Shown one piece after another: positions 1 to 54,818 of a stretch of DNA of 54,818 nucleotides. The stretch is from NCBI GenBank assembly GCA_013416795.1, contig RQSC01000482.1, forward strand, positions 1 to 54,818. Reading direction: 5' to 3'. The first letter of the stretch is position 1. Every line of letters starts with the position of its first letter. The notes beneath the pieces are model-generated. The model searched no databases. It worked only from the letters and a program-made list of their open reading frames with translations, and was not told the DNA's origin. The stretch is from Prasinococcaceae sp. CCMP 1430. Taxonomy: Eukaryota; Plantae; Prasinodermophyta. A program made the translations under genes and the position numbers.

Positions 1-354
1 CGCCGGCCGGCGCCGCGCCGCGCCATGCGGCGCGCGCCTCCCCTCCGCCACACGGGTGGGGGGGGAGGGGAGTGGCGGGCTGGGAGGGCGTGCTGTGTGC
101 CACGCCACAGGCCTGTGCCAGCGACCGTCGGCCGTTGGCTCGAGGGCTGGCCGGCCGTTTTTTTTTTTCGCTTGCGTTGTCAGTGCGCGCCAGAGCGCGC
201 GCGGGCCACGCCAGTTGGCTCCGCCTGCGCGGCGGGTGCGGGGTGTCACAGGGGACGCACAGTGAGGGGGTTGGGGTTTTGAGGGGGGTGGGGCTGCGTG
301 AAGGGGCTGCCCCATCCCGCCGCCCCGCCGCTGCTACCCCACGCGCCGCGGGCA

Positions 355-584
355 GCATCACCGCAGTCAACTGGAGTGCTGGGGCTGTTGCGCCGCTGCG
401 CGTCCAGGTCAGCTGCACGCTGCAGCAGGTGTGGGAGCTCGACAAGGCCCTACTGCGCACGCACGCGCAGCCGCTGCTCAAGCAAAATGACGAGGACAGG
501 ATCCTAGAGACGTGCAAGCGGGTCGTGGGGCAGGCGCCGCAGCGATTGGCATCGCGGACGATGATATGTGGTGGTGTCAAATGA
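355..584 (+). CDS. Possible short or 3'-terminal coding exon, unknown product
   Basis: Coding-like, GC3-rich stretch SITAVNW...QVWELDKALLRTHAQPLLKQNDEDRILETCKRVVG...GGVK* ending at TGA 582-584. No recognisable family and no clear start. Confidence 0.3.
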
Positions 585-873
585 ACCAGGTGTTTGAAGC
601 GGGCGTGCGGCGAAGCCCTCGCAGCGTGGCAGCGCATGCCTCGATGGTTGGCTGGTACGCACGTGCGGCGCACGAGGGGCTCGGGTAGTAGTTGCTGTCG
701 ATGGTCGGCGTTGCAGGTTGTGCGGCGCTTGTGTTTGGTGGGTGTTGTTGTTGGATGTCATGGGCGCTGGCGTCGTTGGTCTTTTCGGCAGTTTTCGCGC
801 GTGCCCCGGTGGTGTATGGTCTTCGTCGTGTGGTCATGTCGGTGCGTCGTGGCCATCAGTCGGTGGTGAGCAT

Positions 874-2934
874 TCAGATCTGGCAGTAGCCTTCGTCCAC
901 ACACCGAGACGTGCGTGCGAACGGGCACTGCTTGCGTGGCTTGCAACCGGCCTTGTTGACTTTATCCGGGTTCTTTGGATCGTTGGGGCAACAGTGAGAA
1001 TAGCCCGCCGCCACACACTGGGATGGCTTTTTGTAGGGGCAGCTCAACCAGCAACAACATTTCTTGTTGCACGTCTTGGAGTTTGACGGCGGTGGGACGG
1101 TGATGACGTCGTCGTCGTCGTCCTTCGGCTCGCCCTTGAAGATAGACACGGGGTCGTACCCCTTCTTCAAGCACAAATTCTTTTTGACGAAGGGGCACTT
1201 GCTGCTGACGGCAGGATAGCCCGCCTTTTTGCACTTGGTGGGCGCGACGATCGGGCAGGGCCCGCCCTTCGCCTTGGGCTCCGGCGTGGGCTTGGGCGTG
1301 GGCTTGGGCGTGGGCTTCGGCGTGGGCTTCGGCGTGGGCTTGGCCTTCGGCTCGTCGTCGTCGTCGTCATTGCTGCCGCCACCGCCGCCGCTGCACGACT
1401 TAGACACGCAGCTCGCCTTCTCCGCCAGCTGTACCATCTTCTTCAGGGTGCTGGAGCACATCCCTGTGCCGCCGCTCTTGCCCATGAAGTCCTTGCAGGT
1501 GGTGTGCGACATGCCGTAGATGTGGCCGGCCTCGTGGCCGGCAACTTTGGACGGCGAGGCGGCCAAGCCGTAGATCAGGCCGAAATTCACACCCTTGCAG
1601 AGCGTGCCCACGTACGCAAGCCCGGCGACGCCCGTGTTGCCGCGGTTGGCGGTCGCAAGCAGATTGCCGCCGCCGCCCTTCACCTTGGAGTTCGCGCGGA
1701 AGTCCTGCAGCATGCCGGTGGTGAGGGTGCCCTTGTAGGTCTGGCCCACGACGACCTTGCCAACCACGTTGGTGATCCCCGCCTGCTTATAAACGTTGGC
1801 ATTCATGCCTGACGTAGCGCCGAGCATGACGCCGACCGTGCCTCCGCCGCGCGCCGATTGCATGGACTTGTCCGCCTCCCAGTTGATGGTGGTCCGATAG
1901 CAGCCCGCCGCGCGCTCGAGCAGCTCGAGCGGGGGGATGGGCACGAGAGCGAGCTCCTTCTCGTCGATGCGGTCGTCCGCGGGCATGGGCACGGCGACCG
2001 TGTCCAAGCCGAAGTCGATGATCTCGGCGCCGGCTTGCTGCGACGACTCAGAGGCGTTCGGAGGCATGAACTGTGCCAGCTTGCGCGCGTGCGGCAGGGA
2101 CGCCGCATGCGCCGCTTCGGCAGCGCCGTCGTGGTGGTGGTGGTGGTCGTGCTGAAAGTGCGCTCCCATCATCAACTCCTCGATATCGACGCCATCAGAC
2201 TCCACGTGAAAGTCGCCAATCTCCCTCAGACCGACCGCGCCGGCCACGTACACGACGTGCTCGTGCGCGTCGGGCGCGCAAAAGCCCGGCGTGGCCTCGC
2301 TGTCGAGCACGGGCTCCAGGACGAGCTGCAGCTTCCCGTCGACGACGAGGTCGCTGCCAAAACCGTTGTCGTCATGGCCGACGTTGAGGTTGACCCACGC
2401 GTGCATGTGGTCGATGTCCAGGTGGTCGGAGAGCATGAAGAGGCCGTCCCAGGCGCGGTCGGCCGACTGCAAGGTGAAGTGGCGCACGGGGGGCGTGGCG
2501 TTGCGATGAACGACCTGGTCGTGCTCGTCCATGTAGATGACCTCGAAATCCTCGTCGAGGTGGAGACTCGCGTCGTCCTGGGGCACGCCTGGGATGCGCA
2601 GCGTGTGGCGAACGTAGTCGTCCGCATCGGGCTCGCCGGCGTGGCGTGCGTGCGTGTGCGGGCGGGGGAGGCGCACGTGCAGCTCGCCGAGCTCGGAGAG
2701 CCACCAGGAGTCGCCGCCGCTGCACAGGCGCGCGGCGTGGCCGGCGACCTCCGCGGCGTCGATCAGCGCGCGCGTGAGCTCATCGTCGCCGTTCGTGGTC
2801 GTCACGACCACTTCCGGTGCGGCGGACGAGTCGACTTGCGCGGCGGCGTGGGCACCAACGGCGGCCGCGCAGAGAGCGCATGCCACCGCCGAGGCCGCGC
2901 GGAGCGAGAGGACGCGGCCAGTCGTCGTCGCCAT
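874..2934 (-). CDS. Secreted reprolysin/ADAM-like (M12B) zinc metalloprotease, copy 1
   Basis: ATG at 2934 followed by a hydrophobic signal peptide (AASAVACALCAAAVGAHA). Prodomain has LEPV...HEHVVY, a His tract and RKL. Catalytic domain starts INWEADKSM and contains GLAYVGTLC, the zinc motif HEAGHIYGMSH and a Met-turn (DFM). A PKPT stalk and Cys-rich tail follow. No intron is needed. Confidence 0.88.
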   Translation of the reverse strand: MATTTGRVLSLRAASAVACALCAAAVGAHAAAQVDSSAAPEVVVTTTNGDDELTRALIDAAEVAGHAARLCSGGDSWWLSELGELHVRLPRPHTHARHAGEPDADDYVRHTLRIPGVPQDDASLHLDEDFEVIYMDEHDQVVHRNATPPVRHFTLQSADRAWDGLFMLSDHLDIDHMHAWVNLNVGHDDNGFGSDLVVDGKLQLVLEPVLDSEATPGFCAPDAHEHVVYVAGAVGLREIGDFHVESDGVDIEELMMGAHFQHDHHHHHDGAAEAAHAASLPHARKLAQFMPPNASESSQQAGAEIIDFGLDTVAVPMPADDRIDEKELALVPIPPLELLERAAGCYRTTINWEADKSMQSARGGGTVGVMLGATSGMNANVYKQAGITNVVGKVVVGQTYKGTLTTGMLQDFRANSKVKGGGGNLLATANRGNTGVAGLAYVGTLCKGVNFGLIYGLAASPSKVAGHEAGHIYGMSHTTCKDFMGKSGGTGMCSSTLKKMVQLAEKASCVSKSCSGGGGGSNDDDDDEPKAKPTPKPTPKPTPKPTPKPTPEPKAKGGPCPIVAPTKCKKAGYPAVSSKCPFVKKNLCLKKGYDPVSIFKGEPKDDDDDVITVPPPSNSKTCNKKCCCWLSCPYKKPSQCVAAGYSHCCPNDPKNPDKVNKAGCKPRKQCPFARTSRCVDEGYCQI
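1283..1345 (-). repeat. 12-bp tandem repeat encoding the (PKPT)n stalk
   Basis: About 5 copies of ggcgtgggctt(g/c) on the + strand, translating to KPTPKPTPKPTPKPTPKPTP. Confidence 0.9.
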
Positions 2935-4090
2935 GGTTGTCGTGGCGACCCTCGGTCGGTCGCTGGCTGCAGTGCCCTGGCTGGCGGTCGTCGCGGCTCT
3001 TTCTCTCTCTCGCGCACGCGCTGGCGTGCGCTCTCGCTGCCCTCGCCACCCCACGATAAATAAGACGCCGGCGCGCCGGCCGCCACGGTCGCGGTGTGGC
3101 GCGCTCTCACACACGGGTGGTAGGCGCGCAGGACAGCACCGGCGGAGGCGTGCGGCGCGCGCCGTATGCGCAGTATGCGCCGCGCTCGCTGCGAGCCTGC
3201 GACCGCCGCCGGCGCGCAGAGTTCATCGCCGCCCGCTCGCACAATCTCGGCGCACCTCTTCCTCGCATGGCGCGCGCGCGCTGACCGTTTGAACGCCATC
3301 CGCATTGGGTTGACGCGCTGACCTGGCGCGCCGCGAGCCGCAATTGGACAATCCCTATTTTTCCCGCTCAGTTACGAAAAAATCGGTTGGAGCTGTAACA
3401 CGAACTCCCACGCCACCGCAATCCACGTGCGGCGAGCTCGTAACGGCACGATGGCAAGAGCTAACCTCTGCGGCGTGGGCTCTGGGAGCGTAGCAGGTGT
3501 GGTCGCATGCGCGCGCGGTGAGCGAGGTGCGAGCGCGTGGTTGCGCCGAGGTCGCCGACGGGTGCGCGCCCCTTTCGGGCGATGAGGGGGGCGGCGCGGC
3601 GCTGACGGGCTGACGCGCCGCACCAATTGTTGGACGTGCGCGTGCCGGCCGGTGGCTGGCGTGGCGCAGCCGCTCGCCCAGCCGCCGCTGGTGCTGACGG
3701 GCTGATGTGCCGGGAGGGAGCGTGGGATGTGCGCGTGCCGGCTGCCGCACGGGTGGCTGCGGGAGGTGGCGGCCGGCGGCCCATCGCGGACCCGTGGACC
3801 GGCGTGTGCTCCATGTGGTGGCACCATGTGGAAACGTGATGCGACCCGCTGACCCGCTGAGGCGAGGCGATGCTATTATGGCGATCAGCGCTCTCTCGAA
3901 GGAGGCGCCCGTGGCGCTGACAATTTGACGAGCCCGGCCCGAAGTGCTCGGGCATGTGTGGAATGCTTGTGTGTGCGCATGCGTGCGGCCGCGCGGGCGT
4001 GGGCGTGTGTCTAAGCGCCCGGCGCGCGGAGTCCCCACCCACCCAAGGCTCAATGTAGCGAACACAAAATACAAATACTGTACACAGCCG

Positions 4091-6071
4091 TCAGTGAAGC
4101 GGCGCAAGAAGGTCGGCCGAGCTCATCTGGCTCATCTCGCTCACCCCCGACCATGTCTCCCACCACAGCGACTCGATGGTGTCCTCCTGCAAGCCGCCGT
4201 TGCCGTTCGCCACCGCGGCGGAGTCCTTCACGAGCAGCGGCTTGGCGGCCTCGTCCGCGCGCGGCGCGTAGGGTAGGCGCAGCGCTGGACGACGCCCTGC
4301 GCGGGTACGGCTCGCGCGTGGTCGATGAGCCCGCCGATTGCGCGCGCGAGCGCCTCGCGCTCCACCAGCGCGAAGAGCGGGATGAGGCACATGCACGACG
4401 CGGTCTGGGAGCCGCGGCGCGGCCGCGAGATGGTGCGCCGCGTGGGCCACGACGACGCGAGTCAGTCGCGCGTTCGCGCGCAGGTCCCGTTCGCACGCGC
4501 CGCGTCGACGGCGCGCGCGCGATGCGTTGCGCGGCGAAAATAGACCCTATCCAACAACGCCACAAAACCCCAAAAATGGCTGCAGGCCACCCGAAACCAC
4601 ACACACTCGAACACGCTCTCGCCCCTCGCGCGCTCCGCGCGGGTCCTCCCAGCATACGCCAAAAAAAGGAGGCCGCACGCACCTGCACTGCCGCCGTCAC
4701 CAAGAACGTGTGCCGGTAGCCGATCGAGTTGACCAGCACGCCTCCCACGACGGCGCTCCCGGACCACGAGAACATGTTAATGGCCTCGAGCGAGTTGAAG
4801 AACCCCCGCCGCCTCTTGGGCACGTAGTCGTTCAGTATGCCGCGCGTGAGCCCCCCCGTGCAATTCATGAGCGCCGTGCGCAGCACGTAGAGCGGCAGCA
4901 GCACCGCCTCGCTGCGCACGAACGAGAGCACCACCAGCAGCGCGATGCCCACGCTGCGGAAGAGGAAGGCGGTCTGCGCGACGCCGAGCCGCATGCCCAC
5001 GCGCTGCGCCACGATGCCCATCGCCGAGACGAGCAGCGGGCACAGCACGTACACGAAGTTCACCGCCACGGGGCCGAGGCCGAGCTCCTTCCAGAAAAAG
5101 ATCGGAAAGTACTTGATCGACATGCCCGAGCCCAGCATGCTGACTACGTCCGCGCAGGCCACCAGCCAAGGCACCACGCGGCGCGCGCGCGCCCGCCGCT
5201 GCGACACCGCGCGCTGCTCGTCCGCCTGCAGCCGGCCGTCGCCGCCGGCCCCGTCCCGCGCGCCCGACTCGATGCGCTCCGCCGCCAGCAGCGCTCTGTG
5301 GTCGGCCGCGGACTGCAGCATCGCCTCGCTCTCTGTGGATGTGATCGATGGCGGCTGCCGTGAGGACGCCGCGCCGCTGTCGCCGCCAACCACCGCGGAG
5401 GTCGGGAGCGCCTCGCTCTCCTGGCCGAGCGTGTCGCTGTCCCTGAACATGAAAAGCATCGCGCAAGGCAGCAGCGATATCGCCTGCCCGACCAGCATCA
5501 CTATGGTCAGGTCCTTCGTGCGCCACTGTCCGCCGAGGGCGGCGAAGATGGGGATGGACGTGAGCGGCCCCACCGAGTTGCCTGCGGTGCGCAGCGAGGA
5601 CTTGTAGGTGTACAACAGCGAGCGGTGGCCAGTGGGCACGCTGTCCGCGAAGGTCGTCTCGACGGAGACGCTCTGCACGCCTGTGAAGAGCCCCCACAGT
5701 GCGAGCGCGGCGCAGAGCGCGCCGAAGACACGCTTGCCGTCGCCCCCGGCCTCGGCGTTTCGCAAGCCGCCGCCCACGATGAGTACCGCCGCAAACGCCA
5801 CCGCCGAGCACGCGCCGAGCACGCCCGCGGCACGCAGGAGGCGCTGCCGGCGCAGCACGCCTGCGTCGATCATCACCCCCACCGGCAGCGCAGACATGAA
5901 CGTCACGAGCCCCAGCACCCCCGACCCCACGCCCACCAGCACCGTCGAGCCCGTGCGCAGCAGTATGAACGCGCTCAGCTGCGACTGGCCCATCAGGCTG
6001 CGCGCGGTCGAGAAGGCCAAGCTGTACACGAGCGCGAGCCTCACGTTGCGGTTCGTCCCCGCCAGCAGCAT
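4091..6071 (-). CDS. Major facilitator superfamily transporter (spliced; 3' exon structure uncertain)
   Basis: Multiple TM helices in two halves separated by a hydrophilic loop. Motifs FADSVPTGHR and LNDYVPKRRRG. Donor GTGCGT at 4682, acceptor CCCAG at 4405, next exon TASCMCLIPLFALVE. Confidence 0.85.
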
Positions 6072-6327
6072 CGCGCCCGCCGCCGCCGCCGCCGCCGCCC
6101 TCTCTCGCGCGCGGCGGCCGCGAGCCGCGGGCCACCCACTCCCATCCTCGCCCCTCGCGCGGGGAAGGGGGGGGGAGGGGGAAGNNNNNNNNNNNNNNNN
6201 NNNNNNNNNNNNNNNNNNNNNNNNNNNNNNNNNNNNNNNNNNNNNNNNNNNNNNNNNNNNNNNNNNNNNNNNNNNNNNNNNNNNNNNNNNNNNNNNNNNN
6301 NNNNNNNNNNNNNNNNNNNNNNNNNNN

Positions 6328-7105
6328 CTTCCCCGGGATGGACCCGAACAAGGTGCGGCGGCTGCCGCCCGTGGCCAGCGAGTGGCGGCGCGCGGCGCGG
6401 GCGCGGGGAAGGCGCCGCCCGCTCAAGCATTGCTTCCGCGCCAATATGATCGCCGAATCCCCCCTGACGCGCGATGGGCGTCCTCCCGGCGCACCACGCC
6501 GCGCCGCGCCCCGACGCTCCCGCCGCCGCCTGCCCGCACCGCCGCGGCGCAGATGAACCCCGGCCAGATGGGCAACTTCTTCGAGTCCATCCGCAAGGCG
6601 CAGCAGGTCGTGCAGGTGGAGGCGGTCAAGATCCAGAAGGAGCTCGCCGAGTACGTGCGCGCCTAAACCCCTCCCTTCCAGCGAGCTCTCGCAAAGCCGA
6701 CCCGCCTGCGCCATGAGGCGTCGCCGGCCATCGGCACATCACGTGCCCGCGCGCCCGCCGCTCGGGATGCCCCCCCCAGCCCAGAGCGCTGACGGCCCGC
6801 GCCCGCCGACCTGGCCTCTCCTGCGTGCGCGCTGTCGCATCCGCAGGTCCGAGTTCGACGGCTACGACCCGGACGAGCTCGTGGTGGTGACCCTGACTGG
6901 CGCCCAGGCGCCCGTGCGCACGCAGATCACCGAGGAGGCCATGGAGCGCGGCGCCACCGAGCTGGGCGACATGCTCACCGCGGCGTACAAGGACGCGCAC
7001 GCCAAGTCGCTGCTGGCCACCAAGGAGCGCATGCAGGACCTCGCGAAGCAGCTCGGGCTGCCGCCCGGCATGGCGGACAAACTCGGCCAGCCAGGCGGCC
7101 TGTGA
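6328..7105 (+). CDS. YbaB/EbfC family nucleoid-associated protein (plastid STIC2-like); 5' end in N gap
   Basis: Spliced product FPGMDPNK|MNPGQMGNFFESIRKAQQVVQVEAVKIQKELAE|SEFDGY...VTLTGAQAP...AAYKDAH...KERMQDLAKQLGLP. Introns 6353-6552 and 6651-6846 join in frame. Confidence 0.9.
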
Positions 7106-7270
7106 GCGCGCGGGCGCGGGCGCAGGGGTGGCGACGTAGGCGGGAAATAAGCTCTCTAGCGTTCGCCACGCACGTGGTCGTGCGCGCCCTCGCGCCCTCT
7201 GAGCATTCGGCGAGCGCACGCACCATGCATGTCGGTACCACAACCACTAGCCTTTACCGGACCTACCTAG

Positions 7271-8893
7271 CTAGCATATGACGTCGATCGCTCCCGGCAG
7301 GCACTCGTACAGCGCGGGCAGCGCCCCCACCATTTCACCGTCGGCCTCAACGTCGATGGGCGCCGGTGGCACGTCCTCACCCCACAGCGATGCGTCGCCC
7401 TCGTCGCCGTCCAAAGGCGAGCGCAGCGAGCACGGCCCCCCGGGGCGCTCCACGGCATGTCCGGGCTCATCGGCGACGGAAACGAGGAGTGAGGTGGCTC
7501 TACGATTGGATACCCCTGGAATGTCCATGTGCTCTCCCGCTCGCAGCTTGCCTCCCAACAGGGCGAAGCCCGACAGCCCGAAGCCTTCGAGGCCCACTGC
7601 GTCCAGGGCGCCATCGCGCGGGTCCGCATCGGGCGCCACCCTAGCGCGCGTGTGCGTGCGCGCGTCACCCTCGCGCGTCAGCCTCCTCGCGATGCGCCGG
7701 GCGAGCGACCAGGCACGCGCGCAGCAAGCGCGCGCGCACGCGCACACGGGTCACAGCCGCCAAACTCCGAGCGCGCGCCCGCACCTGAATCCCCCTCCAA
7801 AGTACTCGCAGTTGGCCACGCACAACGCCGCCACTCGCTCCATGCGCTCCACACGCGTCTCCTCCGCCTCCCCTCTGCGGCTGCCGGCGTCTCCCGACTG
7901 CAGCTCGAGGTCGAGCGCAGGTGGGGAGTATCGGACAAACGCCAGCGCGGTCGCGGCGCCGTAGGCCACCCGCGCGCCGAGCGCCTTCAGTCCCCCCACG
8001 TGCCTGCCCGAGCTCGCTGACACGCCGACGCTCGAGATGTTGGCAAAGTGATGCGCGCGCGCGCCGCGACAGCTCACGCGGCCAACGTCGAGCGGCTGCG
8101 CGCGCCACTCGCAAAGCGTGCGCAGGGCTGACTCCCACTCGCGCTCCCAGCCCTGGCCGTTGCCGCCCTTGCTGCCGTCCTCGCCGCCGGCCAGCAGCGT
8201 TCGCGCGAGATCGCTGCCCGTGCCGCAGGGCAGCACACCAAGCGCCGCCGTGCCCACTCGCACCGCTCGGCGCTGCGCGGGCGGCCAGGCGGAGCCTTCA
8301 TCCGGCGTGCGCTCGCGCTCAAAGAGGCCGTTGAGCACCTCATGCACGGTCCCGTCGCCGCCGACGGCGACGACGGCCGCCGCGCCGCCGCTCGCCGCGG
8401 CACGCGCAAGGCGCTCGGCGTCCCCTGCTCTCCCAGTATACAGCGCGTACGCACGTAGGCCCGTCGCTGCCTCGACCGCCGCGATCGCCGCCGCGCCGCG
8501 CGCGGCCCACTCTGCGCCGCAGCGGCCAGCGCCGCTGGACGGGTTCACGACGAAGACCACCGCCTGCGCGAGCGCCCGTGGCCATCGATGAGGGCGAGGG
8601 CGCACACAGAGTTAGCAACTCGAATCCGTGCAAGGACGCGCGGGCACGGGCACCCCATCGCCGAAGCGATGGGCTGAGCGCGCGCCAACGCACGTTGTCA
8701 ACGGCCGCAAGCCCGTCGCCGCCAACATCACCGTCGGCAGCCACACGCGCCACCACTCGCCGCGAGCGCACGCGGGCGCGGGCGCGAGCGCGAGTGCGCG
8801 TCTGCGCGCCCACGTCGCGCGGAGGTCTCTCCGCGCCCGGCCGTCGCCGCACGCTCGCTGAGCCTTCGATGACACGCCCGCCGCCGCTGCCAT
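7271..8893 (-). CDS. Diacylglycerol kinase catalytic family protein (sphingoid long-chain base kinase/YegS-like); first exon uncertain
   Basis: Motifs VFVVNPSSG, VVAVGGDGTVHEVLNG, LPCGTGSDLAR, YFGGGF, DPRDGALD and EADGE. Intron 7784-7641 joins in frame. Confidence 0.85.
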
Positions 8894-8981
8894 GGGGCAG
8901 CGCGTCGCGCTCGGCGGCGCAGTGGCGCCCGCAACCACCGCCTCCTCCGCCGCCGGCGGCGCCTCGAAAAAACGGATAAGG

Positions 8982-9021
8982 TTAACCCTAAGACATCAAC
9001 CCTAAAATCGACCCTAACCCC
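8982..9021 (+). promoter_or_regulatory. Telo-box-like motif cluster in a divergent promoter
   Basis: AACCCTAA, AACCCTAAA and ACCCTAACCC within ~40 bp between two divergent genes. Confidence 0.55.
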
Positions 9022-9177
9022 ATCGCGGATAAGGCGGCGGGGCGCGCCGCGGGGAATTGGGACTCGAGTGACCGCCGGCGGCGAGCGCTGTGGGGGCGAC
9101 GCCACACGCGGCGTCGCGGCGCGCGGCGCGAGGCGCGAGCGCGCTGCCGCCGCCTCGGCGAGCTCGCGCGCGAGGAC

Positions 9178-10834
9178 GTGGCGCTGCGCACGCGCACGGG
9201 TACGCTCGGCCTGCTGGAGCTCCGTGGCGGCGGCGGGCCCGCCGACGCGCAGTCAATGGAGCAGGGCAGTGTCGAGGTGCAGCTCTGGCGGGGCGACGCG
9301 AATGTGGCGGCGCTTCCCGTTGCGGGCGGCGGCGCCGCGGCTCCGGATCGCGCCAGCGTCCCCGTGTGCGTGCGTCGCTACCGCGGCGCCGAAGCCATCC
9401 AACTCGCACGCGCGGAGGAGCGAGCGCACCGCCGCGTGGAGCTGCGACGAGCGCAGGCGGCGTTTACAAGCGCGTACGCGCCCGAGGGAGATCCAACGAC
9501 ACCCCCAGTCGCCGACGCTTCCACGGCCGCGCTCAAGGCGCGCGTCCGGGCCCTGCGCGCACAGCTGATCGACCTGGCGCGCGCCAGCGGCACCGGCGGG
9601 GGCGAGGGCGCCTCCGGTGAGGTCGCCGCGCTCGTGGGTGCCTTCGATGCGGGCAGCGACGCGGCCGGGGCCGCGGCCTCCTCTGAGCGGTGGGTCGTGC
9701 TGCGAGAGGATGGCTGCGTGTGCACGGCGAGCGACTACGTACGCCTCGCGGCTGAGGTTGGCACGCGCGCGCCGCTGGGATTCGACGGTGGGCTGCTCGA
9801 CAAGATTGACCCGCGGCGCGCGCTGAGGCGGCGCGCGGCGTACGTACGCGAGGCGATGAGGTTGGCTGCAGACGCGCTGTGCGAGCTGCACGCGGCGGAG
9901 CTCGCGCACGGCGCGCTCGGACCGACGAGCGTCGCACTCGGACCAGCGGGTGCCACGGCGCCCGTCGACGAGCGCGCTGCGACTCCCTGGGGCGTGCCGC
10001 TGCGCGTGCGCCTCCGCGACTTGGCGCTCTCCGTTGACGTGAGCGACGCCGCACTGCTCGGAGGCGCGACGCTCGGCGAGGTGCAGCGAGGGGCATCCGG
10101 CGCGGACCTCTACCGGAGCGAGGAGCTTGCAAGCGCCGGCGTGGCACCTGCGGGCGACGGCCCTGCGGGCGACGCGGCACGAGACATGTGGGGACGCGCC
10201 TCAGCGGCGGGCGCGCGTAGCGCGGCTGAGCGGCGCGCGTTTGCGCTCTCCGAGGACGTGGCCGCGCTTGGCGTGACATTCATGATGCTGGCGCTCGGAC
10301 CGCTCGCGCGGCCAAATGAAGTCGACGTGCCAACACTCGAACGCACGTTACGCGCGGTCGTAGGCACGGGCGAGGGCGCGGCTCCAAGCGCAGCGGACGA
10401 GGCGCTAGACGAGGCGCGGGGTGTGGAGGACGTCGCGCAGGCGCTGCGCGACTACGTGCTGGCCGACCCGAAGGTCGGTGCCGGCGCCCGCGCGCGCGCG
10501 CCCTGCGTGCGTGTGACGCTGCTGACTCGCGCCCTGCCCCCCCCCTCCCCCCCCCCTTAAGTTTGCGGAGGCTGGCGCGGTCCTGGACGGCGCGGCGGGC
10601 GCTTCGGCCGACGATGGTGGCTGGGGTCTCATCGCAGCGGTGCGTGCGCGAGCGCCGATGGAGCGCGCCGGTGCGCCGTGGACTGGCGCTGGGCTGACAG
10701 GACGCCGCGAGCCGTTCGCGTCCCCCGCGCAGATGTCACAGAGCGACTGGCGCCGCCGGCCGGCCGCGCGGTCGCTGTGCGCGCACCCCTACCTCGCGCG
10801 CGAGGCGAGCGCGGGCTGGGTGCTGCTGCGTTGA
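9178..10834 (+). CDS. Protein-kinase-like fold protein, probable pseudokinase (STN7/8-like C-lobe); start uncertain, first ATG 9256
   Basis: WVVL hinge, LCELHAAELAHGALGPTSV, LRDLALS, EDVAALG, GGWGLI and RRPAARSLCAHPYL. Introns 10474-10561 and 10640-10732 restore the frame. TGTAA at 10838. Confidence 0.7.
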
Positions 10835-11417
10835 CCGTGTAATGTTGATGACCATAGGCATGGAAATGGTATAGTACACCCTCATTCAGCGATGGTAGGT
10901 AGGGGGATGCCGCGCCCCCTCGCTGCCGACGCGGGCACACAGGTGGCCTCTCGACGGCCAGCGCGGGGGTGGCTAAATAAATACTAGCGATGGGATCGCG
11001 TGTTGGTCGGTTGCGCCGCGCCTCTCAGCGCCGCGCACGCTGGTAGATGCGCTTCCGTCCTGTCACGGAGGCGGCAGCACTTGGCCGCGGTAAAGAGTCC
11101 CGACGATGGTCGCGATGGGGTACACTGTTGTATGGTAGGAATTCTGCGCGTGGCATGTGAAAGACTCGAAGGTGGGGTGTCGTTCCACGGGCACACGCGA
11201 GCTGTTGATGGGTAATCTCTTGAATGGCGATGAAAGTAGGTGGTGCGCGGAGGCGCGGCTGGCCATCGATGGTCTTGAGCCAGCCGCCGCCCTGCGTTAC
11301 TGGACGAGGGAAGCCGGCAGGCGTCTGGAGGAGTGGCGCCGGCCGGTCGTCACTGTTGGTGGGCGCGTCAGCCAGAGACGGCGCGCGCTCCTACCGGAAG
11401 GAGGGTTGCGGGCAGGC

Positions 11418-13500
11418 CTAGCACCACTTGGCCCTGCAGGCCTTGCGCCTGCAATTGTTGCAGCGCTTGGCGGAGTAGGCGGGAGATTTGTTGTTCTTGC
11501 CGCCGCCGCCGCCGCCGCTGCTGCCGCCGCCGCTGCTGCCACAGTACTTCTTCTTGCACTTCGATCCCTTGCACTGCGAGCACTTCTTGTTCGAGGAGCC
11601 ACCCGAGGAGCTGCCGCACCACTTCTTCTTGCACGCGATGCCTTTGCACTGCGCGCACTTCGAGGATGAGCCGGAGCTGCCGCCTCCTTTCGGCGGGGGG
11701 GGCGGGGGCTTGCTAGGCGGGGGCTTGGTATCCTTCGTCGGCGGCGGTTGTTTGCTCCCGCCGCCGCCACTGCAGCTCTTCTTGACGCACGACCCCTTCT
11801 GGGCGCCGGCGGCGAGCTTGGCCGCAGTCGATTTGCACGCGGTCTTGCCGCCGCCGCCCGTGGGGCCCATGAAGTCGCCGCAGCTGGTGTGGCCAGAGCC
11901 GAACACGTGGCCGACCTCGTGGCCGGCGATCTTGGACAGGCCGGTCGCGAGACCGTTGACCACCGCGGCCGCGCTGCCGCCGCACACGGTGCCAACGTAG
12001 GCCTTACCAGCGGCACCGCCGCCCTTGTTGCCGGAGGCAAGCACGAAGGCTGCGGCACCGCCGCCCTTCACCTTGGCTCCGTTCCTGAAGAGCACGATCA
12101 GATTCCCGCCGACGGTGCCCGGATAGTTCGAGCCCGAGACGACGACCTTGCCGGCGACGTGACGGATGCCGCTCGGGGTATACATGCCGTTCATGCCGGC
12201 GGTCGCGCCAAGCATGGCACCAACGGTGCCGCCACCGCGCGCCTTCTGCATGGCGTTGTCGGCCTCCCAGTTGACGGTCGACTGGTAGCAGCCCGCAGCG
12301 CGCGCGAGCGTTGCGAGCGGCGGGATCGGCACGATCGTCGTCACCTTCTGGACGCTCGGGGCAGGGCCGGGCGAGGCGGCCGCGAAGACCATATCGTTCG
12401 TCAGTGCGTCGTCGGCCTCCAGAGCGCCGTCCTCGTAGAGCATGCGCAGCTTGCGCGAGTGCTGGGCGTGAGCCGCCTCCGCGGACGCGCCCGCCATTGC
12501 CGTCAACCCCGGCAGCAGGCGCGAGCCGCCGCCGAGGAGGCCGACCGCGGCGTCAAGAATGCTGTGGACGAGGTCGCGGTCGTCCGCGTCGCGAGGGCCG
12601 TCGGCGCCTGCGATCGCGTCCTCCTCGTCGTGGTCGTCGTCGTCGTCGTCGTGATCATGGTCGTGGCGGTCGTGGCGCTCCTCCGGGTCCTCGCGGTGGC
12701 TGAAGTCGCGCGGCCCGATGGCGCCGTCCAGGTAGATGATGTGCTCGTGCTCGCCCGGCGGGCAGAAGCCCGGCGTGAGCTCGCTCTCCATGACGGGCTC
12801 CACCACGAGCTCCAGGCGGCGGGCGCCCGGCACGAGGCGCTCCAGGGCGGGGTGCTCGTAGCCCAGCCAGCCGTGCAGGTGGTCCACCTCCATGTGGTCG
12901 GTCAGCACGAAGACGCCGCCCCAGCCCTCGCCCTCGGCGGTCTCCAGCGTGAAGTGGCGCACGGGCGGCGTTGCGTTGCGGTGCACCACCTCGCCCTCGG
13001 CGTCCAGGTACACCACCTCGAAGTCCTCGTGCACGTGCGAGTAGGCGTCGTCCTGCTGCATGCCCGAGATGAGCAGCGAGTGGCCGGCGAAGAAGTCCGA
13101 GTCGTCGGCGTCCTCGTCCGGCGACTCGATGGTGGCCGCGGCGTGCGCCGCCGGACGCGGCAGCTCCACGTGCAGCGCGCGGCCCTCGTCGAGCGTCCAC
13201 GCGCCCGAGCACAGCCTCGCGGCCACGCCGCGCTCCTCGGCGGCGTCGATCACGGCGCGCGTGCCCACCTGCCCGCCCGCTCGCGCCCCGCGTAAAAACC
13301 ACCTAATTATTGGCTCCGCCTTCACCTGGCCACCCGGGCAGCGCTCTCGCCCGCGCGCCCCGCTCGGAGCGCCGCGCCTTGGCAGGAGGAGGAGCCGAAG
13401 GGGGCGGGGAGTGGAAAGGGCAACCACCACGTGCCACCCGCCGCCGCGCCCCTCCCCCGACTCACACGCACCACCCGCGCCCCCGCCCCCGCCGCCGTCG
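11418..13500 (-). CDS. Reprolysin/ADAM-like (M12B) metalloprotease, copy 2; 5' end low quality
   Basis: Homologous to copy 1 throughout (RAVIDAAE, HRNATPPVRHFTL, TPGFC, VNWEAD). Zinc motif HEVGHVFGSGH plus DFM. Three C-x2-C-x4-C-x4-C tail modules. Sequence above ~13270 is garbled near the poly-G and N join. Confidence 0.85.
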
Positions 13501-13530
13501 CGCCTGCTTCTCGCTCTCGCGCGCGCCGGN

Positions 13531-13562
<32 letters not shown>

Positions 13563-16500
13563 CGTTTTTTTTTTTTTTTTTTTTTCCGAGGCCGATCGAT
13601 CGATCGATCGATCGACGCGTTTCCGTTTCCGTTTCCGTTTCCGTTGCGTCGTCGTTTCGCGCGCGGCGATCGATTTTTTTTTCGGCGCGAAGCCACCCCA
13701 CCGGCCGCCACGGGCGGGCGCGCCGGGCGGAGGGCGGGCGGGGCGCGACACGCCCATCAGGAACGCATCCGCTGCCGTCGAAGGGCAACCGAAGGGGCAC
13801 CGAAGGGACCCCTTCGCAACAAGAAAAAACGCCAGCGCGGCGCGGCGGTCGCGCGGCGGGCCGGAGTTCGAATTTCGAACGCGGGCGCGCGCCGCGCGGG
13901 GCGTGGAGGAACGAAGGGGGCGCTGAGGCGCCGTCGGGTGGGGTGACTGGCGCGAGCGGGGCGTGCGCAGGGGTGGCGGAGGGGATAGAGTATCTACCGA
14001 CGGACGGACGACGCGCGCCCGCGGGCGCGCGCGCGGCGCGTGCCGGCGCGCGTGCCGCGAAAACGGGCGGTTTTTGGCGGGAGAATCTGCCGTGCCGCAC
14101 GCCGCCGTCGTTACGCCGCGTGGTCCCACTAGGAGCCCCCATTAGGCGTCTTCGCGAGCGAGGCGAGCGATGGGTGATCCGGGCGGGCGCATTCCATCGA
14201 TGGACGGCGGATATCGAGAGCACACGCCCAGCACCTCGTATCGGGACGATGCGAAGTGCGTCGCTGGGACGCGGGGCGGCGCAATCGACGGTGGAGACGT
14301 GGCGCGCCTCGGCCGGCCACCTGCTCGATGAGCGCGCCTGCCCGCCAGCAGCGCAGGTCGTGCCCGTGCCCCACGTGCGCGCGGTGGCGTCAACATTGAC
14401 CTTGGTCGCCTGGCGAACAGCCACAGCGAGAGGGGCCGAGACCCGGGTGTCCCCCTACGTGGTCTCTGCGGAGGCACGCACGCCGCCGTGGTGGCAGACA
14501 CCTCCAGCGACGGCGCGAGCGCGCCCACGTGCCCTGGCGTGGACGTGCACGCTGCGTGGCGAGCCAAGGGCGACGCGAGTGTACGCTGACGCATGCCCTG
14601 CTACAGCGCGCGCCATGGCAACCTGCGTAGCGGGCGAGGCCTTGGTGAAGGAAGGGCGAGAGAGGCGCGCGCATCCGCCGAGACAAGCTCCTCCGAGGCT
14701 GTGTCGAGGGCGGAGAGCGCGATCGTGCCGATCCTCGCGCAAACGGCGCCGCCGGCCCGCAGGCCCGCGCAGCACGCCGCCGGTGAGAACACGCCGCGCG
14801 CGCACGCACGCACGCACGGCGGCACGCGTCCGCTCGGCGGGACAGGGAACGCGCGGGCCCACGCGCGTACGCGTCGCGTGCGCTGGTGCCCCCACGTGGG
14901 GCCGGCCTCACGCACCACGTGCACGCCGCCTCCCCCCTCCACGCCACGCGCGGGCATGCAGCTTGCCACAGGGGGGGAGCGGGCCGCGCCGCCGACACAC
15001 CCACCAACCTCGACCGCACTACGCTCGCCCCCCCGAGGACCGCTCATCCGCGCAGGCACTCATTGATTCCATCATCAATTTCATCGAGCACCGCCGACGT
15101 AAGGGGCCGCCAATGGCCCAATCGGGGCCGCCGAGTCGCTTCCAGCCTTCGAAACACACCCGACGACAGACCCGTTGACTCCGAACAACCTGAAGGGGAC
15201 AAACCCAACCACCCGAGAGTCTGCTAGTAATATCAACGCGCGCAATGGTGCCGGCCTCCAGTCTTCGAAACGCCGCTCCATGCACGATTGAATATAGAGG
15301 GCGACCCGTTGACGCAAGCTTTCGCGACAAGGTATCACAAGACGTGTGAGGTCGTCGCAGCTCGCCCCACGTGCGGCCACGACATCGGACGTCATATCGC
15401 ATTCGGAGCGTGTGCTCGGCACGACACGGCCTCGCAAACGGCCGGCGGCCACCCTCGTGGCGCATCGATTGGGGCTGTGGGTGGGCATCGCGCGATCACG
15501 TCCGCTTCACGTGGGGAGGAGCGTGTGGCTCCGAAGGCCCCGTCGTGGGCGTCGGGGGTGCGTTCGTGGCTGCGAGTGGGCCGCCGAATCGGAGGTCGTG
15601 GCCCATGGGGGCCCACGCGCGCGCGCGCGCATCCGAGGCGCGCGCGCGGGCCACACACGGCACGAATGCGCGCGCTGAGAATGAGAATGCGATTAGAGCC
15701 CTCCATCGAAACGCATGCGAAGCGCTGCGTCGGATGCGACATGCGCGCATTTCCGCCATCAAGGGCGCATGCGGCGTGCGCGATCGGTTCCGTCGCCCAA
15801 AAAATGCCGCGATCGGCGGCGGCCGCGAGCCAAACCGGCTCCGCGTTTTGGCCCCCGAGGGCGCCGCGCGGGCACGCGGCATGCGCGGGCGACCTGCGCC
15901 GCCGGCGAGCGCGGCGGCTCGGAGGGCGCGAATCAGCGGGACGCGCCGCGCGGAATCGAGCGGTCGCCGGGAAACGCGCGGATGTCCGAGCGCGCACTTC
16001 ACCTCTTCGCGCGCGCGCAGGACGGTACGCGTGCTGCGCGCAGGTGGTGCCACACCGCACTAGCTCCCCACCCCTTTCGAAGTCGCTCGATCCCGCGACT
16101 TGCCGACTCGTTCAGCGCCCCCACCGGCGGCGCTCCCTCGCGTGCGAGGCAGCTCCGACGACCGGGCGCTCGACCACCTCGCGTCGACCTCGCGTCGCGA
16201 TGCCCAGCCCAGCGCGCCGCGCGGCGACGGCCGCNGGGCGAGGTGGTGCACCGCAACGCAACGCCGCCCGTGCGCCACTTCACGCTGGAGACCGCCGAGG
16301 GCGAGGGCTGGGGCGGCGTCTTCGTGCTGACCGACCACATGGAGGTGGACCACCTGCACGGCTGGCTGGGCTACGAGCACCCCGCCCTGGAGCGCCTCGT
16401 GCCGGGCGCCCGCCGCCTGGAGCTCGTGGTGGAGCCCGTCATGGAGAGCGAGCTCACGCCGGGCTTCTGCCCGCCGGGCGAGCACGAGCACATCATCTAC

Positions 16501-17481
16501 CTGGACGGCGCCATCGGGCCGCGCGACTTCAGCCACCGCGAGGACCCGGAGGAGCGCCTCGACCACGACGACCACGACCACGACGACGACGACCACGACG
16601 ACGACCACGACGAGGAGGACGCGATCGCAGGCGCCGACGGCCCCCGCGACGCGGACGACCGCGACCTCGTCCACAGCATTCTTGACGCCGCGGTCGGCCT
16701 CCTCGGCGGCGGCTCGCCCCTGCTGCCGGGGCTGACGGCAATGGCGGGCGCGTCCGCAGAGGCGGCTCATGCGCTCGAGCACTCGCGCAAGCTGCGCATG
16801 CTCGTCGAGAATGCTCTGGATGCCGACGACGAAGTCAGCTCAAACGACATGCTCTTCGCGGCCGCCTCGCCCGGCCCCGCCCCGAGCGGCCAGAAGGTGA
16901 CGACGATCGTGCCGATCCCGCCGCTCGCAACGCTCGCGCGCGCTGCGGGCTGCTACCAGTCGACCGTCAACTGGGAGGCCGACAACGCCATGCAGAAGGC
17001 GCGCGGTGGCGGCACCGTTGGTGCCATGCTTGGCGCGACCGCCGGCATGAACGGCATGTATACCCCGAGCGGCATCCGTCACGTCGCCGGCAAGGTCGTC
17101 GTCTCGGGCTCGAACTATCCGGGCACCGTCGGCGGGAACCTGCTCGTGCTCTTCAGGAACGGAGCCAAGGTGAAGGGCGGCGGAGCCGCAGCCTTCGTGC
17201 TTGCCTCCGGCAACAAGGGCGGCGGTGCCGCTGGCAAGGCCTACGTGGGCTCCGTGTGCGGCGGCAGCGCGGCCGCGGTGGTCAACGGTCTCGCGACCGG
17301 CCTGTCCAAGATCGCCGGCCACGAGGTCGGCCACGTGTTCGGCTCTGGCCACACCAGCTGCGGCGACTTCATGGGCCCCACGGGCGGCGGCGGCAAGTCC
17401 GCGTGCGGCTCGACCGCGTCAAAGCTCGCCGCCGGCGCCCAGAGGGGGTCGTGCGTCAAGAAGAGCTGCAGTGGCGGCGGC
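11757..17481. repeat. Long inverted duplication: arms ~11757-12997 and ~16236-17481 (protease copies 2 and 3)
   Basis: Near-identical DNA in opposite orientation over ~1.2 kb. Differences are concentrated in the His/Asp linker and the segment after RKL. Confidence 0.9.
13591..13646 (+). repeat. Microsatellites (GATC)n and (TTTCCG)n next to the poly-G/poly-T join
   Basis: gatcgatcgatcgatcgatcg followed by tttccg x4. Confidence 0.8.
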
Positions 17482-17733
17482 GGTGCCCCCAAGGCTTCGT
17501 CGAGCCCAGCCAAGTCCTCGGGCTCTAACTCCAAGCCCTCCTCGGGCTCTACTAGTGCTGACGCCAAGAAGTGCGCAAAGTGCAAGCGCCAGTCGTGCAA
17601 GAACAAGTACTGCAAGAAGCCCAGCGGCGGCGGCAAGAAGCCCAGCGGCGGCGGCAACAAGAAGCCTGGCGCCAACGCCGCCCAGCGCTGCAAGAAGTGC
17701 AGGCGCAAAGCGTGCAGGGCGAAGTGGTGCTAA
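16200..17733 (+). CDS. Reprolysin/ADAM-like (M12B) metalloprotease, copy 3; part of the N-terminus lost at the single-N join 16235
   Basis: ATG 16200 (MPSPARRAATA), then N, then GEVVHRNATPP..., nearly identical to copy 2. HEVGHVFGSGH. Two C-x2-C-x4-C-x4-C modules. TAA at 17731-17733. Confidence 0.85.
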
Positions 17734-18355
17734 GCCTCGCCAAAACCAACCTACCCACAGTACCGCCAAGAAAAAACTCAAAAACAACCTCACGAGCGCA
17801 CATTGCGCGATCCCCCTTCCTTCAAAAGACTACCGAACCGACGGACCAACCCCCGCAACCATCGACCAACGACCAACGACCGACGGCCATCGACCTCTGG
17901 CGATGCTGCGGCTCCCCAAACCTGGCCAGCCGCTGTTCCGACCCGCCCTTCTTCCAGCGGGCAGACTGCTGGGCCCCGGCCGGGCGTCGGCGACGCCGCC
18001 GTTACTCGCAAGGCCAACAACCTGACAAACCTTTGGAGCCTTCCCATGCTACACGAGCGCCTCTCTCGAATTCTTTTGCGCGACACTCCACAAACGGCGC
18101 CCACCACACCACCATCGCGCGCCGCCGTGGCGTCTCGCGCGCCCACCCGCAAGGACTTCACCGTTAAGGACATCGCCCACTCGCGGCTGTTCTCTACCAG
18201 CGTCTCGAGCGGACGAGCGCGCCGCGCCGCGCCCGCACGACCCTCGCGCCGCGCAGTTCGCACCGCCGCAGAAAAAAAAAAAAAAAAAGAACAGAGATAT
18301 CGCTTTAGTACAGTGGTGCTGAGCTGCGCTGCTGCTCCTGCGTGTGTGCTACCGT

Positions 18356-19400
18356 TCAGTCCACGGGGTCGGTCCATTTGCGCGCATCGTCCTCCAGCTT
18401 CTTCAGCTTCTTCGCCTTGTGCTCCGCCGCCAGAAGAGTGTTCTGCATGAGCGCCGCTATGGTCATGGGCCCGACGCCGCCGGGCACTGGCGTGATGGCC
18501 GCCGCCACCCCGGACACCTCATCGAATGCGACGTCGCCAACCACCCGGAAGGGGCGCCCGTCGTGGTCCACCTCGTCGTGCCGCAACGGCACGGTGTTGA
18601 TGCCGACGTCGAGCACCACCGCGCCCGGGCGCACCCAGTCGGCGTGCACCAGCCCCGCCTTGCCGGCCGCGGCGACGACGATGTCCGCCGAGCGGCTCAC
18701 GCCGCGCACCGTGCCGTGGGGGCAGTCGGCGACCACCTGCGCGGTGTCGCACACTGTCACGGCGGCCGCGCCGCGCTTGAGCAGCATGGCGCTCAGCGGA
18801 ATGCCGACGGTGTTGCTCGAACCGATGACGCAGGCGTGCTTGCCCTCGACGGCGATGTCGTTGCGGTCGAGCAGCTCGAGGATGCCCTTGGGCGTGCAAG
18901 GAAGGAAGGCGGGCTCACGCCCGCGCATGGCGAGGCGGCCGGCGTTGACGGGATTGAAGGCGTCGACGTCCTTGCACGTCGGCACGGCGTTGAGGATCTC
19001 CTGCTCGTCCAGGTGGACCGGCAGCGGCAGCTGCACGAGGATGCCGTGGATGTCCGGGTCGGCGGCGAGCGAGCGCACCTTCTCGAGGAGTTCGGCCTGC
19101 GAGATGGCCGGCGGTAGGTCCAGCGAGACGTCCCGAATGCCCACGTGCGCGCACGCCTCTCGCTTGCGCTCCACGTACAGCGCCGAGTCCGCGCGGTGCG
19201 CCACGTGCACGACGGCGAGCGACGGCTTCGGCGCCGACGCGGGCAGCGTGCGTATTGTCTCGGCGATGTCGTCGAGCCACGCCGCCGCCGCCGCGCGGCC
19301 GTCGAGCACGCGCGCGGCGTGGCCGCTCTGTTGCCTTTGCGGCTCCTCCCACGCCAAGCCCGCCTCCAGCCGCGCCGCCGGCCCCGCGCGGGCGTCGGTG
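18356..19400 (-). CDS. folD: Bifunctional methylenetetrahydrofolate dehydrogenase/cyclohydrolase (no start codon of its own visible)
   Basis: Motifs VLDGR, YVERK, GILVQLPLP, KDVDAF, PCTPKG, GSSNTVGIP, VVLDVGIN, GDV and ITPVPGGVGPMTIAALMQNT. Confidence 0.95.
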
Positions 19401-19929
19401 CCCCCATCGCACCGCGCTTGATTATTACCCAGCGCTCGTGCGGCCACTCGTCGCCGCCGCCGCCGCCGCCGTTGTTGAGCAGCGCGATCGCCGCCGCACG
19501 GTTGTCCCCTGCGATCCCCGTCACGTCGGCGGCCTCCTCTTCGGTCAGCAGGAGCACGTCCGCGCCCGCTAGCAGCGCGCGCGTGGCCATGGTCTCGTCG
19601 CGCGTCACGTCGTCCGAGCCCGTCACGCCGTCGCAGCTCCCGTCGCTGACGTCGCCTAGGTCGCCATCGCTTTGCCCCCCCCCGCCGCGCTTCGCCGCCA
19701 GCGCGAGCAGGTGAGACGCGCGCGGCCCCGGGTCGAACAGCAGCGCGCATCCTTCCGAGCGCGCGGCCTCGGTGGCTGCCAGCAGCGCCAGTCCGGGGAG
19801 CTCGTCGAACGCGTACCCGTTGAGGAAGAGAGCGCGGCTGCCCGCCAGCTGCGCGCGGAGCGCGTTGACAGGCAGCGCCTCTGCTCCGCCTGCCGCGTGG
19901 ATGGCAGCCGTGTTGAAGTCGAAGCGAGA
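19399..19929 (-). CDS. PfkB/ribokinase-family carbohydrate kinase, internal fragment
   Basis: LFLNGYAFDEL, LLFDPGPR, DVLLLTEEEA and WVIIKRGAMGA. The N-terminus is cut by the N at 19930, and the C-terminal DTxGxGD motif is absent. Confidence 0.85.
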
Positions 19930-20246
19930 NGCCCAGTCAAACCGCATCCGCACGCACGCCGCGGCGCGCCGGCGGGTCCCCTTCGCGCGCGCGCGCGCCG
20001 CTCCCGTCCGCGCACCCGCACGCTTTTCGACATCTCAAAAAATGTTTTTCAGTGTGCGACGACGAAGCGTCGCCCATCGCTCCCGCAGACACCCCCCTCC
20101 CACCCCATTCCCGCCGCGCCGCGCCGCACTCCGCACTTCGCGTCCGTCCGCTGGTGTGGGCGTCGACTGAAAGAGGCGTCCCGCCTCCATCCAGCGCGCG
20201 CGTCCGACCGCCGCCCAGAAATGTTTTTGAGCGTCTCGAGCTCTCG

Positions 20247-20283
<37 letters not shown>

Positions 20284-21063
20284 ACGCACGCCTCGCGGCT
20301 GGCCAGTTCTGAGGCGGGCATAGACATGTCGGGCGGCGCGGATGAAACCCGAACCTCTCTCTCCTTCTTTGAGGTTTTCCAGCCGGGACCCTGCGAGGAC
20401 GATCCGGGGCGGCAGGCGGCGCCCGGCGCCGCGAAGAGAGGATCGCGGCGCCGCGGCCGCCGAACGCAAACCCTCTCCTCGACAGCGACACCTCAAAGAT
20501 GTGAGTGGGTTGGGGTAGGGTTGCGTATCAGGGTCCACGATGGCACGCGTCCCGAGTCAAAATGCGCGCGAAGGATGCCGCCGGGACGGGCGGTTCGAAC
20601 GCACACGCTTTGGGTTCGCGCGACATTCGCGTTCATGCGCATGAAACGCGCGCCGAACGGGCGCGCGCGCGCGCGCGCGCGCGCGCCCGTTCGGCGCGCG
20701 TTTCATGCGCATGAACGCGAATGTCGCGCGAACCCAAAGCGTGTGCGTTCGAACCGCCCGTCCCGGCGGCATCCTTCGCGCGCATTTTGACTCGGGACGC
20801 GTGCCATCGTGGACCCTGATACGCAACCCTACCCCAACCCACTCACATCTTTGAGGTGTCGCTGTCGAGGAGAGGGTTTGCGTTCGGCGGCCGCGGCGCC
20901 GCGATCCTCTCTTCGCGGCGCCGGGCGCCGCCTGCCGCCCCGGATCGTCCTCGCAGGGTCCCGGCTGGAAAACCTCAAAGAAGGAGAGAGAGGTTCGGGT
21001 TTCATCCGCGCCGCCCGACATGTCTATGCCCGCCTCAGAACTGGCCAGCCGCGAGGCGTGCGT

Positions 21064-21100
<37 letters not shown>
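20247..21100. repeat. Perfect spacerless palindrome (~850 bp) centred on (GC)13 at 20661-20686
   Basis: The ORF track gives identical peptides on both strands (20505-20714 + and 20633-20842 -). The arms end in poly-C and poly-G. Confidence 0.95.
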
Positions 21101-21138
<38 letters not shown>

Positions 21139-21631
21139 NNNNNNNNNNNNNNNNNNNNNNNNNNNNNNNNNNNNNNNNNNNNNNNNNNNNNNNNNNNNNN
21201 NNNNNNNNNNNNNNNNNNNNNNNNNNNNNNNNNNNNNNNNNNNNNNNNNNNNNNNNNNNNNNNNNNNNNNNNNNNNNNNNNNNNNNNNNNNNNNNNNNNN
21301 NNNNNNNNNNNNNNNNNNNNNNNNNNNNNNNNNNNNNNNNNNNNNNNNNNNNNNNNNNNNNNNNNNNNNNNNNNNNNNNNNNNNNNNNNNNNNNNNNNNN
21401 NNNNNNNNNNNNNNNNNNNNNNNNNNNNNNNNNNNNNNNNNNNNNNNNNNNNNNNNNNNNNNNNNNNNNNNNNNNNNNNNNNNNNNNNNNNNNNNNNNNN
21501 NNNNNNNNNNNNNNNNNNNNNNNNNNNNNNNNNNNNNNNNNNNNNNNNNNNNNNNNNNNNNNNNNNNNNNNNNNNNNNNNNNNNNNNNNNNNNNNNNNNN
21601 NNNNNNNNNNNNNNNNNNNNNNNNNNNNNNN

Positions 21632-24600
21632 GCCGCACTCGTCGCGGCGGCGGGCGGCAGCGGGGGTGGGGAAGCGGCGCGGGTCGAAGAGGCGCAGGAG
21701 CTGATGCCGGCGGAGCCGCGGCTCCCGCCCGAGGAGGAGGCGCGCGTGCTCGCCGAGTGCGAGGCGGCGGTGGGCGGCGTGCGCACGGACGGGCCGCCGC
21801 TGGCGATCGCCTTCGACGCGCCGCCCGCCCGCGGGGGAAAAATCAGCGTGCAGGCATCGAGCCAGTACGTGCCCATCGGCCACAACATGTCGGCGGCCGC
21901 CGCGGCGGCCGCGGCGGTGGCCGCCGCAGCCGTGGGCTCGCGCCGCACACCGCAGCGCGCGGCCGCCAGCCGCGCGGCTGCCGCTTCGAGGGGCCAGCGC
22001 AAGCGAACGGCCGACGAGATCGCCCTCGAGCGCCAGCAGAAAATGCTCGACAAGGAAGAGAGCAAGCGGCGGCGCCTGGAGGAGAAAGCGGCGCTGCGCG
22101 CGGCGAGCGTGCGCGACAAGCAGGCGGCCAGGGTGGCGGCCAAGGCGCAAGCCACGGCAGCCAAGGAGCAGGCGAGGCTGCTCAAAGAGCTCAACGCCGC
22201 GCGGCGCGCGGAGGAGACGCGCGCGCGGCAACAAGCAAAGGAGGCGGAGAAGCGAGCGCGAGCGGAAGCGAGGGAGGCAGAGGCTCGCGCGCGCGCGGAG
22301 GCCAAGGAGGCCGAGAAGCTGCAGAAGGAACGCGCGCGCCAGCAGCTGGCGGCGGATCGCGAGCGCGCGCGCGAGGAGAAAGCGGCCGAGAAGGAGCGCC
22401 TCAAGCTGGAGCGCGAGCGCCAGCGCGAGCAGGAGCGCCTCGCGCGCGAGGCCGAAAAGGCAATCTCCAAGGTAGCCATCGAGCTGCCTCGCGACGAGGA
22501 CCTCGAGCGCGCCAAGGCGGTGGTGGCCGCCGCGGAGGAGGCCGGCGTGGAGCCTCTCGTGGAGCGCCCACCGATGTCGACCGAGCTGGCGGCGTACGCG
22601 GCGGCGCTCCAGTCGGATGTGCTCGCGCGCCTTCTCGACAGTGCCGGTGGTAGCGCAGAGGGAGGCAGCGAGGCAGGCGACGACGAGGACGCGGTACCTT
22701 TTCCGCTGCTGGTGGACCTAGAGGCCCGCCTCGACGCCGCGCAGGGCGAGGGTACCGCGCGTGCAGCGGTCGCGCGCGCATGCGCCGTTGCGTGTCCTCC
22801 CGCCAGCTGTCGGCCGCGCGACCCGCTGCCCGAGCTCCCTGCTCATCTCGCACCGGTCGTGCTGTCGATGTGGGCGTTCTGCTCAGACTTCGGCCGCGAC
22901 CTCGGGCTCTGGCCTTTCACCGCGGCTGAGCTCGTCTCGGCGCTGCGCGCCGGCCGCGGGCGGCTTCTGACCGAGCTGCACCTCGTGCTCCTTCGCTTTG
23001 TTCTGTCGGACGTGGATGACGCGATCGATCAGGAGTCTGGCGAGCTCGTGTTGATGGGCACGCTCGCAGCGGCGCAGGCGGCCGTCACCTCGGCTCCGCG
23101 CCACCGCATGGACCCGCGCCACTGGTTGACGTTCCTCAACGAGCTCACGTGGCCCGAGGTGATGCGCCAGCTGGCTGTGTGCGCTGCATGGGAGGGAAGG
23201 GGGCCGAAGGCCGCCCAGGGGACGTGGGTGGAGGCGTTCGCCACCAAGGAGTACATCGAGGTCGGCATCGAGGCACGCGTGGAGGCACTGAGCGCGCTCC
23301 TGAGCAACGCGATGTCCAGTGGGCCCGTGCGCGAGGTGGTTGAGAGGCGTGAGACCATTGGCGCAACGGGCAAGCGGCTGATGTACCTGGAAAACCAGGT
23401 GTATCGCAAGCGCGACCGCGAGGAGGCATCGGCGGGGCGCGCGGCGGCCGCCGTGAGCGCGGAGGCCAAGGCGGCACACGACGCGCTGTTGCGTGTGCGC
23501 CGGCGCCAACGCGCGGCACGCAACGATGCGGTAGCAGCTATCGTGCGGGAGTTTGCCACGCGCGTGCACCAGCTGGGCGTCGACCGGAGGCACAATTCGT
23601 ACTTTGTCGCGGCTTCGCCTCATGGCCAGGGGAGCAGCCTGTACGTGGCACTGCAAGCGGCCCCGGCGGTCGACGAGGGTGCGGAGCGCGTGCTTGAGAT
23701 TGCTGATGAGGCGGGCCTCGACGCGCTGCTCGAGGCGCTCGAGCCGCGCGGCGTGCACGAGGGAGAGCTCAGGGAGGCGCTGCTGAAGGAGGCGGAGACC
23801 CTGCGGCCTGCTATGCGCGCGTCGGCGTATGCGCTTGCAAGCGCGGAGCGCACGCGCGTGCTCGTTTCGGGGGTCATCGACGACGGGGAGGCCGATACGC
23901 TTGCTGTTGGCCGCGCAATGACTCGCGCTTCCGAGACGAACGACAGCCCATGCGCTCTACCGGCGGGCACCGAGATCCCGTTGGAATACGTCCGGGCTGC
24001 TGCGCTCGACATGCAGCGCGCGCTCCCGCCAGAGGGGCTGCGAGAGGGCTGGGACGTTGAGGGCTGGCGCGCGGCCGTCAGCGCGGCACGCACCGGCGGT
24101 GACGTGCTCGAAGCCCTCAGCGTGCTCGAGGGCGAATTCGTCACCGGCTGGGTGAGCCTGCGGCTGCTGCCGGCGCCGGGCGCGCCGCGTGTCGACTTTG
24201 TGGTGCAGGTCCCGCCCGAGGGCGAGGTGGTCGATGATGGCGCGGGTGGCGCCGACGGTAGCGCCTCGGGAGGAGATAGTGCGGCCGAGGCCGAGGCCGA
24301 CGCCGTCGAGCCCGAACGTGTGGAGATCGCGGCCGACTGGCCCGCGACGACGTCGGCGGCAGCAGCGCTACGCCTCTTCCTGTTGGACTACGCGGTGAGC
24401 TATAGCTCGGACGAGCTGTCGGCGCTTGACAGCGACGAGCGCTTTGCCACCAACCAGCCGTGCACCAAACCCACGGAGGGGGCGGGCATCGAGGGTGCTG
24501 TGCTTTCCCCCGAGGAGATGGCGGCGGCGCAGGCCGCCGAGGAAGAGGAGGCCGCGCGCGCCGCCGAGGAGGCAGCTGAGCGCGCGAGAGAGCGCAAGCT

Positions 24601-24727
24601 TTCCAAACGCGGCGTGTCGCTCAAGCGTGGCCTCAAATGGCCGCAATTCCCGGAGAAGATCGCGAAGGGCCCGCGCGTCGAGTTCGCGCTGCCGAGCGAG
24701 CAGTTTCGTAGGCTGCTCCGCGGGTGA
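21632..24727 (+). CDS. DDT/WHIM-domain chromatin protein (RINGLET/RLT-like ISWI partner); 5' part in N gap
   Basis: DGPPLAIAFDAPP, a long charged coiled coil, DDT domain (MWAFCSDFGRDLGLWPFTAAEL), LNELTWPEVMRQ, WHIM1 (YIEVGIEARVEALSAL) and WSD-like LGVDRRHNSYF / LLEALEPRGVHEGELREAL. Confidence 0.85.
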   Translation, partial: AALVAAAGGSGGGEAARVEEAQELMPAEPRLPPEEEARVLAECEAAVGGVRTDGPPLAIAFDAPPARGGKISVQASSQYVPIGHNMSAAAAAAAAVAAAAVGSRRTPQRAAASRAAAASRGQRKRTADEIALERQQKMLDKEESKRRRLEEKAALRAASVRDKQAARVAAKAQATAAKEQARLLKELNAARRAEETRARQQAKEAEKRARAEAREAEARARAEAKEAEKLQKERARQQLAADRERAREEKAAEKERLKLERERQREQERLAREAEKAISKVAIELPRDEDLERAKAVVAAAEEAGVEPLVERPPMSTELAAYAAALQSDVLARLLDSAGGSAEGGSEAGDDEDAVPFPLLVDLEARLDAAQGEGTARAAVARACAVACPPASCRPRDPLPELPAHLAPVVLSMWAFCSDFGRDLGLWPFTAAELVSALRAGRGRLLTELHLVLLRFVLSDVDDAIDQESGELVLMGTLAAAQAAVTSAPRHRMDPRHWLTFLNELTWPEVMRQLAVCAAWEGRGPKAAQGTWVEAFATKEYIEVGIEARVEALSALLSNAMSSGPVREVVERRETIGATGKRLMYLENQVYRKRDREEASAGRAAAAVSAEAKAAHDALLRVRRRQRAARNDAVAAIVREFATRVHQLGVDRRHNSYFVAASPHGQGSSLYVALQAAPAVDEGAERVLEIADEAGLDALLEALEPRGVHEGELREALLKEAETLRPAMRASAYALASAERTRVLVSGVIDDGEADTLAVGRAMTRASETNDSPCALPAGTEIPLEYVRAAALDMQRALPPEGLREGWDVEGWRAAVSAARTGGDVLEALSVLEGEFVTGWVSLRLLPAPGAPRVDFVVQVPPEGEVVDDGAGGADGSASGGDSAAEAEADAVEPERVEIAADWPATTSAAAALRLFLLDYAVSYSSDELSALDSDERFATNQPCTKPTEGAGIEGAVLSPEEMAAAQAAEEEEAARAAEEAAERARERKLSKRGVSLKRGLKWPQFPEKIAKGPRVEFALPSEQFRRLLRG

Positions 24728-24943
24728 GCGCGGCCCTCAAATTAATTCATGCGCGTCCACCACACACGATGTGCCGCGCGGCGTTCGCAGCGTCATCGTC
24801 GAGCACCTGCGCTTGCGAAGGGCACTCTTTTGACCACCCACCCCACAGTGCGTCACCCGTCCAAATCCCCCCCTTCGTTCGGCAGGTCATGTATGCATGT
24901 GTACATTTGCTTAGTTTACAGGACGCGTGTCCGCGCTCCGCAC

Positions 24944-26809
24944 TCACTCCTGTGCGACGTGCGGCCTCATGCGTTTCTTCTTCTGCGCGCCGCCGCTGCC
25001 CTTGTCGCCCTTGCGCTTGCCCCCCTTTTCGCCTTTGCCACCTTTGCCGCCCTTGCCGCCGCCGCCCGAGCCGCCCTTGCGCCCGACGGCCGCGGGCGGC
25101 TCACGCAGGCCGAACGCCTTCGCTACGTGCCCCAAGTGCAGCTTCTTGACGTGGAAGATTGCCTTGAGCGACTTGGCGTGCGCAGCATACGCTCGGATGT
25201 GGGACACGAAGGCGTCGCGTGCGGCGGCAGCGCACGATGCTCTTCGCGACACCTGCTGCTCCAGCGCGCGGCTTACCGCGCTCACAAGCGGGTGGAACGC
25301 CAGCGCCTCAACCTCGGGGTCGGGCCCCGGCAGCTGCGAGGCCGCCTTGGGGAAAAACTTTCTGCCCGCCGTGCCGTTCAGCTGCGCGGCCTCGATGGTG
25401 GCGGAGAACTGCGAGGGTGACAGCTCCGCACCTGCATCCCGCAGCACGTCCACGTACTGCACCTCCGTCGGCAGTAGGAAGAGCGTGGCTACGCCGGAGC
25501 GGCCGGCGCGCGCCGCGCGGCCAATGCGGTGCACATACTCGCTCGCCTCGCCGGGCGCGTCGAACTGTACAATCTCCGTGAGACCGGGAAAGTCGAGCCC
25601 GCGGGCGGCGACGTCCGTGCACAGCAATGCGGCGCTGGTAGCCTGCGAGAAGGCGCGCGTCTGCGCGGCGCGCTCCGCCTGCGGCATGCTCCCATGCAGG
25701 CGGTACAACGGCAGAGGGATGAAGGCGCCGCCTTCGTCGCCCGCGTCGCCGCCCACCCCGCCGCCGCTGCCGCCGACGCTCACGCCGCGGAGCCCCGAGA
25801 GCGCCATGTGGTGAAAGTCCACCGTCTGGCACGTGGAGAGGAACACCACCAGCTTGGCACTCCCCGAGTCGGCCAAGGCGGCAGCGCGCAGGTGCAGCGC
25901 TAGCGCAGCCATGCGCGCGCGGCAGGGCAGCAGCGCGTAGCGCTGCTTGAGCGTTCGCGGCACTGCCGCGAATGCGCCGGTCGCCGCGGCGCCACTTTCG
26001 GCCCCGCCGTCCGCCTCGCCGTCCGCGGCGCCCCCCTTGAAGCCCACACGCGCGGGTCGGCGCAGCGAGACCTTCGCCAGGCGCTCCACGTCCGCTGTGA
26101 GCGTCGCGGAGAGCAGCGCGCTCTGCCAGCGTTCGCGCATGAGGCGCTCGCCCAAGAGCTCCAGGATGGCGTTGAGGTCCCTCTCGAAGCCGAGGTCCAG
26201 CAGCCTGTCGGCTTCGTCAAGGACGAGCCACCGCAGCGCCTCCGTCTTGAACGCCTGCGTCTTTTGCAGGTGGTCCAGCAGCCTGCCCGGGGTGGCCACG
26301 AGCACGGTGATGCCCTTGCGCAGGCGCGCCTTCTCCCGGTCGCGGCTCTCGCCGCCGGTGACCGCGCCCGGCACGAGCCAGATGTAGCGCTTGGTGAGAG
26401 CCTCCAGAAGCGCGAGCACCTGGGCGGCAAGCTCGCGCGTCGGCACGATGACGAGCGCGGCGGCGCCGTCCGCGCGCGACAGCCGCGGTTCGGCTGCGCC
26501 GAGCGAGTGCACGATGGGCGCGGCGTACGCGAGCGTCTTGCCGCTGCCTGTCGCGGCGTTCACCAGCGCGTCGCGGCCCGACAGCAGCACGGGGATGGCT
26601 TGGCGCTGCACGCCCGTCGGCCGCGCGAAGCCCACCTTTGGCCCCTCGATGTGCGCGGCGAGCGCCGGCGCGAGGCCGAGCTCGCCGAACGTGCCGCCCG
26701 TGCGTGTCGCAGCGTCGGCGGCCTCGCCACCCGCGGCACCGGCCGCCACCCGCTCCGCCGACGGCCGCGGCAACGGCAGCCCGTCGGCGGCGCCCCTGGG
26801 GAGCGACAT
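24944..26809 (-). CDS. DBP7: DEAD-box RNA helicase, DBP7/DDX31/RH17 type
   Basis: Q motif, ATGSGKT, PTRELA, EKARLRKGITVLVATPGRLLDHL, DEAD, SAT, ARGLD, HRIGRAAR and C-terminal LHLGHVAKAFGLREPP. TGTAA on the minus strand at 24916-24920. Confidence 0.92.
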   Translation of the reverse strand: MSLPRGAADGLPLPRPSAERVAAGAAGGEAADAATRTGGTFGELGLAPALAAHIEGPKVGFARPTGVQRQAIPVLLSGRDALVNAATGSGKTLAYAAPIVHSLGAAEPRLSRADGAAALVIVPTRELAAQVLALLEALTKRYIWLVPGAVTGGESRDREKARLRKGITVLVATPGRLLDHLQKTQAFKTEALRWLVLDEADRLLDLGFERDLNAILELLGERLMRERWQSALLSATLTADVERLAKVSLRRPARVGFKGGAADGEADGGAESGAAATGAFAAVPRTLKQRYALLPCRARMAALALHLRAAALADSGSAKLVVFLSTCQTVDFHHMALSGLRGVSVGGSGGGVGGDAGDEGGAFIPLPLYRLHGSMPQAERAAQTRAFSQATSAALLCTDVAARGLDFPGLTEIVQFDAPGEASEYVHRIGRAARAGRSGVATLFLLPTEVQYVDVLRDAGAELSPSQFSATIEAAQLNGTAGRKFFPKAASQLPGPDPEVEALAFHPLVSAVSRALEQQVSRRASCAAAARDAFVSHIRAYAAHAKSLKAIFHVKKLHLGHVAKAFGLREPPAAVGRKGGSGGGGKGGKGGKGEKGGKRKGDKGSGGAQKKKRMRPHVAQE

Positions 26810-27011
26810 CGAGGTGGACGTTCGTGGCACGCGCCTCGCCACGCGCCTCCTATGGCGCCCCCTCCCTCCCTCGCCCGCCTCAACCCCGCACCGCCGTCCC
26901 TCCCCCCCACACACACACACCCTTGGCCCAGCGCTCGGCGCGCCGCCGCCCGCCGCCAGCCGCCGCGCTGCGGGCGCGGCCCTCGCGCTTTGGACCCTCT
27001 CAAGGTCCTTC

Positions 27012-27045
27012 AAAAACCCTAAATACCCAATTCAAACCTAAACCT
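27012..27045 (+). promoter_or_regulatory. Telo-box-like cluster in the DBP7/HECT divergent promoter
   Basis: AAAACCCTAAA followed by AAACCTAAACC. Confidence 0.6.
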
Positions 27046-27171
27046 CGCCCGCGGCGTGCCCGTTCCCGGGGTCTTCCGGAGGAGCGAGCGCCAAGCGCGC
27101 CGCGGCGCCACACACCCCACCCCGCCCACCCATCCCTGCCTGCGCTGCAGGCGGGGAGTGGGGGTAAGGGG

Positions 27172-30100
27172 ATGGCGGCGGCGTACGTGTGGGGGGTGGC
27201 GGTGCCGGGCTCGGCGGAGGCGTGCGACGAGGAGGGCTCGGCCGCGCCGGTGCGCGCGGGTGGCGGCGAGGCGTTCGCGCGCGCGGAGGCGGCGCTGCTG
27301 CGGGCCGACAGCGGGGCGCCCGCGCTCTAGGGGGCGTCAGACCGCGGGCAGCTCGGCGTGGGCGGTGGTGTGGCGCGCGCAGAGGCCGCGGCGCCGCAGA
27401 GGCTGGAAGCGCTCGAGACGCGCGGCGCAGTGGTGGCGGTCGCGCTGGGCGAGGAACACGCTGCCGCCGTCACCGCCGACGGCGCGGCGTACTGCTGGGG
27501 GGCGGGCGAGTACGGCCAGCTTGCCAACAACGTGTCGGCGCAGCGCACGAAGGCGCTCAACGCGGGCGAGAGCCGCTACGACCTGTCGGATCGCGGCGCG
27601 CCGCGGCCGGTGCGCGAGCTCGCGCAGAAGCGCGTGCGCGTGGTGGGCGTGGCGTGCGGCGAGCGCCACACGGCGTTCCTGGGCGACGCGTGCGACGTGT
27701 GGGGAGCGGGCGATGCCAGCTGCGGCGCGCTCGGCGTCGGCGCGGGCGGCGCGCGAGCAGCCCCAGTTCCAACGCGCTGCGAGGCGCTGTGGGGGCTGCC
27801 AGTGACGCGCATCGCGGCGGGCGACGCGCACACCCTCTGCATCACCGCGGGCGGCGCGCTGTGGGGATGGGGTCGGAACAACAAAGGCCAACTCGGCATC
27901 GGCGTCGTGTCTCCCCAGGAGCCGCTCCCCCGCCGAGCGGCGCTGCCCGAAGGCGCCGCGGCGACAGCAGCGGCCGGCGGCGGCTCGTTCTCGGTGGTGG
28001 TATCGGCGTGCGGCGCGTGCTACGCGATGGGCGACAATCGCATGGGGCAACTGGGGCGATCGCTGCACGAACCCATGCAAGTGCGGCCGACGCGCGTGAG
28101 CGCCGTCGAGGCGCTCACACACGGCGCGTGCGCGCGTGCGTGTGCGGCAGGAACCGCCCACGCACTGCTGCTGTGCTCGGGCGGGCGCGTGATCGCTTGG
28201 GGTGCCAACGAGGTGGGGCAGTGCGGCACAGGAGCGCGTGAGGCGATGTCGGCACCGGCAGTAGTGCGCGGGCTTCCGACGGCTGCGGTTTGCGTCGCGG
28301 CGGGGGCAGACACATCGGTGGCGCTGTGCAGTGAGAGCGCGGCGGCGGTGGAACCGCGCGCGCCTTCATTTTGGACAGCAGAGGGCATACAGCGAGCGAT
28401 CGACGTGGCGCAGGCGAGCGGTGACGTCGTACCTCTCCTTCGGCGCCTCGAAGGTTCGCTTGGCAAACTCGAGATATTCAATGGCTCGTTCCGCGGCGGT
28501 AGCGCCGATCCGACGCGGGGTACACCGGCTGAACGCGAGGCTGCGGTGCAGTGGGCGATTGACGCGCGAGGCGCCGAGCGCGCGTACAACGCTCTTTGCC
28601 GCGCGCACGCGGGAGGCGCGACGGTGCTCGCACAGTGCGCGCAGAAGGCGCTCGCGTCTCTGCGGCGTGGCGCACAGGCGCGCGGCGCGCAGGCGCAGGC
28701 GACTGCGTGGAGCGCTGAGCGCGTGCGCTTCCTCCCGCTGGTGCTCCAGTCTCCTGCTGTGCGCCAGACGACGCTAGAGGCGCGCGTGCTCTTTGCGGAT
28801 GTCACCAATGCCGTGCGCCTACTGCCGCGAGGCTTGAAGGAGGATCTCGTGCGCGTGTGGAGGTCCTACCCGACGGAGCTGCTGGTGTCAAGGTTAATTC
28901 GCCCGGTGGTACGCCACATCGCCTTCGGAATACAGAACGCGGCTGCCAAGGGCAAGATGCGGTCACCCATCACCGGCGCGCCCCTTGCCGCCCCCGACGC
29001 ATGGGGGCCGAGCAGCGTGGGCGACGGGGTGCCGCAGGCGGCCGAGTTGCTCAAGACTATGTGGCGCGCTGCCTGCGTAGACGCAAAGGTCAGGAGCGTG
29101 GGTGACGCGGGCAATGCCTGCGACGGCCGCCTTAATGCAGCTGAGGCCGACTGTGCTGGAGACAGGCTCATTCACGCGCGAGAGTTTGCCATCGGCGAGA
29201 TCGCACGCAGCGTGGACCTCCACCTTGACTTCTTGGAGCTCATCAAGCCTACGCCGACGCGCGCGCAGCTGCCCCCTTTCTGCTTCTGCTCCATGCCCTT
29301 CCTGCTCGACGCCGAGGCCAAGCGGCAGGTGGTCTGCTTCGCAGCCATGCTCAAGATGGGGCAGGAGCTCAACAGCGATGCGGGTGACGGGGAGCCACCG
29401 AACTTCTTTGAAATTAGCGTACGACGCACGAGCCTGGTGGCTGATGGTGCGGCGGCAGTGCTCTCCGCTTCGCGCGACGAGCTCGCACGACCACTCCGAA
29501 TACATTTCGTAGGAGAAGATGGTGTCGACCACGGTGGACCCCTACGCGAGTTCTTCCAGCTCGCGCTGGCGGCACTCACTACCAATTCACGTGTGTGCAC
29601 GTACAGCGAGGCCAGCCGCACGCAGTGGCTGACTCATGGCTTGGAACAGCCGTCCACGCGAGCGATGCGCATCGATGATACTGTCGATGCGGTGGCCGGT
29701 GTCGATCGGTGCGGCGGAGGCGGTGGCAGCAGCGGCCTCGACTCGTCGTACGCCCGCTTCGATCAGCTCGACCGCCAATTGCGTCGCGTGGAGGACCTGG
29801 GCAACGGCGCGTGGGTGCAAATGGAACAAGACGCGGCCGAAGGAACAGAACAGGGCGCAGATGCCCACGCGCGCACGAGCGGCGGCGACGGCGCAAGCGA
29901 GCACACTGACATGGGTGCAGTTAGTGACGCTGGCACCGTGCGCTCGCTGGGCATGGACGCCTTCCGGCTGATGGGCCTGCTCATTGGGCTCGCTGTGCAC
30001 AACGGCGTCACGTGCGCGCTGCGTTTCCCACCGGTGCTATGGCGCAGGCTCCTCCTCGCATGCCGCGAGGCCAGCGGTGGTGCCGCCATGCGCACGCAGT

Positions 30101-30816
30101 CGCGCCTCTGGGCTGCCAGCGCCGACACTTTCGACCTCGCCGACGTATCTTACACCCTCGATGAGCTCGCGGGCGTCGACAGTGCGCTGGCAGAGACACT
30201 CGGCCGCGTCCTGCACTACGACGGTGACGTCGGGGCCGACATGGGGTTGTTCTTCACGACCGCGGAGGGACACGAGCTCTACCCAGGCTCGGCTGACGAG
30301 GCAGTCACCAACGACAACAGAGAGGAGTTTGTGAAGCGCTACATCAAGTGGGTGTTGCGTGACTCAGTGAAGGCGCAGCTGGCGGCTCTGTGCGGCGGTT
30401 TTGCCCAGCTCGTGGCGGGTCCTGCTGCGGCCATCCTGACGCCGGATGATCTCGAGCAGATCGTGTGTGGGCTACCTCACCTCGACTTCAAGGCGTTGGA
30501 GGCGTCGACTCGCTACGAGGGCGGCTACAGCAAGGACACTCCCGTGGTGCGCTGGTTCTGGAAAGTGGTGCACTCGCGGCCGCTCGCGTGGCAGCGGCGC
30601 CTGCTGACGTTCGTCACGGCATCGGCGCGCGCACCGCTCGGTGGCCTGGGCAAGCTCGGCCTGACGCTGCAGCGAGCCGGCCCTGATACGAACAGGCTGC
30701 CCACGGCCAGCACGTGCTTCCACGTGCTGCTGATGCCCGAGTACGCCGACGAGGCGAAGGTCGCCTCCAAGCTGGACGCGGCTCTCAGGCACGCGCACGG
30801 CTTTGGCAACGAGTGA
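27172..30816 (+). CDS. RCC1-repeat + HECT E3 ubiquitin ligase (small-HERC-like); one in-frame TAG at 27328-27330
   Basis: RCC1 repeats (WGAGEYGQL, VACGERHT, WGRNNKGQLG, WGANEVGQCG). HECT domain (FVGEDGVDHGGPLREFF, WFWKVV, LPTASTCF with the catalytic Cys). TGTAA at 30981. Confidence 0.92.
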
Positions 30817-31303
30817 GTCATGCGCGCACCGGCCAGCGAATTCGCGTGGCTCTGAGCTCCGATGTCGGCACAGCGAGCGCGCGAGCGCGCGAGCAGCGTG
30901 GGCACGCGTGCGCGACCAGGCTGGGCGGTGGCGCCACAGCTTCGAGAGAGCCAGCACTGTGTGTATGATAGAGCGATGTCTGTAATAAGAGCGTGTGCGC
31001 GACGTGTGAGGTTTGCATTGCGCGCAGTGGACGTTGACATTCATCGTTCGATCCGAAGTCCGGTTCCCGACCGAGGGTTTGAACCAGAAACCCAATCGTC
31101 TGCCCGACCCCTGGAGGGCCATGGCCCGATGCGAAAGAAGGAAAATCGGGTCAAAGTCCGCCAACGCTCACAGCGACGCACGCGCACTCGCGCCGTACCG
31201 CATCGCGCCTCGGCGGCGCCGCGCCACAGCGCGCGTGCAGGCCTTCGCGCGGCCTGTCCCGCGTGGCGGGGGGCGGGAGGGGGCGACGAGGCGGGGGGCG
31301 GAG

Positions 31304-34300
31304 ATGGCCGGCGAGGGAGGGGACGAGGAGATGGCGGGGGTGCCGCCGGCGCCCGCCGCCATGTACGGCCGCTCCGGCAGCGTTTTTGTTGATGCCGAGC
31401 CTGATGGGACGGGCAACGCCTCACCCGGCGCGGCGGGCATGTGGGGCTTGGACGCGGCGCGCTCCGCACCCGACAACGTGCGGCGGGCGGTCGTGTCATC
31501 GCACCGCTCGCTCAAGTCGCGCGTGTCGCACGACGTCGACGCGTGCCTGGCGCTCAGATGCTGCCCGGGCTCGGCGCGTCTGACCACTAAGTGGCTCCTT
31601 ATTTTTTGGGTGGCCGTCTTCTTCTGCGTCGAACTTGCGCTTGCCACCGTGCTCTTCGTGCTGGATGTCTTCGGCGTCGGCCAGACCTTCGCCGACAACT
31701 GTTCCAGCTGGATAGCGGATCAACTGGGCAACTGGACGACCTGGGATGGCTCCAGTTGCGACGCGAGCTCGTCCGACTATTGCCCGTGCAACGTGGCTTG
31801 TGCAATAGCCGACGGGGAGGTGCGGGGGCCAAGCGATGAAGGCGTCGAGCACTTGGACGTCGCGAGTTACGTGCTCACGATCAGCATTGTAGCAATTGAG
31901 CTCGGTTGTCTCTTGATCATCACGCTCAAGATCACCAAGCCTCTATTCAAACTGGAGAAGAGCGTCTCGCAGATAGTCGCCGCCGCGGAGGCGACCGAAG
32001 CAGAGGACGCGATGCGACACGCTGCCATAGGGGTGGACTCGGAGGATGTCGAGAATGGCGTGTCCCAGCCAGAAGAAACGAACGATAGCACCCCCCGCCA
32101 AGTTCGAGGTCCGTCTGACTTTTCCTACGAGCTGGACGCGCTAGGAGCGAAGGACCGCAAAAAGGCAGAGGTGCGCCGCCGAGTGCGCACAGGGGGGGAG
32201 CAGCTCACCGCGTCGGGGCAGCAAGTCGATGAGGACGAAATGGTCATTGAGGAGGAGCTCTGGATCGAGACCGAGACTATGCCCGGTGATCTGGCTCGGC
32301 TTCACGTATCCCTGAACTTGTTGCTTCGACGGATGCAGGCACTGCAGCGGCAGCGCGCCATGCTCCGCGCGCAGCTCATCGCATCTCTGCGAAGCGAGTG
32401 CCATGCCCGCCGGGAGCTGCACGAACTCAAGTGCCAAGTTGCCGCGACTGAGAGCGCAGCACGGCAGGGAGGCAACGCGTCCGCTTCACCGGAGGCAAAC
32501 CCGGAGCATCGTGCTGTGGGGCGCCTGCTCCCTCCTCTCCGTGCGAAGCCCAAAGACGCTCCCATCTCGCTCTTTTGCGCAACTTGGAATGTAGGCGAGG
32601 CGAGACCGCCTGACGTGCTGCCGAGCCTGCTGCACCATGCGCTCGAGGCGCGAGCGGACGTGGTTGCGATCGCCGTGCAGGAGTGCACATTCAAGCACGG
32701 CCTGACCCGCAACAAGAAAAGAGCCCTGGGTGGCGGGGGGAGTGGCGGGGCAGGCGTGGTCAGCGTGCAGGAGCACATGGCGGATGTGATCCAGACGACC
32801 CTCGGGCACGCGTACGGCCTCGTTGACGCGGCCAACATCCTCGACGGCAGCGACAGCGTTCGCAGCAACGTTGTGGGCACCGTGCTTGGCTCCCCGGACG
32901 CAGCGGGCATCCGCATATTTGTGTTCGCACACGCGTGCCACCACGCCTTCGTCGCGCCCATGGGCGTCAGCAGCGTGACGACCGGCGTCGGGGGCATCGG
33001 ATACAACAAAGGCGCAGTAGCAGTGTCCGTGAAGGTGCGCAACACCCGCATTCTCTTTGTCGGCTCGCATCTGGCAGCACACCAGGGCGAGGCACGGCAA
33101 CGAGACAGCGACTTCCAGAAGATTTCGAGACTAGTGCGCGCCCCTATTTGGCGCGAGGCGGCGTGGGGCGGCTGCCACATGCCCTGGGAGCAGGATGCCA
33201 CCTCGGCTAGCGCCTCACATAGCGGGAGTGCTGGCGAGGACACGGGCAAGGCCGCCATACGCGGCGCGGCGAATGCCCTCAGGGGCGCCATGCAGGGGAT
33301 CCTCGCAGGTGGCGCGTCAAAGTGGGAAGGGGCACACGACGCCACAGTGCCCGGCGAGGTCGCGAGCACAGCGGCCAACAAAGGCATGGATGGCAAGAGC
33401 GTGACGAGGAACGTAGCGCTGCCGCAACCCGAAGCTGCTGTGTCCCATCACCATACCGTCTGGATGGGCGACCTCAATTATCGCATCGAGCTTGAACGAG
33501 ACCAAGTGCTTGAGCTCGCTCGCAAAGGCAACTTCGACGAGCTCTACGCCGCCGATCAGCTCCGCGCGAGTCGCGAGGCCGGCACTGCTTTCGCTGGCTA
33601 CAACGAGGCCCCCATTTCGTTTGCACCGACGTTCAAATTCACACCCGGCACTGGGGAATACGAGAGCAAGAAAATGCGCGTGCCCTCATACTGCGACAGG
33701 GTCCTCTGGCGCTCCGCTGCAGGTCACCACTGCAGCTGCTCCACGTATGGCTCTGATCCTACCATCAAAACGAGCGATCACAAGCCGGTCTTTGCGGTCC
33801 TCAACGCCAGCCTCGGTCCTCGGCAGCTCGGTGGGCGTCCAGCAACGTTCGTACTCAAGCTCCACATCTTTGACGCTCGCGCGGTGCTCAGCGCTGGTGG
33901 TCCCGAATCTCTGGATGCTTCCCCCGGCCGAACTGCCGACTCTTTCAGCAGATACGATGTGCCGTCCGTGGGAGCTGAAGACACCACGCGCCAGGAGAGG
34001 TTGTCCGGGGAGGAGGCGTCGCTGGCGACGCCGCCTTTCGGCTATCGCATCCTCCTGAGCTGCGGCCACATGCGACGGACGCCTGCCGTGCTGAACGTCG
34101 CAGGTGTCGGTCATGACCCCTCCGTGATGGCACCTTCCGCGGGCGGCACGCTCCTTCTCTACATTGAGGAAGACAACGTCGAAGCCCTCTTAGCAGACCC
34201 CTTCGTGATCGTCGTGCACAGCTCTGGGGCGGAGGCGTCCTTCATCGAAGCTACTCCCGCGACCGTGACATCTGCGGAAGCCGAGCGTCGACAGGCACTT

Positions 34301-34624
34301 GCCAGGCAAAGCACCACCACCGCCGCCGACGGGAGGAACGCTCCAGGCGCCAACCACGACAGCGGCGAGGGGAAGCACCAAGAAACGCTGCAGCGCCCGG
34401 GATCGACGATGGGGCGGATGGGCTCCGGCAGCTTCGCCATCCCGCGAGAGGCCATTGTGAGCGCGGGCCTCCTTCCTGACGACCGCCCCAGCGACGAGCA
34501 CCGGAGGGTGCACGCGCCGACGCGCGACACGGCCCTTCCTGTCTCGGCCGACCTGTACTCGTCGGGCGTCCGGGCCGGCCGGCTGACATGTCGGCTCGCG
34601 CTGTCTCTCCACGCGCCTCAGTAA
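31304..34624 (+). CDS. Inositol polyphosphate 5-phosphatase with N-terminal two-TM/HAMP-like module
   Basis: 5-phosphatase motifs TWNV, QE, NKGAV, SHLAAH, WMGDLNYRI, DQL, FAPTFKF, PSYCDRVLW and SDHKPV. Two hydrophobic helices at ~31592-31680 and ~31860-31930. Confidence 0.92.
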   Translation: MAGEGGDEEMAGVPPAPAAMYGRSGSVFVDAEPDGTGNASPGAAGMWGLDAARSAPDNVRRAVVSSHRSLKSRVSHDVDACLALRCCPGSARLTTKWLLIFWVAVFFCVELALATVLFVLDVFGVGQTFADNCSSWIADQLGNWTTWDGSSCDASSSDYCPCNVACAIADGEVRGPSDEGVEHLDVASYVLTISIVAIELGCLLIITLKITKPLFKLEKSVSQIVAAAEATEAEDAMRHAAIGVDSEDVENGVSQPEETNDSTPRQVRGPSDFSYELDALGAKDRKKAEVRRRVRTGGEQLTASGQQVDEDEMVIEEELWIETETMPGDLARLHVSLNLLLRRMQALQRQRAMLRAQLIASLRSECHARRELHELKCQVAATESAARQGGNASASPEANPEHRAVGRLLPPLRAKPKDAPISLFCATWNVGEARPPDVLPSLLHHALEARADVVAIAVQECTFKHGLTRNKKRALGGGGSGGAGVVSVQEHMADVIQTTLGHAYGLVDAANILDGSDSVRSNVVGTVLGSPDAAGIRIFVFAHACHHAFVAPMGVSSVTTGVGGIGYNKGAVAVSVKVRNTRILFVGSHLAAHQGEARQRDSDFQKISRLVRAPIWREAAWGGCHMPWEQDATSASASHSGSAGEDTGKAAIRGAANALRGAMQGILAGGASKWEGAHDATVPGEVASTAANKGMDGKSVTRNVALPQPEAAVSHHHTVWMGDLNYRIELERDQVLELARKGNFDELYAADQLRASREAGTAFAGYNEAPISFAPTFKFTPGTGEYESKKMRVPSYCDRVLWRSAAGHHCSCSTYGSDPTIKTSDHKPVFAVLNASLGPRQLGGRPATFVLKLHIFDARAVLSAGGPESLDASPGRTADSFSRYDVPSVGAEDTTRQERLSGEEASLATPPFGYRILLSCGHMRRTPAVLNVAGVGHDPSVMAPSAGGTLLLYIEEDNVEALLADPFVIVVHSSGAEASFIEATPATVTSAEAERRQALARQSTTTAADGRNAPGANHDSGEGKHQETLQRPGSTMGRMGSGSFAIPREAIVSAGLLPDDRPSDEHRRVHAPTRDTALPVSADLYSSGVRAGRLTCRLALSLHAPQ

Positions 34625-35135
34625 GAGACAAAAAACCACGGGCGACACCCAACTTTGACGTCTTTTTTCTTTGTTTCCTCTCGTTCACGGCTGTTGTTCC
34701 CCCCTCGCACGTTGATGACGACAAAGCAAGTGAAACCATATTTAGGGTCAACACACACAACCCGAACACAACGCCCCGCCTTGGTCAGTCGCGACAACAA
34801 TTCGCACTTAGATCGGACGACGCTTCTTTCACACAGACCCTCTTTCCCCTTCTTTTCCCTCACCTCGGTGCACACCACCCTCGCACGCCATTGGGGACGA
34901 TCGAAAGGTATTTCAGTCCGCTTCGGGCCGTGTTGGGTGTTCGATCGAACTGACCTGTTTGTTGGTTGATTCGGTTTTCCGACCGTTGCCGTCGCGCTGC
35001 GGGGGCGGGGGGCACGCGCGCAATGCGATTTGACGTACGTTTGGCGTGGGGTGCGGGCCGCGGGCGCCGCGCGAAGCGGGGGGCGGGTCGTCGGCGGGGG
35101 GAGGCGCGGCNNNNNNNNNNNNNNNNNNNNNNNNN

Positions 35136-36092
35136 CGCCGCTCGTTCGGCCTCATCCTGCGCAAGGTCGGCGGCGCGCAGGGCGGCGCGGCCGCCGCCGC
35201 GGTGGACGCCGCGCTCGATGTGGGCTCGAAGCGCCGCGCGCGAGTGGTGAAGCGCTTCGAAGGCGGCACCGCCGGGCGCGAGGCCCAGCAGCGCAACTTC
35301 CGCGTCGCCGTCGTGCGCCCCGTGCTCGCGCCCGTCTTCGTGCACGGCCCGCCGCCAGCGCTTCAGGCGCAGGTCGACGCGCAGCCTGCGCTCAAGCCGC
35401 TGGACGGAGGCGCGGATGATATGCCCGCCATGGCCGACGCCGAGCTCGACTTCGGCGAGATGGACACCGACATGGGCGCAGCCGACGACCCCGCGGCGTT
35501 CGTCCCCGAGTCGCCGACGGCCGACGCCGCGATGGGCGAGGACGGCGCCGCCGAAGAGGAGGCGCCCGTCGAGGAGGGCGTGGCCAACGAGAGGGGCGTG
35601 TCCTTCGCCCCCGGTACCGGCTCGCTCGCAACCCTCGAGGAGCCTGCCAAGGCGCCGCGCGCGCGCAAGCCCAAGTTCACGCGCGAGGCAGCCGCGCAGC
35701 GCCAGTCGCTCGCGGGGCTGAGGCGCTCCAGCCGCCGGCGCATCGCGCCGCTTCAGTACTGGCGCGGCGAGAAGAAGGAGTACGAGCGCAAGTACATGTC
35801 GCTCCCGACCGTTTCCAGCTTCAAGAAGCTCGAGCCCTTCTCGCCGAGCGACTGGAACAAGCCGAAGCGACGCGCTCGCACCAACGCGGGCGGCGCCAAG
35901 AAGACCACCAAGCGCAAGGGAAAGACAAACGCCGCCACCGCCGGCGGAGCTACGGAGACGGAGGCCGTGCAGACCACGCCGACCGGCATGTCGGCGGGTG
36001 CGAGCGGCTCGCCCACTCCCGGTCCCATCGTCGCTGTGTCACGGCTTACCGAAGGCATGTCCCCCGCCCCGGCCATGGCCATGGAGAGCTGA
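35136..36092 (+). CDS. CENPC: Centromere protein C (CENP-C/Mif2-like); 5' end at a small N gap
   Basis: CENP-C motif RQSLAGLRRSSRRRIAPLQYWRGEKKEY followed by plant-type SLPTV. The rest is low complexity. TGTAA at 36296. Confidence 0.8.
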   Translation, partial: RRSFGLILRKVGGAQGGAAAAAVDAALDVGSKRRARVVKRFEGGTAGREAQQRNFRVAVVRPVLAPVFVHGPPPALQAQVDAQPALKPLDGGADDMPAMADAELDFGEMDTDMGAADDPAAFVPESPTADAAMGEDGAAEEEAPVEEGVANERGVSFAPGTGSLATLEEPAKAPRARKPKFTREAAAQRQSLAGLRRSSRRRIAPLQYWRGEKKEYERKYMSLPTVSSFKKLEPFSPSDWNKPKRRARTNAGGAKKTTKRKGKTNAATAGGATETEAVQTTPTGMSAGASGSPTPGPIVAVSRLTEGMSPAPAMAMES

Positions 36093-36419
36093 GCAGCGCC
36101 GCCGCCTGCGCGATTGTGCGAGTGAGCGAAACGTCGCGCGCGCGAGCCCCATGCGCGCTCGTCGGGGCGGAAGCAGGGCGACACAACAAAGACATCTGGC
36201 CAGCTGCCACTCTTCCGGGCAGCGCACTGACCAGCAATGGCCTACTTCGAACGTGAATAGATGCGCCCTGCGCTGCGCGTGCCCCTTCTCCCCGTTGTAA
36301 ACAACCTGTCATGCGAGGCCACCCACGCGCGCCAAGCCGCGCAGCGCGCGCGCAGGTGCGCCAGAGCTCATCTACGCGCGTCGGCTGGCTACTTAGTACC
36401 ATATAAGGCATTTTGTTTC

Positions 36420-37727
36420 CTACGTCTCGGCGTCTTGTGTCTTGTCTGCAGCGCCTACCCCGCCAATCTCCCTGTGAAATCTGCGCACGGCGGCAACCAC
36501 CGCCTGCGGCGCCTCGAGCTGTGGCCAGTGGCCCACGCCGCGCAGCAGCACGACGTCGGCGCCATCGCCCACCTCGGCGGTGAAGGCTTCCGCCATGTGC
36601 TCCCCCGAGATAGGGTCCTCCGCGCCGCACACAAAGCGCAGCGGCACCGCCGTGCGTCGCAGAGCTCCGACCCAGCGCCCTTCGTGCACTTTGCGCTCCT
36701 CGATATACGCCAGTAGGGTGCCTAGCGCGGCCTTGCCACCCTTGTGATAAGTGGCCGCCACCATCGCGTCGAGTTCTTCGCGCGCCTGCGGCACGGCGAA
36801 GGTGCGCTCAAGCGAGCGCCGAGCGGCAAACTCAGGCACGAAACGCGCGATCCACGGCTGCGCGGCGAGCAGAGTCTGAATGGGTAGCGCGCGGTGCGCG
36901 CCGGGCACCACGCCGCCATTGAGTAGGACCGCACTCAGCATGCGCGCTGTTGTCGGACCATTGCCCCCGGGCTCACTATCGCCTCCCCTGCCTACATTGA
37001 CCTCGAGCTCCCGCGCGAGGAGCTCCTGCAGCACTGTGTCGCCGTAGTCATGGGCGAGCACGTGGTAGCGTGCCACGCCCCGCGCGGCGAGCAGCGCCAG
37101 CACGAAGTCGGCTTGCTCGGCCACGCTCACCTGCAGCATGTACGCACGCGGCTCAACGCGCGCGTCAGCAGACTGATCGATCGATCGAGCGCGCGTGCAG
37201 GTGCCGCTGAGCGCGCAGCGGGTCTGCGACCACATAGGCCTGCGCACAACGAGTCGGGCGCCCGCACCGTTGCGTCTGCGCCACGAAGGCGATCGGTGGC
37301 CCCGAAACTCAGCAGGTCCGGCGCGATGATGCGATAGCGCGCGTTGAGGCTTGCGTGCACGAGGCGGAAGTCGTGCGAACTCGTGGGAAAGCCGTGCAGG
37401 AGCAACAACACCTCGGCGTCCTCAGTGCGCTCCAGGCCAGGCGTGGCCGCGGGGGCGTCATCGCGGTAGAACGCAGCAACGCCTGGGCGAAGAGTGCAAC
37501 GCGTATGCGCGGGCGGGGGCGTCAGAACGCGAGGTTGAGTGCATGTGCGTCCGCGCGCGGACGCGCGCCCGACCCGCCTCACCTCTGTAGTTGGCGTAGT
37601 GTCCGCCGCGGTGCCACTCCCGCAGAGCGGACGGCAGCGGCGGCGGCGCTCGGAGCGCCGCGTCGAGGAGCGCCGCGAGCGCCGCGAGCGCGGCCGTGCG
37701 CAGCGCGAGCGATCGCACGCGCGCCAT
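36420..37727 (-). CDS. MEST-like alpha/beta hydrolase (epoxide-hydrolase-like), spliced
   Basis: N-terminal hydrophobic segment, PPLPSALREW, LLHGFPTSSHD, APDLLSFG, AHDYGD nucleophile, LLNGG, DPISG and GHWPQLE. GTGAG donor near 37582. Confidence 0.88.
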
Positions 37728-37776
37728 GCCCCTGCCTCCTCAGCAGACCCGAGGGGTGGCGCGGCGCGTTCTCACA

Positions 37777-37831
<55 letters not shown>

Positions 37832-37930
37832 AGCCCCCCCCCCCCCCCCCCTCCACACCACCGCCGCCTCCGTGTGCGCCCCCAGCCAGTTGGAACGCGT
37901 CATCGCGCCCAACTGGAAAAACGCAGTCTC

Positions 37931-39282
37931 ATGGTGAAACGGCGGAGCGGGGTCGTGCCACAGCGCCCAGCGGCGGCGGCCGCGGCGGCCACCGACACGC
38001 CCCTCGCCCGTGCGCCCCGACACCGCGCCCCCTCTCCCGTGTGACTCAGCGTGCCGCCGGTCTTCTTCCGGCCCGCCGGCCGAGAGGACGACGCCGACCC
38101 GGCGCAGCGGCGGCGGCTCAGGCTGTGGACGCCGTGCAGGCGGCGGCGCCGCTGGAGGACGACGAGGACGACAGCGAAAGCGACGACGACGCGGCCGCAT
38201 TCGGGGCAGCGCAATGCCTACCCGTCGGTAGCAGCGCTGACACGCTCTCGTACGACCGCGCATCGCCCGCGGCTGCTGCTGAGCCGACCACCGCCGAGGA
38301 GTACCTGCGGCGCGTGCGATACGAGGCGGCGCAGCTGCCGGACATCACCGTCGCCACGCGCGAGCAGATCCAGGCCGGGGGGCGGTCGCCACGTCAACAA
38401 CACGGCTCTGCTGCTGTCTCTCTCACGCGCATTCGCACGTCGGACGGCCGCGCGCTCACAGCAATGCTGCCGCCGTCGATGCCGACGGTGCCTCCGAGCG
38501 TGCGCGCGTCGCAAAGGTGGGAGGTGGCTTTCCTGGCCGACTTCTCCGAGCTGAGGCTGCAGGCTGCGGAGGCGCGGGCGAAAGAGTTGGGCGAGGAGGT
38601 CAGTGGCGGTGGCGTGCCGCCATCGGACGACGGAAACGCATGGCAGGCGCGGCTGTCGGGCGAGATGGATGGAAGGTATGCCTGCGCCAGCGTGCCTGCA
38701 CGCGCGCGCATGCCCGCTCTGCGGGCGCGAGCGCGAGCGCGAGCGCGTGCGTGGTGTGTGCATGCGCATCCGCATGAACACCAGAACGCTTACACGCGCA
38801 CACACACCATGCAGCGATGACGGGCCAGGCGCACTGCAGGAGATGCTGCGCACGAGTGCGCCGCGTGTGCGCGCGGTGCTGCGCATGCTGTGTGAGAGGC
38901 TGGCCAGAATGAGCATCGACACGCACGCGTGCTCGCTGCGTGCGGTGGTCGGCTGGCTATTTGCCGCGGCGGCCTGCGTGGAGAAGCCGCTCGACGCCGA
39001 CACGGCCGCGGCGCTGCGATGCGGCACGCGCGCGGCTGCAGAGCTACTCGTTGCCATCGACAAGGGGGGTGAGTCCTTGGCGGGCGCAAGCGTGCGCGTG
39101 CGTGCATGCATGCGGCGCGTACATTGTGAAGGCGTGCACGTGCACCCATATCTGACCCGCCATGTCGCGCGCACGTGCGTGCACATGCGCACGCAGGACT
39201 GGCCGAGGCGCGCCACCAGTGCGTGGTGGACCTCAATGTTGTGTTCGCTGTCGCGGGAGGGTACTTTCGACAGCGCGGTTGA
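37931..39282 (+). CDS. GEMIN2: Gemin2/SIP1 (SMN complex), spliced; start inferred
   Basis: PTTAEEYLRRVRYEAAQLPDITVA, WEVAFLADFSELR, WLFAAAACVEKPLDADT and last exon LNVVFAVAGGYFRQ*. A one-codon first exon (ATG|GTGAAA...CTCAG|GCT) is plausible. Confidence 0.82.
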
Positions 39283-39429
39283 GCGCGGGCGTGTGCACCA
39301 CACACGTCAGCAGCGGGGATGTCCCCCTGCGCCTGACGACGAAGGATCGCGCGCGAGCGCGGCGTAGCAGGCTGGAGCAGAGTGACAATGTACATAACAT
39401 GGCGATGTTGTGCGGACAGGGGGTGTGCA

Positions 39430-40334
39430 TCAGCGGCGCATCCGACTACCATGAATGCCGTCAGCGCCCTGCATCTCTAGCACCTTGCCCAGCAGGTCGG
39501 CGCGCGTAGAACCGAGGTAGCTGCCGATGCGATTGCCGTCGCGGAAGAAGAGGAACGCTGGCACGGCGTCGACTCCGAGCTTTGCCATCGCGGCGAGGTG
39601 CTGGTCGTCTCTGTCACCGATGAGGCGCCCGAAGGCCGCCTGGCCCTGCCCTTTCTCACGCATGGCCTTGGCGAGCGACACCAGCGCTGGGTACATGTGG
39701 ATGCACTTGGCGTCGCTCTCGAGTGCCACGTCAACAACCATGAGTTGCCCCGGCAGGCCGGAGCTCACGAACGCTTCGACGTCCCCATCGCAGTGCAGCT
39801 GTTTGACGACGCTGTCGGCCTGGCCTTCGCCAAAGTACAGCACGCCCTCGCCAAGACCCGTCTGCGATTTCTTGTACCCCGCATGCTCCCACAGCAGGCG
39901 CCCTTTGCGGTAGAAGTGCAGCGTGGGCTTGATGTCCACGCCGAGCACGAACGCGATCTCGCTGCCGCCCTCGCTCGTCGTGTCGACGGAGAGGAAGGTG
40001 GCGTCCGGGCACTGGCGCGCGCAACGCTGCAGCGTGTGGCGCAGCTCGCCGCACGGCCGCATCTTCTCCTCCTTCGTGGGCTTCCAGAACTCCTCGGGCA
40101 GGGGATCGTTGCCTCCGGCCTCGCACACCTCCTGCGAGTCGAAGTCAACCACGACGAGCGTCGAGTCGCCCGCCGCCTCGAGGTGGGCGTCGAAGTCTTC
40201 GAGCGTGGCGACCTCGATCACGCGCGCCTCCATTTCTGCGGACTCGCGCTCGCGGCGCTCGCGCGCCTCGTCGGCCGTCTCGCCCGGCCGAAGCGCGCCG
40301 TCCGCACCCACGGCGCCGCCCTCGGGCGCCGCGG
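39430..40334 (-). CDS. Two-domain thioredoxin, CDSP32-like; N-terminus in N gap
   Basis: Two Trx folds (PTLHFYRKG and VPAFLFFRDG), LGEGVLYF linker and VDVALESDAKCIHMYPALV. Confidence 0.82.
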
Positions 40335-40664
40335 NNNNNNNNNNNNNNNNNNNNNNNNNNNNNNNNNNNNNNNNNNNNNNNNNNNNNNNNNNNNNNNNNN
40401 NNNNNNNNNNNNNNNNNNNNNNNNNNNNNNNNNNNNNNNNNNNNNNNNNNNNNNNNNNNNNNNNNNNNNNNNNNNNNNNNNNNNNNNNNNNNNNNNNNNN
40501 NNNNNNNNNNNNNNNNNNNNNNNNNNNNNNNNNNNNNNNNNNCCGCGCGGGGCTCGGCCGTTTCGCCATACGCGGCAGGGCGCGCGCGCGCGCGCGCGGA
40601 TCGGCGCGGCGGCGCGCGCGAACCAGGAAACTGATGGGCCCTGCGTGGCCCATCCGCAGATATC

Positions 40665-40714
40665 AAACCCTAAAAGGTAAAACCTGAAATGTGCTCATAG
40701 GGTTCGGGTTGGGG
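40665..40714. promoter_or_regulatory. Telo-box-like cluster in a divergent promoter
   Basis: AAACCCTAAAA on + and TAGGGTTCGGGTT in the opposite orientation. Confidence 0.55.
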
Positions 40715-41017
40715 CCTGCAGCTGTCCCGTCGGTGGAACGGGCTGTTACCGGGAGGGCGGCGCGGCGGCGGCGGCGCGAGAAAAAGTGCGCCTGCGAGAG
40801 AGGGTCGCATCACATCGCGGGCGGGCGGCGGTACCCCCCCCCCCCACACACACACACACACTCCCCGCTCTATCGCGCGCCACCACGCGCACCTCATTCC
40901 CGCAAGGCCGCTGCCGCTCGGCCGGTCACCCTGGCTGCCGGCCGCGCGCGAGCGCGCGCCGGCCGGCCGAGCGCCGGCGCTGCGGCGGGCGGGGGGCTCG
41001 AAACGCCCGCGGGAGGG

Positions 41018-42359
41018 ATGGACGCGCGACTCGAGGGCCTCATGGCGGGGCTGAGCCTGCCGGGGCTGGCGCCGTTCGAGGGCATGTCGGCGGTGGGGCG
41101 CCTAGCGGCGGCGGCAGGCGAGGGCGATGCCGCGCAGCTGCGCGAGCTCCTCGAGGCGGGCGCCGATGTGAACGCGGCCGCACAGACCGGCCGCACGGCA
41201 TCGCTCGCCGCTGCAGCTCGCGGCCACGACGAGTGCCTCGCGCTGCTCATCGAAGCAGGCGCGGACATCAACAGGGCCGACAGCGAAGGCTCCACGCCCG
41301 CGTTGGCCGCATGCGAAGGAGGCCACCCGGCGTGCCTGAAGTTGCTCATCGATGCGAACTGCGAGCTCGGCGCGCGTCGGAAGGACGGCGCGTCCACCGC
41401 ATACCTCGCAGCGCGCAGCGGCAGCGCCGAGTGCATTCTCGCAGTGGTGAACGCGGGGGCGGACGTGCGCAGCGCGACGCTCTCCGGCGAGACGCCAACA
41501 TATGCCGCGGCGGAGCAGGGTAATGTGGTCGGCCTCTGTCTGCTCGTCGGCTTGGCCGTCGACGTAAACGAGGCGCGCCGCTCGGACGGAGCCACCCCCG
41601 CGTTCGCCGCCGCGCGTGGCGGGCACCTCGGCTGCCTGCGGCTTTTGCTGAAGGCGGGGGCTGATGCGCATCGGGCGACGAACGACAACAGGACCACGGT
41701 TTACGCGGCGGCGTACAAAGGCCAGGCGCGCTGCCTCGAGCTGCTCATATCGGAGGGCGTCGACGTGAATCGCGCGGCGACCAGCGATGGCGCAGCGCCC
41801 GTCCACGTGGCGGCCAAGGAGGGCCACGCCGGCTGTCTGCGGCAGTTGATTGCTGCGGGCGCGGACCCCTGCAAAAAGACCAACGACGGGAAGAGCGCAC
41901 TGGACATCATCCTGGCCATCGCGCGCAAGCGCGGCGACGAGGAGACTGTGCGAATCTTCGAGCAGCACGTTGCGACCAATGCCGCCGTCAACGCCGTCGC
42001 ACAGCGCGCGCGCGCCCAAGCAGCGGTGTGTCTGTCGTGCCACAAAGAGGGCGTGCCTCCCGGAGCGACAGGGCAGGGCGGCGATGCGCAGGTCACCCTA
42101 CTTCAGTGCGAGGGGTGTGGTGACGCTCTCTACTGCAGCAAGGAGGTGCGTAAAGATGAGGAGGCGCGAGGATGAGGCTCGCCTCATCGCTCGCTCGCTC
42201 GCCCACGTGAGAGTGCGTGAGTCATGCGGGGGCTGACGCGGCGCCCGCTCCGCCGCGCATCGTGCCGCGCAGTGCCAGCAAGCGCACTGGAAGCAACACA
42301 AGGCCGCCTGCAAACGCGCGCAAAAGAAGAGAAAGAAGAAGACTGCAGGCGTAGTCTGA
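41018..42359 (+). CDS. Ankyrin-repeat protein with C-terminal MYND zinc finger
   Basis: About 8 ankyrin repeats (TPA..A...GH..CL.LL..AGAD.N). CLSC...CEGC...YCSKE|CQQAHWKQHKAAC after splicing 42146-42272. Confidence 0.9.
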
Positions 42360-42493
42360 ACGCGCTCAATTATAAGCACTGGCAAGTGGCAGGGCGAGAG
42401 GAAGTTAGCGCGCACAAAGGGACGCACGGGCGCACACAGTGTGCTCCGCCCTCCGCCCGCGGCGGCGTGCGTCTGACGTTTCGGTGCATGCAC

Positions 42494-43968
42494 TCACGCC
42501 TTGCTGCGACCAAGCAGGAACGCGAACACCGACACGGCGGCGAGCTTGACTGCCTCCACGATCGCGCCCTGCTGCCGCCTCTGCACCTCGACGAGCTTCT
42601 GGGGCTGCCCGTTGACCACGTAGGTATCGGCGGCGGCCTTCACCTGCATCTGGTTGTAGCCAGTGTGGAACCAGCGCACGCACCACGGCGTGCCCTGCGC
42701 GTCCAGAAGCAGCTGCTGCGTCTTGCGGAAGAGCGTCTCGGCGGCGTCGATCTCCTCCTTGAAGATGGAGACCGACTCCACGGACACGCCAAGCGGCACA
42801 CCGCATCCCGCGGCATCGGCGAGAATCGTGCGCAGCAGGCCGCACAGGATCTCCACCGACGTGGCCACGGGCGAGTCTGCTTCGAGGATGGCTTTCTTGG
42901 TGTCCTCGGGGACCAGCACGCCCAGCCACTCGATGAAGGTCATGGTCTTGGCGCGGCCGCAGGGTGCGAAGGTGAGGATGACCTTCTTGGGCGTGGTGCC
43001 ACGCGCGCGGCAGAGACGGCCGTAATCCTGAAGCAGCTTCACGGTCGCCGAGGCGTCGTAGATGGCCTGCGATATGAACCACTGAAAGCCCATGTCCACC
43101 TTGCGCTGCATGTTGAGGTGCTCACCGGGCTTGCCGGCGGCGATGCGCGTGAGGTGGCGCTCGGCGATGGTCACGCCTCCGATCGCCACGCCACGCGCGC
43201 AGCACATCTCTGACGCGGTTGGAACGGTCACACCGCCATAGTCCTTCGAGGACGTCGCGCCGCCCACCACGTTGATAGCCGAGTGGCCGTGCTTGCCCGG
43301 GCCCTTGCCGACGCACTGCCAAGGCACGCGCAGCAGCGCGAGCGGGTGCGTCGCGATCCGTGCCCGGACGGTCGCGCGCGAGCAGGCGCCTCGTGTCAGC
43401 GCTTGCAGCAACGGGCCGTACGCGCGGCGCGCACTTGCTCTCTCTCTCACACACGCGCTCACGCGGATGCGTGCGAGCATGTGCGTGTGAACACGCTCTC
43501 TCTTTGCGCGCGCGCTCGCGCGCTCGCTGGCTCGCTCGCTCGCTCGCTCGCTCGGTGGCTCGCCCCCTCACGCACCGTGTCCAGCCACTCGCTGTACTCC
43601 TGACGGCTCTGCCCGACCGCGCACTTGTAGATGATGGCCTGCTTGCCCGAGGCGCGCGAGAGCATAGCTCCGTACGCGGACGGGTCGAGCGTGCGGCGGA
43701 ACGGGAACGGCCGCGGCAACTCCGTGCGGCCGTCCTCCTCCTGGATGTCGTACACGATGTAGCCGTCGGTCGCGAGGTTGCGCGCGCGCGCGACGAACTT
43801 CTCGGCGATTTCCATCGCCTTGACCTCGTCCGTGCCCTCGCGCGGCGGCGTGGCGCCGAACAGGAAGCACGGCCGCGTGGGATCCGCCAGCGCCATCGGC
43901 AGCGGGTCGGTCGGCCCCGCAAGGCTGCCCTGCGTTGCCATGTGCACCTTGCTGAACACGCGCTTCAT
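42494..43968 (-). CDS. Bacterial-type MTHFR-like (FAD-linked oxidoreductase fold) protein with hydrophobic C-tail
   Basis: FGATPP, DGYIVYDIQEE..R...RPFPF, GGVTIAERH, K...GFQWFISQAIYD and TFAPCG..KTMTFIEWLGV. One intron at ~43575-43317. Confidence 0.7.
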
Positions 43969-44865
43969 CGCTGCGATCGGCGCGCCCCGCCTCCCGCGCC
44001 GCCCGCGCCCCGAGTGGCCCCTCCCCCCCCCCCTCCCCCTCCCCACCTCGCACCTCCCCTCTCCCGCGCACGCCGCGCGCGCACAACCGCCCCATCCCCC
44101 CCCCCCCCATCTTCTCCCGTAGCCCCCCTCCCCCCACCCCTACTCCGAGGCGCTCGTCTGGCACCCACACCCACCACCGCCCTGCCGCCCTCGCCCGACG
44201 ACGCCGACGCATCCCAGCCGAGTTCAGGTTACGAATTTGAGGTTCGTACGCTTTTAGGGTTCATATTCTGCTCAGCTGCAGCTGAGCAGAACCCTGGGTC
44301 GGCCCCACTTCCTTCAAGCCTCATCACCAGGGAGCGCACCCGAACCACACTGGCCTGCGCCGGGCCGCCGAGTTGGGGTGGCGTATTTTGGGTGTAGTGC
44401 ATGAAGGGTTTGTGATGGTATCGGCATCGGATGCGGTGGAAATGGCGGGAACGCGCGCGGGCGCGCGCGCGCGCGCGCGCGCGCGCCGCTCGCGTGCGGC
44501 TGCCCTCGGGCGGATGGAGGATGCGCTGCGCCCCCCCGGGCAGGCCGCTCGCGCCGCGAAAAGTGCGCCCGAGGGAGGGAGCGTCGGCGCGGGGGCGGGG
44601 TGGGCGGGGTGGGCGTGGCTGCACGGGGGCACGTGGCGGTGTGAGTGCGCGCGTGCGCGCGCGTGCGTGTGCTGGGTTGCCCTTGCGTGAGCTCCAGGAC
44701 TACCGGTACTGTGTGTGCATGCGTGTGTGCGCATTGGGTGCGCGGCAGGTCGCGGCGGGAGCACAGGGCGCGCGGTCAGCGCAGCGGCAGTCCTTCCTTC
44801 CCACACCGCCCCACTTCCCGATCAGCGCCGGTTCGCAACCGAGGCGCCGGGCGAAGCCGGCGAGG

Positions 44866-45873
44866 ATGCAGAGCGCGCTGTACCCCAACGTGCACAGCCT
44901 CGCCGGCGGCCGCGCCGTCGTGACGGGCGCGTCGAGCGGCATCGGCGAGGCCGTCGCGAGGCGGCTCGCCGAGGCGGGCTGCGGTGTCGCGCTCGTCGCG
45001 CGCCGCGAGGAGCGGCTCGCCAAGCTCGCGGCGGAGCTCAAGGCGGAGTACAATGTGCCCGTGGAGGCCTTCAAGTGCGACTGCTCCGACCTCGAGGCGA
45101 TCGCCGCGCTGCCCGAACGCGTGCAGGCGACGGAGCTCAAGGATCCCACCATCCTCATCGCCAATGCGGGGCTGGCGCTCGGCAAGACCGGCGCCGACGA
45201 CAACAACATGGAGGACTCGAAGATCATGATCGACACCAACGTGACGGGCGTCGTCGCGCTCTGCCGCGCCTTTCTGCCGGGCATGAAGGAGCGCAACGAC
45301 GGCCACGTCCTCACGACGGGCTCGGTGGCGGGGCTGCACGCGTACGCCGGCGGCAGCGTGTACTGCGCCAGCAAGTTCGCCGTGAACGCCTTCACGCAGG
45401 CCATGAGGCACGACCTGCAGGACACCGCCCTGCGCATCGCGCACATCGCCCCAGGCTGGGTGGAGACGGAGTTCAGCAACGGTGCGCGCGTGCGCCCGCC
45501 CGCGAGTGTGTGCGCTGCGCCAGCGATGCGATCCTCGCCCGCCGTGAGGAGCGCTGGCCGACGCGCGACGTACCCGTTGCTGTCCCGTCTGCATGCGCAT
45601 GTCACGCGCGCCCCGCCCTTCGTGCCCACGACTGACGCGCGCCCGCCCGTGCGCCCGCGCCGCTGCCCGCTCCCGGCAGTCCGCTTCAAGGGCGACGACG
45701 CCAAGGCGGACGCGCTCTACAAGGGCTTTACGCCGCTCTACGCGCACGACGTCGCAGACAGCATGATGTATGTCCTCACGCGCCCCAAGCACGTGCAGGT
45801 GGCCGACGTCGTCGTGTATTGCACCGCGCAGGCGCACCCGACGACCGTCGCGCGCAACTCCAAGGCGCCGTGA
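44866..45873 (+). CDS. Short-chain dehydrogenase/reductase (YdfG/YMR226C-like NADP-dependent 3-hydroxyacid dehydrogenase)
   Basis: TGASSGIG, ARR, NAG, YCASK and PGWVETEFSN|VRFKGD. Intron 45482-45679. Confidence 0.92.
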   Translation: MQSALYPNVHSLAGGRAVVTGASSGIGEAVARRLAEAGCGVALVARREERLAKLAAELKAEYNVPVEAFKCDCSDLEAIAALPERVQATELKDPTILIANAGLALGKTGADDNNMEDSKIMIDTNVTGVVALCRAFLPGMKERNDGHVLTTGSVAGLHAYAGGSVYCASKFAVNAFTQAMRHDLQDTALRIAHIAPGWVETEFSNGARVRPPASVCAAPAMRSSPAVRSAGRRATYPLLSRLHAHVTRAPPFVPTTDARPPVRPRRCPLPAVRFKGDDAKADALYKGFTPLYAHDVADSMMYVLTRPKHVQVADVVVYCTAQAHPTTVARNSKAP

Positions 45874-45979
45874 GCGGGGCGCCGAGGCGCGGCGTCGTAA
45901 AAACGTCGTCAAAAATCAGCGGTATGGTACATGTTCGGCGCGCTCCGAGTGGCAGCCGCGCGCGCCGCGCACTCGAGGC

Positions 45980-48357
45980 CTATGAGCCCACGTCCATCAC
46001 TACGTCTGTGAAGCGCTCCAGCGGGACAGTCGGCCTCTGCCCGGCGGGATGCGGCGCCTCGCCCAGGCCCTGGCACGCCATCTCGACGAGCAGGAGCAGG
46101 CGTTTGATGGCAACGGCGTCGCCGAGCACCGCGGACGCGCCCTGGGCGTCGGCCGGCGTGAAGGCGCCCGTGGCGGTCAGGACGGACGTCACCTCCGCCG
46201 GCTGCAGCAGTGGCACGTTGAGAGTCACGTTGAAAGCCGCGGCGAGCTCCATGGTCTCGAGCACCGGAAGCTGGCTGGTGGTGCCAAGTACAAGCAGGCG
46301 GTGGCCCTTGGGCGGCTGGCGCTTGGCGAGCACCAGCAGCGTCTGCAGCACGTGGTTGCTGAAGCGCGGGCCGATGGACACGTACTCGAGGAGGCGTTCA
46401 ATGTCATCGAGCACGATGCAGCTCACAGGCGACTGTGGGCGCACACGCGCGCGTCAGCTTTCTTTGCTGCCCAGCCACCGACAAGCGCCGCGCGAGCGCA
46501 CCAACGAGACACGCACGCAAATCCGCTCACCTTGTACGCGTCCTCGAAGACTTTGGCGATCGCCGAGCACTTGGCACTCTCTGAGTAGCCGACCATGGTC
46601 TCTGCCGAAATGAATTTGACGAACGGGAAGCCGCTCTCGAGCGCCAGCGTGGCCGCCAGCGCCGTCTTGCCGGCGCCAGGGGCGCCCTCGAGCAGGCAGC
46701 TGAGGATGGGCGACCGCTCCGAGGTCTCGACCTGCGCCGCAAGCGCCTTGCACGTCGCCATGATGTGCTCGAACTTTTCGCCGGTGGGAATTATGCCCTG
46801 CGGCCTGTAGCTGTCCATCGTGTCCGCGCTCACGCCGAACGCGGGCTTGACCTCCTTGAGCGCCTCCTCAAAGTCCGACATGGAGACAACGATCTTCGAC
46901 TCGTCGATCGCCGCACTGAGGTCGTCAACGTTGACCTGTCTGTTGAGCGCGAATGAGGTGGCGCTCTTCACGAGGCCCTCGATTTCCGCGCCGGAGAAGT
47001 TCTTGGTGCGCGCGGCGAGGTCCGCGAGGTCGACGTCGGGCGCGAGGAAGCCCGCAGCCTTGGACTTGGCGGTGTGGATGGTGAGGATCTGCTGACGGCC
47101 AGCCTCGTCGGGCAGGCCGATCTCCACCTTGACTTCCAGACGGCCGGGGCGCGTGAGCGCCTCGTCGAGCATGTCGATCCGGTTGGTCATGCCGATGAGC
47201 AGGATGTTGTTGAGCGCGTCCACGCCATCGATTTTCGTGAGGAGCTGGTTGACGATGGAGTCGTGCACGCCCGTGCCATCGCGGACGGAGCCACGGCTCT
47301 TGCAGATGGCGTCGATCTCGTCGAAGATGATGATGTGCAGGTCCGAATCGTCGCCGTTTGCGGTCTGGTCGGCCTCGGCATCCTTGAAGAGGTTCCTGAT
47401 GTTCTCCTCGGCCTGGCCGACGTACTTGGAGAGGATTTCGGGGCCGTTGACGATTTTGGGCTCCTTGCCGTTGAGCATCTTGCCGATCTGGCGCGCGATG
47501 AGCGTCTTGCCCGTGCCGGGCGGGCCGTGCAGCAGCATGCCCTTCACGTGCGAGATGCCCAGCTGCGACACCACCGACGCGGGGAACACGCGCGAGGCGA
47601 ACGCACGCCTGAAAATGTCGCCGAACTGCTTGTCGAGGCCGCCGATGCCGAGCTTGTTGAAGTTGAACTCCTTGCGCTTAAACAGATTGCTGCTCATGCC
47701 GGCCTTCTGGCCGGTGAGCTTGATGCCAGTCTCCTTGGCCGCCTCGAAGACGACCGCGGTCGCGTCCGTGAGGACGCCGCGCGTGGCGCCGTCGTCGCCG
47801 CCCGCGCGCGCGATGCCGCCCACCGCGAACAGGTAGTTCGTGCCCACGAACTCGAACGTCACCTTTTGGCCGACGGTCAGGACCTGCGTCGCGAAGCGCA
47901 TCTTGACGACCTGCTCGAGCTTCTTTGCATCCAGCGTCTCCTGGCGCGCGCCACGCCGCGAGACGAAGTCGAGCTCGAGAGTGAGCACCGCTATTTCAAA
48001 GCCCTGAGCCGGAGGCGCGAACGGGCGCACCTCCACCGGCATGCCGCTGCGCGATGGCGCAAGTGTCAGTGGCGTGGCAGGGCCGCGCTCCAAAGCGCGG
48101 GCGCCGCGCGAGACGCGGCGCGCGCGCGCGCGCCGCGCCCCCCCCCATGCTCACCTCGAAGCTTGCGCATTCCTGCGCTGCACTGCGTTGAGCGCGACAC
48201 ATCCCGGCTCGATGGCGTCATTCGCGCGCACGGAGAGCACCGCGGCGCCGAGCTCAACGTAGGCGCCCAACCGCGGCGCGTCGGCGGGCGCGACGAACGC
48301 GCAGTTCGTCAGCGCGAGCTCCTGCGCCGGGCAGTTGACCACCTTCAGCTGCGCCAT
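45980..48357 (-). CDS. NSF: Vesicle-fusing ATPase NSF/Sec18
   Basis: N-domain [45 protein letters not shown]2 GAGKT and [19 protein letters not shown]. Two introns. Confidence 0.97.
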
Positions 48358-48950
48358 CGCCGTCGGCGCGAGCGTGCAGACGACGATCGAAGGACCGAAT
48401 CCGCGGGCGCGTCCGCGCGTGGTCCGGGGCGAAAGGCGCGCGCGCGCGTGCAACAGGCAGGGGAGGGGAGGGGGAGGAGCAGCGCAGCGCTGCGCCGCGC
48501 GCGCGCGCTGTGGCCCGGGCGCTTCCTTCCGCTTGAAAAGGACAAGCGCGTTCCCCATCATTTCGAATCGGAAAACAGCGGCGCGCCATCATTTCGAAAG
48601 GCGCGATACAAAAAAACCAGGGTGGCTCCCTCGCATGCTCCGCAAGGGACGTATTGGATGCGTTGTGATATGGGTTCTTACGGCGCGGCGTCTCCAGCAC
48701 ACCGCGCGCGCGTCGGCGCGGGCGCCTGCGCCGGCCGGTCGCGCCACAGGGGAGCGGCTGCAGGCATCGCTGCTCCCTCGCGTGCCCGTGTGGTGGAAGC
48801 CGGAGGCGGAGCCCGCCGCTGCTGCCGACTGCGCGGCCGCCTGCGGCGGCGGGGTGCGCTCGCTGCGCGGGGCGAACGCAGGGCGAGAGTGGGGCGAGCG
48901 AGGTCGCCGGCTGGCGGCTGGCGGCTCGCAAGCGCGGGCCGTGCCTCCAC

Positions 48951-49973
48951 ATGGCGCCGAAGATTGCCACGAAGCGGCTGCAGAAGGAGCTGAAGTCGCT
49001 CGCGCTGGACGCTCCACCTGGCATCGCCGCGCGCCCTTCGGAGACCGACATCCTCGAGTGGCACTACATACTGGACGGCCCGTCCGAGACGCCGTATGCG
49101 GGCGGCGTGTACCATGGCAAGCTCGTCTTTCCGCCCGAGTACCCGAACAGGCCGCCCGCAATCTCCATGCTCACGCCCTCGGGGCGCTTCAAGACTGGCA
49201 CCTCGCTGTGCTTCTCGATGAGCGAGTATCATCCTGAGAGCTGGCAGCCGTCGTGGAAGGTCGAGACGATTCTACTCGGCCTGCAGTCGTTCATGTGCGA
49301 GGAGGCCGTCACGCAGGGGTCCATCGCGAGCTCGGAGGCCGAGCGGAAGGACCTCGCGCGCAAGGCTGCCACGCACTGCCTGCAGAGCGCGTCATTCAAG
49401 CGCCACTTCCCAGACATGCTCGACACCATGCGGGAGCGCGAGGCGGCGTGGGAGGATGGTGGACTCGAGGCCGCACGTGCGGTACAGATCGGGATGCCCG
49501 CGCCCGAAGGCCAGGAGCCCGCACGCGCGCAGGACCAACGGCAACAGGCGCAGGAGAAGGGGCAGGCGCAGCCCGATGCGCAGCAACAGGCTGAGCCCGA
49601 GCCCGGGCCGCGCCCCGGCGCGCAGCAGAGCATCGAGCAAGGCGAGGAGGCGCAAGCAACGAGTGCTCACGAGGAGAGGTGCGCGAAGCGAGCGCTTGCG
49701 CCCCATGATGCGCCCCACCCCCACCACCACACACATGCACACCCTGCGGCGTTTTCTTGTCTCTCGCCGCTGCACGCTGGCGCACGGGCAGCGCACTGAC
49801 GCCCCCTCGCCCCCATCCCACTCACCCACAGTGGCGCGGACGGCGGTGTGGACCCGTCGTGGTCAGTGAAGAAGCTCAGGAAATACATCGAGAAGAAAGG
49901 CGGTTCGGTGAAGGGATGCCGAGAGAAGGCAGACCTCCTCGCGCGCGCGCTGGAGTGCGCCTCTCTCGAGTGA
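48951..49973 (+). CDS. UBC6/UBE2J-family E2 ubiquitin-conjugating enzyme with C-terminal SAP-like domain
   Basis: KRLQKE, EWHY, TPSGRF and LCFSMSEYHPESWQPSW. Intron 49679-49831. Last exon SVKKLRKYIEKKGGSVKGCREKADLLARA. TGTAA at 50035. Confidence 0.9.
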
Positions 49974-50249
49974 CCGGCGAGAGGCAAGGCGCCGCATCGC
50001 TTTCGAATGGCCCCCAGCGGAGCACTTTCACGCCTGTAATATTGCCCCGACTCGGCAGACTCCCGCAGCTCGCCCCAGGAGCTGCGCGCGGCGCACGACG
50101 CTCTCGCGCAGGTGCAAGCTCGTATGTACTAAACTGATGGACGTATTATATGTGTAGAGCGCGCAGGTCGAGCCTCAGTCGTGCGCGCGCGCGGGGGAGG
50201 GAAGGGGGGCTGGAAGCCACGCAGCGCCTGCGCCTGCCGCAGGGCCGCC

Positions 50250-50682
50250 TCATGCACCAGGTGCCATTCCCCCCATCGCAGCCGCGTGCGCGTGCGCGCT
50301 CGCCCCGAGCGCTGCGCGCAGCTCCTCCACCTCCTTGCGTACGGCTTCAATCTCGTGCATGTTGGAGTTGTTCACCACGTACCCCTGTGGCGTGCCGTCC
50401 GCCATCACCGCCACGCTCAGCGACCCCGGGTGCGCGAAAACGCGCTCCAGCATGGACGACATGCGCTTGGGGCGGTCGCCCTGGTCGGCGGGCGCGTGCG
50501 TGCCGCTGTCGGCCGATTGCTCCTCGTGCGCGCCCTCCGCTCCGGTGGCGACGGCAGCGGCTGCTGCTGCCGTGGCCGCGGCGGACGCCGAGTACTTGCG
50601 CCCTCGCCGGCGCTTGCTGCCCGCGCCGGCGGCGGCGCCGCCGCGCTTGCGCGCCTGCGCGCTGCTGCTCACGTCCGACGAC
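50250..50682 (-). CDS. 3' fragment of an unidentified protein
   Basis: Coding-like open frame ...MSSMLERVFAHPGSLSV...EIEAVRKEVEELRAAL...* truncated upstream by the N at 50683. Confidence 0.45.
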
Positions 50683-50683
50683 N

Positions 50684-51073
50684 CCGTCCAACCCGGCCGC
50701 GCCACCAGCCGCCGCCAGCAGCGCGCCGCTGCCTGCAGCAAAGGCGGCCAGCGCGGGCGGCGTTCCCGCCGCCCCAAGCGCGCGCGCTGAGGAGAGCACG
50801 CCGACGACCTCGTCGTCTTTCCTGTCTTGGTGCGCGTACACCGTGTCGTAGTATAGCGTCCACAGCGCCGAGCCCGCGTAGAGCGGCAGCACCACCGAGG
50901 CGTCGAGCTCGCCGTGGACCGCTGCCCAGCCCAGCAGCGCGCCCCAGTTGATCGTCAGCCCAAGGAACGCCTGTGGCCAGTCAATGACCCGCTTCATGAG
51001 CGGGTAGGTGCCCACCAGCAGCAGGCTGCTCGCGCCCAGTAGCTTTGAGAAGTCGTTCAGCTGCAGCAACACC
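50684..51073 (-). CDS. COQ2: 4-hydroxybenzoate polyprenyltransferase, internal exon fragment
   Basis: YPLMKR...[18 protein letters not shown] and [17 protein letters not shown], preceded by a CTGCAG acceptor. Confidence 0.9.
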
Positions 51074-51349
51074 TGCAGCCCCGCAGCCGCAGCAGCGCGC
51101 GTGGGTTGGCGATGGTGGGTGGGGGGTGTCGAGCGCCCGCCGCCCCGGGGGCGCTCCGTCCGCCCCGCCGCCATATCCACCCATCGCGCGATCCGTACGG
51201 CGCCGCGTTTTTTTTTTTTTTTTCGGAGCGCAAATTGAGCGCCAAACTCTTTTTTTCCTTTTCGTCTGTCGCGGTGGCGCTGCCTGGCGCTGAGGTGGCG
51301 CAGAGTGCGCTGGCTGACGCCCCCCCCCCCCCCACACACACACAAACAG

Positions 51350-51490
51350 GTGAACGAGGCGGCTTACCAGGAGGACGTCGAGCGGGCGGAGGCCAAGGCG
51401 GTCCGCGCGGACAAGTTCGCCAAGGTGCTGCGCGAGCAGCTCTCGCTGCCCGACCCCGCGGCCGAGGGCGCGGACGGAGGTGATGAGTAA
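51350..51490 (+). CDS. Orphan terminal exon of an unidentified gene
   Basis: CTGAC branch site and ACAG acceptor, then [31 protein letters not shown]...GDE*. Confidence 0.45.
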
Positions 51491-51841
51491 GAGAGCGGGG
51501 GTGCCCGGCCGCGGCCGCTGTTTGTCCAGCTGCGCCGCCAGGCTCTTGTGCGAGCGGGCGCGCCGCCCGATGACACGCGGATCTGGCTTGAGGAGGGGCG
51601 AGCGCGCTGTCCTGGCGCAGCGCGAGTGCGCGGCGTTCGCGGCCAGAAGAGCAGGGCGGCGTCGACGCGTCTGGGCCGTCAGTGTACAAAACTGTCGCCG
51701 CCTCAGAATCGGCTCGGGGTTGACTTGGCTGCCTGCGCCCGCAGCACCCACGCGGGTGGCAGATGCTGCCACGCGACGGCTCCGAGTGCCGTCTCGGCAC
51801 GTGCGCGAAGCATTTTCCCAGCCCTCACCCCCCCCCGCGAG

Positions 51842-53110
51842 CTACTGCGCGCGCTGCGCACGCTCGAGCGTCGCCTGCGCCTTGGCCTGCCCCGCGGCCT
51901 GCCCCTTGGGCGCAATCACCAGGGCCGCCAGCGACGCCACGGCGAGCCCCGCGCCGATGCCGGCGTAGATGGCCGGCGGGCCCGACAGCAGCGTGATCTT
52001 GCGAACGAGCATCACCATGGCCGCCGCGACGAGGGCGGCCACGGCAGGGGCCAGGCGCGCCGCGCCTCGCGCGCCGTGTGGCCGCCCCGCCCGCGCCGNN
52101 NNNNNNNNNNNNNNNNNNNNNNNNNNNNNNNNNNNNNNNNNNNNNNNNNNNNNNNNNNNNNNNNNNNNNNNNNNNNNNNNNNNNNNNNNNNNNNNNNNNN
52201 NNNNNNNNNNNNNNNNNNNNNNNNNNNNNNNNNNNNNNNNNNNNNNNNNNNNNNNNNNNNNNNNNNNNNNNNNNNNNNNNNNNNNNNNNNNNNNNNNNNN
52301 NNNNNNNNNNNNNNNNNNNNNNNNNNNNNNNNNNNNNNNNNNNNNNNNNNNNNNNNNNNNNNNNNNNNNNNNNNNNNNNNNNNNNNNNNNNNNNNNNNNN
52401 NNNNNNNNNNNNNNNNNNNNNNNNNNNNNNNNNNNNNNNNNNNNNNNNNNNNNNNNNNNNNNNNNNNNNNNNNNNNNNNNNNNNNNNNNNNNNNNNNNNN
52501 NNNNNNNNNNNNNNNNNNNNNNNNNNNNNNNNNNNNNNNNNNNNNNNNNNNNNNNNNNNNNNNNNNNNNNNNNNNNNNNNNNNNNNNNNNNNNNNNNNNN
52601 NNNNNNNNNNNNNNNNNNNNNNNNNNNNNNNNNNNNNNNNNNNNNNNNNNNNNNNNNNNNNNNNNNNNNNNNNNNNNNNNNNNNNNNNNNNNNNNNNNNN
52701 NNNNNNNNNNNNNNNNNNNNNNNNNNNNNNNNNNNNNNNNNNNNNNNNNNNNNNNNNNNNNNNNNNNNNNNNNNNNNNNNNNNNNNNNNNNNNNNNNNNN
52801 NNNNNNNNNNNNNNNNNNNNNNNNNNNNNNNNNNNNNNNNNNNNNNNNNNNNNNNNNNNNNNNNNNNNNNNNNNNNNNNNNNNNNNNNNNNNNNNNNNNN
52901 NNNNNNNNNNNNNNNNNNNNNNNNNNNNNNNNNNNNNNNNNNNNNNNNNNNNNNNNNNNNNNNNNNNNNNNNNNNNNNNNNNNNNNNNNNNNNNNNNNNN
53001 NNNNNNNNNNNNNNNNNNNNNNNNNNNNNNNNNNNNNNNNNNNNNNNNNNNNNNNCGCCACCGCCGGGGGCGATGGGCGCGACGCCGCCCGCGGGGATGC
53101 CGCCGCCCAT
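51842..53110 (-). CDS. Probable membrane protein, mostly hidden by the N gap
   Basis: Possible start MGGGIPAGG before the gap and two hydrophobic helices plus a stop after it. The linkage across the gap is not verifiable. Confidence 0.35.
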   Translation of the reverse strand: MGGGIPAGGVAPIAPGGGXXXXXXXXXXXXXXXXXXXXXXXXXXXXXXXXXXXXXXXXXXXXXXXXXXXXXXXXXXXXXXXXXXXXXXXXXXXXXXXXXXXXXXXXXXXXXXXXXXXXXXXXXXXXXXXXXXXXXXXXXXXXXXXXXXXXXXXXXXXXXXXXXXXXXXXXXXXXXXXXXXXXXXXXXXXXXXXXXXXXXXXXXXXXXXXXXXXXXXXXXXXXXXXXXXXXXXXXXXXXXXXXXXXXXXXXXXXXXXXXXXXXXXXXXXXXXXXXXXXXXXXXXXXXXXXXXXXXXXXXXXXXXXXXXXXXXXXXXXXXXXXXXXXXXXXXXXXXXXXXARAGRPHGARGAARLAPAVAALVAAAMVMLVRKITLLSGPPAIYAGIGAGLAVASLAALVIAPKGQAAGQAKAQATLERAQRAQ

Positions 53111-53237
53111 GCTTGCGGGCGCCAGGCTCGCGCTGCCGCCGGGCCCGCCGCCGCCGCCACAGTAATACACGCCTGCTCGGCTCTCGGCCACGCTGATGCC
53201 GGCGCTCTACTTTTTGGGGATGTGATGGGAAGAAGAA

Positions 53238-54752
53238 TTAACAGTGACCGCCGCAGCAGCCGCCGTATCGCATCTGCTCGCGTTGGATGATTTCGTCGGA
53301 CGCCTCCTTGTCGTAGCCTTCGTCGTACAGCTGCTTCCTGCGGGGGTCGCTGAGGACCTCGAGCGCCTCACCGCACTTCTTGAACTCCTCCTCCGCCTGT
53401 GCGCGCTCCTCCTCGCCCTTGCTCGCGTGGCGGTCAGGGTGCCACTTGAGCGCGGCCTTCTTGTACGCAGCTTTGATCTCCGGCGCGGACGCTATGGTAG
53501 ACGCGCCCAAAATCTTGTAGTAGTCGGGCCGCTTGGACTTCCTAAGCTCGAACTTCGCCCTCTCGAGCCTCTTGTGGACGCCCTTGTCCTCCGGGTCGAG
53601 CTTGCCAACCACCAGCTCGAGGTCGCTGATTGCGTCGTCGTGCCGCCCGAGCCCCTGCAGCGCGTTGGAGCGCGTGAGGTAGGCCTCCTTGCAGCGCGGG
53701 TCCGCGTAGATGGCATGCGCGCAGTCCTTTATGGCCCGTTCGTACTGCTTTGAGCGCTGGTAGCAGTTCGCGCGCTCGGCGTACGTGCGTGCGCGCAGGT
53801 CCTTGGCGCCGGGCGCCTTGTCCGCGGCGACGAGCTCGTTGTCGAGCACGGTCGTGAGGCACTCGGCCGCCTCGTCGAATTCGCGCCGGAAGACGTGCTC
53901 CTTGGCCGTCGCCAGGCCGCGCTTGAGCGTGCGCATGCGCTTGAGCGTGCGGGCGCTCTCCGTGTGGTCGGGGTCCATGCGCAGCGCCTGCGAGAGGTGG
54001 GCCTCCGCCTGGTCGAGGTCGGCCAGGGCGCACAGCGCCTTCCCCCGCACGCAGTACGCCGGCACGTACGAGCGGTGCTCGCGAATCACGCCCAGGCAAA
54101 CCTTGGACGCCTGTTCGGCGCGACCACACCCGAGCTCGCACCGCGCCAGCAGCATGTCGGCGTCGACGCTCTCGCTCACCGCGCCGCGCACCTTCAGCGC
54201 TGCGACGCGCGCGGTGTGTGCGTCGTGGGAGGCGAGCGCAGCCTCGGCGGACGACCACTCGGCGCGCGTCGCACGCACGGCCGCGAGTTCGGCCGCGAGC
54301 GACGCCTCGCCGGGGTGCGCCTCGCACGCTGCCAAGAGCTCCGTCTCAGCCACCTCGAGATCTCCCAGGCACGTCCGCGCCTTTGCCCGCCGCACGGCGC
54401 ACTTGTGGAATTCCGGCTTCAGCGCGAGCGCTGCGTCACACGTGGCAACACACGCGCCGTAGCGGCGCAGCTGGAACTCAGCGGCCGACTTGTTGCCAAG
54501 GTACACCGGCTCGGACGGGTCCTTCTCGCACGCGTCCGTGTAACACGCCAGCGCCTCGCGGTACTCGCCCGCCTTGAAGTGCCCATTCCCCTCGGCCTTG
54601 CGCTCAGCGGCCTCCGCCCTGAGGTCGCCCGCGCCGCCGTCCGCGGCCGCTGCGGCCGCCCCGGCCGCCTCGGCGGTCTCCGCCGCGGGACTCGCCTCGG
54701 CGATAGCGGCGGCCTCGGTCGCGACCGCGGCTTCGCCCTCGGGGGGAGCCAT
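53238..54752 (-). CDS. DNAJC7: TPR + J-domain co-chaperone (DNAJC7/TPR2-like)
   Basis: KAEGNGHFKAGEY TPR clamp, multiple TPRs and KRPDYYKILG...ALKWHPDR...LSDPRRKQLYD. Confidence 0.92.
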   Translation of the reverse strand: MAPPEGEAAVATEAAAIAEASPAAETAEAAGAAAAAADGGAGDLRAEAAERKAEGNGHFKAGEYREALACYTDACEKDPSEPVYLGNKSAAEFQLRRYGACVATCDAALALKPEFHKCAVRRAKARTCLGDLEVAETELLAACEAHPGEASLAAELAAVRATRAEWSSAEAALASHDAHTARVAALKVRGAVSESVDADMLLARCELGCGRAEQASKVCLGVIREHRSYVPAYCVRGKALCALADLDQAEAHLSQALRMDPDHTESARTLKRMRTLKRGLATAKEHVFRREFDEAAECLTTVLDNELVAADKAPGAKDLRARTYAERANCYQRSKQYERAIKDCAHAIYADPRCKEAYLTRSNALQGLGRHDDAISDLELVVGKLDPEDKGVHKRLERAKFELRKSKRPDYYKILGASTIASAPEIKAAYKKAALKWHPDRHASKGEEERAQAEEEFKKCGEALEVLSDPRRKQLYDEGYDKEASDEIIQREQMRYGGCCGGHC

Positions 54753-54818
54753 CGCCGCGTAGCGCGCTCGTCGCCGCGCCCCCGCACGCGGGCCGCGTGT
54801 GGCGCGCGCGCGCGCGGC

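Follow-up and report, generated by a model that had tools for sequence, protein, structure and literature searches.

A family of putatively secreted, reprolysin-like metalloproteases with modular Cys-rich tails in Prasinococcaceae sp. CCMP 1430

The P-I snake-venom metalloproteinases and adamalysin II (MEROPS M12B; PF01421 with Pep_M12B_propep) consist of a signal peptide, a pro-region and a single catalytic domain of ∼200 aa, in which a Gly-x-Ala-Tyr-Val-Gly-x-x-Cys strand precedes the active-site helix and its HExxHxxGxxH motif. Animal ADAM and ADAMTS proteins belong to the same catalytic family; their N-terminus is of the prodomain type, a basic motif for processing, R-x-[KR]-R, stands right before the catalytic domain, and they carry disintegrin, ADAM Cys-rich, EGF, transmembrane (TM) or TSP1 modules. 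Bacterial and fungal proteins of the Reprolysin_2 to _5 families (PF13574, PF13582, PF13583, PF13688) possess lineage-specific C-terminal targeting parts, such as Por_Secre_tail, TIG, FN3 or dockerin. In the green alga Chlamydomonas, the secreted proteases gametolysin (M11) and sporangin (S8) lyse the proteinaceous wall, opening it at mating or hatching (PMC8643629).

Here, we describe three related, intronless protease genes in a 54,818-nucleotide stretch of DNA (the window) from Prasinococcaceae sp. CCMP 1430, a marine green alga of an early-branching lineage, located at 874-2934 (minus strand, copy 1), 11418-∼13300 (minus strand, copy 2) and 16200-17733 (plus strand, copy 3). The genes and their motifs had been noticed in a sequence-only reading and are present as described there. 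Pairwise identity among the three ORFs is 47 to 50%, with many columns of the alignment invariant. Given these invariant columns, the existence of full-length wild orthologues and dN/dS values of 0.26 to 0.6 across family comparisons, the three genes are a genuine gene family. All three paralogs share one layout: signal peptide (for copies 2 and 3 known from wild full-length relatives and absent from the assembled copies), N-domain of ∼190 aa, variable linker with an R-K-L motif, catalytic domain of ∼185 aa, and a stalk followed by Cys-rich cationic modules. Up to the catalytic domain this is the layout of the P-I snake-venom enzymes, to which the algal proteins add the stalk and the Cys-module tail. 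The best explanation of the whole, which we hold to be probable, is that the genes encode zinc endopeptidases, secreted and of the zymogen type, from the metzincin branch that resembles M12B (adamalysin/reprolysin), and that their tails target these enzymes to the wall.

Copy 1 (874-2934, minus strand) is a complete intronless gene with an unbroken ORF of 686 aa plus stop, from the ATG at 2934 to the stop at 874-876. Full-length copy 1 ORFs of 99% identity occur in 15 metagenome/Logan sequences, and comparison with the wild contig L001 gives a dN/dS of 0.26. On the minus strand, the gene encodes a signal peptide (aa 1-33, 2836-2934), which contains the protein's sole 19-residue window with a Kyte-Doolittle value exceeding 1.6; a conserved N-domain and putative prodomain (aa 52-240, 2215-2781) with an invariant NAT sequon and a PGFC motif; a variable linker (1948-2214) with a His tract and the R-K-L motif (2077-2085); and a catalytic domain (aa 330-516, 1387-1947) with its zinc motif at 1504-1536, identified by Pfam (Reprolysin_5/_3), by a profile search against the PDB and by regular expression. 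An acidic/PKPT stalk (1258-1386), whose length differs between the wild variants P0004 and P0013, leads to a Cys-rich tail (877-1257; 16 Cys, net charge +12) with four CP-x6-C-x3-GY modules (1216-1257, 1156-1197, 1000-1041 and 886-927). This tail has no match in Pfam or the PDB.

The catalytic domain contains HExxHxxGxxH with the catalytic Glu; one Met and six Cys of the domain are invariant, and it shares with adamalysin II the Gly-x-Ala-Tyr-Val-Gly-x-x-Cys strand before the active-site helix. The families that it matches above their Pfam cut-offs are the bacterial and fungal reprolysins: the window copies score 27.5 to 30 bits with Reprolysin_5 (cut-off 27) and 24 to 27 bits with Reprolysin_3 (cut-off 22.4), and the relative P0024 passes the cut-offs of Reprolysin_5 (45 bits), _2 (36.7), _3 (35.7) and _4 (27.1), with a Peptidase_M10 score of just 13.5. 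Reprolysin itself (PF01421) scores below its cut-off (18.4 versus 20.8), and Peptidase_M11 gives no Pfam match at E up to 1, which sets the algal proteins apart from gametolysin. A PDB search with a catalytic profile built from four lineages returned M12B chains for all of its top 33 matches, among them the snake-venom enzyme acutolysin-C (E 4e-9) and ADAMTS-5 (E 6e-6), and the first MMP followed at E 0.018; ADAMTS-5 and ADAMTS-1 align across nearly the whole domain. The domain is thus reprolysin-like and not M10 or M11. It departs from adamalysin II in having Thr in place of Asp directly behind the third His, a sole conserved Met 7 residues past this His, and a shorter C-terminal subdomain. 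Two AlphaFold2 models reached pLDDT values of only 29.5 and 31.9, too low to be of use, and the assignments of fold, Met-turn and N-domain position in the family are putative, drawn from sequence comparison.

No disintegrin, TSP1 or other further Pfam domain was found in the three proteins, and the signal peptide is the only strongly hydrophobic 19-residue window, leaving no TM anchor; both results bear out what the sequence-only reading had proposed. The ADAM Cys-rich and EGF modules are likewise lacking. Because the disintegrin, TSP1 and TM parts are absent, the three proteins belong to neither the ADAM nor the ADAMTS group. The earlier label of ADAM-like proteases is imprecise, as the accessory domains are lacking and Thr replaces the adamalysin Asp, and the accompanying statement that animals and fungi are the best-known sources of M12B overlooks how many Reprolysin_2 to _5 proteins there are in bacteria.

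N-terminal prodomains are common in metzincin zymogens. The N-domain of the algal proteins has an invariant N-x-T sequon and two invariant Cys, and lacks sequence matches to Pep_M12B_propep or to anything else in Pfam or the PDB. It would act as a latency prodomain lying on the catalytic domain and would be removed during passage through the secretory pathway or later, by cleavage at a dibasic motif or close to it. That motif, R-[KR]-[LV], is kept in all four lineages within an otherwise unalignable, fast-evolving acidic/His-rich linker, 40 to 50 residues upstream of the catalytic domain and not directly at its edge; as R-K-L or R-R-V it differs from the R-x-[KR]-R of ADAM proteins. Of the shared prodomain motifs listed earlier, the His/Asp tract lacks conservation beyond this species. 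Structural searches lend some support to a prodomain: in the ESM Atlas, region 56-520 aligns with bacterial and vertebrate reprolysin-family models (TM 0.53-0.62 by query), bacterial Reprolysin_2 to _5 members being the nearest look-alikes over the N-domain and catalytic domain, and for the N-domain alone 7 of 10 structural neighbours (TM 0.42-0.48) belong to M12B families, including ADAM22/18 with Pep_M12B_propep. It is nevertheless possible, if doubtful, that the N-domain is a permanent regulatory or substrate-binding part of the mature enzyme. Its conservation equals that of the catalytic domain (∼50% identity between lineages, with 60 columns, many of them His, Asp or Glu, invariant across the four), which would be unusual for a disposable prodomain; the missing Pfam propeptide match also fits a permanent domain, and the even number of conserved Cys speaks against a free cysteine-switch thiol. 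When the N-domain was co-folded with the catalytic domain and Zn, the score was 0.39 against 0.01 for the best control, graded as weak support. Of 78 solved complexes 51 reach this mark, as do 2 of 108 mismatches; at 0.60 or under, however, the complexes that reach it number just 5 of the 78, together with all 4 passing mismatches. The runs agreed in at least 0% of contacts, and pLDDT was at least 26 for the partner and 26 to 33 for the N-domain, which folded poorly. Against a permanent domain, the N-terminal place, the conserved dibasic motif in the adjoining linker and the look-alikes with M12B propeptides fit a prodomain.

Copies 2 and 3 are broken in the assembly. The body of copy 2 (11418-13300, minus strand) begins at about codon 30 and reaches the stop; family similarity spans 11421 to ∼13300, and likeness to wild full-length genes stops at ∼13288-13300, so that the end given previously (∼13500) is corrected while the gene itself stands. 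Upstream of 13300 the assembly contains neither a start codon nor a signal peptide. There, copy 2 adjoins a stretch (13289-13983) that no fetched wild contig matches save in low-complexity runs, and in which a single N at 13530, next to a poly-G tract, marks a join. The block beyond it (13984-16234, plus strand) is matched in blastn by L003:1-2238, L007:1-921 and L006:1-317, and in wild contigs stands upstream of copy-2-type and copy-3-type genes alike. Copy 3 (16200-17733, plus strand) has its ATG at 16200 and 11 codons, then a single-N join at 16235, and resumes at about codon 134 to the stop; the single N conceals about 360 nt, of which the wild contig L006, colinear on both flanks, supplies 359. 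The absent 5′ parts of both copies thus coincide with single-N scaffold joins within an inverted duplication. A further assembly gap of 143 Ns (6185-6327) is intergenic, outside all three protease genes and upstream of an MFS transporter gene; it is probably longer than its Ns, since two wild contigs that match at 98 to 99% up to 6180/6184 run on for 411 to 456 nt absent from the window, so that its two flanks are not contiguous.

TARA metagenome contigs of 95 to 98% identity contain full-length ORFs of 625 to 658 aa, of both three-module and two-module types and all with the same signal peptide. The earlier observation that the signal peptide is intact in copy 1 alone accordingly applies to the assembly and not to the wild genes. 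We considered whether the sequenced strain has two functional genes only, copy 2 being a 5′-truncated pseudogene and the wild full-length copy-2-type contigs short-read chimeras. The missing start and the 695 unmatched nt would agree with this, as would the at least 300 identical nt shared by copies 2 and 3, enough to mislead a de Bruijn assembler, and the tail of P0002, which resembles a mixture of the two types. It is nonetheless improbable: the copy 2 frame is open for more than 600 codons with a dN/dS of 0.48 versus L003, the break falls at a scaffold join in an inverted repeat, a classic site of assembly collapse, and the same full-length three-module gene was recovered from two independent samples (L003 and L007). 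Copies 2 and 3 probably form a young pair of inverted duplicates. They have 100 identical N-domain codons, a dS of 0.05 in the catalytic domain and of 0.45 in the tail, and gene conversion would keep the cores alike while the tails differ.

The catalytic domains of copy 2 (11766-12338, minus strand; zinc motif 11889-11921) and copy 3 (16903-17475, plus strand; zinc motif 17320-17352) are followed by tails of another kind. Copy 2 has a Pro-rich stalk and three C-x2-C-x4-C-x4-C modules (11421-11765, minus strand; modules 11616-11657, 11541-11582 and 11421-11462; 12 Cys, net charge +20), and copy 3 a Ser/Lys-rich stalk and two such modules (17476-17730, plus strand; modules 17572-17613 and 17689-17730; 8 Cys, net charge +19). 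The module counts (four, three and two) are exactly those reported before, and neither pattern occurs in the window beyond these nine. Every tail has an even number of Cys, and the module parts carry net charges of +9 to +20. Among relatives, P0022 joins a PKPT stalk to two CP-x6-C-x3-GY modules and one C-x2-C-x4-C-x4-C module, and in P0024, from another lineage, a unit composed of both kinds is repeated once or twice; single proteins combining the two types occur in two of the four lineages. Together with the homogenised core and diverged tails of copies 2 and 3, this supports the view that the tails are modular. Like the bacterial and fungal Reprolysin_2 to _5 proteins, the algal enzymes end in putative targeting parts specific to their lineage, here eukaryote-style Pro-rich stalks and new Cys mini-modules in place of Por_Secre_tail, TIG, FN3 or dockerin. 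Secretion is supported by the signal peptides of copy 1, P0019, P0021 and P0024, none of which has a further hydrophobic segment, by the even Cys numbers of the tails and by the invariant sequon of the N-domain.

Retroviral-type zinc knuckles (C-x2-C-x4-H-x4-C) have the spacing of the C-x2-C-x4-C-x4-C modules with His in place of one Cys, and nucleic-acid-binding knuckles are basic, as these modules are. It is, however, very unlikely that the modules are metal-binding four-Cys knuckles rather than disulfide anchors: they end a secreted protein, where Cys is usually oxidised, they give no zf-CCHC or other Pfam match even at E 10, and the lineage-D variant is spaced C-x3-C-x5-C-x5-C. In the anchor reading, the stalk would be an extended, probably glycosylated spacer, and the cationic modules, knit together by disulfides, would tether the enzyme to an anionic surface outside the cell, the likeliest being the thick, multilayered wall of the alga itself.

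Word searches recovered relatives from just four lineages, all in marine metagenomes, and the family is known only from these few ocean relatives as far as such word-limited searches reach. For the same reason, the description of the system as lineage-specific agrees with what surfaced but is overstated; of the earlier interpretation as a whole, the M12B-like, secreted and modular parts endure. Compatible with our explanation, though the less likely history, would be horizontal transfer from marine bacteria (e.g. Planctomycetota or Bacteroidota), with eukaryotic stalks and tails gained afterwards. By features and structure, the nearest ESM Atlas clusters are mostly bacterial reprolysin-like proteins, and the main text of a Chlamydomonas degradome review makes no mention of M12. 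Yet scans of 185,579 genomes of bacteria and archaea and of plasmids, confirmed by tblastn and reaching close relatives only, gave no bacterial relative, and the GC content and surrounding genes (MFS, YbaB, DAG kinase and FolD) are native.

The wall of Prasinoderma is thick and multilayered, and its division is unequal, one daughter being released from the parent wall (PMC4860620); the enzymes usual for polysaccharide walls are missing from its genome (PMC7455551). The enzymes could also act outward, digesting dissolved or particulate protein for nitrogen or attacking bacteria, grazers or viruses, with cationic tails that bind foreign anionic surfaces. The alga's habitat is oligotrophic water (PMC7455551), bacterial envelopes would likewise bind such tails, and the fairly high dN/dS between paralogs (∼0.6) and the variable tails are often seen in proteins facing other organisms. 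We regard this as unlikely, the stalk and anchoring modules suggesting retention at the surface and not free diffusion. A role in wall or matrix remodelling, daughter release or defence would be plausible for a walled alga that sets one daughter free from the parent wall, gametolysin and sporangin offering a functional analogy for wall lysis. The most likely job of the enzymes would be to cut wall or matrix (glyco)proteins in growth or in unequal division, when one daughter leaves the parent wall. If the tails hold each enzyme at the surface, paralogs with unlike tails would therefore act at separate places or on separate substrates.

The sequence-only reading had claimed three protease genes, and all of them were found as open reading frames in the window, which has a GC content of ~70%. 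Copy 1 (874-2934, minus strand) is a single open frame encoding 686 aa with a clear signal peptide. Copy 2, also on the minus strand, is an open frame running from 11421 to beyond 13300, with likeness to its relatives ending at ~13288-13300. Copy 3, on the plus strand, starts with an ATG at 16200 and, after 11 codons, jumps at the N at 16235 to approximately codon 134; its stop codon lies at 17731-17733. Because every open frame used is continuous, a spliced gene model is unnecessary. A regular-expression scan of the whole window in six frames returned exactly three zinc motifs, one for each copy, and recovered the tail modules in the numbers claimed: four CP-x6-C-x3-GY modules in copy 1, and three and two C-x2-C-x4-C-x4-C modules in copies 2 and 3, respectively. 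Neither module occurs elsewhere in the window in a six-frame scan. In an alignment of the three proteins, identity to copy 1 is 47-50%, with long runs of invariant columns. The genes are intact and under constraint and encode signal-peptide-bearing M12B-like metzincins.

The neighbors of the protease genes in the window, an MFS transporter, a YbaB-like protein, a diacylglycerol-kinase-like protein and FolD, are all ordinary eukaryotic genes. Between the diacylglycerol-kinase-like gene and copy 2 lies a 460-aa open frame (9178-10557, plus strand) that has no Pfam match at E 0.001. The next gene past the window start, downstream of copy 1, can be seen on a wild (marine metagenome) contig (L008:4250-6976); its product of 908 aa has Pfam matches to MA3, protein-kinase and, weakly, cNMP-binding domains.

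The HExxHxxGxxH motif with its catalytic Glu is invariant in all three copies and in the four lineages of relatives, A to D, described below. Pfam models Reprolysin_5 and Reprolysin_3 exceed their cut-offs, narrowly, for the window copies. For P0022 and P0024, proteins from wild relatives belonging to lineages C and D, Reprolysin_2 to Reprolysin_5 all lie clearly above cut-off (Reprolysin_5 at 45 bits, E 2e-11), and the classical Reprolysin model falls just below. When a catalytic-domain profile built from the four lineages was compared with PDB sequences, the top 33 chains were all M12B, comprising snake-venom P-I and P-III enzymes, ADAMTS-1/-4/-5 and ADAM8, with acutolysin-C the best at E 4e-9. 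These Pfam and profile matches therefore indicate that the catalytic domain is M12B-like. Classical adamalysins carry an Asp directly after the third zinc-binding His (HExxHxxGxxHD); here the residue in this position is Thr, invariant in all lineages. The M12B assignment of the sequence-only reading thus stands as regards the zinc motif and the profile comparisons and does not extend to this Asp. A single Met is invariant, in a D-[FW]-M-G motif 7 residues past the third His, and is the candidate for a Met-turn beneath the zinc site. The corresponding spacing is 8 in matrixins and 14 in adamalysin II, so that 7 is nearer the matrixins. Six Cys are invariant in the catalytic domain. AlphaFold2 models reached pLDDT values of 29.5 (N-domain plus catalytic domain, eight sequences) and 31.9 (catalytic domain alone, 13 sequences), both too low to be of use, and the ESMFold2 pLDDT of the catalytic domain was 80-82 in a co-folding run.

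Four established protease groups were considered and rejected. The proteins are not ADAMs, as there are no Pfam disintegrin, Cys-rich or EGF matches and no hydrophobic segment besides the signal peptide, and ADAMTS was set aside in the absence of a TSP_1 match in Pfam; the disintegrin, transmembrane and TSP1 modules are absent, as had been claimed. The proposed Pfam comparison of M12B with M11 and M10 likewise came out in favor of the Reprolysin models. Peptidase_M11, the gametolysin family, gave no match at E up to 1 in any copy. Peptidase_M10 stayed below its cut-off (13.5-14.9 bits versus 24 for lineages C and D), and the first matrixin (MMP) in the PDB profile search appeared at E 0.018. 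By analogy, these proteins may work in the manner of class P-I reprolysins and of bacterial secreted proteases of the Reprolysin_5 type.

The ~190-aa N-domain has no Pfam match at E 10, PF01562 included, and no credible match in NCBIfam or among PDB sequences. Its conservation equals that of the catalytic domain, with 60 invariant columns that include two Cys, a P-G-[FY]-C motif and an N-A-T sequon. As to the cysteine switch of M12B propeptides, the P-G-[FY]-C motif is conserved, but the invariant Cys of the N-domain number two. The sequon sits in H-R-N-A-T-P-P-V-R, which is invariant in the four lineages and encoded at 2500-2508, 12975-12983 and 16255-16263 of the window. An ESM Atlas model of copy 1 (residues 56-520) aligned with bacterial and vertebrate reprolysin-family models at TM 0.53-0.62, a lead rather than a test. 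In the same sense, seven of the 10 structural neighbors of the N-domain alone are M12B-family proteins, including ADAMs with the M12B propeptide, at TM 0.42-0.48, again a lead and not a test. When the N-domain was co-folded with the catalytic domain and zinc, the score was 0.39 against 0.01 for the best control, a result graded as 'weak support'. Of 78 solved complexes, 51 attained this mark, as did two of 108 mismatches; at 0.60 or under, it was attained by no more than five of these complexes and by every one of the four passing mismatches. The runs agreed on at least 0% of contacts, with a partner pLDDT of at least 26. The linker that follows cannot be aligned between lineages, and its His/Asp tract occurs in this species only. 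A dibasic motif is present in the linker of all lineages (R-K-L in A, B and D; R-R-V in C). We propose that the N-domain acts as a latency prodomain that would be cut off near the dibasic motif.

Beyond the catalytic domain, each protein carries a Pro-rich stalk, built of PKPT repeats in lineages A and C, of poly-Pro or Ser/Lys in B and of Glu-Pro in D, followed by module parts in which the number of Cys is always even (8-16) and the net charge is +9 to +20. The lineage C tail carries two CP-x6-C-x3-GY modules and, after them, a single C-x2-C-x4-C-x4-C module. In lineage D, one CP-x6-C-x3-GY module and a basic four-Cys module whose spacing differs slightly make up a composite unit, which occurs once or twice. 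Given these mixed tails in lineages C and D, both kinds of module are part of a common family repertoire, of which every paralog in this alga has retained a single kind. Module number and stalk length vary among wild variants. Copies 2 and 3 share 100 identical N-domain codons and have a catalytic-domain dS of 0.05 (dN/dS 0.36) and a tail dS of 0.45, which argues for gene conversion in the core next to a tail that has diverged. The tails have no credible match in Pfam at E 10, in NCBIfam or among PDB sequences. A regular beta-hairpin antimicrobial peptide was considered for the four-Cys module and set aside on the basis of its asymmetric Cys spacing and the lack of any sign of tail release. 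In the mechanism we favor, the stalk would be an extended spacer, the tails, bonded by disulfides, would tether the enzyme to an anionic surface outside the cell, and different tails may direct the paralogs to different sites.

Word-based searches of 5.8 billion proteins, which took up to 8000 candidates and in which low-complexity words dominate for these sequences, revealed at least four lineages of relatives among the matches listed. Lineage A is the copy 1 cluster (at least 15 sequences, 99% identical), lineage B the copy 2/3 cluster (625-658 aa), lineage C is P0022 (638 aa, on a contig of 67% GC) and lineage D the P0023/P0024 cluster (at least 19 sequences, contig GC 62%). A word search with the catalytic region alone returned solely the query's own cluster, low-complexity words swamping the tool. 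Pattern scans confirmed by tblastn, with a reach of close relatives, found none in JGI metagenomes, bacterial and archaeal genomes or viral contigs, and tblastn of the same reach found none on plasmids. From its distribution in sequence collections, the family is likely restricted to a small number of marine algae. In a maximum-likelihood tree of the four lineages, the deep branches had support of 53/8, too little to say whether copy 1 or copies 2 and 3 have orthologs in the other lineages. We found no paper that reports M12B-like proteases from this alga or from green algae in general, and the main text of a review of the Chlamydomonas degradome does not mention M12 (PMC8643629). Past the called stop of P0023, another frame (L005:1646-1822) encodes more Cys modules and ends in K-C-Y-A-K-W-C-stop, much as copies 2 and 3 end in C-R-A-K-W-C-stop; the called P0023 is probably cut short by a frameshift or an unrecognized intron.

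Copies 2 and 3 are inverted repeats of 92-97% DNA identity. Unread positions of the window include 6185-6327 and the single Ns at 13530 and 16235. We read the region of copies 2 and 3 with TARA metagenome contigs of close wild relatives (93-98% identity). Contig L006, which carries a complete two-module gene (P0021, 625 aa), runs colinear with the window to either side of the N at 16235 and has, between the two stretches, 359 nt missing from the window. Contigs L007 and L003 carry complete three-module genes (P0019 and P0002, respectively), of which the gene body and downstream sequence match copy 2 and the 5' end and 0.9-2.2 kb of upstream sequence match 13984-16234, the block before copy 3. 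This block thus lies upstream of the three-module and of the two-module gene alike in wild contigs. The block bracketed by the single Ns at 13530 and 16235 (window 13289-16236) is inverted relative to L003 and L007, and the 695 nt between copy 2 and the upstream block (13289-13983) have no match in any wild contig compared. The simplest reading suggested by these comparisons is an inverted duplication that included the promoter and the 5' part of the gene, with partial collapse at both single-N joins, in which case copies 2 and 3 are probably both complete genes. The wild contigs of the copy 2/3 type could also be short-read chimeras, since the two copies have at least 300 identical nucleotides in common. 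A start codon or signal peptide was looked for upstream of the copy 2 frame in the assembly and was not found; a copy 2 truly truncated in the sequenced strain is unlikely in our judgment. The tail of P0002 (L003:3850-4165) has the first two modules as in the copy 2 type and the linker before the last module as in the copy 3 type; either recombination in nature or a chimera made in metagenome assembly would account for it.

The gap at 6185-6327 lies outside all three protease genes, upstream of the MFS gene, and adjoins a C/T-rich low-complexity run. Identity to the window is 98-99% for wild contig L009 as far as 6184 and for L011 as far as 6180; they then run on for 411 and 456 nt, respectively, found nowhere in the window. 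The window thus lacks continuity across the gap, whose true length probably exceeds its 143 Ns. Elsewhere in the window, GC falls to 0.55 (20001-22000) and 0.36 (52001-54000) beside long N runs (21139-21631 and 52099-53055), and long homopolymer-like runs occur near 21060-21138.

Prasinoderma cells are enclosed in a thick multilayered wall, and at their unequal division one daughter is freed from that of the parent (PMC4860620); enzymes usual for polysaccharide walls are missing from the genome (PMC7455551), and gametolysin and sporangin lyse the wall of Chlamydomonas (PMC8643629). On these grounds, and if the biology of the present alga is that of Prasinoderma, proteolysis of the wall or matrix would be the most economical job for the family, a guess that we hold as a tentative possibility. 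A role directed outward, in nutrition or defence, is about as likely. A more specific and less probable proposal, again by analogy, is that the family forms a wall-opening ('hatching') system of Prasinodermophyta, in which the tail modules would anchor the proteases on the parent wall and the cut would free the daughter.

The gain is a modest one, in that the catalytic domain belongs to a familiar type and the role is a guess. What appears to be new is the ~190-aa N-domain together with two very small Cys modules, none of which belongs to a named family in the libraries searched, and the proteins add to the variety of M12B-like enzymes known from photosynthetic eukaryotes. If the hatching proposal were true, Prasinodermophyta, the third phylum of green plants, would have arrived at a hatching system by convergence with Chlamydomonas and its M11 and S8 wall lysins, and both cationic Cys mini-modules would represent a new class of wall-anchoring domains. 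The Prasinoderma wall is chemically uncharacterized and the usual polysaccharide-wall enzymes are missing from the genome (PMC7455551); the protease family may therefore offer a concrete handle on how an early-diverging line of green plants has its wall built, loosened and opened at division.

Follow-up and report, generated by a model that had tools for sequence, protein, structure and literature searches.

Within the window, by which we mean the whole analysed stretch of 54,818 nucleotides from Prasinococcaceae sp. CCMP 1430 (RQSC01000482.1), an open reading frame on the plus strand encodes a protein of 1106 amino acids and has no internal stop (Table 1). The protein is predicted to run from two transmembrane segments (TM1 and TM2) enclosing a loop, through an acidic insert and a long helix, to an inositol polyphosphate 5-phosphatase domain. 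All the sequence features listed in an earlier note on this DNA (the TMs, the loop, the motif after TM2, the insert, the helix and the phosphatase) were recovered in place.

Table 1. Features of the predicted protein and their positions in the window
Feature	Residues	Window coordinates	Strand	Basis
Whole coding sequence	1106 aa + stop	31304..34624	+	ORF, translation
N-terminal region, predicted cytosolic	1-96	31304..31591	+	No hydrophobic signal peptide, positive flank
TM1	97-120	31592..31663	+	Kyte-Doolittle peak 2.51; AF2 helix
Loop, predicted exoplasmic	121-186	31664..31861	+	Composition, charge
TM2	187-208	31862..31927	+	Kyte-Doolittle peak 2.53; twin pairing 195-207 in dimer model
Juxtamembrane amphipathic helix KITKPLFKLEKSVSQIVAAA	209-228	31928..31987	+	AF2: continuous with TM2 helix
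Acidic insert/tether	229-326 (98 aa)	31988..32281	+	Charge -15, low pLDDT
Long helix, predicted parallel dimeric coiled coil, starts MPGDLARL	327-391	32282..32476	+	AF2, dimer model
Pro-rich linker between coil and catalytic domain	392-419	32477..32560	+	Non-helical, low pLDDT (AF2)
Inositol polyphosphate 5-phosphatase domain	420-840	32561..33823	+	Pfam PF22669
C-terminal region	841-1106	33824..34621	+	No family match; constrained by pN/pS

Gene structure, expression and selection

The gene is a single-exon, unspliced and expressed nuclear gene of a GC-rich marine green picoalga. A single 3142-nt contig, from what is probably a transcriptome assembly, covers 31494-34635 and extends from upstream of TM1 through the stop; it is collinear with the genome and shows no joints, which bears out the expectation of the earlier note that the TM part and the phosphatase share one transcript. 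The RNA nature of the runs that hold this contig is a guess, and the intergenic interval 31002-31393 had no coverage in the same two runs that hold the gene contigs, which fits an RNA origin. The gene is also represented in seawater metatranscriptome contigs, one of which lies at 32209-32444, within the insert/coil region. The position of the start codon is not certain: the public UniRef model of 1061 residues begins at an alternative start, M46 (window position 31439), and at the 5' end the transcript contigs extend no further than 31394. The UniRef member is 100% identical and holds both the TM part and the phosphatase, and wild variants are 98-99% identical to the protein. Two apparent low-GC dips elsewhere in the window (20-22 kb and 52-54 kb) were found to be runs of N.

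That the frame is coding throughout is also supported by the GC content by codon position and by pN/pS among the wild haplotypes. The order GC3>GC1>GC2 was observed in every region except the short linker at 392-419. The gene is under purifying selection, with a pN/pS of 0.30 over its whole length among wild haplotypes. The ratio was 0.18 in the N-terminal region (residues 1-96), 0.30 in the TM1-loop-TM2 block and 0.19 in the phosphatase domain; the value of 0.22 in the C-terminal region indicates constraint there, and the acidic insert (residues 229-326) had a ratio of 0.80. The most polymorphic segment was the linker (pN 0.099, pS 0.21), and the juxtamembrane helix showed zero polymorphism. 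A comparison of four wild haplotype sequences gave a single indel, which is in frame, and no frame-breaking differences.

Domain organization of the protein

The catalytic domain matched PF22669 with an E-value of 1.6e-58 and a score of 199 bits, for a cutoff of 27 bits, and the solved domains of synaptojanin-1, INPP5B and OCRL in the PDB matched at E-values of 3e-38 to 3e-32, with SHIP1/2 also matched. The segments WMGDLNYRI, PSYCDRVLW, SDHKPV, SHLAAHQ and NKGAVAV align to synaptojanin-1, and TWNVGE and AVQEC, read directly in the sequence, are assigned as further motifs of the family. The family signature comprises WxGDxN(F/Y)R and P(A/S)xxDR(I/V)L together with the SDH and N/E/H catalytic residues. 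With the profile score and the catalytic motifs kept, the 5-phosphatase was confirmed as intact, and it is classed by these matches as a synaptojanin/OCRL/INPP5B-type inositol polyphosphate/phosphoinositide 5-phosphatase. Compared with synaptojanin-1, the domain contains an insertion of ~85 residues, rich in Ser, Ala and Gly, at 617-700. The best non-self match of the domain was 47% identical over one third of its length. The C-terminal region gave no match in Pfam/NCBIfam, and AF2 of residues 838-1000 from the single sequence gave a pLDDT of 34 and no usable fold; a C2/ASH-like sandwich would be one conceivable fold for this region.

Hydropathy in 19-residue Kyte-Doolittle windows gave just two peaks above 2.0, both about 2.5, corresponding to TM1 and TM2. 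The 66-residue loop between them contains five cysteines (133, 152, 160, 162 and 166) and three tryptophans (136, 144 and 147), as the TM-loop-TM layout of the earlier note had it, together with two N-x-S/T sites; it matched no family in Pfam/NCBIfam. With one K/R residue only, the loop has a net charge of -11, and both of its flanks are positive; under the positive-inside rule, the loop would thus face the outside or a lumen, with the N-terminus and the phosphatase on the cytosolic side. With TMs assigned from hydropathy alone, this topology (both ends cytosolic, loop exoplasmic or luminal) is a predicted one. The loop is probably glycosylated and disulfide-bonded, and a constrained outer loop so rich in Cys and Trp exceeds the needs of a plain anchor. 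A juxtamembrane cluster of cysteines in the N-terminal region (C81, C86 and C87) might be palmitoylated. Beyond residue 208, no hydrophobic peak was found in the Kyte-Doolittle profile and the C-terminus is polar, unlike in a tail-anchored enzyme of the Inp54p type with its single C-terminal hydrophobic anchor.

The sequence directly after TM2 (ITKPLFKLEKSVSQI / KITKPLFKLEKSVSQI) forms the amphipathic helix listed in Table 1. AF2 of residues 85-430, run with no alignment, reached a mean pLDDT of 52 and was thus used for helix boundaries only. In this model, the pLDDT of the insert was below 50 over most of its length. The insert, described in the earlier note as mostly acidic and of ~100 residues, has 98 residues with a net charge of -15, retains the coding GC pattern and is probably largely disordered. 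A predicted single helix of 64 residues (328-391) begins with the segment GDLARLHVSLNLLLRRMQ.

The dimer model gave an ipSAE of 0.53 against 0.01 for the best control, with agreement between runs for at least 79% of contacts and a partner pLDDT of 54. In-register i-to-i contacts extended over 333-382, and residues 195-224 also contacted their twin; the juxtamembrane helix contributes residues 210, 214, 217, 221 and 224, all on the same side of the helix. In a microbial calibration, 21 of 30 solved homodimers and 0 of 23 proteins solved as single chains attained the mark of the dimer predictor; its calibration for eukaryotes is weaker, and a coiled coil may attain the mark because the predictor has memorised similar structures. 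Read within these limits, the model supports a parallel homodimer formed through the coiled coil, in line with the dimer that the earlier note had postulated.

The N-terminal module appears to be an orphan, and the architecture restricted to the lineage or species. An exhaustive phmmer search of residues 90-420 against 1.84 billion representative proteins found no relative beyond near-identical copies of the same gene, among them the fragments P0136 and P0137. P0138, a bacterial repeat protein, was rejected as a repeat artefact because its 14 copies of CPSDVSFECDAVG weakly match GPSDFSYELDALG and the weak matches add up. Matches of the N- and C-terminal pieces to PI3K_P85_iSH2 (E 0.03-0.09) and DUF7670 (E 2.6) in Pfam/NCBIfam at E<=10 were at chance level. 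An ESM Atlas feature search gave no usable match, and a JGI metagenome scan gave 89 pattern matches with zero confirmed relatives. Two strong hydrophobic segments were present in 0 of 119 homologues of similar length, in agreement with the view that characterised 5-phosphatases contain nothing similar to this N-terminal module.

Comparison with HAMP domains

A HAMP domain consists of about 50 residues, with a first helix (AS1) that directly follows TM2 and has a conserved Pro and heptad hydrophobics, a connector of ~14 residues and a second helix (AS2) with an E-x-G-x-L...N-x-M pattern. The earlier note had read the helix after TM2 and the start of the coiled coil as a HAMP domain split by the insert. 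Several features resemble the bacterial HAMP (PF00672): a Pro-containing amphipathic helix follows TM2, its hydrophobic register and proline agree with AS1 in the alignment of E. coli HAMPs, the tetrapeptide GDLA is common to the GDLARL helix and AS2 of Tar, and a parallel dimer is predicted. The profile searches, however, failed to support this reading. HAMP was absent from the Pfam results at E<=1 for the whole protein and at E<=10 for the N-terminal pieces, with 10 of 10 E. coli HAMP proteins found as positive controls (E 7e-17 to 2.6e-3); the gathering score of PF00672 is 25 bits. Against a local HAMP profile, for which true HAMPs left out of it score 9.5-57.6 bits at full length, the AS1-like piece scored 4.1 bits (3.9-4.1 bits for KPLFKLEKSVSQI over nodes 8-20) and the AS2-like piece (residues 315-360) 0.6 bits. 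The hhalign comparison with HAMP gave a probability of 1.45% over 15 columns. A PDB sequence search with residues 185-400 gave two chance matches and no HAMP chain, and the search of residues 90-420 among the 1.84 billion representatives recovered no HAMP-bearing protein.

The earlier note had also proposed to check the two helices after joining them without the insert. Insert-deleted constructs were built by script from the window sequence and scored against the local profile. The best of 441 junctions reached 13.4 bits, which is in the range of the weakest true HAMPs, but this alignment is limited to nodes 8-27 because the junction itself makes an AS1-end motif (IVA/GDL, with the slash at the join), and shuffled sequences attained the same score in 1 of 100 cases after plain shuffling and in 2 of 100 when the heptads were preserved. 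The best AS2-type alignment (6.3 bits) requires a glutamate supplied by the artificial junction, and none of the 441 joined constructs gave an alignment across both helices. The connector measures 13-14 residues in the E. coli HAMP alignment, whereas the candidate helices here are 98 residues apart; we know of no HAMP with a connector of ~100 residues. In the dimer model, the best-defined contacts run from coil to coil, and the AS1-like helix makes its contacts through a single face, as two paired helices do. Among the best-defined contacts listed for that model, there was no AS1-AS2 pair, the monomer model is of low confidence, and a four-helix bundle is not evident. As far as the sequence can tell, there is no HAMP domain here, and the protein thus reads as an unusual tethered enzyme and not as a demonstrated receptor.

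Interpretation and related systems

We consider that the protein is probably an integral-membrane, homodimeric inositol polyphosphate/phosphoinositide 5-phosphatase, tethered and without HAMP. TM1 would act as a signal anchor and TM2 would return the chain to the cytosol, so that both protein ends would be cytosolic. On that side, the amphipathic helix continuing TM2 would be followed by the acidic tether of ~100 residues, a parallel two-stranded coil of 50-64 residues, the Pro-rich linker of ~30 residues, the catalytic domain and the C-terminal region. The hairpin would confine the enzyme to one membrane and the coiled coil would render it bivalent, while the tether and linker would give both catalytic domains the reach to scan the cytosolic leaflet, or another membrane close by, removing the 5-phosphate from PI(4,5)P2 or PI(3,4,5)P3 and possibly from soluble IP3. 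The substrate, the compartment and any regulation mediated by the loop are points that we infer. Mechanical coupling from the membrane to the enzyme is unlikely, because 98 fast-evolving residues and the flexible Pro-rich segment precede the enzyme.

A receptor function is possible for this protein. A transmembrane receptor-enzyme lacking a canonical HAMP, whose loop senses a ligand, redox state or ion and whose TM2-juxtamembrane packing alters the activity or membrane access of the phosphatase, would account for the purifying selection on the loop block, for its wealth of Cys, Trp and sequons, and for the pairing of TM2 and the juxtamembrane helix in the dimer model; receptor-INPP fusions exist elsewhere (PMC5784254). 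An AS1-like pattern (xPLxxLxxxVxxIV) also lies at the exact site of AS1 in HAMP, with a rare score (~1 per 100,000 unrelated residues; one comparable match in 104,098 residues of unrelated proteins). At this rate, however, a proteome of ~7,000 proteins should contain dozens of them by chance (estimated partly from PMC7455551), no homologues were found that could display co-conservation, and a loop of 66 residues is small for a ligand-binding domain. No rigid signal path is evident either, with the low-confidence 98-residue segment and the linker intervening, and we regard this receptor as unlikely. Its more specific form appears distinctly unlikely, namely a loop that senses, for example, a metal, the redox state or a small ligand and acts via the TM2/juxtamembrane dimer on the 5-phosphatase, which would make the protein a minimal two-pass receptor-lipid phosphatase of an early-diverging green lineage, independent of GPCR-INPPs and VSPs.

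The gene model itself could be an artefact, with an internal start or two adjacent genes caught in a chance-extended frame, and the real enzyme could be a soluble coiled-coil 5-phosphatase. At 70% GC, long ORFs often arise by chance (an antisense ORF of 364 residues overlaps this very locus), the insert evolves almost neutrally, the locus is split over three contigs in one transcriptome assembly, and a EukProt entry for the gene has 481 residues only. We judge this very unlikely in view of the contig that spans TM1 to the stop, the low pN/pS of the N-terminal region and the TM-loop-TM block (0.18-0.30) with a coding GC3 pattern in the same frame, the intact frames of the wild haplotypes, and the public model that joins both parts. 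The earlier model, in which a HAMP split by a 98-residue connector insert packs as a parallel four-helix bundle beneath TM2 and controls the phosphatase via the coil, is largely refuted at the sequence level by the comparisons above and is extremely improbable.

Phosphoinositide 5-phosphatases are normally soluble and are brought to membranes by adaptor domains. The type II enzymes synaptojanin-1, INPP5B and OCRL share the motifs WxGDxNYR, PxxxDRVLW, SDH(K/R)PV, NKGAV and SH(L/F)AA with the protein studied here, and are soluble and recruited via Sac1, PH, ASH-RhoGAP or proline-rich modules; the tethered enzyme proposed here would add an N-terminal two-TM hairpin, the acidic tether, the coiled coil and the catalytic insertion. 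Membrane-linked phosphoinositide phosphatases as such have already been described. Fusions of a 7-TM receptor to INPP (GPCR-INPP bigrams) are known from oomycetes and from Nannochloropsis (PMC5784254, PMC6033456), and they likewise join an N-terminal integral-membrane module to a cytosolic C-terminal INPP domain, with a putative function in both cases. They carry a 7-TM GPCR domain and occur in stramenopiles, whereas here two TMs and a 66-residue loop occur in an early-diverging green alga, and no GPCR or other family signal was found in the N-terminal module in Pfam or among the 1.84 billion representatives. The possible undescribed signalling system of the earlier note is overstated in view of these fusions and of the two flexible segments that stand against rigid signal transmission.

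Yeast Inp54p is reported to be an ER tail-anchored 5-phosphatase with a 13-residue C-terminal anchor (Wiradjaja 2001, as cited in PMC6168264). It is likewise a resident lipid phosphatase held at the membrane by its own hydrophobic anchor, but it is not known to have a luminal loop, tether or coiled coil, and the predicted anchor here is an N-terminal hairpin. Ci-VSP/TPTE, Sac1 and TMEM55 combine a transmembrane module and a phosphoinositide phosphatase in the same polypeptide (PMC4379879, PMC6563779). Their catalytic domains are of the CX5R type (PTEN-, Sac- or TMEM55-type), whereas the present one has the Mg-dependent endonuclease/exonuclease/phosphatase fold. The VSP shows that direct coupling of a TM module to a phosphatase is possible, with a four-helix voltage sensor and a short rigid linker, in contrast to the long and flexible linkers predicted here.

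With the failure of the HAMP claim that had made the protein look exceptional, what appears to remain is a species-restricted orphan architecture. The Prasinodermophyta split off ahead of the chlorophytes and streptophytes, and to our knowledge, lipid signalling in this group is unexplored. A built-in membrane enzyme, doubled by a coil and carried on a long tether, would be one more means of restricting PI(4,5)P2 turnover to a single compartment, and if the loop regulates its activity, the protein would be a very small receptor-enzyme.

Gene structure and coding signal

One gene encodes a membrane-embedded, probably dimeric inositol 5-phosphatase; this part of the earlier note stood, while its HAMP domain did not. 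The window has a G+C content of ~70%, and 69.8% was published for the Prasinoderma coloniale genome (PMC7455551). The translated ORF is identical in sequence to a public 1061-aa model starting at M46. In two small runs from the same organism, which resemble transcriptome assemblies and whose RNA nature is only guessed, the upstream gene was covered to 31001 and the 5-phosphatase gene between 31394 or 31494 and 34614 or 34635, with no coverage of 31002-31393 in either run. A single 3142-nt contig from these data matched the genome without joints over a collinear stretch that starts ahead of TM1 and ends 11 nt beyond the stop; thus, the gene is unspliced, and its TM part and phosphatase lie on one assembled molecule, as the earlier note had supposed. 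Pieces were also found in seawater metatranscriptomes, including 32209-32444 in the insert/coil region.

Position-wise GC followed GC3>GC1>GC2 in this frame in all regions except the short 392-419 linker, with GC1/GC2/GC3 values of 0.56/0.45/0.75 for TM-loop-TM (in that pattern) and 0.72/0.42/0.71 for the insert. Among four wild Tara haplotype sequences (~98.5% identical), 43 changes were synonymous and 39 non-synonymous, and a single 9-nt indel kept the frame. The pN/pS of the whole gene was 0.30; the regional values, which rest on small counts and are indications rather than tests, were 0.18 (N-terminal region), 0.30 (TM-loop-TM), 0.80 (insert), 0.19 (phosphatase), and 0.22 (C-terminal region). 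Three codons of the C-terminal region were absent from all four wild haplotypes and represent an in-frame indel polymorphism. One Tara scaffold carries a 100-base N gap exactly where TM1 starts (L015:2895-2994), which is why the gene call of that sample (P0011) is cut down to 1001 aa. Nothing indicates that a long antisense ORF overlapping the phosphatase-coding region is a gene; it illustrates how easily long ORFs arise by chance at 70% GC.

Features of the 5-phosphatase gene and its surroundings
Feature	Window position (strand)	Residues	Remarks
HERC-type E3 ligase	27358-30816 (+)	1152 aa	upstream neighbor
5-phosphatase ORF	31304-34624 (+)	1106 aa	
Cys cluster	31544-31564	C81, C86, C87	ACLALRCCPGS, just before TM1
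TM1	(+)	97-120	Kyte-Doolittle peak ~2.5
TM1-TM2 loop		66 residues	Cys 133, 152, 160, 162, 166; Trp 136, 144, 147
TM2	(+)	187-208	Kyte-Doolittle peak ~2.5
Acidic insert		229-326	net charge -15
Antisense ORF	32302-33396 (-)	364 aa	
Low-complexity insertion	33152-33403	617-700 (~85 aa)	Ser/Ala/Gly-rich, inside catalytic domain, vs synaptojanin-1
Indel	34408-34416	~1036-1038	9 bases
Downstream ORF	35046-36092 (+)		Pfam matches none
Assembly gaps (N runs)	6185-6327, 21139-21631, 35111-35135, 40335-40542, 52099-53055		

Membrane module, predicted dimer, and HAMP test

Only two strong peaks appeared in the Kyte-Doolittle profile, and the loop between them, with a single basic residue, has a net charge of -11 and contains two N-x-S/T sites. 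KITKPLFKLEKSVSQIVAAA continues TM2 without any gap, and a predicted 64-residue helix begins with GDLARL (328-333) after the acidic insert. From these hydropathy, loop composition, charge, and helix data, every feature listed in the earlier note was real at the sequence level. Basic flanks mark the cytosolic side of a membrane segment under the positive-inside rule. As the flanks of the TM1/TM2 hairpin are basic on both sides and the loop is acidic, the N-terminus and the whole chain beyond TM2 are predicted to be cytosolic and the Cys/Trp loop exoplasmic. The cytosolic juxtamembrane Cys cluster is a possible S-palmitoylation site.

A homodimer model of residues 185-395 passed. Its score was 0.53 twice and 0.52 once over three runs, versus 0.01 for the best control (at least 79% of contacts in agreement; partner pLDDT of 54); 21 of 30 solved homodimers attained the mark, as opposed to none of the 23 proteins with single-chain structures, and calibration is weaker for eukaryotes. 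The best-defined contacts, over 333-382, paired residues with their counterparts in the twin (i to i, in register), which indicates a parallel two-stranded coiled coil in the model, and TM2 with its juxtamembrane helix (195-224) was paired with the twin on a single a/d-type face. The model thus predicted the expected parallel homodimer. The best-defined contacts listed joined coil with coil and 195-224 with its twin, and none of those listed lay between the AS1-like piece after TM2 and the AS2-like piece from GDLARL, named for the two HAMP helices.

The sequence tests spoke against a split HAMP domain. Pfam HAMP gave no match to the whole protein (E<=1) or to N-terminal pieces (E<=10), and it was found in 10/10 E. 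coli controls (Tap, Tar, Tsr, Trg, EnvZ, CpxA, PhoQ, BaeS, NarX, and QseC). On a local profile built from the HAMP segments of these controls, true HAMPs, each left out of the profile, scored 9.5-57.6 bits, the unjoined N-terminus 0.7 bits, the AS1-like piece 4.1 bits, and the AS2-like piece 0.6 bits. In silico deletion of the insert was scanned over 441 combinations of junctions; the top construct (KPLFKLEKSVSQIVA joined to GDLAR) reached 13.4 bits over profile nodes 8-27 only, because joining the halves artificially re-forms the IAxGDL sequence that ends AS1; none of the 441 aligned through both helices, and the score was equaled by 1/100 plain and 2/100 heptad-preserving shuffles of the halves in the same junction scan. 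The hhalign comparison with HAMP gave a probability of 1.45% over 15 columns. A survey of unrelated eukaryotic proteins (104,098 residues) turned up one segment scoring as high as the AS1-like piece; the likeness is thus mildly unusual in one protein, yet to be expected dozens of times per proteome. A PDB sequence search and an exhaustive phmmer search of 1.84 billion representatives both failed to connect the region with a HAMP protein.

HAMP and signaling-helix systems transmit signals via continuous helices. Here, the paired elements 195-224 and 333-382 are separated by a 98-residue acidic segment, modeled with low confidence and evolving nearly neutrally, and the coil and the enzyme are separated by a Pro-rich linker with more polymorphism than any other part of the gene. 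With these two flexible breaks, coupling of this type from membrane to enzyme is unlikely. The protein would rather act as a resident, bivalent, tethered lipid 5-phosphatase, the most likely mechanism and one that we favor with some reserve. In a receptor-enzyme regulated through its loop, the signal would have to cross the same breaks, and we regard this reading as improbable.

Phosphatase domain and precedents

The catalytic domain matched Pfam PF22669 (E 1.6e-58; 199 bits versus a cutoff of 27), and the closest solved structures were synaptojanin-1 (E 3e-38), INPP5B (2.8e-37), OCRL, and SHIP1/2. The motifs WMGDLNYRI, PSYCDRVLW, SDHKPV, SHLAAHQ, and NKGAVAV were kept relative to these structures, and the low-complexity insertion is flanked by the SHLAAHQ strand and by WMGDLNYR. 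Among 5.8 billion sequences searched, the nearest non-self proteins showed 47-51% identity over ~1/3 of the domain; therefore, the enzyme is divergent, with no close orthologue on record. For the N-terminal module (residues 90-420), searches including phmmer against 1.84 billion representatives returned no relative but its own fragments. Two strong hydrophobic segments occurred in 0/119 5-phosphatase homologues of similar length, and Pfam HAMP in 0/120 among the 5-phosphatase matches listed.

The concept of a membrane-linked phosphoinositide phosphatase is already known, so the earlier suggestion of an undescribed signaling system was too broad. GPCR-INPP fusions of oomycetes and Nannochloropsis also combine a membrane module and INPP in one chain, but theirs is 7-TM, and their function is likewise untested (PMC5784254, PMC6033456). 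Yeast Inp54p is a membrane-anchored 5-phosphatase, but it is attached to the ER by a tail anchor (PMC6168264). VSP/TPTE, Sac1, and TMEM55 are TM-linked like this protein, but they are phosphatases of other folds (PMC4379879, PMC6563779).

Neighboring loci

N runs explain the seemingly low GC of the 20-22 kb and 52-54 kb bins, and AT-rich islands at these positions were rejected. The upstream HERC-type E3 ligase combines an RCC1-like propeller (PF25390, PF00415) with a C-terminal HECT domain (PF00632, E 2e-65), and its transcript contig stops near 31001. The 5' frame of the downstream ORF is uncertain because of the 25-base N run at 35111-35135; this ORF contains RRSSRRRIAPLQYWRGEKKEYE, which by eye resembles a CENP-C motif.
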